Source: Candidatus Nitrosopumilus koreensis AR1 (GTDB lineage Archaea; Thermoproteota; Nitrososphaeria; Nitrososphaerales; Nitrosopumilaceae). From it: a stretch of 32,000 bases of DNA. Positions 1-32,000 of the stretch are shown here, piece after piece. Every line of letters begins with the position of its first letter. Within the stretch, counting starts at the first letter, position 1. The stretch is from positions 1,470,001 to 1,502,000 of the forward strand of contig NC_018655.1 of assembly GCF_000299365.1 (NCBI RefSeq). The letters are read 5' to 3'. Position numbers and translations under genes: made by a program. The notes under the pieces were generated by a model. It saw only the letters and a list, made by a program, of their open reading frames with translations. It was not told the origin of the DNA and did not search any database.

Positions 1-14
1 AATCGTCTTATAAA

Positions 15-335
15 TCATTGAGATATTATTTTACGATAAGTATGCCCACACAAGTAGCAAGATATTCTGATCGACTTGACAGACGCTCTACCTAAACGGA
101 TTCTAGAATTCACTCCAGGGGCAATGAATGATTTGCATTTTTTACAAAAAACCATTCTAAGCTCATAAGGCATTCGGATTTTGTGTCTAGTACTAATCCT
201 TCTAGCAAGAAGTGCCTGGCGCTGAGAGAGTTTGGGATTTTCTTTTGCATTACTGATTGCATTTTTTATTAGAATGTGCATTCTCTCCATTGCAAGTTTT
301 CTTACTGCAGGTTTCACAATAATTTCTGAGGTCAC
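15..335 (-). CDS. rnp4: RNase P protein component 4 (Rpp21/Rpr2 family)
   Basis: 106-aa ORF with a C-terminal zinc ribbon (CKKC ... CYLCG). The N-terminal helical segment (AMERMHILIKNA ... QRQALLARRIS) is typical of archaeal Rpp21. The first codon of the tracked ORF is GTG, so the exact start is uncertain. Confidence 0.75.
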   Translation of the reverse strand: MTSEIIVKPAVRKLAMERMHILIKNAISNAKENPKLSQRQALLARRISTRHKIRMPYELRMVFCKKCKSFIAPGVNSRIRLGRASVKSIRISCYLCGHTYRKIISQ

Positions 336-364
336 ACCTAAAAATTACTTGTTATTAGAAAAGA

Positions 365-438
365 TGCAGTCAGCGGGATTCGAACCCGCGTCACAGGGTT
401 GGAAACCCCGAATACTAACCAGGCTATACTATGACTGC
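365..438 (-). tRNA. tRNA-Gly (anticodon UCC)
   Basis: Hand-folded cloverleaf on the minus strand. Acceptor stem GCAGTCA/TGACTGC plus discriminator A; D stem GTAT/GTAT with loop AGCCTGGTTA; anticodon stem CGGGG/CCCTG with loop TTTCCAA (anticodon TCC); T arm GCGGG-TTCGAAT-CCCGC. No CCA is encoded and there is no intron. Confidence 0.9.
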
Positions 439-460
439 AACAGAATGCAAATTTTGAGTC

Positions 461-1129
461 CTACATAAAAATGGTTTTTTCACACTCATACAGCATTCTG
501 GCAACTACAGTGTGTCCTTCAAAGGATTCATCGCCAACCGAATACATTTGAGTGAACTTTTTTTCAATTATATCTGAAAAGTGTCCCTTTTGGAATCCCC
601 CAAATACAAGGCAGGAGTCATTTGAAATATCGGCAGCAATTTTTTCATAAGAGTTCAAGTCGCCTTTGGTAGAAAACCCCAGTACATTTGATGGGTTTAT
701 TTCATCTACTAGTTCTGGAAATGTTTTGTCTTTGATTTCAAGTAGGACATTATTATTTGCAATTATCTTTTTTTCTTTATACAATTTTTCAATTAAACCT
801 TCGAATCGATGATATGATTTTGGCACATGCACATTTGATCCAAAAGAAATTACCTTATCATCAACTGTATGAACATAAAATTTGATTTTATTTTTTTGGT
901 AAAGTGGAATTGTTGTAGCTTCAAGTATTGAAAAATGTACAAGGTCTGGCCGTCCTCTTTTCAATTCATTGTCAATTCCTTTCATTGCTGCAAAATGCCA
1001 TGAATTATCCAATAGAATTTCAGATGGATGTTTTCCCAATTTTCTTGCATGGGAAATTACAGATGGATGGTGTTTTAATTCAGACGGTACAAGCTCTAAT
1101 GCAGATTCTGCTAGAATTAAAGAAATCAT
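461..1129 (-). CDS. nep1: Ribosome biogenesis methyltransferase Nep1/EMG1 (SPOUT family)
   Basis: 222 aa. It aligns by eye along its length with archaeal Nep1: LILAESALELVP, RGRPDLVHFSIL, YVHTVDDKV, PKSYHRFEGLIEKL, VFGGFQKGHF. ATG start; the upstream gene's stop is 1 nt away. Confidence 0.85.
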   Translation of the reverse strand: MISLILAESALELVPSELKHHPSVISHARKLGKHPSEILLDNSWHFAAMKGIDNELKRGRPDLVHFSILEATTIPLYQKNKIKFYVHTVDDKVISFGSNVHVPKSYHRFEGLIEKLYKEKKIIANNNVLLEIKDKTFPELVDEINPSNVLGFSTKGDLNSYEKIAADISNDSCLVFGGFQKGHFSDIIEKKFTQMYSVGDESFEGHTVVARMLYECEKTIFM

Positions 1130-1130
1130 T

Positions 1131-2258
1131 TTAGTTTATCATTTGAATTTGATTTTTAAATTCATTCCAACTTGGTTTTGGATTGCCGTTCTCATCAAAT
1201 AATCCTGCATTACAGACGTAATGGTTTAGTCTCTCAATTACATGCTCACTACTTCCAAAACCAGAACCGCCAATCTCAAGTTTGCTTTCTCCAATATCCT
1301 GTGCTTCAAATGAGCAAGTTCCTTCTGGCTTGTCATATTGTCTATACCAAGTAAAAAACTCCAACTCTGATTCATTTTCTGTATAAAATTCAAAAGATTT
1401 TCCTACAAATTCAGTCTGAGAGTCTTCACTTCCACCAACAAAGTCAGATGTGCTCCAACTAATCTCAAAGATTGCAGCCTTTTTCTCACCTGCCAAATCA
1501 AAAATTTGTTCTAAATCTTCTTTTGCTTGTTGTGGAGTTTTTACCATCTCATTTAGGACATCAACAGGAGAGTAAGAAAATGCTACAAAATCACCAACAT
1601 CTAGATCAGTTACGATATATCTCAAGTTCTTACTCAAAACTTGGTGTAATGCAAATGAATTTCCAATTTTTACATCAGGATGTTTTTCTTTGATTTGGTC
1701 ATACACTCCTGTGAACAGTTCTTTGTAAGCAGGAATGTTTTGTTCATGATATCGGAATTGAGATTCTGTTTGTCCTGCAAGAATCACTGTATCAATAATG
1801 TCATATCGTGATAAAATTGCATCAAGTACGCTAACTACTCTATCTTCTCTAAGAGATTGAATTGGTGGGTTTCCAATCCAACTTGGGAAAGGTCCAAGAG
1901 TTTCTCCGTTAATTATTGAAAAGTAAAGTGTAACTTTGAGATCATTTTTTTTGTTAAAGCTCATCAGTGCATCAGAATATTGCCAATCATATTCCCCACG
2001 CTCTGGTTCAACTAAATTCCAGAAAAGATAGACGTTGCTTCGTCCAATACCAGATTCAGATGCAGTAGAATAGATCTCATCTAGGTCTTGCAGTGTTACA
2101 GATTGAGTTGGAGGATTTATGACTAGTCCAATTTTATCATTAGTTTTTTGAGGAATAACTTCAGTATCTGGAATGCTAAGAACTCCAGCTGCAATTGCTA
2201 TAACTACAGCTATAACTACGGCTACACCTACAGTCACGCCTAGAATCTTCTTATCCAT
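1131..2258 (-). CDS. N-terminally membrane-anchored extracytoplasmic protein, glycoside-hydrolase-like (TIM-barrel) suspected
   Basis: 375 aa with one N-terminal TM helix (GVTVGVAVVIAVVIAIAAGVL). The segment NVYLFWNLVEPERGEYDWQYSDALMSF resembles the W..EP..G.YDW signature of clan GH-A hydrolases. The family assignment is not verified. Confidence 0.4.
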   Translation of the reverse strand: MDKKILGVTVGVAVVIAVVIAIAAGVLSIPDTEVIPQKTNDKIGLVINPPTQSVTLQDLDEIYSTASESGIGRSNVYLFWNLVEPERGEYDWQYSDALMSFNKKNDLKVTLYFSIINGETLGPFPSWIGNPPIQSLREDRVVSVLDAILSRYDIIDTVILAGQTESQFRYHEQNIPAYKELFTGVYDQIKEKHPDVKIGNSFALHQVLSKNLRYIVTDLDVGDFVAFSYSPVDVLNEMVKTPQQAKEDLEQIFDLAGEKKAAIFEISWSTSDFVGGSEDSQTEFVGKSFEFYTENESELEFFTWYRQYDKPEGTCSFEAQDIGESKLEIGGSGFGSSEHVIERLNHYVCNAGLFDENGNPKPSWNEFKNQIQMIN

Positions 2259-2304
2259 AAGAACTCAAAAAGAAAAGAAAGTAAAAAAGTTGTGATTCTG
2301 TTAT

Positions 2305-4956
2305 TTATCCAGACGTACAACCACTAAATCCGCATTCAATGCAGATACTGCAACCTTCTACAAATACAAGATTGTTTTTGCATGTTGGGCACAGACGATC
2401 TTCTGAAACTTCCTCTGATTGAATGGGTTCAGATTTTATTTCTTCATCATGTACCTTTAATGCAAGTGCTGCATTAACTTGGGATTTGATGTAGGGATTT
2501 GTTATTTGTTTTGTAACATATTCTGTCACATGTTCACTAGGAGTAACATCAAATATTTTTTGAGCATTCTCACTTGTCATGTGAAGAACTTGTTTGTGTC
2601 TAGAGCCATCACGGTAAACTGTAATTCCCTTGAGTCCAATTTCATGGGCTAACAGATATGCTGACTTTACATCTTCTGCAGTTACATCATATGGCATGTT
2701 GATTGTTTTTGCAATTGCATTTCCAATCCAGTCTTGCCATACACCTTGAGCCATAAGGTGATCAGACCAGTGAATATCCATTGCAGTGACAAAGACATCT
2801 TGCATCCATTGAGGAATTTCTTCGATCCCTTTCAATGAACCATAGTTGTCTGCAATCTTTGCAAGAATTTCATCTGTGTATAGATTATTTTCTTTTAGGA
2901 CTTGTTCAACAATTTTGTTTGTGTAGAAGAATCTTCCTACAGTAACTCTCTTCTCAAAGACCAATGCAAATGCAGGTTCCATTCCATTTGAACAGTCTGC
3001 AATCATTGACAGAGTACCTGTTGGGGCTACAGTTGTAGTCAAGACATTTCTTATTCCGTATTCCTTTATTTTTTCAATCAATGCATCCCATTCATAGGAG
3101 TGGGATTCTTTTGGTTTTTCATAATAACCTGCAACTGGAATCTTTCCTTCAGGATATTCAGTCTTAGAACACAATGGGAATTCACCACGAGATTTTGCAA
3201 GGGCTACACTTTCTTCCATGGAATAATATGTTAGGGCTTCAGAGAGTTTGGATTGTAATTCATATCCTTCTTTGGAGTTGTATGGAATTCTTAGTTTGTA
3301 CAACAGATCAGCTACTCCCATTACACCTAAACCAATTCTTCGAGATTCTTTTGATGCTACGTTGATCTCTGGTACTGGATAGTTGTTAACATCTATGATG
3401 TTATCAAGGAATCTAGTAGTCTTTCTGATTGTTTCCTCATATCTTTGCCAATCAAATTCATAGGTTCCATCTGCTTGTCTCTTGACAAGATTTACCAAAT
3501 TGATTGAACCAAGATTGCATGATTCGTATGGGTAAAGACTTTGTTCACCACAAGGATTTGTTGCACGTAATGGTGCTTGTCTTGCTTTTGCAAACACGTT
3601 GTATTTGTTAATTTGATCAAAGAAGATCAAACCAGGTTCTGCACTCTTCCATGCAGACAATGCAATCAAATCAATTAATTGATGTGCATTGATTTCTTTG
3701 ACTGGTTTTTTGTCACGTGGACTACGTAAGACATAGTTTCCATCACTGGTATTTACAAGTGCATGCCAAAAGTCCTCCCAAATACCTACACTGACGTTAA
3801 AGTTTTCTAAAACTCCAGGTTCTGTTTTGTTTGTGATGAACTTTTCAACATCTGGATGCCATGCTTCAATAATTCCCATGTTAGCACCACGTCTCTTTCC
3901 ACCTTGCTTTACTACTTCAGTTACAGTGTTAATGATGTTCATAAATGACACTGGACCTGATGCAACGCCTGATGTAGAAGCTACAATATCACCTTCTTCA
4001 CGAAGATCAGAGTAGTTTATTCCCACTCCACCACCGGATTTGAAGATTAATGCTGCATCAGAAGTTGATTTCATGATTTCTTCCATGCCATCATTCATTC
4101 CAAGCACAAAACATGCAGAGAGTTGACCTAGTCTGCCACCTGCATTCATCATTGTTGGTGAATTTGGCAAAAAGTCTTGTGCAACCATCAGATCAAAGTA
4201 TTCTGTGATTTTGTCTGCATAGCTGTCTAGTTTTTTAGCTGCAAGCAATGTCAAAAGTTCTTTGAAGCTTACTTTCATCTGACCCTTTCCTGCAAGAGTC
4301 ACATAGTGGTTGATGAGTGATCTGAAATGCCATTTGTTGAAGAAGTAATCTCCAACTTTGAATTTGTAATCAAAGGCATCTAGTTTTTCAAGATAAGATT
4401 TTGCTTCCTCTACGTCTTGAGTAGTGTGCCCTGACTTGTCAAATACTTGTGCATCATACAACATATCACCAATCCCTACAAGAATTGCAACTCTCTCAAA
4501 CATCTGAGTTGGAGACTCAATAATCTCATTTTTTCCATTTCTGAAAAGGTATCTTGATGCTAAGACTCTGAGACAGTTCAAGTCAAACTTTTTGGAAACT
4601 GGATCTAAGGCCTTTAGATTTAGGACCTTCATCTTTTCGTCTCTTAGTTTTCGTCTCTCATGTCTGTAAACAATGTAGGCTTTAGCAATATCGCTATTAC
4701 CACTATCAATCAAAGTAGACTCTACAATATCTTGAATGTCTTCAACTGTAGGTGTTCTAGAACTAGTAAATCCTTGTTCTACTAATTTGTTAACAACATT
4801 ATCTGCTAACTGGTCGGCTAGGCCACGGTCGGCTTTAGAGGTGGCAGCCAATGCCCTGAATATGGCATTTGAAATTTTATCTTTATTGAAAGCCGTAACT
4901 GCGCCACTGCGCTTACGGATCTCACTGATCGTATTTTCTATTTGTGAATTATCCAT
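2305..4956 (-). CDS. nrdJ: Ribonucleotide reductase, class II (adenosylcobalamin-dependent), with N-terminal ATP-cone and C-terminal zinc ribbon
   Basis: Motifs: N-terminal ATP-cone (IRKRSGAVTAFNKDKISNAI), NPCGEQSLYPYESCNLGSINL, TVAPTGTLS, C-terminal CPTC...CSICIECG. The tracked ORF begins with TTG at 4986, so I place the start at the ATG at 4956 (MDNSQIENT). Confidence 0.9.
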   Translation of the reverse strand: MDNSQIENTISEIRKRSGAVTAFNKDKISNAIFRALAATSKADRGLADQLADNVVNKLVEQGFTSSRTPTVEDIQDIVESTLIDSGNSDIAKAYIVYRHERRKLRDEKMKVLNLKALDPVSKKFDLNCLRVLASRYLFRNGKNEIIESPTQMFERVAILVGIGDMLYDAQVFDKSGHTTQDVEEAKSYLEKLDAFDYKFKVGDYFFNKWHFRSLINHYVTLAGKGQMKVSFKELLTLLAAKKLDSYADKITEYFDLMVAQDFLPNSPTMMNAGGRLGQLSACFVLGMNDGMEEIMKSTSDAALIFKSGGGVGINYSDLREEGDIVASTSGVASGPVSFMNIINTVTEVVKQGGKRRGANMGIIEAWHPDVEKFITNKTEPGVLENFNVSVGIWEDFWHALVNTSDGNYVLRSPRDKKPVKEINAHQLIDLIALSAWKSAEPGLIFFDQINKYNVFAKARQAPLRATNPCGEQSLYPYESCNLGSINLVNLVKRQADGTYEFDWQRYEETIRKTTRFLDNIIDVNNYPVPEINVASKESRRIGLGVMGVADLLYKLRIPYNSKEGYELQSKLSEALTYYSMEESVALAKSRGEFPLCSKTEYPEGKIPVAGYYEKPKESHSYEWDALIEKIKEYGIRNVLTTTVAPTGTLSMIADCSNGMEPAFALVFEKRVTVGRFFYTNKIVEQVLKENNLYTDEILAKIADNYGSLKGIEEIPQWMQDVFVTAMDIHWSDHLMAQGVWQDWIGNAIAKTINMPYDVTAEDVKSAYLLAHEIGLKGITVYRDGSRHKQVLHMTSENAQKIFDVTPSEHVTEYVTKQITNPYIKSQVNAALALKVHDEEIKSEPIQSEEVSEDRLCPTCKNNLVFVEGCSICIECGFSGCTSG

Positions 4957-5161
4957 TATAATCTCCCCGTAGAGGGTTATGATCAATGAGAGTATAAATG
5001 GTTTGTCAGTTTTTGTCTAAAAATTCGGTTCAATAAAATTGACAACGGTACTATGAATTTCATAACGGCATAACTTGCACAGTAGACGATGATCGTACAG
5101 GTCTGAAACAGATCAAAAAGTTTTCAAAAATGATCGTAACTAGTTTGCTCAGTTATGAAAT

Positions 5162-7327
5162 TCAGACAACGTACGGAGACTTGCACTTTGGACACTTGTC
5201 ATCAAAGGGTTCGTCCTTGAACCCACATTCACCGCATATTGCAATCTCTTGAACAGGTTTAAAGGAAGTCGTAAGTTCTGATGCTTTCTCAATTGCCTTT
5301 TTGATTTCTGCAGGCTTAGCATCCTTTGCGATTTTCAACGTTACAAACAATCCTCCGTTAAGCAGCTTTGAGAGCTTGTTGCATTCAGATATTGGCTCGC
5401 TTTTGTTAGTATAGTCAGAGATCTCAGATGCACTAATTTCTATTCCTTCTGAGTAAGAATCGCCATCCATAGAGTTCAAAGAGGAGTTTTTACCGTATTT
5501 CTCACCATCTAGGGTTGCAAAACGAGTAGAACTCTCAGTCTCAGTCATGCAAATAGCCACAGGATCACCTAATTCTTTGCCTTTTTTGGCTCCAACATCA
5601 ACTGCGGTCTCAATTACCTTGTGAAGGATTTCATGCCCTTCCTTATTATCCTTGAATCCAAGAATGTTAAAGACTGCCTCCTTGAGGCCCACTAAATTAA
5701 TGACTAGTGAAACAGTGCTTCTTTGCATGTACTGGGTGTTTTTAGCCAAGATGGGATTCAGTCCGCGTCTTGTCAGATCCGAGATGTCTTTCTTTCTTAG
5801 TGCCATAGATGACAAAGCTGGTTTCATCAACAATGCCAATCTTGCTCTAAAGTAAGTTTCATCTTTGTTTGATTCAAATGCTAATCTTGGAAGGTTAATT
5901 GATACTGATTGGAGCATAATTGATAGTGGACCAGAACTTTTGGTTGAGCCGTTTGTAACTCCGTAACTTGATGTTTGTCCTTTAGCAAACATAACTTTAC
6001 CACCAATTGAAATTATTTCGGATACAGCTTCAGAGACATCAGTAATCTTTCCTTTTTCATTGTCTATGATCAAACCAATTTTTGGAATTGGTGTGATCTT
6101 TGCATAGTTTTGATATGCATTAATAATTGAATTAATTATTTTTGTATCAGATCCTAGTTGCAATCTGATTGAAACATTAGTACTTGATTTGTTATATTTG
6201 GAAGTTGTAGATGCAGTTGCAAATGCTGCAGTTAATTTTTGTTCTAGTTCTGGAAGTGACTTTGAATGTTTTGAAAATAATTGAACTAATCCATCAAGTA
6301 CAATTTCTTGTGAAGCTTCTTTTGAAAGAAGTGAGATTACAACAGACAATGCACTGGTAATTTCGTCTAATTGTTTTGATGCAGGAATTCTTGAGACATC
6401 AAGATACTTTCCACCAAGATCTATTCCATCTTCAATTAACTCTTTAACATTAACAAAAACTGTATCAGGAATCATTGACCATACACCAGGATTTGCAATA
6501 TGTAGATCACCAGAGAGATGAGAGTCGGCTACATCTTTTGGTAAGATGTTTGTAAGAAGATGTTCAGCAAAAACTCTTTGTCCTGTTTTAAACAAGAGAC
6601 CTTCAGCACCGTTATCTACATTATCTAAGTTGGTAATCATCTCTTGAACATCATAAACAGGCAAGCCTAGGCGTGCAAGCTTGTTACGATATTCTTCGTG
6701 ACCGTGCTCAAGGAGCACAGAATTCACCATTTCTCTGATAAGCGAGCCTGTAAGATAGGTAGTCTGATACTTGTAAATTCTGTTTTCAACTTCTTCAGTA
6801 ATTTTTTGTGCAAGTTCAAGTGGAAGACTACCCTCACGAACAAGTGACTGAATGATTTTATGAGAATTAAATTCTTCAATGGATTCATGTGATGTTCTAA
6901 CATACATCTTTCCACTTTCAATAATTGATCTTTCTTCGATTTGTCTTGCTAAGCTCAAAACTAATTTTCCAAGATTTGTAATTGTATAACGTCTTTCAGA
7001 TTTGTTTAATGCAACTAGTGATTGTCTAAGTAATTTTCTCAAGTGGTATGCAAATTTTCCACTTTCTTTTTTTGATTTGAAACCGGCAAGTGATTTTAGT
7101 TCTGAATAAGTTAAAGGACCTTTTGAATTTAGGATTCTTAAGATATCGATTCTGTTAGGGCTTGCCATTACAGAGAAGATCATTCTGACACGTTTTGAGG
7201 TAGACTGTAAAATGCCACCCCGTTTTGATGAATCCGAATCGTCATCCAAGTCTGCATCTAGATCATCGTCTTCGACATCTAGATCACCTTCAAGATCTAA
7301 TTCTAGTTCTTCATCACTCATTTTCAT
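5162..7327 (-). CDS. Multidomain protein: acidic N-terminus, winged-helix (ArsR-like), ATP-cone, NrdD-like body and terminal zinc ribbon, with no glycyl-radical motif
   Basis: 721 aa. wHTH: NRIDILRILNSKGPLTYSELKSLAG. ATP-cone: MYVRTSHESIEEFNSHKIIQSLVREG...REMVNSVLLEHG. NrdD-like block: ADSHLSGDLHIANPG. The C-terminus CGECG...CPKCKSPYVV ends directly after the second CxxC, with no RVxGY-type glycine-radical segment. Confidence 0.6.
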   Translation of the reverse strand: MKMSDEELELDLEGDLDVEDDDLDADLDDDSDSSKRGGILQSTSKRVRMIFSVMASPNRIDILRILNSKGPLTYSELKSLAGFKSKKESGKFAYHLRKLLRQSLVALNKSERRYTITNLGKLVLSLARQIEERSIIESGKMYVRTSHESIEEFNSHKIIQSLVREGSLPLELAQKITEEVENRIYKYQTTYLTGSLIREMVNSVLLEHGHEEYRNKLARLGLPVYDVQEMITNLDNVDNGAEGLLFKTGQRVFAEHLLTNILPKDVADSHLSGDLHIANPGVWSMIPDTVFVNVKELIEDGIDLGGKYLDVSRIPASKQLDEITSALSVVISLLSKEASQEIVLDGLVQLFSKHSKSLPELEQKLTAAFATASTTSKYNKSSTNVSIRLQLGSDTKIINSIINAYQNYAKITPIPKIGLIIDNEKGKITDVSEAVSEIISIGGKVMFAKGQTSSYGVTNGSTKSSGPLSIMLQSVSINLPRLAFESNKDETYFRARLALLMKPALSSMALRKKDISDLTRRGLNPILAKNTQYMQRSTVSLVINLVGLKEAVFNILGFKDNKEGHEILHKVIETAVDVGAKKGKELGDPVAICMTETESSTRFATLDGEKYGKNSSLNSMDGDSYSEGIEISASEISDYTNKSEPISECNKLSKLLNGGLFVTLKIAKDAKPAEIKKAIEKASELTTSFKPVQEIAICGECGFKDEPFDDKCPKCKSPYVV

Positions 7328-7463
7328 GTACCTTTCTAAAAAAAAGCACTAATTAAGACTTATGACAGTATTAATTTGGATCGTTTTTGATCATTTTTCT
7401 AAATGCATACAAGGGTTTTAGATCTAATTTTGAAAAATTATGAAAAAGATCAGATAACATAGA

Positions 7464-7625
7464 TCATTTTTCTTGAACATCTAATGAAAATTCCGATGTA
7501 GAGAGTTTCTGTCCACATGACGGACACTTTCCACTATAAGGATTCATTACATCTTTTAGAGATTTTAACATCTTCATGTTTGTGATCTTTTCACCACATT
7601 TTCCACATGTAACTTCTACAGACAT
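7464..7625 (-). CDS. Small zinc-ribbon protein (53 aa), below the ORF-track cutoff
   Basis: Hand translation gives MSVEVTCGKCGEKITNMKMLKSLKDVMNPYSGKCPSCGQKLSTSEFSLDVQEK. It has an ATG start, a TGA stop and two CxxC pairs, and it lies in an otherwise unassigned 370-nt gap on the same strand as its neighbours. Confidence 0.5.
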   Translation of the reverse strand: MSVEVTCGKCGEKITNMKMLKSLKDVMNPYSGKCPSCGQKLSTSEFSLDVQEK

Positions 7626-7696
7626 GATAATGATCATTGATGCAAAATAATTAAGAATCGATTCTGATTTTTTTTAATTAATTCAAACAAATATTT

Positions 7697-8062
7697 TTAC
7701 TGTTTTTCGATGATGATTCCTCTTTCATCGAAACCAGTAATTTTTGCTCTAGTCCCAACCGGAAGATCAGAAGGGGTAGCAATTCCTGCCATAAATCCTG
7801 AAATCCTCAAATCAGAATTATCCAGTTTGAGCACAACAAAGGCATATGGAGTATATTTCTCAAAGCCTGCAGGAGCCACAGTAATTATGGTATAAGTGGC
7901 AATTTCGCCAGTACCCTCCAAAAGCACATCCTCAAATCCCTTACTGCCACACTCTCGGCAAAAATATGCTGTAGAGAGATGAAGATATCCACAATCAGTA
8001 CACTTGTGAGTTAGGAGTTTACCATTTTTGGCGTTTTCAATTACTTGTTCTTCAACAGACAT
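7697..8062 (-). CDS. DUF35 OB-fold/zinc-ribbon protein (thiolase-associated scaffold)
   Basis: CTDCGYLH...CRECG rubredoxin-like zinc ribbon followed by an OB-fold-like C-terminus. The ATG at 8062 lies 1 nt after the thiolase stop. The tracked TTG-type extension to 8113 overlaps the thiolase and is unlikely. Confidence 0.8.
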   Translation of the reverse strand: MSVEEQVIENAKNGKLLTHKCTDCGYLHLSTAYFCRECGSKGFEDVLLEGTGEIATYTIITVAPAGFEKYTPYAFVVLKLDNSDLRISGFMAGIATPSDLPVGTRAKITGFDERGIIIEKQ

Positions 8063-8063
8063 T

Positions 8064-9227
8064 TTACACACTCTGAAAAACATGAACAGCACAACTTGCA
8101 CCAGTTGCACCAAAATTATGAGTTAAACCAATCTTTGCATCTTTAACAGTTCTTGCACCAGCGTTTCCAGTTAATTGATCATACACTTCTACTACTTGTC
8201 CAACACCAGTAGCTCCAATTGGATGTCCTTTTGACTTTAGACCTCCTGAAGGATTAATTGAAATATCAGAATTTAATTTTGTTCGGCCTTCACGAACTGC
8301 TTGAACACCTTTTCCTTTTTCAAAGAAACCCAAGTCTTCAGTGTCAACAACCTCTGCAATTGTAAAACAGTCATGCACTTCTGCAAAGTCTACATCTTTT
8401 GCAGTGATACCTGCCATCTTGTATGCATCAGCTGCTGCAAGTTTTGTACTTGGAATTGTTGTCATGTGATCACGTCCTTGTAATGCAGCAGGAGAACCAC
8501 CACGACCAGAACCAATCACTTCAATATAATCACCGCCATGTTCTTTTGCAAACTTTTCTGAACATAGAATTACTGAACTTGCTCCATCTGAAAATGGACA
8601 GCAATCAAAAAGTTTTAGTGGACTTGCGACTACTGCAGAATTCATTACATCATCAATAGTAATTTTTTTCTGCATGTGAGCTTTTGGATTTAAGAAACCA
8701 TTATCATGATTCTTTACTGCAACTCTTGCAAAATCTTCTTCAGTTGTGTTAAACTCTGTCATGTAAGCTCTTGCCATTGATGCAAACAATCCTGGAAATG
8801 ATGCACCAGCCTGGCCTTCATAGAAAAAGTCTGAACAGTATGCAAAGTATGTTGTTGTCCATTCAGTTCCTGTGTGGGTTACTTTTTCAACGCCAGTAAC
8901 TAAAAGACAATCATAAAATCCTGCTGCGACATTTGCGTATGCTTCTCTAAACGATACAGAACCACTGCCACATGCAGACTCTATTGTTAATGATGGTTTG
9001 TCGGGAATTCCTAATCGGCTCATCAAGACAGGACCAATGTGTACCTGTTTGTCTGCAACCCCAAATACGTTTGAGATGTAGGATGCTTTGATATCTTTAG
9101 GTGAAATTCCTGCACTCTCTATGGCTGCAACTGATGCCTGAGTAGTGATATCTGCTATACTATCGGCTAATTTGCCATATTTGGTGCTGCCTGCGCCAAG
9201 AACACAAACCTTTTCCACAAATGTCAC
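8064..9227 (-). CDS. Acetyl-CoA C-acetyltransferase / acetoacetyl-CoA thiolase (archaeal type)
   Basis: 387 aa. Active-site Cys context ESACGSGS, plus GHPIGATG and NFGATGASCAV near the C-terminus. GVLGAGSTKYG near the N-terminus. GTG start, with no nearby ATG. Confidence 0.9.
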   Translation of the reverse strand: MTFVEKVCVLGAGSTKYGKLADSIADITTQASVAAIESAGISPKDIKASYISNVFGVADKQVHIGPVLMSRLGIPDKPSLTIESACGSGSVSFREAYANVAAGFYDCLLVTGVEKVTHTGTEWTTTYFAYCSDFFYEGQAGASFPGLFASMARAYMTEFNTTEEDFARVAVKNHDNGFLNPKAHMQKKITIDDVMNSAVVASPLKLFDCCPFSDGASSVILCSEKFAKEHGGDYIEVIGSGRGGSPAALQGRDHMTTIPSTKLAAADAYKMAGITAKDVDFAEVHDCFTIAEVVDTEDLGFFEKGKGVQAVREGRTKLNSDISINPSGGLKSKGHPIGATGVGQVVEVYDQLTGNAGARTVKDAKIGLTHNFGATGASCAVHVFQSV

Positions 9228-9274
9228 TGACCCAAGTCCCTATAAAAATCGTATTAGTAAATTCATCATAGAAC

Positions 9275-9733
9275 ATGCCATCAAAGAAACTTCAAACTAT
9301 CCAGATCAAAAAGACTGTTGTCAGACATTCAGTAAAAACTACAAAGTCAAAAACTAGCATCTTCAAAAAAGAGATCATCCAGTATTTAGATAGTAACGGG
9401 TATCTCTCTTGGTCTTCAAAAGATAAAAAATACATGATTCTTGGAACAAATTCTCCAAAAAACGGACTTGTTCCATGTCCCCAATGCAAACTGGGAGAAT
9501 TAATGGTAATTCGTTCTAAAACAACAAGAAAAAGATTCATGGGTTGTTCTAATTTTTATGGTGGATGTAAAGCATCCTCACCTCTACTTCAAAAGGCAAA
9601 GCTTAGAGCAACAAAGAGTCCGTGTGATGTATGTAAATGGCCGATGGTAATATTTCGTTATTCACGAAAACAAAAGTGGTCAAAGCAATGCTCTAACTTT
9701 AATTGCAAAAGCAGAGTCAAGCCTTCAAAGTAG
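9275..9733 (+). CDS. Basic protein with two topoisomerase-type C4 zinc fingers
   Basis: 152 aa. CPQCKLGELMVIRSKTTRKRFMGCSNFYGGC and CDVCKWPMV...CSNFNC resemble the zf-C4 topoisomerase DNA-binding module. The N-terminus is Lys-rich. The 3' end overlaps the convergent hydrolase gene by 17 nt. Confidence 0.6.
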   Translation: MPSKKLQTIQIKKTVVRHSVKTTKSKTSIFKKEIIQYLDSNGYLSWSSKDKKYMILGTNSPKNGLVPCPQCKLGELMVIRSKTTRKRFMGCSNFYGGCKASSPLLQKAKLRATKSPCDVCKWPMVIFRYSRKQKWSKQCSNFNCKSRVKPSK

Positions 9734-10523
9734 GATAAACATCTGTTCTTCTGTTCTTTAGTAGTGGTAAGACTTTGCGTGTTTGTTTTACCTTTTTCAA
9801 ATCAATATCAACATATCCTATTCCTTGTTTCTTTTTCATGTCAAGTAAGACTTTGCCATAAGGATCGACTACCATACTTCTTCCACAGTAAATATTGCCA
9901 ACTTGATCAGGTGCAATGACATAGCAACCATTTTCAATTGCACGTGTTTTGTTAATTGTAATCCAATGTTCTTCTTTCATGTTTCCCTTTACCCATGCTG
10001 ATGGTGCAATTAGTATTTCAGAACCTGCTGCTGCAAGCGAGCGTGACATTTCTGGAAAACGTAGGTCATAGCAGATCATCATTCCAATTTTTCCCAACGT
10101 TGTCTTTACAGGCTTTGCAATCTTTGAGCCTGATGCCATCTTGTCTGATTCTCTAAAGCCTAATGCATCATAGAGGTGAATTTTTCGGTACGTAGAGATT
10201 ACTTTACCTGTTTTGTCAATTACAAACGAAGTGTCATAGACTCTGTCTTTTTTTCTACTCTTCTCATAAAACGAACCAACAACTTGAATATGATTTTCTT
10301 TGGCAGTAGTTGCAATTGTTTTTACAAAGTTTCCATTAATGGTTTCAGCAAGATTGGCAAGCTGTTTTGGTGTTTGAGTAGAGTTTGTATAAAACATCAT
10401 AAATTCTGGGAATGCACTCAGTGTTGCATTTTTTGAAGCTGCTTTTTTTATGTATGAAATAATTTTCTTTAGATTGGTTTCTTTGTTAGTTGATGCTTTG
10501 AACTGTACAACTGCAGCTTTCAT
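9717..10523 (-). CDS. Carbon-nitrogen hydrolase (nitrilase superfamily)
   Basis: 268 aa. Glu-Lys-Cys triad contexts: AFPEF, YRKIHLYD, MMICYDLRFPE. Confidence 0.85.
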   Translation of the reverse strand: MKAAVVQFKASTNKETNLKKIISYIKKAASKNATLSAFPEFMMFYTNSTQTPKQLANLAETINGNFVKTIATTAKENHIQVVGSFYEKSRKKDRVYDTSFVIDKTGKVISTYRKIHLYDALGFRESDKMASGSKIAKPVKTTLGKIGMMICYDLRFPEMSRSLAAAGSEILIAPSAWVKGNMKEEHWITINKTRAIENGCYVIAPDQVGNIYCGRSMVVDPYGKVLLDMKKKQGIGYVDIDLKKVKQTRKVLPLLKNRRTDVYPTLKA

Positions 10524-10693
10524 TGAGAATCATTAATCATATCACAATAAAAGGATAAACTGTTGGTACAATCGTAAAATGTACCATTTTGTTATTATGC
10601 AAAGTTGCTCTACTAAAATTACACCGACCATAGTGTGTGTATGTCATCCTACGACGGGATAGAAGTTATTCCAGTCAGTTTTTTTAAAAATAA

Positions 10694-10870
10694 TTAAAGT
10701 TGGTTTCCTGCCAAAAACCAATTTTCTTTAGGATTGTCTTCAAAAACAACAATTACGTGATTCTCTTTTGTTTTTAGAATCTCAACTGCTGATTTTGTGA
10801 TTGCTTTTGCGTATTCGTCTTTTTGTTCCTGAGATCTTCCAGGATACATTGATACTGTAATCAATGGCAT
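10694..10870 (-). CDS. 4-oxalocrotonate tautomerase family protein (58 aa), below the ORF-track cutoff
   Basis: Hand translation gives MPLITVSMYPGRSQEQKDEYAKAITKSAVEILKTKENHVIVVFEDNPKENWFLAGNQL. Pro2, the beta-alpha-beta layout and the length are characteristic of the 4-OT family. A T-run follows the stop on the coding strand. Confidence 0.7.
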   Translation of the reverse strand: MPLITVSMYPGRSQEQKDEYAKAITKSAVEILKTKENHVIVVFEDNPKENWFLAGNQL

Positions 10871-10903
10871 GAAGACACAAACTAGATTCAGGAATTTATG
10901 CTT

Positions 10904-11662
10904 TCAATAATCTGGTCTGTATCCGTATCTTGTACCGTATGTGTACTCTGAACTATGTGTCTTTTTGTAGAGATATCCACTTGCAAATCCTATTGCGAAT
11001 CCTCCAATGTGTGCCATATATGCAACACCACCACCAGCAACACCAAAACCACCTATGAAGAATGGTAAGAGATTTTGGAAGACTAACCAGAATGGTAAGA
11101 ACCACTTAGCTTGAATGTGCATCATTCTCCAGAAAAATCCCAACATAAGGAATGTAGTAATTCTAACTCGTGGGAACATTGCCAAGTATGCACCAAGTAT
11201 ACCAGATATTGCTCCTGATGCACCAACTGCAGGAATAGAACTTGTTGGATCAATTACAATGTGAGCTAAACCTGCACCAATTCCCCATGCAAGATAAATT
11301 AAAAGAAATTTTGCCTTACCAAATTTTAGTTCAATATTATCGCCAAATATCCACAAAAATAACATGTTACCACCCAAGTGCATCAGGCCACCATGCATGA
11401 ACATTGAACTTAGTAACGAAAAGTAAGGAGTGTCAGGACAAGCAATTCCCGGCTGAATCATTGATGAGAAACCAGTAATGCAACTAGGAACTGCACCCCA
11501 TTCAAAAAACATGAATGCAGCATTTTGGTTTGAAAATTCCCAGAATTGACCAGTAACAGCTACTTCATAAAAGAAAATTACGACATTTAGTATAATTAAT
11601 CCAATTGTGATTTTTGGTTTGAATCCTGGTGGATGTGGGTTTTCATCTCTTAATGGTAGCAT
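10904..11662 (-). CDS. Rhomboid-family intramembrane serine protease
   Basis: 252 aa, polytopic. Motifs: HGGLMHLGGNMLFLWIFG, GASGAISG (GxSG catalytic Ser), AHIGGFAIG (catalytic His). Confidence 0.85.
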   Translation of the reverse strand: MLPLRDENPHPPGFKPKITIGLIILNVVIFFYEVAVTGQFWEFSNQNAAFMFFEWGAVPSCITGFSSMIQPGIACPDTPYFSLLSSMFMHGGLMHLGGNMLFLWIFGDNIELKFGKAKFLLIYLAWGIGAGLAHIVIDPTSSIPAVGASGAISGILGAYLAMFPRVRITTFLMLGFFWRMMHIQAKWFLPFWLVFQNLLPFFIGGFGVAGGGVAYMAHIGGFAIGFASGYLYKKTHSSEYTYGTRYGYRPDY

Positions 11663-11738
11663 TAGTTATTTAGCTTGAATGAAATTTGTATAATAAGATT
11701 TTTTAATTAAATTATAAATTATTTGTCAAATGTTTTAA

Positions 11739-13004
11739 CTAAATTATAATTATTTTCCTTTCAACAAGATTTTCAATTATATTTAGAAATTGTTCATCAG
11801 AAATTTTTTCTTCATACCACCAACTTGCAGGAGTTTGTACCCATGCAGGGATTCTCCATTGTGATTCAGAAACTATCTCACGTGTTGGAACAGATACAAT
11901 CTGTTTCTTAAGGAGGAAATCAATTCCTTCAAGAAATTCTGAATCAGAAATTTGTTCAGTTGCCCACCAATCTGCATTTTGTTTTATCCATGCAGGAATT
12001 GTAGGTAGTTCTGGAGGCAATCCTTCATCAAAACCAGAAATTTTCAAAATACCTTGAGATTGCGGTCCAACTGTAAATGCAACATGCCAGAACCCCATCT
12101 CATCTATGCTTTGAATAAATTCTATAGGCTCATCATCAATAGTAATAGAAAATTTTTCATTTCCTGAAATTGGAGCAAATTCAAAATTAGCATATGTATC
12201 TAATGGATAACTATTGTAGCCTTTGATAGTCATTGTTGTACCAGACTCATCAAATTTTGCAGCTGAATACCATGCTCCTGAGTCATATCTAAAATCAAAA
12301 TCACCATCATTTTTCTTTACAGTTACAGGAATTACAGTAGTATCAACTGGCGCAAAGCAAGAGTAGAAACGTACTGGTTCAGAGACAGATGGATCTGGAT
12401 AGATAGTAAAATCTAGAATCTGTCCTGGTTCAATTTTTTCAATTGGCTCAATATTGTGGGCAACATCTAAGATAAACTTCTCATAACCATGAACAATAGC
12501 ATACACTTTTGGATTGTATACTGTATGATTTCCAACATTCTCAATTTTTCCAGTAACATGTCCATCATCATGAGTGATCAAAGTTTTGTCATAGATAATT
12601 TGAATTGGAATACGATCTTTTTCAGTTTTAGTGTAACTTAGTTCTGCATCTAACAATTCAGGATTTTCACCACGTATATCGGGGAATTTTATTTTAAAAG
12701 GAATGTCAGTCATTGCAGGGATTGGCACATGAACAAGTTCTTTAGTAATTTTTGTTGCATCATCAATAACAGAAATTGTGATGGTTGGAATCAACGCAAA
12801 ATCATTTTGGTTTTTGACATTTCCAACAACAGTAAAAATGCCTTGATAATCATAGTAACCAGTGTATTCATTTGTTGGAATAAAGACATCAGCAAATGCT
12901 ATCTGCGGAACAAGAAATATGGATAAAATGATTCCAAATAGAAGAGTTTTGTATGATATCTTAGAATGAATTGATGATATCTTCAAATCACGCGTTGTTT
13001 TCAT
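11739..13004 (-). CDS. Secreted protein of unknown function with two C-terminal Trp-rich repeats
   Basis: Signal peptide ...LVPQIAFA|DVF. There are two internal beta-sandwich-like segments (FTVVGNVKNQNDF / VTGKIENVGNHTVYN). The C-terminal tandem repeat IPAW(I/V)...WW...(I)SD..F is shared with the next two genes. The tracked TTG start at 13025 is replaced by the ATG at 13004. Confidence 0.6.
   Translation of the reverse strand: MKTTRDLKISSIHSKISYKTLLFGIILSIFLVPQIAFADVFIPTNEYTGYYDYQGIFTVVGNVKNQNDFALIPTITISVIDDATKITKELVHVPIPAMTDIPFKIKFPDIRGENPELLDAELSYTKTEKDRIPIQIIYDKTLITHDDGHVTGKIENVGNHTVYNPKVYAIVHGYEKFILDVAHNIEPIEKIEPGQILDFTIYPDPSVSEPVRFYSCFAPVDTTVIPVTVKKNDGDFDFRYDSGAWYSAAKFDESGTTMTIKGYNSYPLDTYANFEFAPISGNEKFSITIDDEPIEFIQSIDEMGFWHVAFTVGPQSQGILKISGFDEGLPPELPTIPAWIKQNADWWATEQISDSEFLEGIDFLLKKQIVSVPTREIVSESQWRIPAWVQTPASWWYEEKISDEQFLNIIENLVERKIIII
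11742..11999 (-). repeat. Coding tandem repeat (2 copies, about 49-aa period): IPAWIKQNADWWATEQISDSEFLEGIDFLLKKQIV / IPAWVQTPASWWYEEKISDEQFLNIIENLVERKII
   Basis: Direct comparison of the translated C-terminus. Confidence 0.85.
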
Positions 13005-13088
13005 AGTGCTTTTAGGCCTAAACAAAGTAGTGTAATTTTCTTAATTATTCATTTAAACCGACTGGTTCGATTATCAAATCAGTGTAGA

Positions 13089-14738
13089 TTAAACACGAAT
13101 TATTCCTTTTTGAATCAAAAATTCCAATCCTTGTACGAATGTTTGATTGTCTATATGTCCTGCAGCCCACCATGCAGCATTGTTTCTAATCCAAGATGGT
13201 ATCTCTTGAGACTCTGAAGTTTCCTGTTGAGTTGGAGGAAGTATAATAATTTGATTTTTGATTAGATATTCTATTCCTTGTACGAATGTACTATCATCAA
13301 TTTGTTCTTCAGACCACCACAATGCATTGTTTCTAATCCAATCAGGAATTATAATTTCTTTTTGTGGTGTAACTCTATCAATAACAATCGGGATAGTTGT
13401 TTGTGCAAGCTCATTATTATTAAGATTATTAAAATTAAGATGCGCAATTCCTGTTACATCTTGTGGAATAAAAAATTCAACTACATTGTGTTCTTCTCTT
13501 GAATCAGTACTAATTCCATTTTGTTCAAAAATTATTCTGTTATTTTGTGTAATAGAAAATTCATAATTGGTTGAAACAGGTTTGTTTTTTAAGAAGACAT
13601 CAGTTACATCAAAAATTATTTTTGCATTTGAATTAGATTTTAGATATTCTGGTTCCCAAGATACAAGAATTCTGAATTGCCCATTTTCAGTAACTGAGCT
13701 CAAATGAGGGTAATCCTTATCAGGTTTAATTACAAAATTCATCCCATTTGCATTTGAGCCATTTTCAAGAATGTTGAGTAATTCTTTTTGATAAATAATA
13801 AAATGGACTATACGGCCGTCAGAAAAAAAATCATCTATTGTGATTACATCTTCAGAAAGTTGCACTCCATTAATGAACATAGTAAATCCAGATACAAGCA
13901 AGTCACCAAATGTTTTTGGAATAACTAGTTCTTCATGTACAACAGATGTTTGATTGATGTTTGTATAACTCCAGTCAAAAGGCATTGAATATCTAATCTC
14001 TTTTGAATCAGAATCATATTCAAAGTCAGAAATCTCATCATAATAAGTAACGACATGAATATTCTGATCTCCAAAGTTAGGATCAACAAAATCATGTCTA
14101 GAGGTCTGAGCAATAGAAATTCCTGCGTTAAAAACTAGTGGTTCTTCAAGTGTATTGGAATAACTGTCAACAGTAAGTACACTAATATCAAATTTGTATA
14201 ATCCTCCTTCGCTGAGCTTTGGACCCTTTACATGAATCATCCTACTATCCAATCCTAATAACGAACCAAAGATACTGCTTTCACTTTCTTCCTCTACAAT
14301 AATAGAATCTGTTTCTTCTGAAACAAAGTTAAAGACTAAAAATCCATTATCAGCTTTGAATTCTTGTTCAAAAAGAAACTGTTCTCCCTTTTCAGATGTT
14401 ATATGAAAAATAACGTCACGTAAAGTAATTTTAGAATCAAAATCAATTAACGAAATCGATATTTGTTGTCCATCAATTGCTTCAGGATCACCTTTTGATG
14501 AAGAAACTTCCAGAGCCACTTGCTTTCCGTTCAATTCGACTGGAGGAAATGTTTCGCTTCCTACCCCATGACCATGAACGTCAGTAAATGAAACTAAAAA
14601 CAAAGAAGAGATTAGAAGTAATACAAATAACGATGGAGATTTCAATCTATGTCCACTTGTTTGGATCTTTTTTACGAATTTCTTTTCCATCAATTGTAAC
14701 TGAATCTTTTTCTTCAAAGATAGTATGCCATTTGCCAT
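13089..14738 (-). CDS. Secreted HG(L/V)G-N-terminus family protein, paralogue 1, with two C-terminal Trp-rich repeats
   Basis: Homologous to 14886-16589 and 24873-26240 through shared blocks GGLYKF, YYDEISDFEYD, MPFDW, VVHEELVIPKTF, INGVQL and IVHFIIY. The signal peptide ends FTDVHG|HGVG. The start is ambiguous: ATG at 14738 or 14690, or TTG at 14645, which gives a paralogue-like 25-aa signal peptide. Confidence 0.7.
   Translation of the reverse strand: MANGILSLKKKIQLQLMEKKFVKKIQTSGHRLKSPSLFVLLLISSLFLVSFTDVHGHGVGSETFPPVELNGKQVALEVSSSKGDPEAIDGQQISISLIDFDSKITLRDVIFHITSEKGEQFLFEQEFKADNGFLVFNFVSEETDSIIVEEESESSIFGSLLGLDSRMIHVKGPKLSEGGLYKFDISVLTVDSYSNTLEEPLVFNAGISIAQTSRHDFVDPNFGDQNIHVVTYYDEISDFEYDSDSKEIRYSMPFDWSYTNINQTSVVHEELVIPKTFGDLLVSGFTMFINGVQLSEDVITIDDFFSDGRIVHFIIYQKELLNILENGSNANGMNFVIKPDKDYPHLSSVTENGQFRILVSWEPEYLKSNSNAKIIFDVTDVFLKNKPVSTNYEFSITQNNRIIFEQNGISTDSREEHNVVEFFIPQDVTGIAHLNFNNLNNNELAQTTIPIVIDRVTPQKEIIIPDWIRNNALWWSEEQIDDSTFVQGIEYLIKNQIIILPPTQQETSESQEIPSWIRNNAAWWAAGHIDNQTFVQGLEFLIQKGIIRV
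13092..13349 (-). repeat. Coding tandem repeat (2 copies): IPDWIRNNALWWSEEQIDDSTFVQGIEYLIKNQII / IPSWIRNNAAWWAAGHIDNQTFVQGLEFLIQKGII
   Basis: Direct comparison of the translated C-terminus. Confidence 0.85.
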
Positions 14739-14853
14739 TGCTTGGGAAAATTTTATTCATCTCTTCAACTTTATCGTTAGTTGGGGGTTTGTTCATCAAT
14801 GCACCCCACTTCATGTTAGGAATTTTTGGCATGATATCATTGATGTCTTTCAT
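14647..14853 (-). CDS. Candidate small protein (68 aa), unknown function
   Basis: ATG-initiated ORF filling the gap between two paralogue genes. A TATA-like TTTAAATA lies about 22-29 nt upstream of its ATG. Its TAG stop is followed 1 nt later by an in-frame TTG for the downstream paralogue. There is no recognisable domain, and it competes with the long-start model of 13089-14738. Confidence 0.4.
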   Translation of the reverse strand: MKDINDIMPKIPNMKWGALMNKPPTNDKVEEMNKIFPSNGKWHTIFEEKDSVTIDGKEIRKKDPNKWT

Positions 14854-14874
14854 ATACTATCACTTGACTGAATT

Positions 14875-14882
14875 TATTTAAA
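14875..14882 (-). promoter_or_regulatory. TATA-box-like element (TTTAAATA on the minus strand)
   Basis: It sits about 26 nt upstream of the ATG at 14853, which is the spacing expected for a leaderless archaeal transcript. This is sequence-only evidence in AT-rich DNA. Confidence 0.3.
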
Positions 14883-14885
14883 AAC

Positions 14886-16589
14886 TTATGATTGAATTCT
14901 CATGATTCCTTCTTTAATCAAGAATTGAATTCCTTGAATGAAAGAGCTATCATCAATTGCACCTTCTGCCCACCAACCTGCATTGTTTTTAATCCATGCT
15001 GGGATTTCATTAGAACCAGAACCTTGGCCTTGTGATGTTGGTGGAATCTTTAGAATATCTTCTTTAATCAAATATTGAATGCCCTGAACAAAGGAATTGT
15101 CATCTATTTGTCCATCAGCCCACCAACCTGCATTGTTTTTAATCCATGCAGGTATTGCAGCAGGAGGTTGTACATCAGGAGTTTTTCCTACACTAGGACC
15201 AATCTCAATTATTCCTGAACCAATTCCTGCATAAGTTTCATCATATGCTAATCCAGTACCTAAAGCTCTTACATCAATTCTGTAAGTTCCTTGAGATGGA
15301 ATGTAGATTTTTTGAACATCAATTCCTTCAGAAGCTATAATTCCAGGCATATCAGGATTATCTCCCAAGAATGTCTCTAAGATCTTATCATTTTCATCAA
15401 TAAAAGAAACAACATATCTCATATCACGAATGAGATCTCTGTTTTCATCAAAGAATGCTATTTCAAAAGGTACATCATCTCCGGCACCGTAATTTCCATC
15501 CCATGAAATATTCACAGTTGTTGGAACCTGTTCATAGTTTGTGGTGTCAACAAGATAGAATTCAGTAGAACTCTTTGAAACTTCATCAAGTGGCACTAGT
15601 TTCAAGTTCATTTCTGTGTTATCATAGTGACTTGGTCCCAATGTTTCATTGATTTTCTGCAATTCAGCTTTGGTAATTAAAAAGTGAACAATATTGGTAT
15701 CATCATATGAATAAGGATCATTTAGTAATGCACGTTGGTCAATTTCTACACCATTGACATATCCCTTGAACTGTTTACCTTCAGCGTAAGGTGCAAAGGT
15801 TTTTGGAACTCTAACTTCTTCATGAACTACTTGAACTAAATTAACATAATCAGGATTCCAATCAAATGGCATATGAAATGAAATTGAGTTATCTGATTGA
15901 TCAAACTTGAAATTATCTACATGATCATAGTATGTTTTTATAACAACTGGCACTTCAGCGTTTGCGGTTTGTATCAGAAAGTTTTGATCTTGTGCAACAC
16001 TAACATAAGTTTCATAGCTTAGAAGATTTGCTAATACAGTTCTAGGACTAGTTGCACCTTCAATATCAACTCTAATCTTATACAATCCACCATTTACAAA
16101 AATAGGACCAGTCATTGATGGTCGTGCACAAATATCTAAGTTATCATCAGTACATTCTGCGCCTTGAACAAATAATGCACCGGGAGCACTAACATGTTCA
16201 GAACCACCATAAACAGTACATTCTTCAGGTTTAGGTTCATCACAGTTAGGATTTGGCTTAATTTTTACATCCAGTCTTCCATCCAAATCATAGAAAAGAT
16301 TTCTAGCTAAAAGTTCGCCACTTTGCCATACTTCTATTCTATATGTTACTTTATCGAGATTTGTGTCAGTTAAGGTATCAAAGAATCGTACTTGCATGTT
16401 AGCTGAATCAACTTCACCTACTGTAATATCTGATGGACTCAATTGTGTACGTACTGTTACTTCCATATCACCAAAACTCAATGCTGGAGCTTGATCACCT
16501 CCTAATCCATGTCCAAACACATCAGGAACTAATGTCGGTATTGTGAAAATCCCAACAATTACAATTAGTAATGCAAACTTATGATACAA
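14886..16589 (-). CDS. Secreted HG(L/V)G-N-terminus family protein, paralogue 2, with two C-terminal Trp-rich repeats
   Basis: 567 aa. TTG start, with no in-frame ATG before the signal peptide. The signal peptide ends PDVFG|HGLG. Family blocks: [47 protein letters not shown]. Confidence 0.75.
14889..15155 (-). repeat. Coding tandem repeat (2 copies, exact 150-nt period): [35 protein letters not shown] / [35 protein letters not shown]
   Basis: It contains a perfect 32-nt DNA repeat (14968-14999 = 15118-15149, gcccaccaacctgcattgtttttaatccatgc). Confidence 0.95.
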
Positions 16590-16701
16590 TAATAAAACTA
16601 TGAGAAATCCATATTTAAAGATGGCACAGTATTTCTATGCGTGATAATTTTTTTTAAAAAATCAGAGTACGATTTTTATTTATCGATTTAGGACAAATAG
16701 T

Positions 16702-17526
16702 ATGAAAGTTATATTTGCGTTATTACTAATACCATTTTTGTTAACAGTTCCAGCTTTTGCTGAAACCCAAACATTACCAACTGAAAAGAATACTTTGGAT
16801 GTAAAATTAACATATGATGAAATTGAACCAGGTGTTCAAACAAAGATTGGTATAGATTTTATCAATCCACAAACTCAAAAAATTCAAGAACATATTGATT
16901 ATACGGTAGCTGTATCAAAAGATGGTGAAAATGTATTTGGACCAATTCCACTTACACACACATCTGTGGGATCTGTAAAAATTCCAATAGAGTTTAATCT
17001 TGGAGAAGGAATATACTCGATGGACTTTGAGATTGAAGGTATTTTATTTCAACCAATTCCAAAAGAATCGGTATCTTTTGACATTCTAGTAGGTGAAGCC
17101 AATGCACAACCAATTACACCAATAGAGAATGAAAAACTAGATGGTGAAAATGGAGGATGTCTTATTGCAACAGCAACATTTGGCTCTGAGATGGCACCAC
17201 AAGTACAACAACTAAGAGAACTTAGAGACAATACAATTCTAAAAACAAATTCAGGAATGGCATTCATGACAGTTTTTAATCAGTTCTATTATTCATTCTC
17301 ACCTGCTGTTGCAGACTTTGAAAGAGAGCAACCATTTTTCAAAGAAGTTATGAAAGTAACACTTACTCCAATGTTATCATCATTATCATTACTAAATCAT
17401 GTAGATATTGATTCAGAACAAGAAATGCTGGGATACGGTATCTCTGTAGTACTACTGAATCTTGGAATGTATATTGGAATTCCGGCATTTGGAATTCTAA
17501 GATTGTACCAGTTTAGAAAAAACTAG
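16702..17526 (+). CDS. Secreted protein: beta-sandwich module plus a GGCLIATATFGSE...LRELRDN C-terminal module with a hydrophobic tail
   Basis: 274 aa with signal peptide ...TVPAFA|ETQ. The N-terminal module resembles the C-terminal module of the paralogue family. The Cys-containing box CLIATATFGSEMAPQVQQLRELRDNTIL is followed by FNQFYYSFSPAVADF and a terminal TM segment. Confidence 0.55.
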   Translation: MKVIFALLLIPFLLTVPAFAETQTLPTEKNTLDVKLTYDEIEPGVQTKIGIDFINPQTQKIQEHIDYTVAVSKDGENVFGPIPLTHTSVGSVKIPIEFNLGEGIYSMDFEIEGILFQPIPKESVSFDILVGEANAQPITPIENEKLDGENGGCLIATATFGSEMAPQVQQLRELRDNTILKTNSGMAFMTVFNQFYYSFSPAVADFEREQPFFKEVMKVTLTPMLSSLSLLNHVDIDSEQEMLGYGISVVLLNLGMYIGIPAFGILRLYQFRKN

Positions 17527-17589
17527 TGTGTATCCATTTTCTGGAAATTCTAGTGAGGTTTTTATGTATCTGAGCAAGTAGTTTGATTA

Positions 17590-18453
17590 ATGAAGACTAT
17601 AGCAATTTGCTCTTTCTTCGTACTATTTGCTATGGTAGCTGGATTAGTTGCAACAACACCAGCTGCTTTTGCAGATCATTCAGAAGTCACAATCTCACCA
17701 GCATCAGGTTCTGGTGCACCAGGTTGTGAAGAAACCGCAGATGGATGTTACATTCCAAATACTGCAACAGTTGATGTTGGCGGTGTTGTTATCATGTCAA
17801 ACACTGACACTGCAGCACACACATTCACATCAGGAACTCCAGATGATGGGCCAGATGGTGTATTTGACACCAGTCTATTAATGGCTGGAAATTCATTTGA
17901 GTGGAGTCCAACAGTTGCAGGTGAACAGCCATATTTCTGTATGGTACATCCTTGGATGCAAGGCTTGATCATAGTACAAGAAGCAGGAGCTGAAGAAGCT
18001 GATGATCATGGTGATGAGATGATGATGCCAACAGGTGCCGCTGCAGCAACAGGAATGTTGTCTGACGGTACAAAAGTTTCTGTCTGGACTACAACACCTA
18101 CTAAAGGTGAGATGATGGAAATTTCTGTTCAATTTGAAGGTGCAGAACATGTCAATCACGATATGAAAGTCACACAAAATGGTAATACAGTACTAGATGA
18201 TAAGGGCGCACATCATCATGATGGAAAAGGAGTACATATGACAAAAGCTCTTGGTTCATCTGATCCAGTAAACATCACAATTACCTTCCAAGGTTATGGT
18301 GTTGATGATCCTAAAACAGGACCAATTGGTGAAAAAGTAGTATTCTCAAACGTTGTTCCAGAATTTGGTACAATTGCAATGATGATACTAGCTGTTGCAA
18401 TTATAAGCATTGTTGCAGTTACTGCAAAATCTAGAGTCATTCCAAGATTTTAG
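17590..18453 (+). CDS. Blue (type 1) copper protein (cupredoxin) with Met/His-rich linker, second His-rich domain and PEFG-CTERM tail
   Basis: Signal peptide ...PAAFA|DHSE. Type 1 Cu ligand pattern: AAHTFTSG ... YFCMVHPWMQG (C-x2-H-x2-M, amicyanin-like loop). Linker: EEADDHGDEMMMP. Second domain contains HVNHDMKV and GAHHHDGKGVHM. C-terminus: PEFGTIAMMILAVAIISIVAVTAKSR. Confidence 0.85.
   Translation: MKTIAICSFFVLFAMVAGLVATTPAAFADHSEVTISPASGSGAPGCEETADGCYIPNTATVDVGGVVIMSNTDTAAHTFTSGTPDDGPDGVFDTSLLMAGNSFEWSPTVAGEQPYFCMVHPWMQGLIIVQEAGAEEADDHGDEMMMPTGAAAATGMLSDGTKVSVWTTTPTKGEMMEISVQFEGAEHVNHDMKVTQNGNTVLDDKGAHHHDGKGVHMTKALGSSDPVNITITFQGYGVDDPKTGPIGEKVVFSNVVPEFGTIAMMILAVAIISIVAVTAKSRVIPRF
18358..18450 (+). 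other. PEFG-CTERM-type sorting/anchor segment of the cupredoxin
   Basis: PEFG motif, hydrophobic helix and a basic cluster (KSR) at the extreme C-terminus. Confidence 0.7.
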
Positions 18454-18466
18454 GAATCCTCTTTTT

Positions 18467-19105
18467 CTATTTTCTTTTTATTAAAGCAATTATCGCCAAG
18501 ATTATAGCTGCTCCGGCAATTGATAATCCAAATATTGCAAAGTCATAAGCTGTTCCACCATCAGATGTTACTTCAGTTTCACCTGACTTTAGTTTAGAAA
18601 CATCTTGTTGTAATGATGAAATTGCATTCTTTAGAGCAGCAACATCAGCAGCACCTTCACTGCTAGTAGGTGGGAAATCTAACACTGCGGTAGGCTCTAC
18701 ATCCTCAATAGGGATTTTAATATCAATAGGAGTTCCACGAATTTCTCCTTTTAGTTCCACCATGTATGTTCCTGTTTTAGTTGGAATTATAGGTGAAAAA
18801 TAATATCCAGGTTTAGGATCAGAATTTATATCAATTTTCTTTGTTGCACCACCAAACATCACAGTTGCATCAACATCTTTGAAAGCACTTGTGATTCCTG
18901 TAAATGTACCTTCTTTTTCTCCACGTTCAATCACTTTTAGAATCAGATCATTTCTAATGCCTACAACTGGAGGCTCGATCCCCCATCCTGCTTCAATTTC
19001 GTATGGTTCGACATGAACAGTTGTATGTGCAAATGATGGTGCAATCATTCCAATTGAAAACAATAAACCAATAATACCAAAAACTAGTATTTTCATTGTT
19101 ATCAT
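18467..19105 (-). CDS. Membrane-anchored secreted protein, YcnI/DUF1775-like (tentative), predicted N-terminal His
   Basis: Signal peptide ...IAPSFA|HTTVHVEPYEIEAGW, comparable to the H-x-x-V-x-V-x-P start of mature YcnI-type proteins. It has a beta-rich body and a C-terminal TM helix plus KRK. The tracked TTG start at 19153 is replaced by the ATG at 19105, with another ATG at 19096. It is divergent from the CopC-CopD gene. Confidence 0.45.
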   Translation of the reverse strand: MITMKILVFGIIGLLFSIGMIAPSFAHTTVHVEPYEIEAGWGIEPPVVGIRNDLILKVIERGEKEGTFTGITSAFKDVDATVMFGGATKKIDINSDPKPGYYFSPIIPTKTGTYMVELKGEIRGTPIDIKIPIEDVEPTAVLDFPPTSSEGAADVAALKNAISSLQQDVSKLKSGETEVTSDGGTAYDFAIFGLSIAGAAIILAIIALIKRK

Positions 19106-19198
19106 TTCATAATTACACGTTATTATCTTTACGTGAATTGGCACAAATATCAAATTTGTGAAAACTGTTTAAATTATCAAAGATGATCCTAAGAGTAA

Positions 19199-21982
19199 AT
19201 GCAAAAATTTCTCATCACGTTATTGGTAATATCATTTATTTCAATTCCATTTGCAACAGCACACCCATTTACTGAAGAGACAATTCCAAGTTTGACGTCT
19301 AATGCCCCATCTGGAACAACTGAAGTGATTGTATATTTTTCAGAACCAGTTGATATTAACTTTAGTGAACTCAAAGTATTTGATACAAATGGAGATCAAA
19401 TAGACAATAAAGATACAGATTACTATGAAGGGGAATTATCTCTAATAATTACAACACCACCATTAGAAGATGGAGTTTACACTGTATCAACCAAAGTTCT
19501 CTCTAAAGTAGATGGCCATCTAGTTCCAGATGCATTCTTGTTTGCAGTAGGAGATGCTGTTATTGATCCCTCTTTACATAATGTAGAACGACCATCAGAG
19601 ACAGTATTTCTGCCTGAAGCTGGTGCCAGATTACCAGGATTGGTAGGTCAAACGATTGTTTTAGGTGCAGTGATTTCATCACTCATAATTTGGGGTACAC
19701 AAAATAAACAATCGATAAAAGATGAACTAGAAAAGATTCAATCTTTTCATCACGGAAAATTTATGTCAATTACAGGAATTGGACTTGTTTTAGTTTTCAT
19801 TTCAGATATTTTGATGATTGCAGTTCAAACAGTTAGATTAGAAGCATCGCCGATTGATGCAATCCAAACTGATTTTGGCAATATTTGGTTAATCAGAATG
19901 ACCATAACAATAGTATTACTAGGCATATGGTTTGGGTTAGACAGAAAAAAAGTACTATCAAGGAAAAATCAAATTGCAATGTTAGTAGTATCGCTTGTAT
20001 TAATTGCCACAACAAGTCTAATTGGACATGGTGCAGCTAGTGGAGAAACACCTGCATTAGTATTAGATTACATTCACAATTTGGTTGCAGCAGTTTGGAT
20101 AGGTGGAATTTTCTATTTTGTTTTCACATTGCTTCCAACATTTTCACAATTAAAAGAATCATCTAGAGAAAAGATGAGCCTATTAATGATTCCAAGATTC
20201 TCAATTGCATTTATCATTGCAGTAGGAATCGTTATAATTACAGGACCAACATTGATGTGGTTCCTAGAAAGTGATATTGGATTAATTACAGAATCAATTT
20301 ACGGTCAATTAATTATTCTAAAAATTGCCATTGCAGTAGTAATAGTTGCATTTGGAGGATTTTTCCAGTTCAAAGTACAAAAAAATGCAGAAAGAAATTT
20401 TTCATCAGGAAAAATTTTTGTACATAAAAAACTAAAGAGATCACTCAAAGTTGATGCCGTATTGGGAATAATACTTCTTGGAGTGGTAGCATTACTAACT
20501 AACGGAACATTACCTGCAGGAGAAATCCAAAAAGTTGATGCTCAAGAAATTATCTATGGTTTCAAAACGATAGAATTTACAGAGAACGCAAAATTTGATA
20601 TCGATATTTCGCCATTTTCAAGCGGACCAAACACAATCCTAATCAAGGTTAGTGACTTTGAAGGAAATCCACTCTATGATTCAGATCAACTCAAAGTCAA
20701 AATATCAAATCCATCAAAGAATATCGCACCAATTGAAGTGCCAATGGAGATAATCAAACAAGAAGAGAACAAACCAATAGAATTCCAAGGAGAATTAACA
20801 TTTGGATTTTCAGGAGAATGGCTAGTAGAAGTTGAAGCACAAAGAACCGATAATGCAAGCGAGTCAAAGCTTTTGAATTTACTAGTAAAGCCAAGACTGA
20901 CAGACATACAAACTCAGATTATCGAATATGAACTACCAGAGGACGCAAAACCGCTCTTTCCATTGTATGATGGGCATGATTCGATTTGGGTAAGTGATGC
21001 ATCAGCGCCACGAGTATGGCAATTTTCACTGGATTCACAAGAGTTTACACCATATTCATTTGATGGTGTAGTTACAACATTCCTTACGCAGGACAAACAA
21101 GATAGAATTTGGTTTGTGGATCCACCAAGGAATCAGATTGGATTCATAGATCTTCAAACAAAACAGATCACAACAAAATCTATTCCAAAACTTGATCCTA
21201 CAATCTCAGACAATACACCATTGTTCATAAAATCAGACTTTGATGGAAACATATGGATTACAATAATCAACAAAGACAGAATTGTAAAATACATACCAGG
21301 AAATGACGAATTTGAAGAAATTGTTTTGTCAGGAAAAGATAACTTACCGTTTGCATTAGCTCTTGATAATGATGGAAAAGTATGGTTTTCAGCAACAGGT
21401 ACAGGAAAAATAGGATACGTTGATCCAAAAGACAATAAATTGATTGAATTTACAAAAGAGCCTCCACTACAAGGACCAGAGGCATTGCTTTTTGATGATG
21501 ATGGTAATCTCTGGATTGCAGAACATACAGGCTTGGCAATCACCAAATTCAATCCAATTTTAGAAACATTTGAGAGAGTATCAGTCCCAAATGAAGAGGC
21601 ACTACCATTTGGAATGACATTTGACAGATACGGAAATGTTTGGTTTGCACAGCACACGATAGATAGCATAGGTGCATATGATCCAGATAACAATAATTTG
21701 ATTGAGGTTCCTATTCCATCAGAAACATCATTTGTGCAGTTTATGACATCAGATGGAGACAATAACGTATGGTTTGTTGAACAACAGACAAACAAAATTG
21801 GAACAGTAAAGATTACTGAGATTCCCGGTATTACATCGCAAGTTCAATCATCTGCCGAATTTGAATTAAAGTATACAGAACTTGCATCACCACTAATTGC
21901 GTTAGGAATCATTGCAACGTCTTTGTTTTATGTAAAAAGTATTCAGGATAAAAGAAGATTAAATTCACTAATCAGGTCTTAG
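19199..21982 (+). CDS. CopC-CopD fusion protein extended by a YtkA/FixH-like beta-sandwich, a six- to seven-bladed beta-propeller and a terminal TM helix
   Basis: 927 aa. Signal peptide ...IPFATA|HPFTEE. CopC module (about nt 19262-19573) with His1 and VDGH. Polytopic CopD module (about 19616-20520, including IGHGAASGE). Beta-sandwich at about 20546-20900. Repeated blades at about 20920-21820 (DRIWFVD, DGNIWIT, DGKVWFS, DGNLWIAE, YGNVWFAQ, DNNVWFVE), of the Vgb/SMP-30 type. Terminal TM helix plus KRR. Confidence 0.8.
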   Translation: MQKFLITLLVISFISIPFATAHPFTEETIPSLTSNAPSGTTEVIVYFSEPVDINFSELKVFDTNGDQIDNKDTDYYEGELSLIITTPPLEDGVYTVSTKVLSKVDGHLVPDAFLFAVGDAVIDPSLHNVERPSETVFLPEAGARLPGLVGQTIVLGAVISSLIIWGTQNKQSIKDELEKIQSFHHGKFMSITGIGLVLVFISDILMIAVQTVRLEASPIDAIQTDFGNIWLIRMTITIVLLGIWFGLDRKKVLSRKNQIAMLVVSLVLIATTSLIGHGAASGETPALVLDYIHNLVAAVWIGGIFYFVFTLLPTFSQLKESSREKMSLLMIPRFSIAFIIAVGIVIITGPTLMWFLESDIGLITESIYGQLIILKIAIAVVIVAFGGFFQFKVQKNAERNFSSGKIFVHKKLKRSLKVDAVLGIILLGVVALLTNGTLPAGEIQKVDAQEIIYGFKTIEFTENAKFDIDISPFSSGPNTILIKVSDFEGNPLYDSDQLKVKISNPSKNIAPIEVPMEIIKQEENKPIEFQGELTFGFSGEWLVEVEAQRTDNASESKLLNLLVKPRLTDIQTQIIEYELPEDAKPLFPLYDGHDSIWVSDASAPRVWQFSLDSQEFTPYSFDGVVTTFLTQDKQDRIWFVDPPRNQIGFIDLQTKQITTKSIPKLDPTISDNTPLFIKSDFDGNIWITIINKDRIVKYIPGNDEFEEIVLSGKDNLPFALALDNDGKVWFSATGTGKIGYVDPKDNKLIEFTKEPPLQGPEALLFDDDGNLWIAEHTGLAITKFNPILETFERVSVPNEEALPFGMTFDRYGNVWFAQHTIDSIGAYDPDNNNLIEVPIPSETSFVQFMTSDGDNNVWFVEQQTNKIGTVKITEIPGITSQVQSSAEFELKYTELASPLIALGIIATSLFYVKSIQDKRRLNSLIRS

Positions 21983-22790
21983 AAAGCAATCCAGATGATT
22001 TAATTCCCATAGTACCAGCTAGCAATCCAATTGCAATCAAGACAATTGTTCCTGCAGGAGTAATATCAAAGATATAAGAAACCAAAATTCCCGTTACAAC
22101 TGAAAAAATTGAAAAACTCATAGAAATAATTGCAGTTTGTTTGAAACCTTTACCATACATTATTGCTGAAACATTCGGAATAACAAACAATGCAGAAATC
22201 AACAGTACCCCAACAAGCTGAATCGAGGTGACAACTGTAAGGCCTGCCATAAACACTATTAGATAATTTATCTTCTCTACAGGGATTCCACTGACTTTGG
22301 CTTGCTCTTCATTAAATGTAGAATAAAGAATCTGTCTAAACAAGACCAATATCACAATCAGAATTGCGCCAGTAAGTGCAAGTATCAAAACAGTATCATC
22401 AACACTGACTAGTAGAATGCTACCAAAGAGGAAACTAAAGATATCAATTGTAAACCCTCCTGAAAACCCAATAATTACAAGCCCAACTGCTATGCCGGAG
22501 GACAAAAGTACTGCAATGGATGCATCTCCAGATATGTTGAATCTGTCTTTTACTCTAGTAATGATCAATGCACTAATTATTGATACACCATAAGCAGTCC
22601 ATAATGGATAAACTCCTACTAAAAGACCCAAAGCTATTCCACCAAAAGACGAATGTGCTATTGCATCACCAAACAATGAATACCGTCTAAGAACCAAAAA
22701 CAATCCAACAACTGAACAAAGAATTGCAATGGCAATCCCAGAGATTAATGCTCTGTGCATAAAACTGTAAGTTAGAATTTCAAAAGACAT
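21972..22790 (-). CDS. Metal ABC transporter permease (ABC-3/ZnuB-TroCD family)
   Basis: 272 aa, polytopic, in an operon with the ATPase and the cluster-A-I-type binding protein. The 3' end overlaps the convergent CopCD gene by 11 nt. Confidence 0.8.
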   Translation of the reverse strand: MSFEILTYSFMHRALISGIAIAILCSVVGLFLVLRRYSLFGDAIAHSSFGGIALGLLVGVYPLWTAYGVSIISALIITRVKDRFNISGDASIAVLLSSGIAVGLVIIGFSGGFTIDIFSFLFGSILLVSVDDTVLILALTGAILIVILVLFRQILYSTFNEEQAKVSGIPVEKINYLIVFMAGLTVVTSIQLVGVLLISALFVIPNVSAIMYGKGFKQTAIISMSFSIFSVVTGILVSYIFDITPAGTIVLIAIGLLAGTMGIKSSGLLSKT

Positions 22791-22792
22791 GA

Positions 22793-23515
22793 CTAATGAT
22801 GATGCATATGCTCCTGCATCGATGCTTCAGAGTATTGTTTGACAAGATCATCATCAGAAAAGAATTTTTCAGATTCTCCATGAAAGAACAAAGTTCTATT
22901 TAGACAAGCAACATGATTTGCTAATTTGTTTACAGCATCCAAGTCATGAGAAGACCAGATAATCGTAATCTTTTGTTTAGAGTTTAGTTCACGTAAAATA
23001 CTGTAGAACAGTTCTATGCTTTGCTGATCAATTCCAGTTACTGGTTCATCTAAAATCAAAAGTTTAGGATTATTCACCAAGGCTTTTGCAATAAAAACTC
23101 GTTGTAGTTGTCCTCCAGATAGTTCTCCTATTCTTCTATTTTGTAGTTCATGTATCCATAATTGCTGTAAAATTTCATTGATCTTGTTTTCATCAGATTC
23201 TTTTCGTAATCCCATCCTTACAACATCACCTACAGTTGCAGGAAAATTTTTTTCAAAAATTGGTTTTTGTGGAACATATCCAATTTCTTTAAGATAATTT
23301 CTTGATTGTCTAATGTCTTCTCCAAAAAACTTGATTTGGCCTTTGTATGTTGTATTGAGTCCAAGCATGCAATCAAAGAGAGTTGACTTTCCAGCACCAT
23401 TAGGCCCAATTATGCCTAGAAAATCACCCTGATTAACCACAAAACTCACATCATCAAGAGCTTTTACATCAGGATATCGAACAGTGAGATTGTTAATTTC
23501 AACTGCCTTCAACAT
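22793..23515 (-). CDS. Metal ABC transporter ATP-binding protein (ZnuC/TroB-like) with C-terminal His-rich tail
   Basis: Walker A GPNGAGKST, signature LSGGQLQR, Walker B LLILDEP. The C-terminus ends MQEHMHHH. Confidence 0.85.
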   Translation of the reverse strand: MLKAVEINNLTVRYPDVKALDDVSFVVNQGDFLGIIGPNGAGKSTLFDCMLGLNTTYKGQIKFFGEDIRQSRNYLKEIGYVPQKPIFEKNFPATVGDVVRMGLRKESDENKINEILQQLWIHELQNRRIGELSGGQLQRVFIAKALVNNPKLLILDEPVTGIDQQSIELFYSILRELNSKQKITIIWSSHDLDAVNKLANHVACLNRTLFFHGESEKFFSDDDLVKQYSEASMQEHMHHH

Positions 23516-24417
23516 AGTGCCTCCTTTAGGTTCTCAAGATTTTGGTTCATTTTTTCAATGTAGGTTCCATCAGATGCAATCTCTAATGAGGATAAAACCA
23601 AAACTTTGCCGTCAATTTCATGCGCAATGGTTTGAGAAGTTCTAGCATCAACTGTTTCTTTGCTAAAAATTATTTTGATATTAAGTTCTTTTGCAGTTGT
23701 AATTACACTCTCTAGCTTTTTTGCAGTGGCTTCTCCATGTGAATCAGTCGAAGAGATGATTGTGTGTTGATGTAAGCCATACTCATCAGCAAAATATGAA
23801 AAGGCATCATGAAATGCAATAAAATCAGAATTACAATTTGACAAATCATTTCGAATTTGTGAGTCCAATAAGTTGAGTTCTTCAATGTATGATTCAGCAT
23901 TGGATTGATAAAATTGCACGTTTTGAGGATCATGTTTTGAAAATGCATCTGCAATGTTTTGAACTTGAATTTTTGCATATACAGGATTTAACCATATATG
24001 CGGATCTCCTGATTCATGATCATATTCATCTTCTTGAGATTTTTTTGCTAAAATTCCATCGCTTGTATCAATTATAGTTCCCTGATAGTTATTATCATCA
24101 AGTTTATCGACCCAATTTTCAAAACCAATTCCATTAATAATTATAAGATCAGATGCTTGCATTTTTTGCACATCTTTAATTGTTGGTTCCCAATCATGAG
24201 GTTCAACTCCAACTGGAACAAGTAATGTGACATCAACTTTGTCTTGTCCTACATTTTGTGCAAATTCATGCAACGGATTAAATGATGATATGACTTGCAG
24301 TTTTGAATTTTCTGGAGAAGTAGATTCGGTGTTTGGATTTGTTCCATAAACTGCAAGTGAGCTTAATGGAATTACTACAGATATTACAATTATTGCAAGT
24401 TTGGTTTGTATATTCAC
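23509..24417 (-). CDS. Metal ABC transporter substrate-binding protein (ZnuA/TroA family)
   Basis: 302 aa with a GTG start and an N-terminal anchor/signal. Ligand contexts: VEPHDWEPT, GDPHIWLNP, AFHDAFSYF, KETVDAR. This is a three-His plus Asp pattern, of the Zn/TroA type rather than the Mn type with Glu. There is a short acidic/His loop, EDEYDHESGDPH. Confidence 0.8.
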   Translation of the reverse strand: MNIQTKLAIIVISVVIPLSSLAVYGTNPNTESTSPENSKLQVISSFNPLHEFAQNVGQDKVDVTLLVPVGVEPHDWEPTIKDVQKMQASDLIIINGIGFENWVDKLDDNNYQGTIIDTSDGILAKKSQEDEYDHESGDPHIWLNPVYAKIQVQNIADAFSKHDPQNVQFYQSNAESYIEELNLLDSQIRNDLSNCNSDFIAFHDAFSYFADEYGLHQHTIISSTDSHGEATAKKLESVITTAKELNIKIIFSKETVDARTSQTIAHEIDGKVLVLSSLEIASDGTYIEKMNQNLENLKEALC

Positions 24418-24458
24418 GCAACCGTTAATTAAAATTTTATTAATAAATCTATAAAATC

Positions 24459-24471
24459 TTAATAATATTAA
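24459..24471. promoter_or_regulatory. Perfect 6-1-6 inverted repeat TTAATA-A-TATTAA in the divergent transporter/NikR-like intergenic region (candidate operator)
   Basis: Read directly from the sequence. The region is extremely AT-rich, so a chance palindrome is plausible. Confidence 0.25.
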
Positions 24472-24508
24472 TTGCTAAACTTATAAGATAATTAATAACA
24501 TTAGGCAT

Positions 24509-24892
24509 ATGCCAATAGTATCAATCTCACTAAATGATGAGATTCTATCTGAGTTAGACAAATTGCAATCAAGCATGGGTTTCTCAGGAAGATCTGAGGC
24601 AATCAGGGCAGGAATCAGGGCATTTGTTTCAGAAGAAAAACAAAAGTCAGATTTATCAGGTAATATTCATGCAATTCTTTTGGTGGTACACAATGATGAG
24701 TTTGATCATGTTGTGTCAGGGATAACTCATAACTTTGAAGATCTAATAACTACACATCTTCACAGTAAAATTGACAAAGAAAAATGCATGGAACTTTTTG
24801 TAATTGATGGAGATGCAGAAAAGGTTTCTACAATGACAAAAGACTTTCAGATAAACAAAAACATGGATACTGTTAGACTTGTTGCAATCTAA
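24509..24892 (+). CDS. nikR: NikR-family metal-responsive ribbon-helix-helix regulator
   Basis: 127 aa. N-terminal RHH (VSISLNDEILSELDKL...GRSEAIRAGIRAFV). C-terminal metal-binding-domain pattern VVHNDEFDH ... THLHSKIDKEKCMELF (H-x-H...C), similar to NikR high-affinity site residues. Confidence 0.75.
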   Translation: MPIVSISLNDEILSELDKLQSSMGFSGRSEAIRAGIRAFVSEEKQKSDLSGNIHAILLVVHNDEFDHVVSGITHNFEDLITTHLHSKIDKEKCMELFVIDGDAEKVSTMTKDFQINKNMDTVRLVAI

Positions 24893-26240
24893 ATGAATTT
24901 TTTCTGGTAATAAAAATTACAGATGCAATAGAAATTATCAATACAAATAATGCAATTGTGCCAAATTCAGGTGCAACTACCATACCAAATTCAGTTTCTT
25001 GTCCAGTATTTCGTATATTTTCAAATTTAATTATTGTAGGGCCTGTTTGATCTTCTGCAAATGTATATTTTTCAAATTCTCCACCAACTTGGGCTACACC
25101 AGACACGCGATGTATCTCCTCTCCATTTTGAATGATTACAAATGTATAATCAGAATTTCTCAATGGATCATTTGTTCTTCCGTCTCGGATAGTAAAAATA
25201 AAATTTGTTTCAACACCAGGTTCAAGATCCGCAGGATCCCATGACAGATTTACTTTAAAGTCCTCACTTTTTGTGTATGCCTCTAATGGAAAAGCAGTTT
25301 TATCGCTAGTCAATAAAGTAAATACAATATTATCAGGCAATTGTTCATCTGATTTTTTCATTTCATTTTTTATATATCGGATGTGATCCTGCAGCAAAAC
25401 AAAATGCACTATTCTTTCATGATCTTCTGTATAATCATCAATTGATACTGAAGATTTGAATAATTCAATTCCATTTACATACCCAGAATAGCTAGGGGAC
25501 AAAAGTTCAACAAAATCTTTTGGGAAATGAACTTCTACATGAATTACTGAAATGTGAGACATCTTACTTTCTTTCCAGTCAAATGGCATCTCAAATCTTA
25601 CTTGTTTTGCACTAGGATCATACTGGAAATTGTCAATTTTATCAAAATATGATTTCATTCTAAATTGAACGTCATTGCCCTCAAGATCTTTTTCCATAAA
25701 AGACGATGTGCTAACTACACTCAAATCTGCATTGTAGATGCCAGAATCCTCTATAATGTTGGTAGGCTCATCAATTGTTCTAACTTCAATCTCAAAATTA
25801 TACAGACCACCTGAAGAAAATAATGGTCCAGTTATCTCAATTGGATCTGACACAGTTCCATGCCAAGCCCCAAGCAGAGAGTCTTGCTCACCATGTATTG
25901 TTATCTCACCTTCATTTGATGGATTCACCTTGATTGACAAAACTCCATTTTCTGCAAAAAAGTAATTTCTAAAAATCATTTCATTGCTATGAAACAATCC
26001 AATGAGAAATGTCACGTTTTTTGCAGGTTCGTCTGTTTCATTATCAGTTGCAGTTATTGTGATTTGTTCTTGACCACCTTCAAATGTCAATGGCATCTCT
26101 ACTGAAATTGAAATGTCTTTTCCAGCAACATTTACTGAAGATATGGTATCAATTCCCAACCCATGTCCGTAAACACTGCTAACAGGAAATAGCAAGCATG
26201 CAGATAATGCCAATATTGAAAATTTTGTAAATGACATCAT
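24873..26240 (-). CDS. Secreted HG(L/V)G-N-terminus family protein, paralogue 3, with PEFG-CTERM tail instead of Trp-rich repeats
   Basis: The signal peptide ends VSSVYG|HGLG. Family blocks: GGLYNF, YFDKIDNFQYD, MPFDW, VIHVEVHFPKDF, VNGIEL, IVHFVLL. C-terminus: PEFGTIALFVLIISIASVIFITRKN. The tracked TTG at 26243 is followed immediately by two ATGs, so I use 26240. Confidence 0.75.
   Translation of the reverse strand: MMSFTKFSILALSACLLFPVSSVYGHGLGIDTISSVNVAGKDISISVEMPLTFEGGQEQITITATDNETDEPAKNVTFLIGLFHSNEMIFRNYFFAENGVLSIKVNPSNEGEITIHGEQDSLLGAWHGTVSDPIEITGPLFSSGGLYNFEIEVRTIDEPTNIIEDSGIYNADLSVVSTSSFMEKDLEGNDVQFRMKSYFDKIDNFQYDPSAKQVRFEMPFDWKESKMSHISVIHVEVHFPKDFVELLSPSYSGYVNGIELFKSSVSIDDYTEDHERIVHFVLLQDHIRYIKNEMKKSDEQLPDNIVFTLLTSDKTAFPLEAYTKSEDFKVNLSWDPADLEPGVETNFIFTIRDGRTNDPLRNSDYTFVIIQNGEEIHRVSGVAQVGGEFEKYTFAEDQTGPTIIKFENIRNTGQETEFGMVVAPEFGTIALFVLIISIASVIFITRKNSFRLQQV
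24876..24971 (-). other. PEFG-CTERM-type sorting/anchor segment of paralogue 3
   Basis: PEFG motif, hydrophobic helix and a basic cluster (TRKN). Confidence 0.7.
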
Positions 26241-26258
26241 CAAATTTTTATCCCAGGG

Positions 26259-26969
26259 TTATTTTATTGTCAGCAATTCTTCAACCTTTTGAATTAATTC
26301 ATCCATTGTGGTAGCCTCCAAAATTGGTTGCAATTCATGAGGGTCCTTTGCACCAAGTGCAGAAAGCGAATAGATGTAATCAATTGTTGGCGTATCAGTT
26401 GTAAGATAATACTGTTCTAAAACATGGTCTAGAGAATGTGGTTCAACTACTTGTGGTAATGCTTGTTGAATAATTTTCTTTTTCCACAAGTCTACAAGTT
26501 TTTCCCATTGCTCAAGGGATATACTCTCATCAATTTCTGGAATCATTTCAACTTCTGCTCTAATGTACATTTTTTCTTCAGTTCCAATCTTTTCATGCAT
26601 CTCAGAAATTTGCTGATGACCTTCAACAGAGAGTGGATCGTAGTTTTCAGGTTGTGGAATTGATGGGGGAATAATTTTTTTAATTTTAAATGAATTTCGT
26701 CCTAACGTTTCAATGTGAAGTTGCAGTCCATCCATTTCAACATCTTCACACTTTGTAATTTTGGCAATAGTACCTATCATTTGAGGCGAATTCCAGCCAT
26801 TAACTGAATTGCCTTCATCAATTAAACAAACGCCAAACTGGCCATCGCCTAACATGCAATCATCAACTAGTTGTTTGTAGCGAGGCTCAAATATTCTCAA
26901 AGGAAGTTCTTGTCTAGGAAACAAGACCAAATCTAGAGGAAAAATCGGAATAGTTTTTGTTTCTGTCAT
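26259..26969 (-). CDS. LON N-terminal (substrate-binding) domain protein
   Basis: 236 aa. IPIFPLDLVLFPRQELPLRIFEPRYKQLV is the characteristic start of the Lon N-terminal/PUA-like domain. There is no ATPase or protease domain. Confidence 0.75.
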   Translation of the reverse strand: MTETKTIPIFPLDLVLFPRQELPLRIFEPRYKQLVDDCMLGDGQFGVCLIDEGNSVNGWNSPQMIGTIAKITKCEDVEMDGLQLHIETLGRNSFKIKKIIPPSIPQPENYDPLSVEGHQQISEMHEKIGTEEKMYIRAEVEMIPEIDESISLEQWEKLVDLWKKKIIQQALPQVVEPHSLDHVLEQYYLTTDTPTIDYIYSLSALGAKDPHELQPILEATTMDELIQKVEELLTIK

Positions 26970-27019
26970 TAATCATGTTGAAACGTCTCTAGATATATGG
27001 AATACGGATATTCTAAAAA

Positions 27020-27949
27020 TTAAAAGCCATTTTCATTTAATGTCAAACCCAGTAATGCAGCACGAGTATATTTTCCATATTCTGCCTGCTCAAAATACTT
27101 TGCATTTTTTGTTTGATCGATGTCTGTTGAAATCTCATCAATTCTTGGAAGAGGGTGTAAAATTATACTGTCTTCTTTCATTTGTTTGAGTAAATCTAGC
27201 CCTACAACATAACTTCCCTTTACTTTGAGATATTCTTCTTCATCAGGGAATCTTTCTTTTTGAATTCTTGTCACATACAAAACATCAAGTTCATCAATGT
27301 GGTCTTCAATTTTAGTTGATTCAGTAAAATCCAATTTCTTTTTAATTTCATAAGTAGAGTCAGACCTGATTCTAAGTGATTCTGGGGAAATTAATTTTAT
27401 GTCAACATCATAGTTTCCCAATCCATGCAAAAGTGAATAAACAGTTCTTCCATACTTTAGGTCACCTATGATTCCAATTTTTAGTCCATCAATCTTTTTC
27501 TTTTCTTTTTTGATGGTAAACAGATCTTGAATTGCTTGAGTTGGGTGTTCTTCAGTTCCGCTGCCGGCATTGATGACAGGTTTGTCTGAAACTTCAGCTG
27601 CAAATCTACTAGAACCATCAAGAGTATGTCGCAAAACAAGTATGTCAGAATAGATAGACATTATTCTAACAGTATCAGCTAGACTTTCACCTTTCTGAGT
27701 TGATGACGAATTAATATCAGAAATTCCTAGAGAATTGCCACCAACAGATGCCATTGCAGAATCAAAGCTAAGACGGGTTCTGGTACTTGGTTCATAGAAC
27801 AGATATGCTAATGTGTTGCCCTTACAGATTTCTCGTCTGTCAGAGGGGTTTAGTTGCATGATTTTATCAGTAGCGGTAAAGATTTTTTCTAGTTGATCTT
27901 TGCCAAAGTCTTTAATTGAGATTATGTCTCTTTGATAGAACTCGTTCAT
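27020..27949 (-). CDS. pyrB: Aspartate carbamoyltransferase catalytic subunit
   Basis: 309 aa. Motifs: FYEPSTRTRLSF, HPTQAIQD, HPLPR. Confidence 0.95.
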   Translation of the reverse strand: MNEFYQRDIISIKDFGKDQLEKIFTATDKIMQLNPSDRREICKGNTLAYLFYEPSTRTRLSFDSAMASVGGNSLGISDINSSSTQKGESLADTVRIMSIYSDILVLRHTLDGSSRFAAEVSDKPVINAGSGTEEHPTQAIQDLFTIKKEKKKIDGLKIGIIGDLKYGRTVYSLLHGLGNYDVDIKLISPESLRIRSDSTYEIKKKLDFTESTKIEDHIDELDVLYVTRIQKERFPDEEEYLKVKGSYVVGLDLLKQMKEDSIILHPLPRIDEISTDIDQTKNAKYFEQAEYGKYTRAALLGLTLNENGF

Positions 27950-27990
27950 GCTCTCAATGATATATACAGGTGGGTATACAAAGTATTCTG
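27950..27990. promoter_or_regulatory. 41-bp divergent pyrB/pyrI intergenic region with TATA-like elements for both directions
   Basis: tatataca at 27961-27968 lies about 23-30 nt upstream of the pyrI ATG. On the other strand, tttgtatac lies a similar distance upstream of the pyrB ATG. This implies overlapping promoters and near-leaderless mRNAs. Inference only. Confidence 0.35.
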
Positions 27991-28452
27991 ATGGAACAGT
28001 CCGAACTTTTGGTTCGACGAATCAAAGAAGGTACTGTAATTGACCATATTGATGAAGGCAAGGGTCTACAGGTACTCAATGCTTTGAGAATAGATGGGAA
28101 AGATGGCAGTTTGATTACCATAGCGTTGAACGTGCCAAGCGGCAAATTTAAGAAAAAAGACATCATCAAAGTAGAAAACAAGTTTCTAAAAGATGATGAT
28201 ACAAACAAAATCGCAGTTATTGCTCCAAAGGCAACAATCAACATGATCAAGGACTACAAGCTGGTAGAAAAGAGAAGGGTGTCACTGCCAAATGAGATTG
28301 ATAAGATATTTCGATGCTCAAATCCAGACTGCATTACAAACAGCACTGAACACATTGAATCAATTATGGATGTAATTGACAAGGAAGGAACTGTACTCAA
28401 ATGTAGATATTGTGCAAGAGTACTGGATGTAAACCAGCTAAAATATAATTAA
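27991..28452 (+). CDS. pyrI: Aspartate carbamoyltransferase regulatory subunit
   Basis: LLVRRIKEGTVIDHIDEGKG, and a C-terminal zinc domain CSNPDC...CRYC. The tracked start at 27970 is GTG, and the ATG at 27991 gives the canonical N-terminus. Confidence 0.9.
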   Translation: MEQSELLVRRIKEGTVIDHIDEGKGLQVLNALRIDGKDGSLITIALNVPSGKFKKKDIIKVENKFLKDDDTNKIAVIAPKATINMIKDYKLVEKRRVSLPNEIDKIFRCSNPDCITNSTEHIESIMDVIDKEGTVLKCRYCARVLDVNQLKYN

Positions 28453-28488
28453 AAATTTTAAAAATTGAAAAATGTTGTTGTAGGACTA

Positions 28489-28794
28489 TTACTGTCCTAA
28501 GATGATAAACATCATAACTATACCGTAGATTGCGATTGATTCGACCATACCTACGAAGATGAATACCTTAGATTGTAAAGCTGGGTTCTCACTAATGACT
28601 GCAAGACCTGCTGCACCTACTTGACCAAGACCAATGCCTGCTCCACCTGCTGCAATACCAAAGGCCAAACCAGCACCAAGGAGTTTCATCGAGTCGCCAC
28701 TAGATGCACCATCTTCTGCTGCAAATGCAACTCCAGTAGATCCTAGAATTGAAATTGCTGATGCTGCCAAAAGTAACATGACGATAGTTTTCAT
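28489..28794 (-). CDS. atpK: A-type ATP synthase proteolipid (subunit K/c) with a signal-peptide-like N-terminal extension
   Basis: The C-terminal 66 aa form a canonical two-helix c subunit (GAGLAFGIAAGGAGIGLGQ ... MVESIAIYG). The N-terminal 35 aa (MKTIVMLLLAASAISILGSTGVAFA|AEDG) look like a cleavable signal peptide. An internal ATG (MKLLGAG) is an alternative start. Confidence 0.85.
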   Translation of the reverse strand: MKTIVMLLLAASAISILGSTGVAFAAEDGASSGDSMKLLGAGLAFGIAAGGAGIGLGQVGAAGLAVISENPALQSKVFIFVGMVESIAIYGIVMMFIILGQ

Positions 28795-28846
28795 TTACGA
28801 TGTGGCTCCACTGGGTCCATATTTAAATCATGTTGGGAGAATTTTC

Positions 28847-28978
28847 TTAAATTCGATCTAAGGTTTTCTTTTTGAAAGAACTCAAATCATCTTTTACAGA
28901 TTTTACAAAATTATCATAATCTGCATCTAATGTTTTCTTTGAATTTTCAACAAGTTTTTTAATTTCTTCTTTTGCCAT
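28847..28978 (-). CDS. Candidate small coiled-coil protein (43 aa) between atpD and atpK
   Basis: Hand translation gives MAKEEIKKLVENSKKTLDADYDNFVKSVKDDLSSFKKKTLDRI. Its ATG lies 1 nt after the atpD stop, a translational-coupling geometry. No family assignment is possible. Confidence 0.35.
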   Translation of the reverse strand: MAKEEIKKLVENSKKTLDADYDNFVKSVKDDLSSFKKKTLDRI

Positions 28979-28979
28979 T

Positions 28980-29609
28980 TTACCTGCTCTCCATCTTAGC
29001 CTTGACTTTTTTTAACTTTGCGAATTCTTCTCTTTCTCTTTCCTCAAGAGTAGCAATGATGAATCTTACTTTTTGTTGGTATTGAGGAATAATGACATTT
29101 TCAAGAGCATTAAGTAACTTCTGAGTCTTTTCTAATGCTTTTGCTAGGCTAAAGATAGAATTTTCATATTCAGCAGCTTTGCAGATTTTTGGCAATAGTT
29201 CTTTGATCTGTTTTGCTCCTCGGTCAATGGAGGAATTTGTATCAGCAAAACCATATGGCATTGATTTTGTATCTTTTTCAGTAACAGATAATGCAGGAAT
29301 TTTTACATCAACTACTCTTCTGACATTAACATCTACTTCCATTACAGGTGGAGTGGATTCAGCAACAGAATCTACAGTTGAAGTTCCCAATGCCAAGTAT
29401 GCTTCGTTTACAGAATTGTAGATGTCTTGTAAAGGCTCCCAAATTCCACCTCGAGCTTTTGAGGCTTCTTCAATCATTTCTTCAATATTTTTTAGAAGGA
29501 CTTTACGTTTATCGTCTAGAATTTTTTGGACCATTATGGCCACTTGGCTAGATTTTTTGTATTTGAAAAGTTCAATTTTTGTGGCAGCAACATTTTGTCC
29601 AAACGACAT
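28980..29609 (-). CDS. atpD: A-type ATP synthase subunit D (central stalk)
   Basis: 209 aa and helical. It sits directly after atpB, and ATKIELFKYKK...ILDDKRKVLL resembles the V/A-type D subunit N-terminus. Confidence 0.8.
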   Translation of the reverse strand: MSFGQNVAATKIELFKYKKSSQVAIMVQKILDDKRKVLLKNIEEMIEEASKARGGIWEPLQDIYNSVNEAYLALGTSTVDSVAESTPPVMEVDVNVRRVVDVKIPALSVTEKDTKSMPYGFADTNSSIDRGAKQIKELLPKICKAAEYENSIFSLAKALEKTQKLLNALENVIIPQYQQKVRFIIATLEEREREEFAKLKKVKAKMESR

Positions 29610-29613
29610 TTTG

Positions 29614-30999
29614 CTACTCTTCCTGGTAATATTGTTCTACGTATTTATCTTTGATTTTTGTAATTTCGTTCTTTGGTAATTTGGATACAATCTTCCATAA
29701 GATACCTAATGTCTCTTCAATGGTTCTATTCTCATCAGTTGCTTGTGAGAGGAATTCATTTTCAAAGACATCACCAACATCCATGTATTTCAAATCAATT
29801 TCAGTAAGTCCTGCTTTACCTACAATTCCTGCAAGTGCTCGGACTTCTTGTGCTCTAGAATATGCATCATAAACTTGATTTGAAATTTCACCATGATCTG
29901 CTCTGGTACTTCCTTCACCAATACCGTCTTTCATTAATCTTGAAAGACTCATCAGGATGTTAACTGGAGGATATACTCCTTGTCTGAACAAATCCCTACC
30001 AAGTACAATTTGTCCTTCTGTAATGTAACCAGTAAGGTCAGGAATTGGGTGAGTAATATCATCAGAAGGCATTGACAAGATTGGAACTTGCGTAACACTT
30101 CCTTTCTTTCCATTTAGTTTTCCTGCTCTTTCATAAATTGTTGAAAGGTCTGTGTAAAGATAACCAGGATAACCTTTTCTTCCTGGTACTTCTTCTCTTG
30201 CTGCACTAATCTCTCTTAGTGCTTCAGCATAGTTTGTCATATCTGTAAGAATTACTAGAACATGCATTCCTAATTCAAATGCCAAATATTCAGCGACTGT
30301 CAATGCAACACGAGGAGTGATAATTCTCTCAATTGCAGGATCGTCTGCTGTGTTTAGAAATAGTACACTTCTTTTTAGAGCACCAGACTCTTCAAGACTT
30401 CTTCTGAAATATTCTGCTTCACTGTATTGCACACCAATTGCTGCAAATACTACAGCAAAATCATCTTGTGTGCCAATTACACTTGCCTGTCTTGCAATTT
30501 GTGCTGCTAACAGGTTGTGAGACATACCAGAACCTGAAAAGATTGGAAGTTTTTGTCCTCTAACCAGAGTAATCATTCCATCAATTACAGATACCCCAGT
30601 TTGAATGAAATCTTTTGGATATTCACGTTGTTCTGGATTCATTGGTTCACCATTAATGTCAATAAATGAATCAGCAATTGGATCTGGAAGGCCATCTTTT
30701 GGTCTACCTAAACCATCAAAGACTCTGCCAAGTACTTCTCTTGATACTGGCATTTCCATAACTTTGCCTACAAATTTTGCATTTGTTGCAGCAATAGACA
30801 ATCCAGTTGTTCCCTCAAAGACTTGGACAATTGCTTTACCGTTTCCAACTTCGAGAACTTTACCTAATCTTCTTTCACCATCTTTAGTTTCAATTTCAAC
30901 TAATTCGTCAAATGCTGCGTTTTCAACGTCATCTACAATAACTAGAGGACCTTTGATTTCTGCAATCTTACTGTATTGAACTCCGCCTTCTGTTGTCAA
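29614..30999 (-). CDS. atpB: A-type ATP synthase subunit B
   Basis: 461 aa. Motifs: [54 protein letters not shown]. The TTG start overlaps the atpA TGA stop (TTGA). Confidence 0.95.
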
Positions 31000-32000
31000 T
31001 TTGAAACTTTCACTCCCGTAATTGATTTGAATTCTGCTTGCATGTCTGCATCTAGTTGATCAAGTTTTGGCATCTCATCATCTTTGACATCCATTCTTGC
31101 TTTGAGAATTGAAGTAATGCTTGACATTGCGCGGATATCAGCAAGAGGAGTTCCTTCCTTGATTGCTTGTTGACCTTTTTTGTAAAAGTCAACTAGTAAT
31201 TTCATTAGTTTGTATTGTTTTTCTGGGCTACAATAAGTATCAACATCATCAAATGAGTTTTGTTGTAATAGACCAATCTTTACCATTCTTGCAACTTCAA
31301 GAATTAATTTTTCCTCATCTGGAAGTGCTTCAGGTCCTAATAGTCTGACAATTTCTTTTAGTGTATCTTCTCTTTGCAATACGCCATAAACTTCACTTCT
31401 GAGACTCAACCAATCTTCGTTGATGTTCTCACCCCACCACTTTGCAATATCTGCAAGGTAACCAGAATAGCTGTTCATCCAGTTAATTGATGGATAGTGT
31501 CTGGAATATGCTAGCTTTGCATCCAAAGCCCAGAAAGTTTTGATAAATCTCATGGTATGAGTTGTAACTGGCTCTGTAAAGTCACCACCAGATGGTGAAA
31601 CAGCACCAATCAAAGTTACAGAGCCATCACGGTCTGGACTTCCAGATGCTCTAACACGTCCTGCTCTTTCATAAAATTCTGCTAATCTTGATGCAAGATA
31701 TGATGGGTAACCTTCTTCTGCTGGCATCTCTTCTAATCTACCACTCATTTCTCTGAGTGCTTCAGCCCATCTACTTGTAGAATCTGCTACAAGTACAACG
31801 TCTTTACCCATATCTCTGTAATATTCTGCAATTGTTACACCAGTGTAGATACTTGCTTCTCTTGCTGCTACTGGCATGTTACTAGTATTTGCAACAAGTA
31901 CAGTTCTATCCATAAGTGGTTTTCCACTACGTGGGTCTTTGAGATGTGGGAATTCGACAAGTACTTCTGTCATTTCGTTTCCTCTTTCACCACAACCGAT
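30996..32000 (-). CDS. atpA: A-type ATP synthase subunit A, C-terminal part (gene continues beyond the window end)
   Basis: The reading frame stays open to nt 32000 ([14 protein letters not shown]...). Motifs: [34 protein letters not shown]. The N-terminal half, including the P-loop, lies outside the window. Confidence 0.95.

Follow-up and report, generated by a model that had tools for sequence, protein, structure and literature searches.

A winged helix fused to a degenerate class III ribonucleotide reductase: a candidate nucleotide-responsive regulator of ribonucleotide reductase genes in archaea

Introduction

Directly upstream of nrdJ, the gene for the class II (B12) ribonucleotide reductase (RNR) of Candidatus Nitrosopumilus koreensis AR1, lies a gene, here called gene X, with a product that bears the database name "anaerobic ribonucleoside-triphosphate reductase". 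This raises the question which function such a protein might have in an aerobic ammonia oxidiser that uses a class II enzyme. In bacteria, RNR genes have a specific repressor, NrdR, which is composed of a Zn-ribbon and an ATP-cone. A literature search retrieved nothing on the control of RNR transcription in archaea, and a description of the architecture of X was not found in a full-text literature search. The locus was analyzed within a window of 32 kb, and homologs and their genomic neighborhoods were compared across archaeal lineages.

Results

Gene X (positions 5162..7327, minus strand) starts with an ATG, ends with the stop codon TGA (5164-5162), and encodes a protein of 721 amino acids. 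An acidic disordered tail is followed by an ArsR/SmtB-like winged helix, an ATP-cone, and a body related to class III RNR (NrdD), and thus the four-part composition that had been proposed in a preliminary description of the locus was borne out by Pfam, the AF2 model (pLDDT 81), and Foldseek. All Pfam matches quoted here (HTH_20, DUF7347, ATP-cone, and NRDD) exceed their gathering scores. The tail comprises residues 1 to about 38 (7217..7327, minus strand; AF2 pLDDT about 33). It recurs throughout the Nitrosopumilaceae with variable length and sequence and is missing from the other orders. The placement of the start codon is less certain, because the length of the tail varies among homologs and some of them use GTG. 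A scan of the intergenic regions with Rfam matched solely the tRNA at 365-438, so that an RNA element was rejected.

The winged helix-turn-helix encompasses residues 45-136 (6920..7195, minus strand). Pfam HTH_20 matched residues 54-106 (E 8e-8) and DUF7347 residues 50-124 (E 3e-10), and the AF2 model has the topology a1-a2-a3-aR-b-b-a5. Foldseek aligned the domain with CzrA, SmtB, HlyU, and CadC at TM 0.6-0.75 (target-normalised) and rmsd values of 2.6-3.4 Å. The putative recognition helix, GKFAYHLRKL, contains the H-L signature of ArsR-type recognition helices. The profile search and the predicted fold therefore agree with the suggested DNA-binding fold at the N-terminus. The fold, including the flanking helices, is shared with these ArsR/SmtB repressors, but their sensor is a metal site within the winged-helix dimer, whereas the sensor of X is a fused nucleotide-enzyme remnant of 580 aa; NCBIfam HTH_metalloreg reached 23.5 bits versus a cut-off of 55. 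Within the Nitrososphaeria the winged helix is the most strictly conserved part of X, with 100% identity within Nitrosopumilus and 77% to members from Conexivisphaerales/Nitrososphaerales. Any binding of DNA by X would come from this domain and not from the zinc ribbon.

The ATP-cone that follows is non-canonical (residues 141-218; 6674..6907, minus strand) and was recognized by Pfam (residues 141-213, 33.8 bits versus a cut-off of 25.8), by alignment, and by structural matches. The cone model superimposed on the StNrdD cone with an rmsd of 1.8 Å over 88 columns; NrdR was matched as well, and an NrdR chain was, via the cone, the top Foldseek match of the N-terminal model. In the cone hairpin a Lys-Arg pair contacts the phosphates (K9/R10 in EcRNR and K19/R20 in StNrdD; PMC12662201). 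This pair was not found in the alignment of the X cone (V143-R144-T145-S146), which has T145 and S146 at the pair positions; the hairpin reads VRTSHE versus V-x-K-R-D-G in canonical cones. The true NrdD next door to the Bathyarchaeial homolog has a similar variant, VRRTDG. Because R144 and R198 are invariant throughout the family, the nucleotide pocket of X may be remodelled rather than lost. I158, which is nearly invariant, aligns with the Ile of helix 1 that discriminates the 2'-OH (I22 in EcRNR and I32 in StNrdD; PMC12662201). No other domain of the family is as well conserved as the cone. Of the earlier proposal that it senses ATP or dNTPs, the cone domain itself was confirmed and the canonical phosphate-binding pair was not, and as this pair is missing the ligand is not certain.

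X belongs to a large family with members in Nitrosopumilales, Nitrososphaerales, Conexivisphaerales, Bathyarchaeia, Aigarchaeota, and Asgard archaea, and genomic neighborhoods were compared between lineages. In the window, nrdJ (2305..4956, minus strand; likely ATG at 4956) lies directly downstream of X on the same strand. It has an ATP-cone of its own, of the canonical kind, and a zinc finger at the C-terminus, and its class II assignment, already made in the preliminary description, is supported by TIGR02504 with 720 bits versus a cut-off of 400. Among the Nitrosopumilales loci with room, nrdJ immediately follows the family gene in 77 of 78 from genomes and in all 69 from metagenomes, and the same was found in both Nitrososphaerales loci. 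In Conexivisphaerales nrdJ is adjacent and convergent (4/4 loci), at one locus a split class II RNR adjoins the family gene, and in Bathyarchaeia a true nrdD is directly downstream (4/4). The family gene thus adjoins an RNR gene regardless of RNR class, and the linkage is conserved far beyond the Thaumarchaeota. Within the Nitrososphaeria, inherited gene order could be behind much of this adjacency.

The likely TATA box of nrdJ is TTTATA (4993..4998, minus strand), which implies a promoter of its own for nrdJ. Some 30 bp further upstream lies an inverted repeat, GTCAATTTTATTGAAC (5028..5043, minus strand). The repeat is a candidate operator, and its location upstream of BRE/TATA would fit activation. 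In 82 dereplicated loci it is conserved as well as the TATA box, and of 149 loci, 95 have a related repeat at -87..-100 (background frequency, 0.016 per 200 nt). Perfect copies of GTCAA-N6-TTGAC were present upstream of RNR genes at three loci (L084, L171, L173); 6 perfect copies occur in 2.06 Mb, and 3 of these fall within about 1.5 kb of RNR-upstream DNA. The lineages with GTCAA-N5/6-TTGA(C) upstream of RNR genes span 35% to 59% GC, and the region of the recognition helix is identical across the orders that carry it. The spacing is N5 in Nitrosopumilales and N6 in Conexivisphaerales. A clear copy was found neither at the two Nitrososphaerales loci nor upstream of X. X has a conserved promoter block, GTCATAAGTCTTAATTA (7350..7366, minus strand), with the TATA-like sequence CTTAATTA some 25 nt ahead of the ATG; this block might represent a decayed version of the repeat, superimposed on the TATA box. 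A window-wide enrichment was rejected for the inverted repeat and for the ATGAAATTCAT palindrome, as neither was above chance; the support is conservation alone.

Several further elements were seen near the two promoters. The palindrome TATGAAATTCATA (5052..5064, minus strand) is conserved across Nitrosopumilales or has ACGAAATTCGT in its place, and at 5154-5164 it recurs in inverted form as TGAATTTCATA, which overlaps with the X stop codon. Three GATC boxes with T-runs between them are located at 5091..5135 (starts 5132, 5111, and 5091; spacing 21 and 20 bp), and four are located upstream of X at 7379..7451 (starts 7448, 7421, 7389, and 7379). CGATCAT is present in 76 of 79 Nitrosopumilus/Nitrosarchaeum loci, and in these genera GATC reaches medians of 4 and 3 per 150 bp near the two promoters versus a 99th percentile of 3. 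In many loci, the stop codon of a small upstream ORF forms one of the upstream copies. As a general operator the boxes were rejected, because they occur inconsistently in loci of 65-78% identity and are missing from the Nitrososphaerales, Conexivisphaerales, and Bathyarchaeia; they are a hint, a genus-level lead only. Likewise, ACTAGT, which occurs near the X-like and nrdD genes of one Bathyarchaeial locus (L085) and past the X stop codon, was rejected, since it is missing from the other Bathyarchaeial loci.

These observations bear on the possibility that X is a DNA-binding regulator with a main regulon other than RNR, e.g., pyrimidine synthesis, replication, or the cell cycle, or a general nucleoid protein. 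In Bathyarchaeia and Nitrososphaerales pyrB and pyrI come after the RNR gene, the operator is a candidate only, and the GATC arrays by both Nitrosopumilus promoters hint at additional or different sites. However, pyrBI lies elsewhere in the present window (27023-28449) and in the Conexivisphaerales loci, and the RNR gene is the sole neighbor that is constant across all lineages. As, in addition, the sensor module of X is itself derived from an RNR, a regulon centered elsewhere is considered unlikely, and the RNR genes are the preferred targets of the putative regulator.

The body of X consists of a degenerate NrdD core and barrel (residues 240-690; 5258..6610, minus strand) and a C-terminal Cys4 zinc ribbon (5174..5245, minus strand). 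Foldseek searches with the X model gave class III RNRs as all of the best matches (E 1e-21 to 1e-13), and ADSHLSGDLHIANPG aligns with the NrdD connector motif A-H-x-x-G-D-I-H-x-H-D-L. Pfam NRDD matched residues 466-717 (E 9e-26), which correspond to profile positions 275-529 of 562, so that the glycyl-radical end of the profile lies outside the match. The family profile matched StNrdD with E 1e-34, and this match also ends at the zinc ribbon (chain residue 684 of 734). Against the NCBIfam NrdD model TIGR02487 X reached 85 bits versus a cut-off of 326, and the true NrdDs that neighbor family members scored 478-644 Pfam bits with the whole profile covered; by these scores X is a homolog of NrdD and not an equivalog. 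Phage relatives were rejected, as the NrdD of Vibrio phages is matched in the cone and connector region only.

The residues for radical chemistry are missing from X. It ends 6 residues after the last Cys of the zinc ribbon, as had been noted before, and the glycyl-radical motif (R-x-x-G-Y) past the ribbon is absent; its position is a gap in all 120 Nitrosopumilus members. The finger loop of class III RNRs has the motif MGCR or MCCR, and the beta-A Cys is conserved in 92.6% of the sequences (PMC9669993). The cysteines of X are, in total, 593, 649, 698, 701, 712, and 715. X does not have a finger-loop Cys, because no Cys precedes residue 593, while the finger loop precedes the NLPR motif at 478. 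Counted by motif, since the E. coli-anchored column is misaligned in the alignment of 474 sequences, only one of 120 close homologs has any Cys within 60 aa before NLPR, and 79 of the 108 Bathyarchaeial members with a recognisable motif retain the finger-loop Cys. A role in regulation alone does not account for this retention. The beta-A position is occupied by Thr in X and in 120/120 close homologs, and by Glu in 100 of 118 Bathyarchaeial members. The zinc-ribbon residues C698, C701, C712, and C715 align with C644, C647, C662, and C665 of E. coli NrdD and form the homologous zinc site, which is invariant in Nitrososphaeria and kept in 117-118 of 118 Bathyarchaeial members. It is missing in Aigarchaeota and Asgard members, and hence the ribbon is dispensable. 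A radical-SAM CxxxCxxC motif, as expected for an NrdG activase, was present in no ORF of at least 80 aa in the window, in line with the earlier remark that the activase is lacking there.

The origin of the family can be read from the Bathyarchaeia. Their members align end-to-end with the adjoining true nrdD (28-35% identity, E 1e-75 to 1e-126), which marks them as paralogs of their neighbor, and they have a vestigial radical tail in which the Gly is replaced by Ala (91), Ser (14), or Thr (7; n=118). A sequence of 1206 aa (P0264) was rejected as a long family member, because it turned out to be a true NrdD that contains an intein. The identity between X and Bathyarchaeial members is 33% for the winged helix, 56% for the cone, and 16-21% for the barrel. 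Among family members the Pfam score for NRDD falls from 242 bits over 109, 91, 46, and 21 bits to no match, while the scores of winged helix and cone stay roughly constant. This pattern indicates that constraint has shifted onto the N-terminal domains. The barrel is the least conserved part, and the surface of the core is poorly conserved as well.

Could X act on the NrdJ or NrdD protein instead, as a nucleotide-sensing partner, inhibitor, or chaperone that uses its winged helix for protein contacts? The tight linkage to RNR genes fits such a role, the NrdD-type dimer core is kept and could pair with the true NrdD paralog in Bathyarchaeia, and most members there keep the finger-loop Cys. In the Nitrososphaeria, however, the partner would be the class II NrdJ, which is no paralog of X, and yet the family persists; moreover, the poorly conserved core surface and the strict conservation of a winged helix with an ArsR-type signature speak against a protein partner, so that this role appears improbable. 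That X is a working anaerobic (class III) RNR, as its database name, NRDD domain, NrdD-like fold, and retained zinc ribbon would imply, is effectively refuted by the missing radical residues (glycyl-radical segment, finger-loop Cys, and beta-A Cys), the sub-threshold NrdD scores, the poorly conserved barrel, and the lack of the activase motif in the window, and can be dismissed.

Discussion

X is regarded as probably a pseudoenzyme transcription factor of RNR genes that responds to nucleotides. Its position beside a functional RNR gene, which recurs in many archaeal lineages, makes a role in the control of DNA-precursor synthesis probable, as a regulator not described so far, and the best reading is that of an archaeal functional analogue of bacterial NrdR that is built from different parts. 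Similar to NrdR, X joins an ATP-cone to a DNA-binding module and is genomically tied to RNR genes, and it is likewise expected to make the transcription of RNR genes depend on the ATP/dATP pool. In contrast, the DNA-binding domain of NrdR is an N-terminal zinc ribbon, whereas X has an ArsR-type winged helix, a cone without the Lys-Arg pair, and a complete but dead NrdD body (about 480 aa), and its candidate site is not an NrdR box. Of the NrdR-like architecture that had been suggested, the ATP-cone part holds; the zinc-ribbon parallel does not, because the ribbon of X is C-terminal, homologous to the zinc site of NrdD, dispensable, and no counterpart of the NrdR ribbon. X is thus to be placed outside the NrdR family.

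Two further systems can be compared. With NrdD, and above all with the Bathyarchaeial form that has a small redoxin next to it, X is homologous along its whole length after the winged helix, including the cone, the connector motif (A-H-L-S-G-D-x-H), the barrel, the NLPR motif, and the Cys4 zinc ribbon. Unlike NrdD, it has neither the glycyl-radical site nor the Cys for the thiyl radical, its barrel is degenerate, it has an additional DNA-binding domain, and it persists in aerobes that use a class II RNR. The same layout, in which a winged helix is joined to an enzyme domain from the pathway under its control, is reportedly also found in the archaeal regulator RbkR, which combines a riboflavin kinase with a winged helix-turn-helix and is said in a title to be bifunctional; the enzyme part of X, in contrast, is dead and of RNR-family origin.

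It is tempting to speculate how the regulator might have evolved and might work. A duplicated archaeal class III RNR would have acquired a winged helix of the ArsR type at its N-terminus and given up its radical chemistry, while the ATP-cone, the connector with the helices after the cone, and the dimer-forming core would have been retained. The winged helices of an X dimer would bind the inverted repeat upstream of the RNR gene, here nrdJ. In StNrdD the cone positions differ markedly between ATP and dATP, and dimerisation of the cones is driven by dATP (PMC12662201). In X, a nucleotide bound to the cone, and possibly also to a retained effector site of the core, would shift the cones and the adjacent winged helices and would thereby alter the DNA affinity or the oligomeric state, and RNR transcription would then track the ATP/dATP or dNTP pool. 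For X we infer the binding of DNA, the ligand, the direction of control (activation or repression), and the set of targets. A wider scenario is put forward more tentatively, as about evenly balanced but leaning toward doubt: in Thermoproteota and Asgard archaea, a family of transcription factors that arose from a duplicated class III RNR would have outlived its parent enzyme when nrdD was replaced by nrdJ in place; it would read the dNTP pool via the remodelled ATP-cone, and perhaps the old effector site, and control RNR transcription via the GTCAA-N5/6-TTGAC operator, as an independently evolved counterpart of NrdR.

The family is a clear case of the conversion of an enzyme to a sensor, with a graded series from a full-length dead paralog over the loss of the radical tail and then of the zinc ribbon to a barrel that is barely recognisable by profiles. 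Its sole annotations are "anaerobic RNR", "ArsR regulator", or "HTH protein". Thousands of entries in aerobic archaea that are named "anaerobic ribonucleoside-triphosphate reductase" are probably misannotated and can mislead metabolic reconstructions that take them as anaerobic capacity. NrdR is rare in archaea (PMC9110341), and X would therefore fill a gap; its family provides a concrete, testable candidate for an RNR regulator in ecologically dominant ammonia oxidisers, Bathyarchaeia, and Asgard archaea.

Domain architecture of protein X

The 721-aa protein X is encoded on the minus strand at 5162-7327 of the window, and its nearest homologues are Nitrosopumilus proteins with 93-95% identity. 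Pfam matches above the gathering score were obtained for HTH_20 and DUF7347 (residues 50-124) and for NRDD (residues 466-717, profile positions 275-529 of 562), and an ATP-cone was found at residues 141-213 (33.8 bits, cut-off 25.8). The NCBIfam NrdD equivalog yielded 85 bits, with a cut-off of 326. An AlphaFold2 model was calculated from an alignment of 76 family sequences (pLDDT 81, pTM 0.69). The acidic residues 1-38 were modelled as disordered, and the top Foldseek matches were all class III RNRs (S. thermophilus, P. copri, T. maritima, and phage T4; E 1e-21 to 1e-13). Pfam domains and model together confirmed the composition of winged helix, ATP-cone, and NrdD-like body that had been proposed in the preliminary description.

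In the model the N-terminal topology is a1-a2-a3-aR-b-b-a5. When residues 36-232 were modelled separately (pLDDT 83), Foldseek matched this model to the ArsR/SmtB repressors CzrA, SmtB, HlyU, CadC, and AntR (target-normalised TM 0.6-0.75, rmsd 2.6-3.4 Å), and its cone matched the bacterial repressor NrdR and the class III RNR StNrdD; since the query comprised two domains, the Foldseek E-values were modest (2e-3 to 3e-2). The putative recognition helix contains the ArsR-type H-L signature. Judged from model and sequence, the N-terminus is a DNA-binding fold, in agreement with the ArsR-like winged helix postulated earlier.

The family profile matched StNrdD with an E-value of 1e-34 over chain residues 158-684 of 734, ending with the zinc ribbon, and the glycyl-radical end is indeed missing from X. 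X has only six cysteines, i.e., 593, 649, and four zinc ligands. In an alignment with E. coli NrdD the zinc cysteines were retained, Cys175 corresponded to a threonine, the finger-loop Cys384 (MGCRS) had no counterpart, and the Gly681 region was absent. The finger-loop motifs MGCR or MCCR define class III RNRs, and the beta-A cysteine is conserved in 92.6% of their sequences (PMC9669993). No radical-SAM CxxxCxxC motif was detected among the window's ORFs of at least 80 aa, which is in line with the claimed lack of an NrdG activase gene. Sequence and model argue that X has the NrdD fold, yet cannot perform NrdD chemistry.

A 53-aa ORF at 7464-7625 (minus strand) encodes a CxxC...CxxC zinc-ribbon protein (MSVEVTCGKCGEKITNMKMLKSLKDVMNPYSGKCPSCGQKLSTSEFSLDVQEK), with only sub-threshold Pfam zinc-ribbon matches. 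It directly precedes X in all inspected Nitrosopumilales loci.

Distribution of the family and its probable origin from NrdD

A search of 1.84 billion representatives retrieved 1235 relatives at E<=1e-3; at the stricter threshold of E<=1e-30 the number was 190. Their lineages were assigned from source names. Members from Nitrosopumilales, Nitrososphaerales, and Conexivisphaerales comprise 630-720 aa and end after the zinc ribbon, those from Bathyarchaeia about 740-780 aa, and those from Aigarchaeota and from the Asgard groups Odin-, Baldr-, and Ranarchaeia 565-710 aa, with no zinc ribbon in those examined. Database annotations vary between anaerobic RNR, ArsR regulator, and HTH protein, and a description of the architecture was not found in the literature searched, including RNR and NrdR papers; X belongs to a large family without a name. 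An 89% identical gene followed by nrdJ is present on a contig labelled Phycisphaerales bacterium MAG (JAJDDC010000010.1, L012), which is probably a misbinned Nitrosopumilus contig.

At four Bathyarchaeial loci the family member is located directly upstream of a full-length NrdD with an intact SR[VI][TV]GY radical motif (478-644 Pfam bits where checked), and the two proteins could be aligned end to end (28-35% identity, E 1e-75 to 1e-126). The Bathyarchaeial members still have a tail after the zinc ribbon. At the position of the radical glycine, 91 of 118 have alanine, 14 serine, 7 threonine, and only 3 glycine, and the beta-A cysteine is replaced by glutamate in 100 of the 118. Unexpectedly, most of these Bathyarchaeial members (P0417-P0534) keep the finger-loop cysteine (TGCRF; 79 of the 108 with a recognisable motif). 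Possible reasons are a recent decay, a role in the structure, or an interplay with the adjacent true NrdD. A true NrdD of 1206 aa (P0264) has an intact SRITGYY motif and is interrupted by a LAGLIDADG-containing intein. In cone and connector this NrdD closely resembles X, and about 100 residues without an assigned domain precede its cone.

The Pfam NRDD score declines from 242 bits in Bathyarchaeia to 109 in Baldrarchaeia, 91 in X, 46 in Odinarchaeia, and 21 or none in group C (two members, one from Aigarchaeota), whereas the scores of winged helix and cone are roughly constant across the family. The identity of X to members from Conexivisphaerales/Nitrososphaerales versus Bathyarchaeia is 77% versus 33% for the winged helix, 66% versus 56% for the ATP-cone, and 24-34% versus 16-21% for the barrel. 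At the sequence level, this conservation pattern is opposite to that of an enzyme.

Linkage to RNR genes

The gene following X on the same strand is nrdJ, encoding a class II RNR with a canonical ATP-cone (TIGR02504, 720 bits). At the NrdJ C-terminus (2305-2400) a CxxC...CxxC zinc finger is followed by further cysteines (LCPTCKNNLVFVEGCSICIECGFSGC). Among Nitrosopumilales loci with room, nrdJ lies directly downstream on the same strand in 77 of 78 genome loci and 69 of 69 metagenome loci. The sole exception (L056) has nrdJ on the opposite strand, upstream at a distance of about 5 kb, suggesting a local rearrangement. It is also directly downstream in Nitrososphaerales (2/2) and adjacent but convergent in Conexivisphaerales (4/4), so that the anticipated synteny is conserved across Nitrososphaeria orders; in Bathyarchaeia true nrdD takes the downstream position instead (4/4). 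In one further locus, from a soil lineage (L171:6377-8676), the genes after X encode a 220-aa protein without a known function and a 546-aa protein with Ribonuc_red_lgC and TSCPD domains; this is apparently a class II RNR in split or shortened form.

Part of the linkage within Nitrososphaeria could be inherited gene order, and the switch of RNR class beside X is a stronger argument than adjacency. The gene block X-RNR-pyrB-pyrI occurs in both Bathyarchaeia and Nitrososphaerales, and therefore nrdJ seems to have taken the place of nrdD in situ, with the regulator-like gene staying. In the window, ORF translations place likely pyrB and pyrI genes at 27023-28449, about 20 kb from nrdJ.

A tRNA gene is located at 365-438 (minus strand; Rfam, 64 bits), and the X homologue of two Conexivisphaerales loci is directly preceded by a tRNA-like sequence with a terminal CCA (L084, about 7830-7925; L169, about 5750-5840).

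Candidate cis elements

Of the elements upstream of nrdJ, conservation across 82 dereplicated Nitrosopumilales loci was highest for the TATA box, the 5′ leader, an inverted repeat, and a palindrome. On the minus strand of the window, the TTTATA box (4998-4993) precedes the likely ATG (4956), and further upstream lie the inverted repeat GTCAATTTTATTGAAC (5043-5028) and the GAAWTTC-centred palindrome TATGAAATTCATA (5064-5052, about 100 bp upstream of the ATG). A second GAAWTTC-centred palindrome (5154-5164) overlaps the stop codon of X. Other Nitrosopumilales have ACGAAATTCGT-like sequences at both sites, with a T-run after the copy at the stop codon. A terminator hairpin or a second site for protein binding would be conceivable.

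Of 149 loci, 95 have a match to GT[CTA]AA-N5-6-TTGA between -87 and -100 (background 0.016 per 200 nt), which represents conservation and not independent recurrence, because the loci are related. A perfect GTCAA-N6-TTGAC was found upstream of the RNR gene in the distant, GC-rich lineages of L084, L173, and L171, and these are three of only six perfect copies in 2.06 Mb; they lend independent sequence support to the candidate operator. The recognition-helix region is identical in the orders bearing it. The candidate operator is weakened by the fact that the spacing varies by order (N5 versus N6), that clear copies are absent from the two Nitrososphaerales loci and from the region upstream of X, and that the motif is not enriched within the window.

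GATC box arrays follow the stop codon of X (5091-5135; three boxes with 21 and 20 bp spacing) and precede the gene (7379-7451). The upstream array usually comprises 2-7 copies (loci L001-L080), with tandem duplicated units in L016, L068, and L080, and the arrays are limited to Nitrosopumilus and Nitrosarchaeum.

The ATP-cone and a possible mechanism

The predicted ATP-cone is present, but it is non-canonical: the alignment revealed that the Lys-Arg pair touching the phosphates in canonical cones is missing, while the discriminating Ile is retained (I158). R144 and R198 are invariant in the family. Cone and connector are closer to the Bathyarchaeial NrdD type than canonical cones are; VRTSHE in X corresponds to VRRTDG, and LIREMVN and ADxHLSGDLHI are common to both. 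The parallel to NrdR that had been drawn holds for the cone, which matches NrdR, and not for the zinc ribbon, which is NrdD's own and not an NrdR-like DNA-binding ribbon.

In StNrdD the cone positions differ markedly with ATP versus dATP, and the cones dimerise with dATP (PMC12662201). In the X model a single long helix (residues 118-138) joins the winged helix directly to the cone, and therefore a nucleotide-driven cone movement would be expected to shift the winged helices and alter the relative placement of the two. With the two corrections concerning cone and zinc ribbon, sequences and models support the view that X may be a nucleotide-responsive regulator or a dead NrdD acting as a sensor.

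Follow-up and report, generated by a model that had tools for sequence, protein, structure and literature searches.

In B. subtilis, the copper-acquisition operon ycnKJI encodes YcnJ (CopC-CopD-YtkA) and YcnI (a DUF1775 protein with a monohistidine brace), between which Cu(II) is exchanged (PMC8424229; PMC12362106). The locus described here, from a marine ammonia-oxidising archaeon (AOA), shares with ycnKJI and with pcuABCDE of Bradyrhizobium a CopC(His1, DxH)-CopD fusion next to a small signal-peptide protein, whose mature form is predicted to begin with an invariant His (His1) and which ends in a TM helix, and a metal regulator is also encoded nearby. However, DUF1775 was not detectable in the small archaeal protein, the archaeal CopCD is extended by a beta-propeller and a terminal TM helix, YcnK is missing, and a cupredoxin, a CFI-box protein and one to three proteins of a large new His1 family are encoded in addition. 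The YtkA domain of YcnJ was not detected in the CopCD protein of our window and gave a weak match in its Nitrosocaldus orthologue. The CopC module of our 927-aa protein resembles the C0-1 type of the CopC family (Lawton et al. 2016, cited in PMC7785015): it has a predicted His1 and D84-x-H86, lacks a Met-rich Cu(I) site and is joined to CopD, as happens in Gram-positive bacteria and other Thaumarchaeota. The C-terminal Vgb_lyase/SGL-type beta-propeller is an addition to this type.

Two other groups of proteins bear comparison with the new family, which we call the [H/D]-G family. The 'signal-strapping' proteins (DUF4198, DUF6702, Ang-1/Ang-2; PMC12537917) are also secreted beta-sandwich proteins with a conserved His right after the signal peptide, have metal-transporter and NikR genes as neighbours and are likewise proposed to capture metal and then hand it over to permeases. 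His1 is kept in 79% of DUF4198 and 65% of DUF6702 (PMC12537917), as against 82% in the [H/D]-G family. In contrast to them, the [H/D]-G proteins have no sequence relation to these families, are archaeal and, by their named members, restricted to AOA; they have three domains, 450-600 aa, archaeal sorting anchors and Asp for His in a soil clade, and are putative metal binders. The histidine-brace sites of LPMOs and PmoB CuB are similar in the predicted mature His-Gly start and in the further conserved His/Glu within a beta-sandwich, but homology is undetectable by sequence or Foldseek and Asp can stand for His1 in the [H/D]-G family.

Gene content of the block

The window is a stretch of 32,000 nucleotides from Ca. 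Nitrosopumilus koreensis AR1. Between its rhomboid gene and its LON-domain gene lie the following genes (arrows mark predicted cleavage sites):

11739..13025, minus strand: 428-aa secreted protein (p428), AFA↓DVF, with Asp and not His at +1
13089..14738, minus strand: parA, paralogue A of the [H/D]-G family, 549 aa, DVHG↓HGVG, C-terminal double WW repeat
14886..16589, minus strand: parB, paralogue B, 567 aa, TTG start, DVFG↓HGLG, C-terminal double WW repeat
16702..17526, plus strand: CFI-box-CTERM protein, 274 aa, AFA↓ETQ, NF041770 at 74.4 bits
17590..18453, plus strand: putative type-1 cupredoxin, predicted mature N-terminus Asp-His, second His/Met-rich domain, PEFG-CTERM anchor
18467..19153, minus strand: small His1 protein, 228 aa, orthologue of Nmar_1651, SFA↓HTTV
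19199..21982, plus strand: CopC-CopD-beta-propeller fusion, 927 aa, ATA↓HPFT, Pfam CopC, CopD and Vgb_lyase
21972..22790, minus strand: ABC-3 (ZnuB/TroC-type) metal permease, PF00950 at 3e-62
22793..23515, minus strand: ABC ATPase of the same transporter, PF00005 at 1.3e-34
23509..24417, minus strand: ZnuA/TroA-type metal-binding protein with signal peptide, PF01297 at 3e-79
24509..24892, plus strand: NikR-type ribbon-helix-helix metal regulator, PF08753 at 44.7 bits plus RHH_1
24873..26243, minus strand: parC, paralogue C, 456 aa, NKOR_08960, SVYG↓HGLG, PEFG-CTERM anchor

All gene positions and contexts match those of an earlier note on this DNA, and its description of the block as devoted to the cell surface and metals was borne out, as all 12 of these genes encode secreted or membrane-bound proteins or a metal transporter or regulator. 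The 428-aa protein gave no match in Pfam or NCBIfam and ends in two repeats of ~35 aa ('IPAWIKxNAxWW') that are common to parA and parB. The N-terminal beta-sandwich module of the CFI-box protein is homologous to a module of some [H/D]-G family members (phmmer against P0296, 7e-18), and the protein has a homologue in Nitrosocaldus (8.5e-20). The cupredoxin carries the type-1 ligands H49, C89, H92 and M95 (mature numbering) and scored 15.8 bits with the Cupredoxin_1 profile, under the cut-off of 27. That His is its second predicted mature residue, as the note had stated, was verified at codons 17674-17679, and A↓DH was found in 73 of 77 loci.

In the 927-aa fusion, CopC (PF04234) was identified at residues 22-117 with 40.4 bits (cut-off 23.3), CopD with 52.7 bits and Vgb_lyase with 157.9 bits, and the scores with the CopC equivalog models of NCBIfam were below their cut-offs. 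The CopC module has the ligand set His1 and D84-G-H86 (mature numbering), the CopD part has 8 TM helices, and after a propeller of Vgb_lyase/SGL type the chain ends in a TM helix. Judged by these residues and domains, the CopC module is canonical, retaining the predicted His1 + DxH Cu(II) ligand set, and the CopCD is presumably an importer-type fusion. The regulator matched PF08753 (44.7 bits, cut-off 22) and PF01402 (24.6 bits, cut-off 20.5); the NCBIfam NikR equivalog cut-offs were not reached, so that nickel is a putative ligand. The regulator gene and that of ZnuA are divergent, and over 20 bp the 3' ends of the regulator gene and of parC overlap. ParC and NikR are convergent and have no common promoter. 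ParC begins 15 bp after the LON-domain gene. The CopCD gene and the small His1 gene are divergent. The N. viennensis copper-limitation promoter motif gave one match with 3 mismatches, outside the block and no more than expected by chance, and inspection of the intergenic regions of the block by eye revealed no evident common motif. In N. maritimus the block probably corresponds to Nmar_1646-1657, with Nmar_1651 as the confirmed orthologue; a literature search with the Nmar locus tags found nothing.

Predicted N-terminal histidines

The earlier note had claimed that five secreted proteins are predicted to expose His at +1. The five predicted cleavage sites have A, V or S at -3, G or A at -1 and His at +1, and the His codons were located directly at 14568-14570 (parA), 16509-16511 (parB), 26163-26165 (parC), 19025-19027 (small His1 protein) and 19262-19264 (CopC). 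These sites are predictions based on a crude scorer of the h-region plus the -3/-1 positions, the shared site context and a family conservation logo. The sites of CopCD, parC, parA and the small His1 protein were also the scorer's choice; parB was absent from its ORF set because the ORF finder accepts only ATG and parB starts with TTG. The context [A/V/S]-[F/Y]-[A/G]↓ is common to every secreted protein of the block, with or without His. Conservation in the paralogue family begins exactly at -3 in 91 diverse members, whose logo shows A/V at -3 (91%), G/A/S at -1 (100%), His (82%) or Asp (15%) at +1, Gly at +2 (100%) and Glu/Asp at +6 (97%).

Loci of 80 Nitrosopumilus species were gathered by a single genome scan centred on the small His1 protein, since two family-wide alignments were too divergent for a pattern search. 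Among the orthologues, His at +1 was conserved in 41/42 for parA, 55/55 for parB, 47/48 for parC and in all 80 for both the small His1 protein and CopC. In the SignalP 6 training set, 2.6% of signal-peptide proteins have His at +1 (PMC12537917). Against this background, the presence of His at +1 in five of nine block proteins has p = 1.4e-6, and when the paralogues are merged into one family (three of seven independent families) p = 5.7e-4. None of about 25 other signal-like ORFs in the collected loci, a small and noisy sample, had His at +1. The unusual frequency of N-terminal His that the note had pointed out is thus genuine and conserved at the predicted cleavage sites.

The small His1 protein and the [H/D]-G family

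The small His1 protein shows a signal peptide, a domain of ~115 aa and, after a helical linker, a C-terminal TM helix (201-219), and its true start is likely the Met at 19096. It had been labelled YcnI-like, a label that we could not sustain. Membership in YcnI/DUF1775 (PF07987) was rejected by every sequence test: no DUF1775 match appeared in Pfam even at E<=10 or E<=1, phmmer and hmmsearch/profile searches of the PDB found no match, and hhalign against B. subtilis YcnI (7ME6) gave probabilities of 0.9% and 0.3%. The AF2 model was unusable (pLDDT 36.4) because the alignment is shallow. An invariant Trp and Glu were found in a G-W-x-x-E-P-P motif, at positions that are not mappable onto YcnI. 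Yet the conserved predicted N-terminal His, the C-terminal TM helix and the copCD neighbour of the YcnI-type layout are all present, its gene and CopCD share a cluster in a further locus (L088), and an orthologue with 33% identity (E 6e-36) and the predicted cleavage VYA↓HTNI was identified in Nitrosocaldus. By its predicted architecture and its adjacency to CopCD the small protein is an analogue of YcnI and not a detectable homologue. The lack of YcnI homology, like the lack of a specific structural relative for the paralogue described next, weighs against the role in copper delivery proposed below.

ParA, parB and parC belong to an uncharacterised, previously undescribed family present in every major AOA lineage. 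It comprises 536 clusters at 50% identity, and every named member is an AOA protein (Nitrosopumilales, Nitrososphaerales and Nitrosocaldales). No Pfam match, DUF4198, DUF6702, Ang-1 and Ang-2 included, was found in 92 members; these four were also absent from the Pfam matches of the window proteins, and no PDB relative of the family was found. The predicted mature N-terminus reads [H/D]-G-Φ-G-x-[E/D], with a conserved H-x-E and a His further in. The His clade and the Asp clade alike keep [H/D]1, G2, [E/D]6, H209, E211 and H254, as well as D175, D243, N231 and Y173. Asp replaces His1 in ~15% of the representatives, which is another point against copper delivery. The AF2 model of parC (pLDDT 94.7) has three beta-sandwich domains and an ordered N-terminal block (mean 84) with residue 3 in a beta-bridge; a structural search with it retrieved only generic Ig/macroglobulin strings (TM about 0.2). 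The zincin 'peptidase' annotation of some members was rejected: conservation is confined to H209 and E211, parA and parB lack the second His of HExxH, and the model puts the motif in a strand (E207-215) and not in the helix of a zincin. All family members are surface-tethered by PEFG-CTERM, CFI-box or WW-repeat anchors; the profile of the PEFG-CTERM archaeosortase-type sorting signal (TIGR04296, cut-off 25) matched the C-termini of parC (40.4 bits) and of the cupredoxin (49.4 bits).

Gene neighbourhoods and proposed role

Conserved order of the block within the genus proves little about function, because the flanking housekeeping genes (nitrilase, pyrB, pyrI) are equally syntenic, and we rejected it as functional evidence. 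The Znu/NikR module can be separated from the rest, since two loci (L029, L080) lack it. When the locus is rearranged, parC goes with LON-pyrB and not with the copper genes, an observation that we also count against copper delivery. The synteny test proposed in the note is thus not diagnostic within the genus. At greater depth, the linkage of the paralogue family to the small His1 protein and to CopCD reaches past Nitrosopumilus synteny and recurs in Ca. Nitrosocaldus. There, a family member lies 66 bp after CopCD and is followed by the small His1 orthologue, a homologue of the CFI-protein N-domain, a second family member and a YA↓HQLF protein, after which the cluster continues with CtaA, a cupredoxin fusion, COX1 and COX2. 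It is this grouping of CopCD with a pair of family members, the YcnI analogue and another predicted His1 protein, beside cytochrome-oxidase genes, that is the decisive evidence. In Nitrososphaeraceae, four of six locus types place a family member no more than two genes away from CorA, from ZIP+ArsR+cupredoxins, from a multicopper oxidase or from YHS+ArsR. Two other Nitrososphaeraceae loci have no metal gene near the family member, which again speaks against copper delivery. The copC/D region of N. viennensis is a 25-gene cluster; 15 genes respond to Cu limitation with a rise, and some of them encode exported proteins without a known function (PMC7785015). The CopC/D of N. maritimus is reported to fall under Cu limitation and not to rise (PMC7785015), and this too is a point against the delivery role.

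We consider it probable that the block is an AOA neighbourhood for surface capture and delivery of copper, possibly also of other divalent metals, between the membrane and the S-layer. Behind this proposal stand the CopCD fusion, the cupredoxin, the Znu-type ABC transporter with its NikR-type regulator and four further proteins with a predicted invariant His1. Signal-peptidase cleavage would leave a His1 able to chelate a metal ion through its free amine and imidazole, as in CopC, YcnI, LPMOs and the 'signal-strapping' families, and the chelate of the paralogues might be aided by the conserved Glu/Asp at +6 and/or by the H-x-E and the His in the middle domain. Beside the YcnJ-like CopCD, the small protein with its TM anchor would occupy the YcnI role and exchange Cu(II) with the CopC domain. 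The three paralogues, held at the surface by PEFG-CTERM or WW-repeat anchors, would be outer metal-capture or hand-over proteins that feed CopCD; alternatively, they may metallate extracytoplasmic cuproproteins (cupredoxins, oxidase, AMO). The metal of the family members adjoining CopCD is most likely copper, and parC, by NikR/Znu, and the Asp1 soil subclade may serve other metals. For the paralogues, we infer copper rather than observe it, and counted against it are parC by NikR/Znu, the Asp1 soil subclade and the ability of N-terminal-His proteins to prefer Ni, as does DUF4198 (PMC12537917). Of the reading of the block as a copper (and Zn/Ni) surface locus, the His enrichment, the gene content and the deep linkage stood, and the YcnI label and genus-level synteny as evidence did not.

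It is possible, though rather unlikely, that the family is a divalent-metal 'anglerase' or sequesterase with no specificity for copper, each paralogue serving its own transporter; just as tentatively, parC would be assigned to the NikR/Znu-type ABC transporter (Ni, Zn or Mn) and the soil Asp1 members to CorA or ZIP. ParC does adjoin NikR-ZnuABC both in the window and in a distant Nitrosopumilaceae locus (L087), the Asp1 soil members do adjoin CorA and ZIP, and among the 'signal-strapping' proteins the His1 protein DUF4198, whose gene neighbours include NikR, binds Ni in preference to Cu, and DUF6702 holds Ni tighter than Co or Cu (PMC12537917). However, both Nitrosocaldus members lie within a CopCD/COX cluster that lacks Znu and NikR, parA and parB flank the cupredoxin, other soil members are found by a multicopper oxidase, cupredoxins or a YHS protein, and the convergent parC and NikR do not share a promoter. 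The same Nitrosocaldus cluster, by abutting CtaA, COX1, COX2 and the cupredoxin fusion, suggests another role, which we think unlikely: metallation of complex IV CuA/CuB, AMO and cupredoxins in place of cytoplasmic uptake, the His1 proteins being chaperones of the PCuAC/Sco/PcuABCDE kind. Co-regulation of CopC/D and complex IV in N. viennensis and N. maritimus (PMC7785015) and the homology of YcnI to PcuD of the pcuABCDE copper-acquisition operon agree with such a role, but the oxidase genes of Nitrosopumilus are outside the block and CopD is a membrane permease-type module.

The paralogues could also be tandem Ig-like surface proteins with sorting anchors, the His being kept for folding or processing and the island being inherited gene order, which we regard as improbable. 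The generic macroglobulin/Ig matches of the fold, the PEFG-CTERM, CFI-box or WW-repeat anchors and the equally syntenic housekeeping flanks are consistent with this, as is the joint rise of surface PEFG-CTERM and S-layer proteins under H2O2 stress (PMC6593220), a response not mappable to this locus. Structure would nevertheless explain poorly the near-invariant [H/D]1-G2 and [E/D]6 at the predicted mature end and the conserved H-x-E/His; moreover, the CopCD linkage survives the Nitrosocaldus-Nitrosopumilus split, across which general synteny is gone, and metal transporters and regulators recur beside soil members. Very improbable is a mononuclear copper enzyme with a brace-type site (His1 plus H-x-E/His; cf. 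PmoB CuB, LPMO) acting on a surface small molecule or polymer, or, at equally long odds, a new AOA-only class of surface copper enzymes, in place of passive metal carriers, with nitrogen-oxide or reactive-oxygen chemistry outside the cytoplasm: the HG start and the H-x-[E] pair on a strand presumably recall such sites, and the family is AOA-wide with named members from AOA only, but PDB sequence and Foldseek searches gave no LPMO or PmoB homology, a His1-to-Asp change in a whole subclade is unusual for a brace enzyme, and the new His1 families so far characterised showed no significant activity.

AOA are among the most abundant microbes of oceans and soils, and their energy metabolism is almost wholly based on copper proteins. 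It is not yet settled how they acquire copper at very low concentrations and distribute it, and the locus gives concrete candidate players: a YcnJ-like CopCD, an unrelated protein apparently in the YcnI role and a large AOA-wide [H/D]-G family whose predicted mature end is an invariant His-Gly or, in many soil lineages, Asp-Gly. If this family binds metal via its N-terminus, it would represent a new fold for such chemistry and the first archaeal example, and its members would serve as environmental markers of stress by copper or another metal in AOA populations. The change from His in marine lineages to Asp in soil lineages would be a natural experiment in metal selectivity.

Gene content and order of the block

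Between a rhomboid gene (10904-11662) and a LON-domain gene (26259-26969) the window holds twelve genes:

11739-13025, minus strand: 428-aa secreted protein (WW repeat region 11739-11960)
13089-14738, minus strand: paralogue A of the [H/D]-G family (WW repeat region 13089-13330)
14886-16589, minus strand: paralogue B (WW repeat region 14886-15130)
16702-17526, plus strand: CFI-box-CTERM protein
17590-18453, plus strand: PEFG-CTERM cupredoxin
18467-19153, minus strand: small TM-anchored protein (small His1 protein), orthologue of Nmar_1651
19199-21982, plus strand: 927-aa CopC-CopD-beta-propeller fusion (CopCD)
Between CopCD and paralogue C, assigned from Pfam: Znu/Tro-type ABC transporter (ABC-3 permease, ATPase and ZnuA-type binding protein) and NikR-type regulator
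24873-26243, minus strand: paralogue C, 100% identical to NKOR_08960 of Candidatus Nitrosopumilus koreensis AR1

The earlier note had claimed that nearly every gene here encodes a secreted or membrane-bound protein or a metal transporter or regulator, and this holds for 12/12. The CopC module scores above the Pfam threshold and has His1 and D84-G-H86, the predicted single Cu(II) site typical of CopD-fused CopC proteins; after it come CopD, for which eight TM helices are predicted, a propeller of the Vgb_lyase/SGL type and one final TM helix. In the cupredoxin, H49/C89/H92/M95 make up the type-1 ligand set, and there is a second, His- and Met-rich domain (DHGDEMMMP, HVNHDM, AHHHDGKGVHM). Together with the Asp-His start, this could amount to an NH2-Xxx-His (GHK-like) Cu(II) site and a Cu(I)-type Met/His domain. 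The NikR-type regulator falls below the NCBIfam equivalog cut-offs for NikR and nickel is therefore not established for it.

The block was expected to be syntenic, and its order is indeed highly conserved in Nitrosopumilus (pyrI-pyrB-LON-paralogue C-NikR-ZnuABC-CopCD-small protein-cupredoxin-CFI-box-paralogue B-paralogue A-428-aa protein-rhomboid-nitrilase). However, the housekeeping flanks are equally conserved, so that genus-level synteny alone says little. In rearranged loci, CopCD, the small His1 protein and the cupredoxin are always together, Znu/NikR are absent from two (L029, L080) and paralogue C remains with LON-pyrB in four (L022, L034, L072, L074). This persistence, together with a gap of only 15 bp (26244-26258) between paralogue C and the LON-domain gene, suggests co-transcription of paralogue C with LON-pyrB rather than with the copper genes; its 3' end converges with that of NikR, with an overlap of 20 bp (24873-24892). 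Several Nitrosopumilus species (L014, L033, L035, L051, L054, L061, L069, L070) carry the cupredoxin-CFI-box pair as a tandem duplication. A distant high-GC Nitrosopumilaceae genome retains the same order; in one such genome the ZnuA-type protein has 766 aa (L087 11919-14219) versus 302 in the window, a difference implying that a large segment was inserted or fused. On a contig of 386 kb labelled 'Inquilinaceae bacterium' (L036), which is probably mis-binned or chimeric, the archaeal ZnuABC-CopCD-small protein block is present with 75% identity.

Predicted cleavage sites and His at +1

Histidine had been predicted as the first mature residue of five proteins, namely the three paralogues, the small His1 protein and CopCD, and a direct codon check of the window confirmed the five His codons. 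We infer cleavage from three independent arguments: a scorer, the context shared across the block and a family-wide logo. The scorer, a crude one (h-region plus -3/-1), chose the predicted sites for CopCD, paralogues A and C and the small His1 protein. The context [A/V/S]-[F/Y]-[A/G] before the cut is common to 9/9 signal-peptide proteins of the block, His or non-His. Context and +1 residue are kept across 80 species-level Nitrosopumilus genomes, with His retained in 41/42 (paralogue A), 55/55 (B), 47/48 (C), 80/80 (small His1 protein) and 80/80 (CopC) cases; the A↓D-H mature start of the cupredoxin (↓, predicted cut) is kept in 73/77 species. Among 91 diverse [H/D]-G members the variable hydrophobic stretch ends and a sharp logo begins at exactly -3 (-3 A/V 91%, -1 G/A/S 100%, +1 His 82% or Asp 15%, +2 Gly 100%, +4 Gly 60%, +6 Glu/Asp 97%), which reads as a predicted type-I signal peptidase site of textbook form and, after it, a conserved mature end.

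His occupies +1 in 2.6% of the SignalP 6 training set (PMC12537917). Against this published background, which is not the organism's own genome-wide rate, the 5/9 block proteins with His+1 give p = 1.4e-6, and 3/7 families, with paralogues counted once, give p = 5.7e-4; the proposed enrichment thus stands at that comparison.

The [H/D]-G family and its genomic neighbors

The three paralogues share about 30% mutual identity. Neither Pfam nor NCBIfam domains were found in them except sorting signals, and no PDB relative was found. An exhaustive search gave 536 clusters at 50% identity; all named members belong to Nitrosopumilus/Nitrosopumilaceae, Nitrososphaeraceae or Ca. Nitrosocaldus, a set that takes in every major order of ammonia-oxidising archaea. 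Asp1 members are a hallmark of Nitrososphaeraceae, where His1 members also occur. The AF2 model of paralogue C is a confident three-domain beta-sandwich (pLDDT 94.7) with an ordered N-terminus, for which Foldseek returned generic macroglobulin/Ig strings only. Conserved family-wide, and identical between His and Asp clades, are [H/D]1, G2, [E/D]6, G120-L-Y, Y173, D175, M193-P-F-x-W, H209, E211, N231, D243 and H254 (mature paralogue C numbering). The model places H209-x-E211 and H254 on different strands, an arrangement typical of metal sites and here marking a putative one. Public annotations label some members (P0075, P0247) 'peptidase', likely through an HEEVH string, but conservation does not extend to its second His and the model puts the motif in a beta-strand.

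The C-terminal tethers of 105 full-length representatives comprise 41 PEFG-CTERM, 32 tandem WW repeat, 4 CFI-box and 28 other. The repeat, of ~35 residues (IPxWIKNNAxWWxxGxIxDxxFxxGIxxLIxxGI) and with no Pfam model, ends the 428-aa protein and paralogues A and B; since it replaces the PEFG-CTERM anchor in those 32, it presumably provides another means of attachment to the surface. The CFI-box-CTERM protein has an N-terminal beta-sandwich that shares homology with a module of some family members (7e-18) and matches a PEFP-anchored protein in the Nitrosocaldus CopCD cluster (L088 12854-13387; 8.5e-20).

On whether the block is a functional unit, Ca. Nitrosocaldus, which has lost general synteny, gives the decisive comparison. 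CopCD (YA↓HPVL) is followed after 66 bp, on the same strand, by a family member (YS↓HGLG), a 182-aa protein, an orthologue of the small His1 protein (VYA↓HTNI; 33% identity, E 6e-36), the homologue of the CFI-box N-domain, a second family member (LG↓HGLH) and a further small protein (YA↓HQLF; L088 14919-15422), then CtaA, a cupredoxin fusion, COX1 and COX2. The YA↓HQLF protein (167 aa), for which the window holds no homologue, combines a signal peptide with a weak Ig-like (Big_1) match and a TM helix at the C-terminus. With a predicted His start in 5/7 secreted proteins, the island-level pattern recurs independently. In Nitrososphaeraceae the family members are dispersed, with a metal-related gene within two genes in 4/6 locus types (CorA; ArsR-ZIP with two cupredoxins; multicopper oxidase; YHS plus ArsR). 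Two loci there (L082, L083) read ArsR, Asp1 family member, ZIP permease and cupredoxin, then an M4 peptidase and emfourin inhibitor.

A candidate YcnI analogue and a proposed surface relay

The small His1 protein had been labelled YcnI-like. It resembles YcnI as described (PMC8424229) in its signal peptide, invariant His1, domain of roughly 115 residues, linker and C-terminal TM helix, and its gene adjoins CopCD. Homology, however, was not detectable: DUF1775 gave no match even at permissive Pfam thresholds, PDB none by sequence or profile, and hhalign against the B. subtilis YcnI chain (verified against 7ME6) gave probabilities of 0.9% and 0.3%. Its AF2 model (pLDDT 36) is too low for use. 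We consider it a candidate functional analogue, not a family member.

In CopC, YcnI, LPMOs and PmoB, the amine and imidazole of a free N-terminal His chelate Cu(II) and other 3d ions (PMC8424229, PMC12537917), and the signal-strapping study demonstrated this for four new folds (PMC12537917). Most economically, metal would be captured in the pseudo-periplasm by the small His1 protein and by the [H/D]-G proteins on their tethers, which would then hand it on, either to CopCD through its CopC domain, for import, or straight to extracytoplasmic cuproproteins. Given the Nitrosocaldus gene context and a report that CopC/D and complex IV are co-regulated (PMC7785015), these proteins may instead, though less probably, serve to assemble the oxidase and not to take up metal. 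The sequence features, their conservation and the linkage of the genes are observed; for the surface relay, we infer metal binding, the metal and the direction of transfer, and copper is named with caution because N-terminal-His proteins can prefer nickel (PMC12537917), paralogue C lies beside NikR/Znu and soil members lie beside CorA or ZIP.

The concept itself has precedents in the ycnKJI and pcuABCDE clusters and in the 2025 signal-strapping work; a literature search turned up no publication that treats this archaeal family or the island-level pattern. What is new is a large, lineage-wide family that likely uses N-terminal His/Asp, combined with a candidate replacement for YcnI that is not homologous to it, in organisms for which the supply of copper is still a central question.

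Follow-up and report, generated by a model that had tools for sequence, protein, structure and literature searches.

Three adjacent genes of Candidatus Nitrosopumilus koreensis AR1 end in a paired repeat, which we propose to be a putative non-covalent envelope tether for Sec-exported proteins, a reading to which we assign a probability of roughly 0.6. Its occurrence on unrelated secreted carriers, and its standing in for a membrane anchor within three families, make retention of proteins at the envelope its most likely role. Nitrosopumilaceae are among the most abundant cells of the ocean, and their ammonia oxidation and nutrient capture take place outside the membrane, under the S-layer. For the retention of their exported proteins we know of no route beyond transmembrane helices and the predicted PEFG-CTERM/archaeosortase system.

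Paired repeats at the ends of three adjacent genes

The stretch of DNA analysed here (32 kb, hereafter the window) contains two repeat copies at the end of each of the minus-strand genes NKOR_08900, NKOR_08905 and NKOR_08915. The repeat unit has a length of ~37 aa and the consensus IPxWIKNNAxWWxxGxIDDxxFVQGIxxLIKxGI, and the copies in the window carriers are 49-50 aa apart. The following features were found, with repeat coordinates checked by translation:

Carrier A, NKOR_08900, 11739..13025, minus strand: ORF of 428 aa (NCBI start at 13004, 421 aa); signal-peptide-like N-terminus, then ectodomain, then C-terminal repeat pair
A repeat 1, 11889..11999, minus strand: IPAWIKQNADWWATEQISDSEFLEGIDFLLKKQIVSV
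A repeat 2, 11742..11852, minus strand: IPAWVQTPASWWYEEKISDEQFLNIIENLVERKIIII; reaches the last codon of the gene
Carrier B, NKOR_08905, 13089..14738, minus strand: ORF of 549 aa (annotated start at 14690, 533 aa); beta-rich HGVG-family ectodomain, then C-terminal repeat pair
B repeat 1, 13239..13349, minus strand: IPDWIRNNALWWSEEQIDDSTFVQGIEYLIKNQIIIL
B repeat 2, 13092..13202, minus strand: IPSWIRNNAAWWAAGHIDNQTFVQGLEFLIQKGIIRV
Carrier C, NKOR_08915, 14886..16589, minus strand: ORF of 567 aa; HGLG-family all-beta ectodomain (aa 31-463), disordered linker (aa 465-477), helical pair (aa 481-559)
C repeat 1, 15045..15155, minus strand: 37 aa
C repeat 2, 14895..15005, minus strand: 37 aa

A paired C-terminal repeat in three consecutive genes had been proposed in an earlier reading of the letters without database searches (the sequence-only reading), and all six copies lie exactly where it had placed them. 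A six-frame motif scan of the 32-kb window returned no further copies. In the six-copy alignment, ten columns are invariant (I, P, W, A, W, W, I, F, L, I) at a mean column identity of 63%, and A repeat 2 is the most divergent sequence. Because the DNA identity between copies is only 63-77%, at a spacing of 147-150 nt, we regard the copies as old and conserved at the protein level, and neither as a recent duplication nor as an assembly artefact. Carriers B and C are paralogues over their full length (29% identity, E = 2e-59). Carrier A had been described as unrelated outside the repeat, which is what BLASTP of A against C shows: the similarity is confined to the repeat region (E = 9e-21 over 88 aa), with nothing elsewhere.

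A large repeat family on unrelated carriers

Employing the pair as query, we retrieved 916 proteins with E-values down to 1e-62, which puts the repeat far from chance. The sequence-only reading had further suggested that the repeat is a portable module and that its carriers should be counted with an HMM. With a single-repeat profile, we found at least 5,792 clusters of proteins at the 50% identity level (E ≤ 1e-3), 3,669 at E ≤ 1e-10, and a Pfam census of 106 carriers yielded 61 different co-occurring families, bearing out the portability. Peptidase-type carriers (M10, S8, C11, M66, M12) occur beside other enzymes (polysaccharide deacetylase, GDSL lipase, GH57, amine oxidase) and beside Ig-like and HYR domains, cupredoxins, MopE, RTX, pentapeptide repeats and a PhnD binding protein. 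Signal peptides were assessed by visual inspection and with a rough hydrophobicity scan in place of a dedicated predictor; on that basis, all carriers appear to be exported and to belong to unrelated protein types.

Exactly two copies are present in 128 of the 145 proteins newly returned among the best 150 matches, a share that is inflated, as is the conservation, since the carrier sample consists of top-scoring matches. The pair ends at most five residues from the C-terminus in 110 of these 145 proteins and directly follows an N-terminal signal peptide in ~21 (~15%). Some giant carriers hold several pairs internally, single-copy carriers occur in the PhnD clade, and many stand-alone proteins of 95-130 aa are composed of a signal peptide and the pair alone. 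The neighbours of a stand-alone pair gene included no conserved partner gene. A divergent pair is carried by the GC-rich giant P0123; the contigs L081 and L083 have GC contents of 59% and 51%. Of 480 pairs from elsewhere, 451 have a period of 49-50 aa, and the window carriers agree with these pairs in period and architecture.

Residues expected to be surface-exposed are nearly invariant across 952 unique repeats from unrelated carriers (again the top-scoring sample), which fits a common binding partner, and the loop in the 952-repeat profile reads A-[DE]-G-x-I-D-D-x-[ST]-F. Judging from these alignments, we propose a new family, the WW-hairpin pair, which is characterised by P4, W6, [KR]8, N9, N10, A11, W13, W14, I19, D21, F24, G27 and L31 and mostly occurs as a pair with a period of 49-50 aa, on proteins that bear a signal peptide and lack any other anchor. 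The WW-hairpin profile is matched by each of the six copies in the window, five of which keep every key residue; A repeat 2 deviates at several key positions, including TP for the conserved NN.

Could such a widely distributed module be directed at targets outside the cell? A ligand- or substrate-binding module comparable to a CBM would recognise an external polymer, particle, glycan or metal and not the envelope of its own producer. Trp, Asn and Asp abound in the conserved face, a composition typical of sites that bind sugars, hydrolases (peptidases, deacetylases, lipase, GH57) are frequent among the carriers, and the window is a metal-handling neighbourhood, all of which would suit this function. 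It appears improbable nonetheless, as it neither accounts for carriers that have no polymer substrate (ABC-transporter binding protein, cupredoxins, amine oxidase) nor predicts the exchange with membrane anchors described below, and as the predicted fold of the pair, a small bundle of helices, matches no known CBM structure.

Database searches and predicted structure

Searches of Pfam-A (2025) and NCBIfam (2026) with full proteins and isolated tails at E up to 10 gave nothing that reached the curated cut-offs. The PDB sequence profile search returned one ThiJ protein at E = 0.73, which we take as chance, and Foldseek against PDB and BFVD found no fold match for the pair. In the literature searched (PEFG-CTERM, Nitrosopumilus S-layer, exoproteome and the strings NNAGWW and WIKNNA) the repeat is nowhere described, and it goes unmentioned in the N. 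maritimus S-layer paper and in the proteomics paper. The repeat is thus, as had been supposed, not a named domain.

Public names of the carriers in NCBI and UniRef are 'peptidase' and 'secreted periplasmic Zn-dependent protease'. The likely source of 'peptidase' is PF13485 (Peptidase_MA_2), which scores 14.4 bits on the C tail and 21.1 bits on P0224 with a cut-off of 32.4. Taken at face value, the names and these sub-threshold matches would make the repeat a piece of a peptidase, namely its propeptide or a fragment of a zincin. We consider this barely credible and reject the name: both scores are far below the curated cut-off, the HExxH zinc site is absent from all six window copies, and the majority of carriers are not peptidases. 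The ectodomain of B, C and their paralogue D (see below) is a string of Ig/MG-like beta sandwiches, for which the fold search gave only generic matches (TM below 0.2) and led to no enzymatic assignment, and no protease fold matched the HGxG ectodomain.

AlphaFold2 modelled the pair as four helices (pLDDT 86, pTM 0.75). Each ~37-aa unit would form a helix-loop-helix hairpin consisting of helix 1 (PxWIKNNAxWW), a loop (xxGxIDD) and helix 2 (xxFVQGIxxLIKxG), followed by a short I/V-rich tail, and the two hairpins, joined by a fixed S/T/Q/P/G linker of 11-13 aa, are predicted to pack as one small four-helix domain. In the full-length model of C, the pair stands behind a linker with pLDDT <50, after the all-beta ectodomain. 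According to these models, the pair folds apart from the carrier ectodomain; burial in a catalytic fold, which the sequence-only reading had named as evidence against its proposal, is not what is seen, and the repeats form a separate helical unit.

Exchange with membrane anchors

The module and other anchors exclude each other almost completely. PEFG-CTERM tails are absent from all 265 carriers examined, a single one of which has a doubtful C-terminal hydrophobic stretch, and among 369 carriers of at least 150 aa only one shows a transmembrane-like segment beyond the N-terminus. Other secreted proteins of the window are anchored by PEFG-CTERM (two), CFI-box-CTERM (one) or a C-terminal transmembrane helix (one). 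Two proteins of the window allow a direct comparison:

Comparator D, NKOR_08960, 24873..26243, minus strand: paralogue of B and C; PEFG-CTERM tail at 24876-24980, no repeat pair
Plastocyanin-like cupredoxin, 17590..18453, plus strand: PEFG-CTERM tail (TIGR04296, E = 2.5e-13)

The similarity of D to C spans aa 1-336 (28% identity, E = 3e-37), and the tail of D is a PEFG-CTERM (TIGR04296, E = 1.6e-10), so within the HGxG family the pair of B and C stands against the PEFG-CTERM of D. This confirms for the present genome the swap that had been noticed from the letters. In a census of the HGxG family, the best 120 matches were all B/C orthologues and 120 of 120 carried the pair; the result has no bearing on D orthologues. 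The swap recurs independently in two further families. P0258, a homologue of the window cupredoxin (39% identity, E = 2e-28), has the pair where the window protein has its PEFG-CTERM. The third case is the PhnD phosphonate-binding protein, the gene of which adjoins its ABC ATPase and permease genes. Among 80 orthologous loci (80-97% identity), 36 encode a canonical cleavable signal peptide (PLAASA/QSD) and one repeat, and ~31 an uncleavable-looking transmembrane helix with a ~27-aa linker and no repeat; repeat-type and transmembrane-type loci fall into identity bands of 92-97% versus 84-91% to the query. There are thus three independent exchanges, and each probably represents one evolutionary event. 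A related contig from the viral-contig scan (L082) encodes two repeats. Viral carriers, considered as a hint of surface binding, were rejected, as the carrier on the sole IMG/VR contig matched is a cellular PhnD gene and the contig is seemingly chimeric or misclassified.

But why should the pair occupy the position of a PEFG-CTERM? One answer would be a sorting, processing or secretion signal, which a dedicated enzyme such as a rhomboid protease removes or modifies in the way archaeosortase acts on PEFG-CTERM. The module is mostly found at the extreme C-terminus, it takes the PEFG-CTERM position of paralogues, and a rhomboid gene (10904-11662) adjoins the carrier A cluster, likewise at the syntenic locus L164. 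We hold this to be very improbable. The module occurs at either terminus and internally and is thus not a terminal sorting signal; such a tag would not tolerate N-terminal placement in ~15% of carriers or internal placement in giants. In addition, the module is a predicted folded, soluble 80-aa domain with no hydrophobic span, unlike tripartite CTERM signals, and the rhomboid gene sits in a conserved core block whereas carrier genes vary between strains.

Self-association could also be envisaged: hairpins of different chains would form four-helix bundles and thereby homo- or hetero-oligomers, with no anchoring role. In single-repeat PhnD carriers, the lone hairpin would have to cover its wide hydrophobic face with a second hairpin, stand-alone proteins of signal peptide and pair fit such assembly, and repeats of one protein are 71% alike compared to 61-66% between proteins. 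However, where two copies are present the prediction has both hairpins pairing up in the same chain (at the pTM given above), and the constant linker length suits intramolecular packing. Since self-association would moreover leave unexplained both the mutual exclusion of module and membrane anchors and the transmembrane helix as alternative in PhnD, we consider it unlikely.

Comparison with known systems

The sequence-only reading had likened the repeat to SLH domains and dockerins, a comparison that holds for the logic but not for homology, as neither Pfam nor fold searches gave a match. SLH domains (PF00395) are likewise short helical repeats in tandem, shuffled widely among carriers, located N- or C-terminally on S-layer proteins and many unrelated exo-enzymes, and acting as non-covalent envelope tethers (putatively so here). 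They differ in having three copies of ~55 aa instead of two of ~37 aa, and Gram-positive bacterial instead of archaeal hosts. The SLH profile matched neither the full proteins (E ≤ 1) nor the three repeat tails (E ≤ 10), and the PDB fold search gave no match to an SLH-type fold. To our knowledge, the archaeal hosts lack the pyruvylated secondary cell-wall polymer bound by SLH, and we know of no such polymer in Nitrosopumilus.

Type I dockerins (PF00404) share the docking logic, the internal two-fold sequence symmetry and a build in which a duplicated short segment makes up a single small domain of helices, mostly located C-terminally on secreted enzymes. The repeat, unlike dockerins, also occurs as a single copy and in multiple pairs. 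An EF-hand calcium loop as in dockerins (F-hand Dx[ND]xDGxIxxxD) was rejected, as the calcium-ligand positions hold G/W or variable residues in either register; Pfam and fold searches gave no dockerin match, and no cohesin-like partner is evident in the window.

By analogy with PGF-CTERM, PEFG-CTERM (TIGR04296) is presumably a substrate of archaeosortase, which would attach the protein covalently to lipid. PEFG-CTERM occurs in the same lineage, on the same carrier classes and in the same C-terminal position of paralogues, presumably with the same outcome, cell-surface retention. It is composed of a ~30-aa motif, a transmembrane helix and a basic tail, whereas the pair is a ~90-aa folded soluble unit with no hydrophobic span that also occurs N-terminally. 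TIGR04296 did not match A, B, C or the isolated pair in the NCBIfam search that finds D and the cupredoxin, and the pair contains no transmembrane-like segment.

Between orthologous PhnD proteins, the hairpin takes the exact place of the transmembrane helix and linker, an N-terminal signal-anchor of the kind that tethers ABC-transporter binding proteins of archaea and Gram-positive bacteria. Unlike proteins with such an anchor, repeat-type PhnD has a canonical cleavable signal peptide, and any hold on the mature protein would come from protein-ligand contacts and not from membrane insertion.

A putative envelope tether and its implications

The domain is real, autonomous from the carrier fold, promiscuous and position-independent. 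We hypothesise that, joined by a flexible linker to the N- or C-terminus of Sec-exported proteins, it tethers its carriers non-covalently to one common envelope component and replaces the transmembrane helix or archaeosortase-type PEFG-CTERM lipid anchor of sister proteins. The binding face may comprise K/R8, N9, N10, W13, W14, D20, D21, Q26 and G27, and its partner would be situated at the membrane or close to it; candidates are the head-groups of lipids or glycolipids, a membrane protein, and the end of the S-layer protein that lies nearest the membrane. We would place the partner near the membrane and not in the S-layer canopy, because PhnD, with its module ~10 aa from the core, must reach the permease; binding to the S-layer is not favoured by this geometry. 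The S-layer may by itself already confine soluble proteins in the pseudoperiplasm, and a tether might then be superfluous for binding proteins whose signal peptide is cleaved; if so, the PhnD swap would show only that the anchor is dispensable. For a pure tether, the stand-alone proteins of signal peptide and pair have no obvious cargo.

No database has an entry for this module, which occurs on at least 5,792 clusters, and its public name 'peptidase' is unsupported by our searches; hundreds of 'peptidase' and 'Zn-dependent protease' entries that were named from the repeat need renaming. If it is a tether, it would provide a sequence marker for the envelope-resident proteome of ammonia-oxidising archaea, account for orthologues that differ in anchor type, offer a handle for surface display or receptor pull-downs, and represent an archaeal equivalent of the module class that includes SLH, dockerin and LysM.

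More speculatively, and with considerable doubt, the pair might be the first general system for non-covalent protein retention to be described in archaea, a peripheral anchor recognising the head-groups of the GDGT/crenarchaeol monolayer membrane or one dedicated membrane-proximal receptor, marking the pseudoperiplasmic proteome and allowing strains to switch attachment. If true, having the hairpin would be what assigns proteins of marine ammonia oxidisers, copper proteins and nutrient-binding proteins among them, to the pseudoperiplasm, and strains would toggle individual proteins between covalent (PEFG-CTERM or transmembrane) and reversible (hairpin) attachment.

A duplicated repeat ends three adjacent genes

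The sequence-only reading had placed two copies of a Trp-rich motif at the end of each of three consecutive genes, and translation together with a six-frame scan of the AT-rich window (GC about 35%) confirmed this in every detail, with no further copies in the window. Each copy is a unit of about 37 aa.

Carriers A, B and C with their pairs of repeats (checked by translation), and paralogue D
11739-13025, minus strand: ORF of carrier A (NKOR_08900), pair at the C-terminal end; repeats 11889-11999 and 11742-11852
13089-14738, minus strand: ORF of carrier B (NKOR_08905), pair at the C-terminal end; repeats 13239-13349 and 13092-13202
14886-16589, minus strand: ORF of carrier C (NKOR_08915), pair at the C-terminal end; repeats 15045-15155 and 14895-15005
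24873-26243, minus strand: paralogue D (NKOR_08960), PEFG-CTERM tail, no pair

The annotated start of A is 13004 (421 aa), not the TTG at 13025. For B, the longest ORF starts at 14738 (549 aa) and the annotated gene at 14690 (533 aa); its homologues are mostly 530-535 aa long. Ten columns are invariant in the alignment of the six copies, while their DNA is only 63-77% identical, so that it is at the protein level that the similarity has been kept. B and C are paralogues end to end (E 2e-59). A resembles C in the repeat region alone (E 9e-21), the remainder being without similarity, as expected of the carrier described as unrelated outside the repeat. D aligns with the first 336 residues of C (E 3e-37) and ends in the membrane/sorting tail PEFG-CTERM (TIGR04296, E 1.6e-10), which bears out the proposed replacement of the repeat in the third paralogue.

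Nothing above noise was found for full proteins or isolated tails in Pfam-A (2025 copy) or NCBIfam (June 2026), PDB sequences gave no match to a profile built from the six copies, the literal motif is absent from about 8 million full texts, and the Nitrosopumilus S-layer and proteome literature does not mention the repeat; it is thus, as suspected, not a domain named in any of these resources. Public names of carriers are "hypothetical protein", "peptidase" or "secreted periplasmic Zn-dependent protease". One possible origin of the name "peptidase" is a resemblance to part of PF13485 (Peptidase_MA_2), which at 14-21 bits stays below the cut-off of 32.4. As an HExxH site also occurs in none of the six window copies, the name is unsupported, and that the repeat is a peptidase fragment is scarcely credible.

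A portable module of exported proteins

With the pair as query, 916 proteins were retrieved from a set of 5.8 billion sequences, and a single-repeat profile matched 5,792 clusters at E<=1e-3 and 3,669 at E<=1e-10 among 1.84 billion cluster representatives. When one genome per species was scanned, at least 550 loci were confirmed. The best 80 are labelled as Nitrosopumilaceae (Nitrosopumilus, Nitrosarchaeum and relatives) or as unclassified thaumarchaeal or archaeal MAGs, apart from a single one labelled Proteobacteria, whose GC of 36.6% suggests misbinning. Carriers include peptidases (M10, S8, C11, M66, M12), other hydrolases (polysaccharide deacetylases, GDSL lipase, GH57), Ig-like domains (Big, HYR), cupredoxins, MopE, RTX and pentapeptide repeats, a flavin amine oxidase, an Hcp-like domain and a PhnD-type (phosphonate-binding) ABC-transporter binding protein. 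Judged by this variety, the repeat is a shuffled accessory module of exported proteins, in line with the portability first proposed from the window.

Among the 145 newly returned proteins of the best 150, exactly two copies occur in 128, and the pair ends within 5 residues of the C-terminus in 110; in about 21 it directly follows an N-terminal signal peptide, as judged by eye and by a simple hydrophobicity scan. Many carriers are only 95-130 aa long and made up entirely of a signal peptide and the pair. In 451 of 480 pairs the second repeat starts 49 or 50 aa after the start of the first, and the linker is enriched in S, T, Q, P, G and E. In these 480 pairs, from carriers elsewhere, the two halves of one protein share 71% identity, compared with 65% between first repeats and 61% between first and second repeats across proteins, which points to co-evolution, or perhaps occasional homogenisation, of both halves.

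Two giant proteins, P0123 (4,762 aa; locus L081, 3001-17289) and P0121 (4,046 aa; locus L083, 3408-15548), contain divergent copies, arranged internally as two or three pairs. As their contigs have 59% and 51% GC, respectively, low-GC Nitrosopumilaceae are not strictly the only hosts of the module. All pairs of P0123 have a differentiated second repeat (WW to LW), and P0121 and its two neighbour genes encode reprolysin-like M12 metalloproteases. One carrier family (P0001, P0002, P0005, P0137 and others; 13/122 carriers of loci L001-L080) has an extra conserved tail behind the second repeat, ...TSSGSEPPSW[YLF][EDNGQ]-COOH, which looks like the start (P-x-W) of a truncated third repeat.

The carrier cluster belongs to the flexible genome. 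Locus L164 is syntenic with the window, as its order of rhomboid, CN-hydrolase, Zn-ribbon and thiolase shows, but the position of carrier C is taken there by a stand-alone gene (6001-6342) for a signal peptide plus pair of 113 aa; in two further genomes this small gene adjoins unrelated genes.

The pair is predicted to fold outside its carrier

An AlphaFold2 model of the C tail (65 aligned homologues; pLDDT 86, pTM 0.75) has four helices, at 11-21, 27-39, 61-71 and 77-89, so that each repeat is predicted to be a helix-loop-helix hairpin; judging from the high pTM and the constant length of the linker, both hairpins seem to pack together as a unit. When C is modelled at full length, an all-beta ectodomain (31-463) is followed by a stretch at pLDDT <50 (465-477) and the helical pair (481-559). 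The repeat, taken as a module from the start, hence lies outside the carrier fold and is not buried in it. Foldseek returned no structural relatives of the pair in the PDB or among viral proteins (best E 5.4 and 1.4), and the predicted fold is one without a solved relative. The ectodomain matched only generic strings of Ig/macroglobulin-like sandwiches.

The module exchanges with membrane anchors

Other exported proteins of the window end in PEFG-CTERM (twice), CFI-box-CTERM or a C-terminal transmembrane (TM) helix. With the CFI-box-CTERM domain (NF041770, E 4.7e-21) of an exported protein at 16702-17526, a third kind of device for C-terminal retention or sorting occurs within 10 kb of the repeat carriers. 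Among 265 carriers, none has a PEFG-CTERM tail and one has a doubtful C-terminal hydrophobic stretch; a TM-like segment beyond the N-terminus occurs in 1 of 369 carriers of at least 150 aa.

Three exchanges were found. B and C carry the pair where D has PEFG-CTERM, and the plastocyanin-like window protein at 17590-18453 has PEFG-CTERM where its relative P0258 (39% identity, E 2e-28) has the pair. The third and most informative case is PhnD, whose gene adjoins those of its ABC ATPase and permease. In the IMG/VR contig L082, PhnD starts with a signal peptide and two repeats; a single repeat is present in most of the members read from its cluster (90% identity, 1,638 members), and in one a TM helix takes its place. 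With the binding-protein core alone as query, 80 orthologous loci were gathered. In 36 of them, a canonical cleavable signal peptide (MTRK, 13-residue h-region, cleavage between PLAASA and QSD) precedes one hairpin and a linker of about 10 aa; about 31 have a long, uncleavable-looking hydrophobic helix (IAGIAIGTLAIGIAIGFFIP) and a linker of about 27 aa without hairpin, and the remainder are truncated or frameshifted. Binding proteins of ABC transporters are, where an outer membrane is lacking, classic examples of proteins that a lipid or TM anchor retains at the membrane. Judged by these sequences, the PhnD hairpin appears to stand in for a membrane anchor. Each exchange is probably one evolutionary event, so that the evidence amounts to three events, not dozens.

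L082 itself (UViG_3300006340_000718, 1-7139) has phage-tail-like genes (701-3756, 32% GC) on one side and a cellular ABC-transporter operon (3980-6357, 38% GC) on the other. Its carrier is the cellular PhnD gene, not a viral one; chimeric assembly, misclassification or a provirus junction probably accounts for the contig.

A copper-rich neighbourhood

Metal-handling block adjoining the carriers (window 17590-24892)
17590-18453, plus strand: PEFG-CTERM cupredoxin
19199-21982: CopC-CopD fusion with C-terminal beta-propeller
21972-22790: Znu-type permease, by inspection only
22793-23515: Znu-type ATPase, by inspection only
23509-24417: ZnuA of the Znu-type ABC transporter, confirmed by Pfam
24509-24892: NikR-like regulator

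In the HGxG family, the ectodomain family of B, C and D, a His directly follows the predicted cleavage site (HGLG after FG in C, HGVG after HG in B, HGLG after YG in D), and the 121 aligned homologues all share H27, G28 and G30. An unassigned exported protein with a C-terminal TM helix (18467-19153) also has a His right behind its signal peptide. The N-terminal His, the exported beta-sandwich and the copper-rich neighbourhood are reminiscent of a histidine-brace copper site.

A candidate non-covalent surface tether

We propose, with a probability of about 0.6, that the hairpin (pair) is a self-folding domain which keeps exported proteins attached, through non-covalent contacts, to a shared component of the envelope; such tethering would be an alternative to covalent or integral anchoring. 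In 952 unique repeats of unrelated carriers, a sample biased towards high-scoring matches, positions expected to face the solvent are near-invariant (K/R8 99%, N9 89%, N10 93%, D21 94%, G27 91%), as are the aromatic W6, W13, W14 and F24, which suggests a shared partner. This could lie at or near the membrane, as lipid or glycolipid head-groups, a membrane protein or the membrane-proximal end of an S-layer protein. We favour such a location, since in PhnD only about 10 residues separate the hairpin from the domain docking on the permease. The glycosylated outer canopy seems less likely, as the S-layer glycans of N. maritimus point away from the cell (PMC11153153).

The existence of single-hairpin carriers and of stand-alone pair proteins would also suit an oligomerisation device, which nevertheless leaves the anchor exchanges unexplained and is in our view unlikely. 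Binding of a substrate, glycan or metal fits poorly to binding-protein and cupredoxin carriers and is still less probable. A sorting or processing tag is very improbable: it is contradicted by N-terminal and internal copies and by the folded, soluble nature of the domain, and the neighbouring rhomboid gene lies in a conserved core block whereas the carrier genes are strain-variable.

The tether reading also retains the likeness in logic to SLH domains and dockerins that was noticed at the outset; common to all are short tandem helical repeats in terminal position on many unrelated exo-proteins. By sequence, fold and Ca-loop pattern the module is a member of neither family, a PEFG-CTERM signal is ruled out, and we found no described archaeal counterpart. 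With the logic of SLH domains and dockerins but without membership, the module is best classed with the modular non-covalent surface tethers.

Follow-up and report, generated by a model that had tools for sequence, protein, structure and literature searches.

Proteins with a copper-binding histidine brace are one of the closest comparisons for the gene products analysed here. CopC, YcnI, PmoB/AmoB with its CuB site, the LPMOs and X325/Bim1 are likewise exported beta-sandwich proteins in which the signal-peptide cut exposes His as the first residue, and their site of action is the cell surface. The genes for CopC and YcnI lie beside those for CopD-type importers. AA10 LPMOs and PmoB/AmoB also begin with His-Gly, and in the known brace proteins His1 belongs to the rigid core. 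Few microbes of ocean and soil are as abundant as the ammonia-oxidising archaea, whose energy metabolism is carried almost wholly by copper enzymes outside the membrane. To our knowledge, the route by which they capture scarce copper and load these enzymes is not established.

The window analysed here is a stretch of 32,000 nucleotides of Candidatus Nitrosopumilus koreensis AR1 (contig NC_018655.1, positions 1,470,001 to 1,502,000). A preliminary description of it proposed three homologous genes for secreted copper proteins, and the three minus-strand open reading frames are indeed in the ORF list (Table 1). The end of paralogue 3 at 24873 stands, while its upstream limit does not: position 26240 is the next ATG, and the gene starts with a TTG at 26243. 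The true start of paralogue 1 may be the internal Met17. Homology along most of the length is real, as pairwise BLASTP gives 28-30% identity over approximately 370-570 residues (29%, E 2e-59; 28%, E 2e-37; 29%, E 9e-56). This similarity is far above chance, and the three copies are true paralogues. All of the shared blocks described earlier (GP.F..GGLY, Y(Y/F)D, MPFDW, V(V/I)H.E, (V/I)NG and IVHF) were found again. Paralogue 2 has four cysteines, which lie within an insertion in domain 1.

Table 1. Features of the three paralogues and the intervening genes (window positions).
Feature	Position	Strand	Details
Paralogue 1	13089..14738	-	549 aa; signal peptide, three beta-sandwich domains, two C-terminal Trp-rich repeats
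Paralogue 1 Trp-rich repeats	13098..13349	-	two x 35 aa, IPxWIRNNAxWW...; without Pfam match
Paralogue 1 signature stretch	13800..14045	-	YYD232-234, MPFDW252-256, VVHEE266-270, INGV289-292, IVHF310-313
Paralogue 1 predicted mature residue 1 (precursor His57)	14568..14570	-	HGVGSETFPP onward
Paralogue 1 signal peptide	14571..14738	-	end V-H-G
Paralogue 2 (NKOR_08915)	14886..16589	-	567 aa; 100% match to P0121; orthologue of Nmar_1648
Paralogue 2 Trp-rich repeats	14901..15155	-	two x 35 aa
Paralogue 2 signature stretch	15681..15932	-	YYD220-222, MPFDW240-244, VVHEE254-258, VNGV278-281, IVHF300-303
Paralogue 2 predicted mature residue 1 (His27)	16509..16511	-	His in 120/120 orthologue clusters
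Paralogue 2 signal peptide	16512..16589	-	end V-F-G
Metal island between paralogues	16702..24892	.	ORFs and Pfam/NCBIfam matches
Paralogue 3 (NKOR_08960)	24873..26243	-	456 aa; same three domains and PEFG-CTERM; 100% match to P0001
Paralogue 3 PEFG-CTERM sorting/anchor signal	24876..24971	-	TIGR04296
Paralogue 3 middle domain	25344..25709	-	approximately residues 179-300; family signature
Paralogue 3 predicted mature residue 1 (His27)	26163..26165	-	HGLGIDTISS onward
Paralogue 3 signal peptide	26166..26243	-	end V-Y-G; residues 2-17 modelled helical

As described before, V-x-G precedes H-G in all three copies (VHG, VFG and VYG, followed by HGVG, HGLG and HGLG in copies 1, 2 and 3), which would make histidine residue 1 after the predicted cut. 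The same arrangement, an [A/V]-[Y/F]-[G/A] site directly before an invariant His-Gly, is seen in 238 of 238 close orthologues with the motif; for paralogue 3 the motif occurs in 118 of 120 orthologue clusters, each of these 118 with His. Across the family the pattern reads A/V/S/I at -3, Y/F/H at -2, G/A/S at -1, H or D at +1 and G at +2. Its distance to the conserved +1 residue is constant, and 463 of the 468 motif-bearing sequences have an upstream hydrophobic core. Judged from the sequences, cleavage by signal peptidase I most probably follows [A/V]-[Y/F]-[G/A] and leaves His (or Asp) as residue 1. On this prediction, His comes first in five of the eight secreted proteins of the locus (the three copies, CopC and a 228-aa protein).

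The His start is conserved among the close orthologues of paralogues 2 and 3; in the family as a whole it is not. A sister clade has Asp-Gly where the others have His-Gly, in 116 of 116 members, and a single genome can carry both Asp-start and His-start copies. In the +1 column of an alignment of 150 representatives there are 102 H, 26 D, 2 Q, 2 N, 1 E and 1 Y, with the other 19 sequences, the three window copies among them, gapped at this column. Asp thus accounts for 26 of the 128 representative clusters having His or Asp at residue 1. All of the other invariant residues are retained in the Asp-start clade.

The family is large and annotated in no database. When clustered at 50% identity it numbers 735 clusters at E<=1e-3, 203 of them at E<=1e-30; there are several paralogues per genome, and all of its named members, to which this statement of range refers, are from ammonia-oxidising archaea (Nitrosopumilus, Nitrosarchaeum, Nitrososphaera or 'Thaumarchaeota'). 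Searches with Pfam and NCBIfam models gave no match, a sequence-based search of solved structures gave no match beyond a sole hint (CppA, E 0.035), and we found no paper that names the family. The earlier view of a real, secreted, surface-anchored and uncharacterised family is thereby supported.

The AlphaFold model of paralogue 3 (pLDDT 95.2, pTM 0.88) presents three beta-sandwich domains. The most conserved residues belong to the middle domain, whose signature in paralogue 3 is Y199-F-D201, M219-P-F-D-W223, H235-x-E237, N257-G, D269 and H280, followed by a helix at 285-297 (conservation over the 150 representatives, secondary structure from AlphaFold models). H235, E237, H280, D269, N257 and D201 are near-invariant in both start clades, at an overall identity of 20-30%. 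In the model H235 and E237 would point to the same face, as they are two residues apart on one strand. In sequence, these invariant polar residues (H-x-E, H, D and N) do not adjoin the N-terminus. The C-termini differ. Residues 423-451 of paralogue 3 match TIGR04296 with 40.4 bits (cut-off 25); copies 1 and 2 are without PEFG-CTERM and end in Trp-rich repeats, presumed to be a non-covalent envelope anchor. Anchors swap across the family between PEFG, CFI-box and Trp-rich repeats.

Between paralogues 2 and 3 lie genes for a CFI-box-CTERM protein, a cupredoxin, the 228-aa His-start membrane protein, a CopC-CopD-propeller fusion, a ZnuB/C/A-like ABC transporter and a NikR-like regulator. The CopC-CopD fusion named in the preliminary description was recovered (CopC E 6e-10, CopD E 6e-14) together with a Vgb-lyase-like propeller, and so was the cupredoxin, which has FCMVHPWM in its sequence, orthologues that score as PF00127 and a PEFG-CTERM anchor. 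For the putative 'YcnI-like' neighbour, neither Pfam nor the PDB sequences gave a match, whether the single protein or a profile was used. The placement among copper and metal genes proves to be a conserved metal-homeostasis island. Its order is kept in loci L081, L085 and L086 and in 37-41 of 42 Nitrosopumilaceae loci, orthologues of paralogues 1 and 2 stand in tandem in all 42, and the synteny extends to more distant relatives with CopCD approximately 50% identical. On Nitrososphaera-like contigs the Asp-start gene adjoins a SpaA-like protein and an Fe/Mn superoxide dismutase, or unrelated genes, and no CopCD was found within 10 kb of it; the copper context is therefore not universal.

Our preferred reading, to which we give a probability of roughly 0.4, is tentative: these would be anchored pseudo-periplasmic metal-binding proteins, most likely for copper, without a canonical histidine brace. 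The protein would be exported through a Sec-type signal peptide, and the mature chain would begin His-Gly-(Leu/Val)-Gly-x-(Glu/Asp), or Asp-Gly in the sister clade. Its three domains would be retained in the pseudo-periplasm, i.e. between membrane and S-layer, by the PEFG-CTERM anchor (copy 3) or the two Trp-rich repeats (copies 1 and 2). In the middle domain, the invariant H-x-E...H cluster and the invariant Asp and Asn close to it may hold a divalent ion, and the free N-terminal His or Asp, on a short and less ordered arm, could be an extra or hand-over ligand. At the surface of the cell the protein would capture or buffer the ion, for use by the cupredoxins and by the CopC-CopD importer encoded next to it. 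Copper is the best guess because of the neighbouring genes. What the analysis establishes is the paralogy, the size and range of the family, the cleavage-site pattern, the plan of three domains, the anchors, the invariant residues and the synteny; the position of the cut, metal binding, the identity of the metal and the hand-over are inferences.

What argues for metal binding is the near-invariant residue set common to both start clades and the synteny with CopCD, cupredoxin, ZnuABC and NikR, along with an anchor shared with known pseudo-periplasmic copper proteins (the adjacent cupredoxin). In one member a plastocyanin domain (PF00127, 34 bits) replaces domain 3, the sole fusion in 522 sequences, and one subfamily has a co-varying His cluster in domain 1 (H76, H96, H98, H149 and D160). 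Paralogy, the size of the family, its range among ammonia oxidisers, the quality of the model, the fixed cleavage-site pattern and the frequency of His-first proteins at the locus point the same way. Against it stand the pLDDT of only 50-70 for His1-Gly2, within a model averaging 95, the Asp-start loci lacking the copper context, and the Foldseek matches, which are generic MG/Ig-type arrays at TM approximately 0.2. The invariant set, which is also rich in aromatic residues (Y148, Y199, Y200, F221 and W223) and acids, is compatible, too, with a pocket for glycans or a core whose role is purely structural, and many paralogues with swappable anchors are typical of binding or adhesive proteins generally.

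Those last points lead to the reading that we place second and consider rather doubtful, an envelope protein that works without metal. Such a protein would be a tandem Ig-like scaffold, spacer or adhesin, possibly with a middle-domain pocket for S-layer or matrix sugars, for which the aromatic residues with Asp, Glu and Asn would be suitable. The Foldseek top 50 are generic macroglobulin/Ig-type domain arrays (E 5e-7 to 1e-4, TM approximately 0.2, identity approximately 10%), the best being complement C3 and alpha-2-macroglobulin arrays and a 'large adhesion protein' repeat. Anchor exchange, multiple paralogues per genome and the conserved SpaA-like neighbour of the Asp-start clade are in agreement with it. 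A plain scaffold, however, would be unusual in having two invariant His and a Glu as H-x-E...H. The tight conservation of the first mature residue, the persistent placement around CopCD, cupredoxin and Znu, the plastocyanin fusion and the His cluster of one subfamily also speak against it.

The preliminary description pointed to a canonical histidine brace, in which Cu(II) would be bound by His1, through its alpha-amine and imidazole, and by a second His. The family, its secretion, His1 in close orthologues and the metal island have held up, and the brace in that form is now unlikely. The predicted cut makes His the first residue in every close orthologue, the His-Gly start is that of AA10 LPMOs and PmoB/AmoB, and copper genes are nearby. 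In hhalign the family motif A.G/HGlg.E.lPP (slash, predicted cut) aligns with ATA/HPFTEETIPS of the window CopC over 24 columns at 13.7% probability, a match that spans only the signal peptide and the first 10 residues. However, an entire clade conserves Asp instead, alongside His-start copies and with every other invariant residue kept. No second His is conserved in domain 1 of the three window copies in the family alignment, H235 and H280 being in domain 2, and His1-Gly2 is placed without confidence in the model. Coevolution signals were noisy, the effective number of sequences being 143. LPMO, CopC and cupredoxin are absent from the Foldseek top 50, so that no known brace fold appears there, and neither whole proteins nor isolated domains matched CopC (PF04234) in Pfam at E<=10.

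An enzyme with a mononuclear metal centre at H-x-E...H, located in the pseudo-periplasm, has in our estimate about the same small chance. It could be a redox enzyme with plastocyanin-like partners, or a hydrolase. The spacing H235-x-E237-x42-H280 is that of a 2-His-1-carboxylate triad, the plastocyanin fusion and the conserved cupredoxin gene nearby would supply such partners, and the named members are confined to ammonia oxidisers. Yet the middle domain is small (about 120 residues), Pfam, NCBIfam, the PDB sequence search and the Foldseek top 50 yielded no enzyme fold or family, the fusion is a single case, and many diverged paralogues are unlike a single core enzyme. More improbable still is a new class of pseudo-periplasmic metalloproteins specific to ammonia-oxidising archaea, with a copper centre built from residue 1 (His or Asp) and the H-x-E...H residues; the centre would serve either to supply ammonia monooxygenase and CopCD with copper or to catalyse one of the unassigned redox steps in archaeal ammonia oxidation, exchanging electrons with plastocyanins. 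A secreted zinc peptidase is barely credible: the NCBI/UniRef names on members ('peptidase', 'secreted periplasmic Zn-dependent protease'; paralogue 2 is 'peptidase' or 'hypothetical' in public records) and an HEE that occurs locally in copies 1 and 2 are all that favours it, and the label 'peptidase' is unsupported, as the consensus is V-H-x-E-x-x-x-P-K (VIHVEVHFPK in copy 3) in place of the HExxH of zincin-type peptidases, the Pfam and NCBIfam peptidase models have no match, proteases are absent from the Foldseek top 50 and the CppA hint leaves His and Glu unaligned.

The preferred reading, an anchored metal-binding protein, would give these genes a place in copper supply. Large, surface-anchored, unnamed and specific to ammonia-oxidising archaea in its named members, the family flanks the only recognisable copper-import genes and so provides concrete candidates for the missing copper steps. 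The misleading label 'peptidase' is corrected, and the shortcut from an N-terminal histidine to a copper brace fails across the family.

Comparison with known systems defines how far each likeness extends. Complement C3/C5, bacterial alpha-2-macroglobulin and adhesin stalks have the same plan, a string of beta-sandwiches on a surface protein, and at the TM and identity found this likeness goes no further than the type of domain. Membership among the thioester macroglobulins (CGEQ) was considered and rejected on the same TM values and on cysteine content: mature copies 1 and 3 have zero Cys, which makes a thioester impossible in them. The PEFG-CTERM signal of Thaumarchaeota is shared by copy 3 and the adjacent cupredoxin and not by copies 1 and 2; as a sorting tag on unrelated proteins, it is uninformative on function. 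Cupins and related oxygenases, most of them Fe(II) proteins of the cytoplasm, have mononuclear 2-His-1-carboxylate sites whose sequence pattern resembles that of the family, with its invariant H-x-E and a further H 42 residues on; this likeness is a lead. Compared with the brace proteins, the family has Asp first in a whole clade, a first domain without a conserved second His, three domains at four to five times the size and a His1 that is not rigid in the model, and Pfam, hhalign and the Foldseek top 50 detect no relation in sequence or fold. The start of the window CopC, H-P-F-T-E-E-T-I-P, nevertheless resembles in pattern the H-G-V-G-S-E-T-F-P-P of copy 1.

The family is real, large and unannotated, and its members are anchored pseudo-periplasmic proteins of ammonia-oxidising archaea. 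All three open reading frames that the preliminary description assigned to it are present in the window, they contain every sequence block quoted there, and they are homologous at 28–30% identity (E-values of 2e-59, 9e-56 and 2e-37). Copy 2 is NKOR_08915 and copy 3 is NKOR_08960, both at 100% identity; the N. maritimus orthologue of copy 2 is Nmar_1648. A profile of the three cores recovers 735 cluster representatives (50% identity) at E<=1e-3, with 203 of these clusters reaching E<=1e-30, and searches with single proteins give 1922 and 1128 clusters at 90% identity. The majority of matches are metagenome proteins without an organism name; those with a name all belong to Nitrosopumilus, Nitrosarchaeum, Nitrosomarinus, Nitrososphaera or "Thaumarchaeota", and the best 80 loci in a genome scan are all from Nitrosopumilaceae. 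The core has no counterpart among the Pfam and NCBIfam models, whether whole proteins or isolated domains 1 and 2 are searched, PEFG-CTERM being the sole match of the whole proteins. Sequence searches of the PDB with three-sequence and 121-sequence profiles gave nothing significant; the best match, CppA (E 0.035), was rejected, as it leaves the His and Glu residues of the family unaligned. Full-text literature searches found no paper naming or describing the family, and Nmar_1647 to Nmar_1650, Nmar_1652 and Nmar_1658 were found in no paper text. By all these searches the family is uncharacterised, as had been proposed.

Features of the window, of the copy 3 protein and of related contigs (L081, L082, L085 and L086)
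Feature	Position	Strand	Remark
428-aa ORF	11739-13025		unrelated to the family
Trp-rich repeat pair, 428-aa ORF	11748-11999
Copy 1, longest ORF	13089-14738	minus
Trp-rich repeat pair, copy 1	13098-13349
Copy 2	14886-16589	minus
Trp-rich repeat pair, copy 2	14901-15155
CFI-box-CTERM protein	16702-17526	plus	between copy 2 and cupredoxin
Cupredoxin	follows CFI-box gene		PEFG-anchored; motif FCMVHPWM
228-aa membrane-anchored protein	18467-19153	minus	signal peptide; predicted mature start H-T-T-V-H-V-E
CopC-CopD fusion	19199-21982	plus	Vgb-lyase-like propeller; CopC start H-P-F-T-E-E
ZnuB/C/A-like transporter	after CopC-CopD		ZnuC-like ATPase at 22793-23515
NikR-like regulator	24509-24892		convergent with copy 3
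Copy 3	24873-26243	minus
Domain 1 (model)	residues 27-177		beta-sandwich with insertion and GGLY motif
Domain 2, middle (model)	residues 178-300		beta-sandwich closing in helix
Domain 3 (model)	residues 305-423		beta-sandwich
SpaA-like neighbour	L081:5134-6264, L082:8752-9909, L085:8785-9912, L086:7322-8452

The structure of copy 3 was predicted with AlphaFold2 from a 121-sequence alignment, both as the precursor (whose numbering is used here) and as the mature chain (residues 27-423). The precursor model has a pLDDT of 91.1, with residues 22-28, which include His27 and Gly28, below 50; the mature model has a pLDDT of 95.2 and a pTM of 0.88. Only two residues of the mature model score 50-70 while residue 3 onwards averages ~91, and the block averages leave no other option than His1 and Gly2 for this pair. 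Foldseek searches of the PDB with both models retrieved only generic macroglobulin-type domain arrays (complement C3/C5, alpha-2-macroglobulins and an adhesin stalk; E ~1e-6, TM ~0.2), and LPMO, CopC and cupredoxin are absent from the best 50 matches. Copy 2 alone carries a four-Cys insertion in domain 1 (residues 116-154, window 15900-16250; [17 protein letters not shown]...[15 protein letters not shown]), whose cysteines probably form two disulfides; Cys is absent from the mature forms of copies 1 and 3.

At an overall identity of 20-30%, the near-invariant residues are G28, F95, G100, G146-L-Y148, Y199, D201, M219-P-F-x-W223, H235, E237, N257, D269 and H280, and the polar ones, residue 1 excepted, all fall in the middle domain. 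In the model H235 and E237 are two positions apart on a single strand, a spacing by which they face the same side, and H280 is on a later strand. This H-x-E...H arrangement, with Asp and Asn near, is the kind of pattern expected for a mononuclear metal site. The reading that we prefer, with a probability of about 40%, is that of a metal-binding protein acting through this cluster, with copper the most likely metal and residue 1 a possible extra ligand. The abundant aromatic residues would also suit a sugar-binding pocket, as expected of a metal-free envelope or glycan-binding protein, which we regard as rather unlikely.

The signal peptides of copies 1-3 end in V-x-G followed by H-G-(V/L)-G, as described before, and the signal peptidase I rule is obeyed in four sequence sets (A/V/S/I at -3, Y/F/H at -2, G/A/S at -1), with the hydrophobic core 7-11 residues upstream in 463 of the 468 motif-carrying sequences. 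The predicted cleavage directly before His is borne out at the level of sequence. In the longest ORF of copy 1, 36 residues precede the hydrophobic core; the annotated start may lie too early, and initiation at the internal Met17 would yield a signal peptide of more usual form. Conservation of the N-terminal His holds among orthologues (118/118 for copy 3 and 120/120 for copy 2, invariably followed by Gly) and breaks down family-wide, where Asp is the alternative: the first-residue column of 150 representatives contains 102 His, 26 Asp and isolated cases of Gln, Asn, Glu or Tyr. All 116 proteins from a search seeded with Asp-start members read A-Y-A and then, across the predicted cleavage site, D-G-L-T-Q-E-N-L-P-P. 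These proteins come from Nitrososphaera and some Nitrosopumilaceae and keep every other invariant residue. Examples of the Asp-start sister clade and its surroundings, all outside the window, are P0328, P0285 and the gene at L081:6356-8176. Because a single locus on contig L085 combines a His-start orthologue of copy 3 with an Asp-start member, His and Asp represent two options for the first residue, each conserved within its own paralogous subfamily.

A strict histidine brace needs the imidazole of residue 1, so the Asp-start sister clade does not fit it, and despite the conserved His-Gly start of the orthologues a canonical brace is improbable. The observations of the preliminary description (paralogues, signal peptides and His-Gly start) stand, and its brace-like copper interpretation is supported only in part. 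A joint loss of residue 1 and H235/H280 was sought in odd members and gave no clear pattern. The conserved His-or-Asp first residue would be compatible with a metal ligand or with an acid/base group; that the proteins are redox or other enzymes is likewise improbable. Members are publicly named "hypothetical protein", "PEFG-CTERM sorting domain-containing protein" or "peptidase", and the last label is unsupported, a peptidase being highly improbable given that the HExxH motif is absent and no peptidase model matches.

A second hint of a scaffold that may hold metals, as in the preferred metal-binding reading, comes from a subfamily whose domain 1 has a co-varying cluster (H76, H96, H98, H149 and D160; pattern HVTY...FHxHxG...GGLYHF, then Asp). 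The subfamily has 50 members that start with Asp and 4 that start with His, and it falls within and near the Asp-start sister clade. The cluster is absent from all three window copies, in whose domain 1 no conserved His was found. This subfamily surfaced through a mean-field coevolution analysis of 529 sequences; as a means of placing residue 1 the analysis was discarded, since it yielded implausible contacts and had too small an effective number of sequences (143).

The C-terminus of copy 3 is a PEFG-CTERM signal, that of copies 1 and 2 a pair of 35-residue repeats, IPxWI(K/R)NNAxWW...(I/L)I (consensus IPxWIKNNAxWWxxGxIxDxxFxxGIxYLI, always two in tandem), which have no Pfam or NCBIfam match. 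The adjacent 428-aa ORF carries the same pair, so that three neighboring secreted proteins end in Trp-rich repeats; hhalign of the family profile against this ORF gave no match. Family-wide the anchor is PEFG, Trp-rich repeats or CFI-box-CTERM. In many members the Trp-rich repeats take the place of PEFG-CTERM, and for this reason they are probably an unannotated envelope-binding anchor. All anchor types indicate that the protein is tethered on the outer side of the membrane. Ammonia-oxidising archaea hold their copper enzymes on that side.

In a metagenome protein of 466 aa (P0378), family domains 1 and 2 are followed by a plastocyanin/azurin domain (PF00127, 34 bits; YFCRLHPFMLG) that replaces domain 3, the sole plastocyanin fusion among the 522 family sequences examined. 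The copC/D cluster of N. viennensis is induced under copper limitation and includes several "exported proteins of unknown function"; one of them, NVIE_014340, is 2.7-fold up (PMC7785015). In Nitrosopumilus, H2O2 is reported to induce PEFG-CTERM proteins, which are published under ortholog-group names only.

The predicted processed N-terminus is conserved, and the family sits in a metal-homeostasis island, in which the cupredoxin and CopC-CopD fusion reported earlier are both present. Of the 42 Nitrosopumilaceae loci that span 15 kb or more, all have copies 1 and 2 in tandem, 41 the CFI-box gene, 39 the 228-aa gene, 38 CopC-CopD and 37 the cupredoxin. The same island is found in more distant relatives (CopC-CopD ~50% identical), with an Asp-start member and a SpaA-like protein at its rhomboid-proximal end. 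On Nitrososphaera-like contigs the Asp-start gene lies beside a SpaA-like gene and superoxide dismutase, or among unrelated genes, so the copper context is strong, not universal. The SpaA-like protein, a conserved divergent neighbor of Asp-start members (~380 aa, weak SpaA-type, Ig-like Pfam match), is 46% identical between Nitrosopumilaceae-like and Nitrososphaera-like versions and has no homologue in the window.

Alignment by hhalign of the family profile with the CopC start covers 24 columns at 13.7% probability, and the N-terminal domain of the CFI-box protein weakly resembles family domain 3 (E 0.006, probability 6.5%). Direct fusions of the CFI-box tail to an Asp-start member occur in other genomes (L081:6356-8176). 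The CopC-CopD protein has 927 aa, with a weak YtkA-like stretch ahead of its C-terminal beta-propeller, a strong Vgb-lyase-like match (E 3e-46) that is conserved in L085 and L086 and is an unusual addition for a copper importer. The ZnuC-like ATPase has a His-rich tail, EHMHHH, and the 3' ends of copy 3 and the NikR-like gene overlap by 20 bases (24873-24892).

The 228-aa protein has a domain of ~150 aa followed by a membrane helix at its C-terminus, and its gene adjoins CopC-CopD in 39/42 loci and in L081, L085 and L086. The family profile does not match it by hhalign, and as a YcnI-like candidate it gave no Pfam match and no PDB sequence match, also with a four-sequence profile. In layout and position it is reminiscent of YcnI, which stands beside YcnJ in Bacillus.

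Follow-up and report, generated by a model that had tools for sequence, protein, structure and literature searches.

Described copper systems and the AR1 locus

YcnJ, a copper importer of Bacillus subtilis, has a CopC-CopD-YtkA architecture (PMC8424229, PMC12362106) and exchanges Cu(II) with YcnI (PMC12362106, PMC13344008). YcnJ requires His1 of its CopC domain and a His of CopD (PMC12362106, PMC13344008), and its YtkA domain overlaps functionally with CtaK in CuA assembly (PMC13344008). Among the hallmarks of N-terminal-His copper sites is a His exposed as mature residue 1 (PMC8424229, PMC10952591). In Thaumarchaeota, the CopC/D fusions described by Reyes et al. (2020) belong to the same protein family as the protein analysed here and are conserved across the phylum (PMC7785015). 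[quoted passage not shown] The latter behaviour agrees poorly with a plain function in high-affinity uptake. The same study proposes that CopC/D is linked to the assembly of complex IV (PMC7785015). The comparison with NVIE_014300, NVIE_014310 and NVIE_1457 draws on this account. The searchable text and supplements mention neither the YtkA, propeller and ninth-TM modules nor a YcnI-like partner (PMC7785015). The AR1 locus pairs a YcnJ-type protein that has an extra propeller and ninth TM helix with a small partner that shows no detectable homology to YcnI.

The window is a 32,000-nucleotide stretch of Candidatus Nitrosopumilus koreensis AR1 (NC_018655.1:1470001-1502000). A sequence-only reading had placed two divergent genes in it, and ORFs were found at both places, one of 927 aa (19199-21982, plus strand) and one of 228 aa from a TTG (18467-19153, minus strand). 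The start of the smaller gene is most likely the ATG at 19096 and not the TTG, which shortens the protein to 209 aa (MKIL...) and gives a divergent spacer of 102 nt (Table 1). The small protein, which is annotated as "hypothetical", has Nmar_1651 as its orthologue in N. maritimus, where the orthologue of the large gene adjoins Nmar_1651. Genes for a type-1 cupredoxin, ZnuABC and NikR lie nearby, forming a metal island around the pair.

The first three modules of the large protein follow the order and the topology of YcnJ, with CopC outside, an eight-TM CopD, and YtkA outside. Both proteins have a C0-1 CopC (His1, Asp, and His, with the Met site absent) and a conserved CopD His, and both genes adjoin a gene for a small membrane-tethered protein with an N-terminal His. 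Different from YcnJ, the archaeal protein adds a seven-bladed propeller of about 300 aa and a ninth TM helix, the locus lacks a YcnK-type repressor, and the two genes are divergent rather than in an operon. On balance, we lean slightly towards a copper acquisition and trafficking module of ammonia-oxidising archaea, in which a YcnJ-like protein would take up or traffic Cu(II) and the small protein would be an analogue, not a homologue, of YcnI.

Table 1. Positions of genes, domains, residues and spacer elements in the window
Feature	Position	Strand	Basis or remark
Fusion gene (CopC-CopD-YtkA-propeller-TM, 927 aa)	19199..21982	+	ORF, Pfam, NCBIfam
Fusion signal peptide, aa 1-21, ...IPFATA/H	19199..19261	+	hydropathy
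CopC domain, aa 22-125	19262..19573	+	PF04234
Predicted CopC Cu(II)-site residues H22; D105; H107	19262-19264; 19511-19513; 19517-19519	+	
CopD membrane domain, 8 TM helices, aa 147-434	19637..20500	+	Pfam, NCBIfam, hydropathy, K/R alternation
YtkA/FixH-like beta-sandwich, aa 452-566, predicted extracytoplasmic	20552..20896	+	PF13115 in orthologues
Seven-bladed Vgb_lyase-family propeller, aa 575-880, predicted extracytoplasmic	20921..21838	+	PF24684
Invariant propeller histidines H776; H819	21524-21526; 21653-21655	+	
Ninth, C-terminal TM helix	21878..21934	+	hydropathy
Basic cytoplasmic tail KSIQDKRRLNSLIRS after TM9	21935-21979	+	
Small partner gene, 209 aa from ATG at 19096	18467..19096	-	mechanical ORF reaches TTG at 19153
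Small-protein signal peptide (MKILVFGIIGLLFSIGMIAPSFA/H)	19028..19096	-	hydropathy; PSFA/H junction invariant
Ectodomain, aa 24-142, nine-strand beta-sandwich	18671..19027	-	AF2 model
His24 (mature residue 1); W38; E41	19025-19027; 18983-18985; 18974-18976	-	
Conserved stalk helix GAADVAALKNAISSLQQDVSKLK	18587..18655	-	helix 148-170 in first model
C-terminal TM anchor, aa 184-206, then KRK	18479..18547	-	hydropathy
Putative divergent promoter region, 102 nt	19097..19198		spacer conservation
Putative TATA-like TTTAAAT for fusion gene	19168-19174		within divergent spacer
Putative promoter element TTATTAT for small gene	19120-19126	read on other strand	
Central conserved spacer element TTGGCACAAAT	19138-19148		family consensus TTGGTACAAAT

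Modules and topology of the fusion protein

The fusion is composed of a signal peptide, CopC, an eight-TM CopD, a YtkA-like sandwich, a seven-bladed Vgb-family propeller, and a ninth TM helix, in that order. The Pfam calls for CopC (PF04234, aa 22-117, E 6e-10), CopD (PF05425, aa 331-433, E 6e-14), and Vgb_lyase (PF24684, E 3e-46) all pass the gathering cut-offs, and the NCBIfam CopD model spans aa 154-434 (E 9e-26), under its strict equivalog cut-off. YtkA is sub-threshold in the window copy (E 0.024; 15.7-19.1 bits versus a cut-off of 25.9), and PF13115 matches 15 of the 20 orthologous YtkA segments with a best E of 4.7e-8. The module order proposed from the sequence is borne out by these matches. 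The description as a four-module extension goes too far, since CopC-CopD-YtkA is already the known architecture of YcnJ (PMC8424229, PMC12362106) and the propeller and the last TM helix are the only extra parts. A frameshift or assembly artefact is ruled out by the protein in NCBI that is 100% identical (copper resistance D domain-containing protein, Ca. N. koreensis AR1) and by full-length orthologues, which occur in more than 120 clusters, in 160 loci, and, among clusters at 50% identity, in about 35-40 representatives.

Conservation was inspected in 30 divergent fusions with 24-64% identity. The mature His1 (ATA/HPF) and the VDGH motif, both named in the sequence-only reading, are present in the CopC domain, and H22, D105, and H107 are invariant across the set. 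Cleavage is predicted before H22 because the site obeys the -3/-1 Ala rule and H22 is invariant. The domain has no Met and is therefore of the C0-1 type. In CopD, the residues H277, D290, H293, and W300 are invariant. In the mechanism that we propose, signal-peptide cleavage would expose His22 as residue 1, His22 would form the single Cu(II) site of a C0-1 CopC together with Asp105 and His107, and copper would pass from there to the His/Asp site of CopD (H277, D290, and H293) for translocation or hand-over.

Hydropathy and the positive-inside rule place the YtkA domain and the propeller outside the cell, in agreement with the earlier prediction for the propeller. K/R counts are 4, 5, 3, and 8 in the cytoplasmic loops and 1, 0, and 0 in the outside ones, and the tail is basic. 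The number of TM helices before YtkA is even, hence the YtkA domain is predicted to be outside. The propeller is flanked by TM8 and TM9 and lies on the outside face, which is poor in K/R, and the C-terminal segment is kept in many orthologues. The chain would thus exit TM8 outside, run through the YtkA-like sandwich into the propeller, and be pinned back to the membrane by TM9.

The seven-bladed propeller

The propeller belongs to the same Pfam family as Vgb, a seven-bladed propeller (PDB 2Z2N), and 2z2n is also its best PDB sequence match (E 1e-29). Unlike Vgb, an enzyme that is soluble and cytoplasmic, the AR1 propeller is predicted to lie outside the cytoplasm with a TM helix on either side. 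Blade stacking gives seven anchors, namely W597, W638, W686, W729, W772, W815, and W858. The earlier estimate of six to seven blades thus settles at seven, its list of six blades having missed blade 1 (HDSIWVSD). Most blades have an acidic residue at W+3, on the same face as the metal site of Vgb, and H776 and H819 are invariant across the 30 fusions.

We then compared the active-site positions, using Vgb residue positions checked against the 2z2n sequence and a blade-for-blade register. The Mg2+-binding and catalytic residues of Vgb, which we take to be H228, E268, H270, and E284, are largely replaced in the register across the 30 fusions. Specifically, H228 corresponds to F804, E268 to F845, and H270 to Q847; the position of H228 is Phe in 20 fusions, Tyr in five, and Asn in three, Q847 occurs in 29 of 30, and the position of E284 corresponds to Q862/E861. 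These replacements argue against a propeller that acts as a lyase, lactonase, or hydrolase and frees Cu for CopC by destroying extracellular organic copper chelators, as does the fact that many equally good matches are designed or sensor propellers, which are non-enzymatic. Such an activity appears improbable to us, although the Vgb_lyase and SGL fold families include metal-dependent lyases and lactonases, and the two invariant histidines and the W+3 acidic residues on the metal-site face would suit it. As the catalytic residues are lost while the acidic ring and the two invariant His are kept, the propeller is likely a binding platform and not a lyase. Most likely, it would serve outside the cell to bind a metal, a ligand, or a partner protein.

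Propellers commonly serve to dock proteins. This is one of several points that make it possible, if doubtful, that the main task of the fusion is metalation, assembly, or copper buffering rather than import, with the YtkA domain and the propeller docking its clients. Extracytoplasmic cuproenzymes, e.g. plastocyanin-like proteins, multicopper oxidases, AMO, and the aa3 oxidase, would be such clients. A type-1 cupredoxin gene adjoins the pair both in the window and in the orthologous locus L164, and Copper-bind genes lie a few genes away in two others, L165 and L167. Further points are the overlap of the YcnJ YtkA domain with CtaK in CuA assembly (PMC13344008), and the proposed complex IV link together with the down-regulation in N. 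maritimus, as given in the searchable text of Reyes et al. (PMC7785015). Against it, the CopD His/Asp residues needed for the function of YcnJ/YebZ are invariant, which speaks for use of the membrane pathway. An assembly role and copper import are compatible with each other.

The small partner protein and its pairing with the fusion

The divergent neighbour is, as had been proposed, an exoprotein anchored in the membrane, and its mature N-terminal His is conserved. The junction SFA/H[TEKN][TSDE] occurs in every extracted orthologue and in one paralogue, and cleavage there is predicted from sequence rules. All 135 aligned orthologues have the mature His1, as does the paralogue, which is TM-less; the second His of the mature end HTTVHVEP varies (H/E/Y/N/Q/S/D), so of its two histidines only the first is a conserved feature. 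W38 and E41 belong to a GW..EPP motif that is invariant in the 135 orthologues. Orthologues with no more than about 40-50% identity over their aligned regions still have the stalk helix.

Sequence and profile searches detected no similarity of the small protein to any characterised copper protein, and none of the 120 relatives listed has a precomputed Pfam domain. The AF2 model of the ectodomain (pLDDT 78, pTM 0.70) has CrdA, FetP, a PCuAC-like chaperone, and CopC among its best, though weak, Foldseek matches. All matches have E>1e-3 and TM of about 0.5, a level that filamin/Ig domains reach as well. CrdA, FetP/P19, PCuAC, and CopC are Ig-like or cupredoxin-like extracytoplasmic Cu binders and the nearest structural neighbours at TM 0.41-0.59, but identity is 13-19% and their ligand motifs are not in common with the small protein.

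YcnI (7ME6/7MEK), a DUF1775 Cu(II) chaperone, resembles the small protein in its layout, with a signal peptide, a mature N-terminal His, an all-beta ectodomain, a C-terminal TM anchor, and a gene paired with a CopC-CopD-YtkA gene. The label "YcnI-like" in the sense of DUF1775 finds no support, as no sequence, profile, or top-ranking fold similarity was found. A lack of DUF1775 profile similarity is also the outcome that the sequence-only reading had named as refuting it. PF07987 has no match in the window protein at E<=1 or in 18 diverse orthologues (51-83% identity) at E<=10. Among PDB sequences searched with the family profile at E<=10, 7me6, 7mek, 8um6, and 3esm were not found; hhalign against 7me6 and 3esm gave a probability of 0.1% with the wrong regions aligned; and YcnI is not in the best 50 Foldseek matches of the ectodomain model. 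The mono-histidine-brace partners of YcnI, Glu at about +23 in VPSE and a conserved Trp at about +110, have no counterpart at this spacing in the small protein, where mature +23 is Ile/Arg, the sole Trp is at +14 (W38), and the invariant E41 is at +17. The small protein may possibly use a different ligand set. The archaeal protein also has the conserved stalk helix as an extra element. It appears very improbable that the small protein is a true, extremely diverged DUF1775/YcnI member and the pair homologous to ycnI-ycnJ. What speaks for such a descent, besides the matching layout and neighbouring gene, is that the N-termini look alike by eye (HVSVKP..AGSW..KVPSE in YcnI, HTTVHVEP..AGW..LKVIE here) and that a nearly invariant Glu34 could stand in for Glu50; no Trp, however, is found where the conserved Trp137 of YcnI sits. 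With no detectable homology, the relation to ycnI-ycnJ is best viewed as a functional analogy. The small protein would bind Cu(II) through the amine and imidazole of its N-terminal His, with the invariant GW..EPP residues nearby, and would exchange copper with the CopC domain as YcnI does for YcnJ in Bacillus, by means of a different domain.

The small partner is stably paired with the fusion, which it flanks in 152 of the 160 close loci. It is also adjacent in all four intermediate loci (L164, L165, L167, and L168), whose fusions are 43-50% identical; in one of these, orientation and spacing have changed and adjacency is kept. Gene order in Nitrosopumilaceae is generally highly conserved, which weakens adjacency as evidence, and in neither of the two distinct Nitrosocaldaceae-type loci does the partner lie beside the fusion, so the fusion can function in its absence. 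These observations, along with the filamin/Ig domains among the best fold and profile matches and the synteny of nearly all neighbouring genes across Nitrosopumilaceae, would fit a generic Ig-like surface or pseudo-periplasmic protein (e.g. S-layer-associated or adhesion) that is unrelated to copper and adjacent by frozen gene order. We consider this unlikely, because adjacency outlasts changed neighbours and orientation in the four intermediate loci, His1 is invariant in 135 of 135 orthologues and the TM-less paralogue, and both genes share a compact, highly conserved divergent spacer. The spacer is 100-103 nt long in 144 of 152 loci and strongly conserved in sequence, and its elements would act as promoters for the two genes. 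Elsewhere in the window, the central element shows no enrichment.

The fusion was found in Nitrosopumilaceae, Nitrososphaerales (or Nitrososphaera), and Nitrosocaldaceae. The architecture, which had been called unusual, is so relative to bacteria, but in each of the named lineages of ammonia-oxidising archaea that were sampled, the propeller fusion is the standard form.

Domain architecture of the fusion and its propeller

The large ORF that the sequence-only reading had described as an extended CopC-CopD protein lies where that reading had placed it, and its 927-aa product (the fusion) is 100% identical to the NCBI protein of Ca. N. koreensis AR1. Three Pfam families pass their curated cut-offs: CopC at residues 22–117 (E 6e-10), CopD at residues 331–433 (E 6e-14), and Vgb_lyase with E 3e-46. 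An NCBIfam CopD match spans residues 154–434. The YtkA match at residues 465–545 is weak in the window copy (E 0.024). As 15 of the 20 orthologous segments of divergent fusions match YtkA (best E 4.7e-8), the module assignment holds for the fusion family. Hydropathy reveals a signal peptide, eight TM helices within residues 147–434, and a further TM helix at 894–912. The cytoplasmic loops contain four, five, three, and eight Lys/Arg residues, the outside loops one, zero, and zero, and the C-terminal tail five. From this clean alternation, the CopC domain, the YtkA-like domain and the propeller (435–893) are predicted to be extracellular. The fusion is YcnJ-like, with its propeller predicted to lie outside the cell, as had been proposed. 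The four modules are real, but CopC-CopD-YtkA is the published architecture of Bacillus subtilis YcnJ (PMC8424229, PMC12362106), so only the propeller and the ninth TM helix are additions to that layout.

We inspected an alignment of 30 fusions (24–64% identity). The CopC triad for Cu(II), composed of His22, Asp105, and His107, is invariant, and so are His277, Asp290, His293, and Trp300 of CopD and His776 and His819 of the propeller. The CopC domain contains no Met and is therefore of the single-site C0-1 type, as is the CopC domain of YcnJ (PMC12362106).

Stacking of the repeats on a conserved Trp (W597, W638, W686, W729, W772, W815, and W858) gives seven blades; the earlier list of six to seven had overlooked blade 1. 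The closest PDB sequence is virginiamycin B lyase (Vgb, 2z2n; E 1e-29), in which we take H228, E268, and H270 to be the Mg/catalytic residues and E284 in blade 7 to be a metal ligand. In a blade-for-blade register, H228 corresponds to F804, E268 to F845, and H270 to Q847 (29 of 30 sequences). His776 and His819 are located four residues after the Trp of blades 5 and 6, the position of E284 in blade 7 of Vgb, and the residue at W+3 is acidic in most blades. With the Vgb Mg/catalytic residues replaced and His776 and His819 kept, the propeller shares the fold family of Vgb without being a lyase of that type. The conserved His pair suggests a putative binding site. Our literature search found no paper treating a propeller on CopD; a large outward-facing propeller with its own invariant His residues, conserved throughout the fusions, is newly pointed out here.

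Clustering at 90% identity places the full-length orthologues in more than 120 clusters; they come from 80 species-representative genomes and 80 metagenome contigs, an abundance that rules out a frameshift or assembly artefact joining two genes. When metagenomes were scanned with the divergent alignment, all relatives obtained were at least 69% identical, and no distant context was gained. An exhaustive search recovered the CopC-CopD-(YtkA)-propeller architecture in about 35–40 representatives of 50%-identity clusters, down to ca. 27% identity. Besides Nitrosopumilaceae, the named carriers include Nitrososphaerales, Nitrososphaera, and Ca. Nitrosocaldaceae, so the architecture spans the three lineages of ammonia-oxidising archaea (AOA) with named members. 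The most distant propeller fusions share 24–30% identity. Automatic database labels read 'CopD family', 'virginiamycin B lyase family', or 'putative copper export protein/.../streptogramin lyase'. A CopC/D fusion has been reported as conserved phylum-wide in AOA (PMC7785015).

The divergent partner protein

The small divergent ORF exists as described, although the true start almost certainly lies downstream of its TTG. Judged by orthologues and the signal peptide, translation should begin at the ATG at 19096, giving 209 aa (MKILVFG...) rather than 228 aa and a divergent spacer of 102 nt. Its N. maritimus orthologue is Nmar_1651, and the annotation reads 'hypothetical'. No Pfam domain was found in any of the 120 relatives listed, and our literature search found no paper relevant to Nmar_1651 or Nmar_1652. 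The signal peptide (...PSFA/H, the slash marking cleavage) leads into an all-β ectodomain, after which come the conserved helix LKNAISSLQQDVSKLK and a C-terminal TM helix with KRK behind it. Among 135 anchored orthologues, the most distant of which are ca. 40–50% identical over the aligned regions, the invariant residues include the mature His1, Gly14, Trp15, Glu18, Pro19, and Pro20 (GW..EPP motif). Of the mature end HTTVHVEP noted earlier, His1 is thus invariant, while the second His varies.

In 77 of 80 genome loci, the small gene lies next to the fusion gene on its upstream side, in divergent orientation; the other three loci are truncated. Overall, the two genes adjoin in 152 of 160 loci. 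Because synteny in the family is generally high, more distant loci were also checked. In four loci whose fusions are just 43–50% identical to that of the window, and in which the genes downstream of the fusion are unlike those in the window, the partner keeps its place beside the fusion, in divergent orientation in L164, L167, and L168 and on the same strand with one ORF in between in L165. The partner is absent from both distinct Nitrosocaldaceae-type loci (L162, of which L163 is a second copy, and L166), where an 83-aa ORF lies upstream of the fusion and an Nramp gene downstream. Hence, the pairing is robust in Nitrosopumilales-range lineages but not universal for the fusion. The sequence of the Nitrososphaera locus (L161) begins 339 nt upstream of the fusion, within the last part of a gene for an unrelated helical protein.

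Further exported proteins occur downstream of the fusion in two loci. L164 encodes a TM-less secreted paralogue of the small protein (172 aa) that shares its mature H-K-S N-terminus and EVGW..EPP..G..N motif and has a Lys/Ser-rich insertion. The two exported proteins of L161 (172 and 178 aa), paralogous to each other, have beta-sandwich-like sequence, a C-terminal TM helix, and a KKK tail, the layout of the small protein in the window; their match to the small-protein HMM is marginal (E 0.0045 in a 15-sequence search space). One of them may have His after cleavage (ANG/HFFG), the other does not.

The sequence-only reading held that the pair mirrors ycnI-ycnJ of B. subtilis with a YcnI-like partner. 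Homology to YcnI did not withstand the searches. DUF1775, the YcnI family, gave no match at E≤10 in 18 diverse members, and the family profile found no solved DUF1775 protein among PDB sequences. The sequences of YcnI (7me6) and 3esm were fetched with a bait probe; hhalign of the family against them returned a probability of 0.1%. The Glu at +23 and the Trp at about +110 of YcnI have no counterparts in the small protein. An AF2 model of the whole protein, based on a shallow alignment (84–97% identity), reached only pLDDT 58 and was discarded; a usable ectodomain model built on an alignment of 59–91% identity has nine strands (pLDDT 78, pTM 0.70). Foldseek with this model against the PDB gave nothing at E≤1e-3. 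Its leading, weak matches were H. pylori CrdA (E 1.9e-3), filamin domains, FetP (TM 0.57–0.59), a PCuAC-like chaperone, and CopC, and YcnI chains were absent among the best 50. The small protein may be YcnI-like solely as a functional analogue, and the sequence-only interpretation of the pair is partly supported. We also asked whether the small protein could be the YtkA module of the fusion standing alone; the hhalign comparison was not significant (probability 5%, 21 columns).

Putative divergent promoter and a candidate copper pathway

The spacer between the two genes measures 100–103 nt in 144 of 152 loci and contains TATA-like boxes ca. 25–30 nt ahead of each start codon. Its central element, tested as TTGGYACAAAT, has a core that agrees at 9 of 11 positions with TTTGWACYANT, a stretch of the motif described for Cu limitation in N. 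viennensis (PMC7785015). The element is not enriched in the window (6 matches versus 2.9 expected; 5 of 100 shuffles reach 6), so no regulon is claimed.

AOA energy metabolism depends on copper enzymes, and copper is often limiting in nature. A YcnJ-like pathway for Cu(II) is the reading with the best support; domain identities, topology, conserved ligands, and pairing are shown here, and the copper function is assigned by analogy. In B. subtilis, YcnJ requires the CopC His1 and one CopD His, Cu(II) passes between YcnI and CopC (PMC12362106, PMC13344008), and the YtkA domain of YcnJ aids CuA assembly (PMC13344008). By this analogy, the small protein would bind Cu(II) via its N-terminal His and exchange copper with CopC; the propeller may serve as a binding platform. 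Cu limitation induces in N. viennensis two copC/D genes, the gene of an exported protein lying between them, and that of an ArsR regulator (log2FC 2.2–2.8), and the N. maritimus fusion is reported as down-regulated (PMC7785015). This down-regulation and the dispensability of the partner in Nitrosocaldaceae are caveats to the mechanism.

A bolder version, which we consider improbable, is that the partner founds a new, convergent AOA family of N-terminal-His Cu(II) chaperones and that the propeller is a receptor for organically complexed copper, or docks the neighbouring HGLG exoproteins, feeding CopC. If so, AOA could reach the strongly ligand-bound copper of seawater and soil. The locus encodes the one CopC/CopD system that all named AOA lineages in our sample have in common, to which Nitrosopumilales-range lineages add an unannotated partner with features typical of an N-terminal-His copper site. 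Should this partner bind copper, the YcnI solution would have arisen twice, independently. Partner residues His24, Trp38, and Glu41 and propeller residues His776 and His819 are concrete targets for the study of archaeal copper uptake.

Neighbouring genes

Features of the window and of compared loci (L161, Nitrososphaera; L162 and L166, Nitrosocaldaceae-type; L164, L165, L167, and L168, fusions 43–50% identical to that of the window)
Feature	Sequence	Position	Strand	Remark
Fusion gene	window	19199-21982	(+)	
Small partner ORF	window	18467-19153	(-)	
Central spacer element TTGGCACAAAT	window	19138-19148		family consensus TTGGTACAAAT; strongly conserved, between TATA-like boxes
HG[LV]G exoproteins	window	13089-14738, 14886-16589, 24873-26243	(-)	
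HG[LV]G exoproteins	L162; L165; L166	9256-10671, 10749-12173; 7629-8939; 4502-5764		
428-aa protein	window	11739-13025	(-)	
287-aa PEFG-CTERM protein	window	17590-18453	(+)	tail-to-tail with small gene
CFI-box-CTERM domain protein	window	16702-17526	(+)	NCBIfam NF041770, E 5e-21
ZnuB/ZnuC/ZnuA-type ABC metal transporter	window	21972-24892		convergent with fusion gene, 11-nt overlap at its end
Nramp-family divalent-metal transporter	L162; L166	7861-9090; 3120-4349		convergent, overlaps fusion 3' end
Small polytopic membrane proteins and ArsR/MarR-type HTH regulators	L161; L164; L167; L168	3313-3720, 3720-4232; 99-1001, 7751-8143; 4273-4656; 1-659, 6767-7150		
Secreted paralogue of small protein	L164	8284-8802		downstream of fusion
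Two paralogous exported proteins, 172 and 178 aa	L161	4259-4777, 4915-5451		downstream of fusion
721-aa protein	window	5162-7327	(-)	N-terminal winged-helix/HTH (DUF7347, HTH_20), ATP-cone, NRDD

The HG[LV]G exoproteins are a paralogous family of 436–567 aa without Pfam match. Their signal peptide stops directly ahead of HG[LV]G, which again predicts a His at the mature N-terminus, and their C-termini carry a PEFG-CTERM anchor or a repeated domain. An HG[LV]G protein occurs in 98 of 165 loci; the genes are near the fusion in Nitrosopumilaceae, and also in Nitrosocaldaceae, where the small partner is missing. They could be copper-related partners or clients. The 428-aa protein has in common with two HGLG proteins only a C-terminal 'WW...F..GI..L' domain (ca. 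42% identity over about 90 aa), possibly a module for anchoring or binding at the cell surface.

The 287-aa protein combines the signature of a type-1 copper site (YFCMVHPWM) with a second half rich in His (HHHDGKGVH), and is a plausible client cuproprotein. In 69 of 80 loci this cupredoxin gene is kept upstream of the pair; L164, L165, and L167 likewise have cupredoxin genes close to the pair. The CFI-box-CTERM protein begins with a secreted, beta-rich domain. It keeps its syntenic place in 60 of 80 loci and recurs in L165.

The Znu genes are followed by a NikR-type regulator (RHH and NikR_C); together with the copper genes they form a metal-homeostasis island. Two loci (L076 and L077) lack the Znu genes and retain the copper pair. 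The spot of ZnuB in the window is held by Nramp in Nitrosocaldaceae-type loci. Near the fusion, Nitrososphaera and the 43–50% identity lineages encode a family of small polytopic membrane proteins (127–135 aa, mutually 23–43% identical across loci), and an ArsR/MarR-type HTH regulator accompanies the fusion in L161, L164, and L168. This setting matches the Cu-induced NVIE_014280/014290 arrangement; the window has no homologue of the set. Farther away in the window, the 721-aa protein combines HTH, ATP-cone, and anaerobic ribonucleotide-reductase-like (NRDD) domains, an odd combination in an aerobic ammonia oxidiser.
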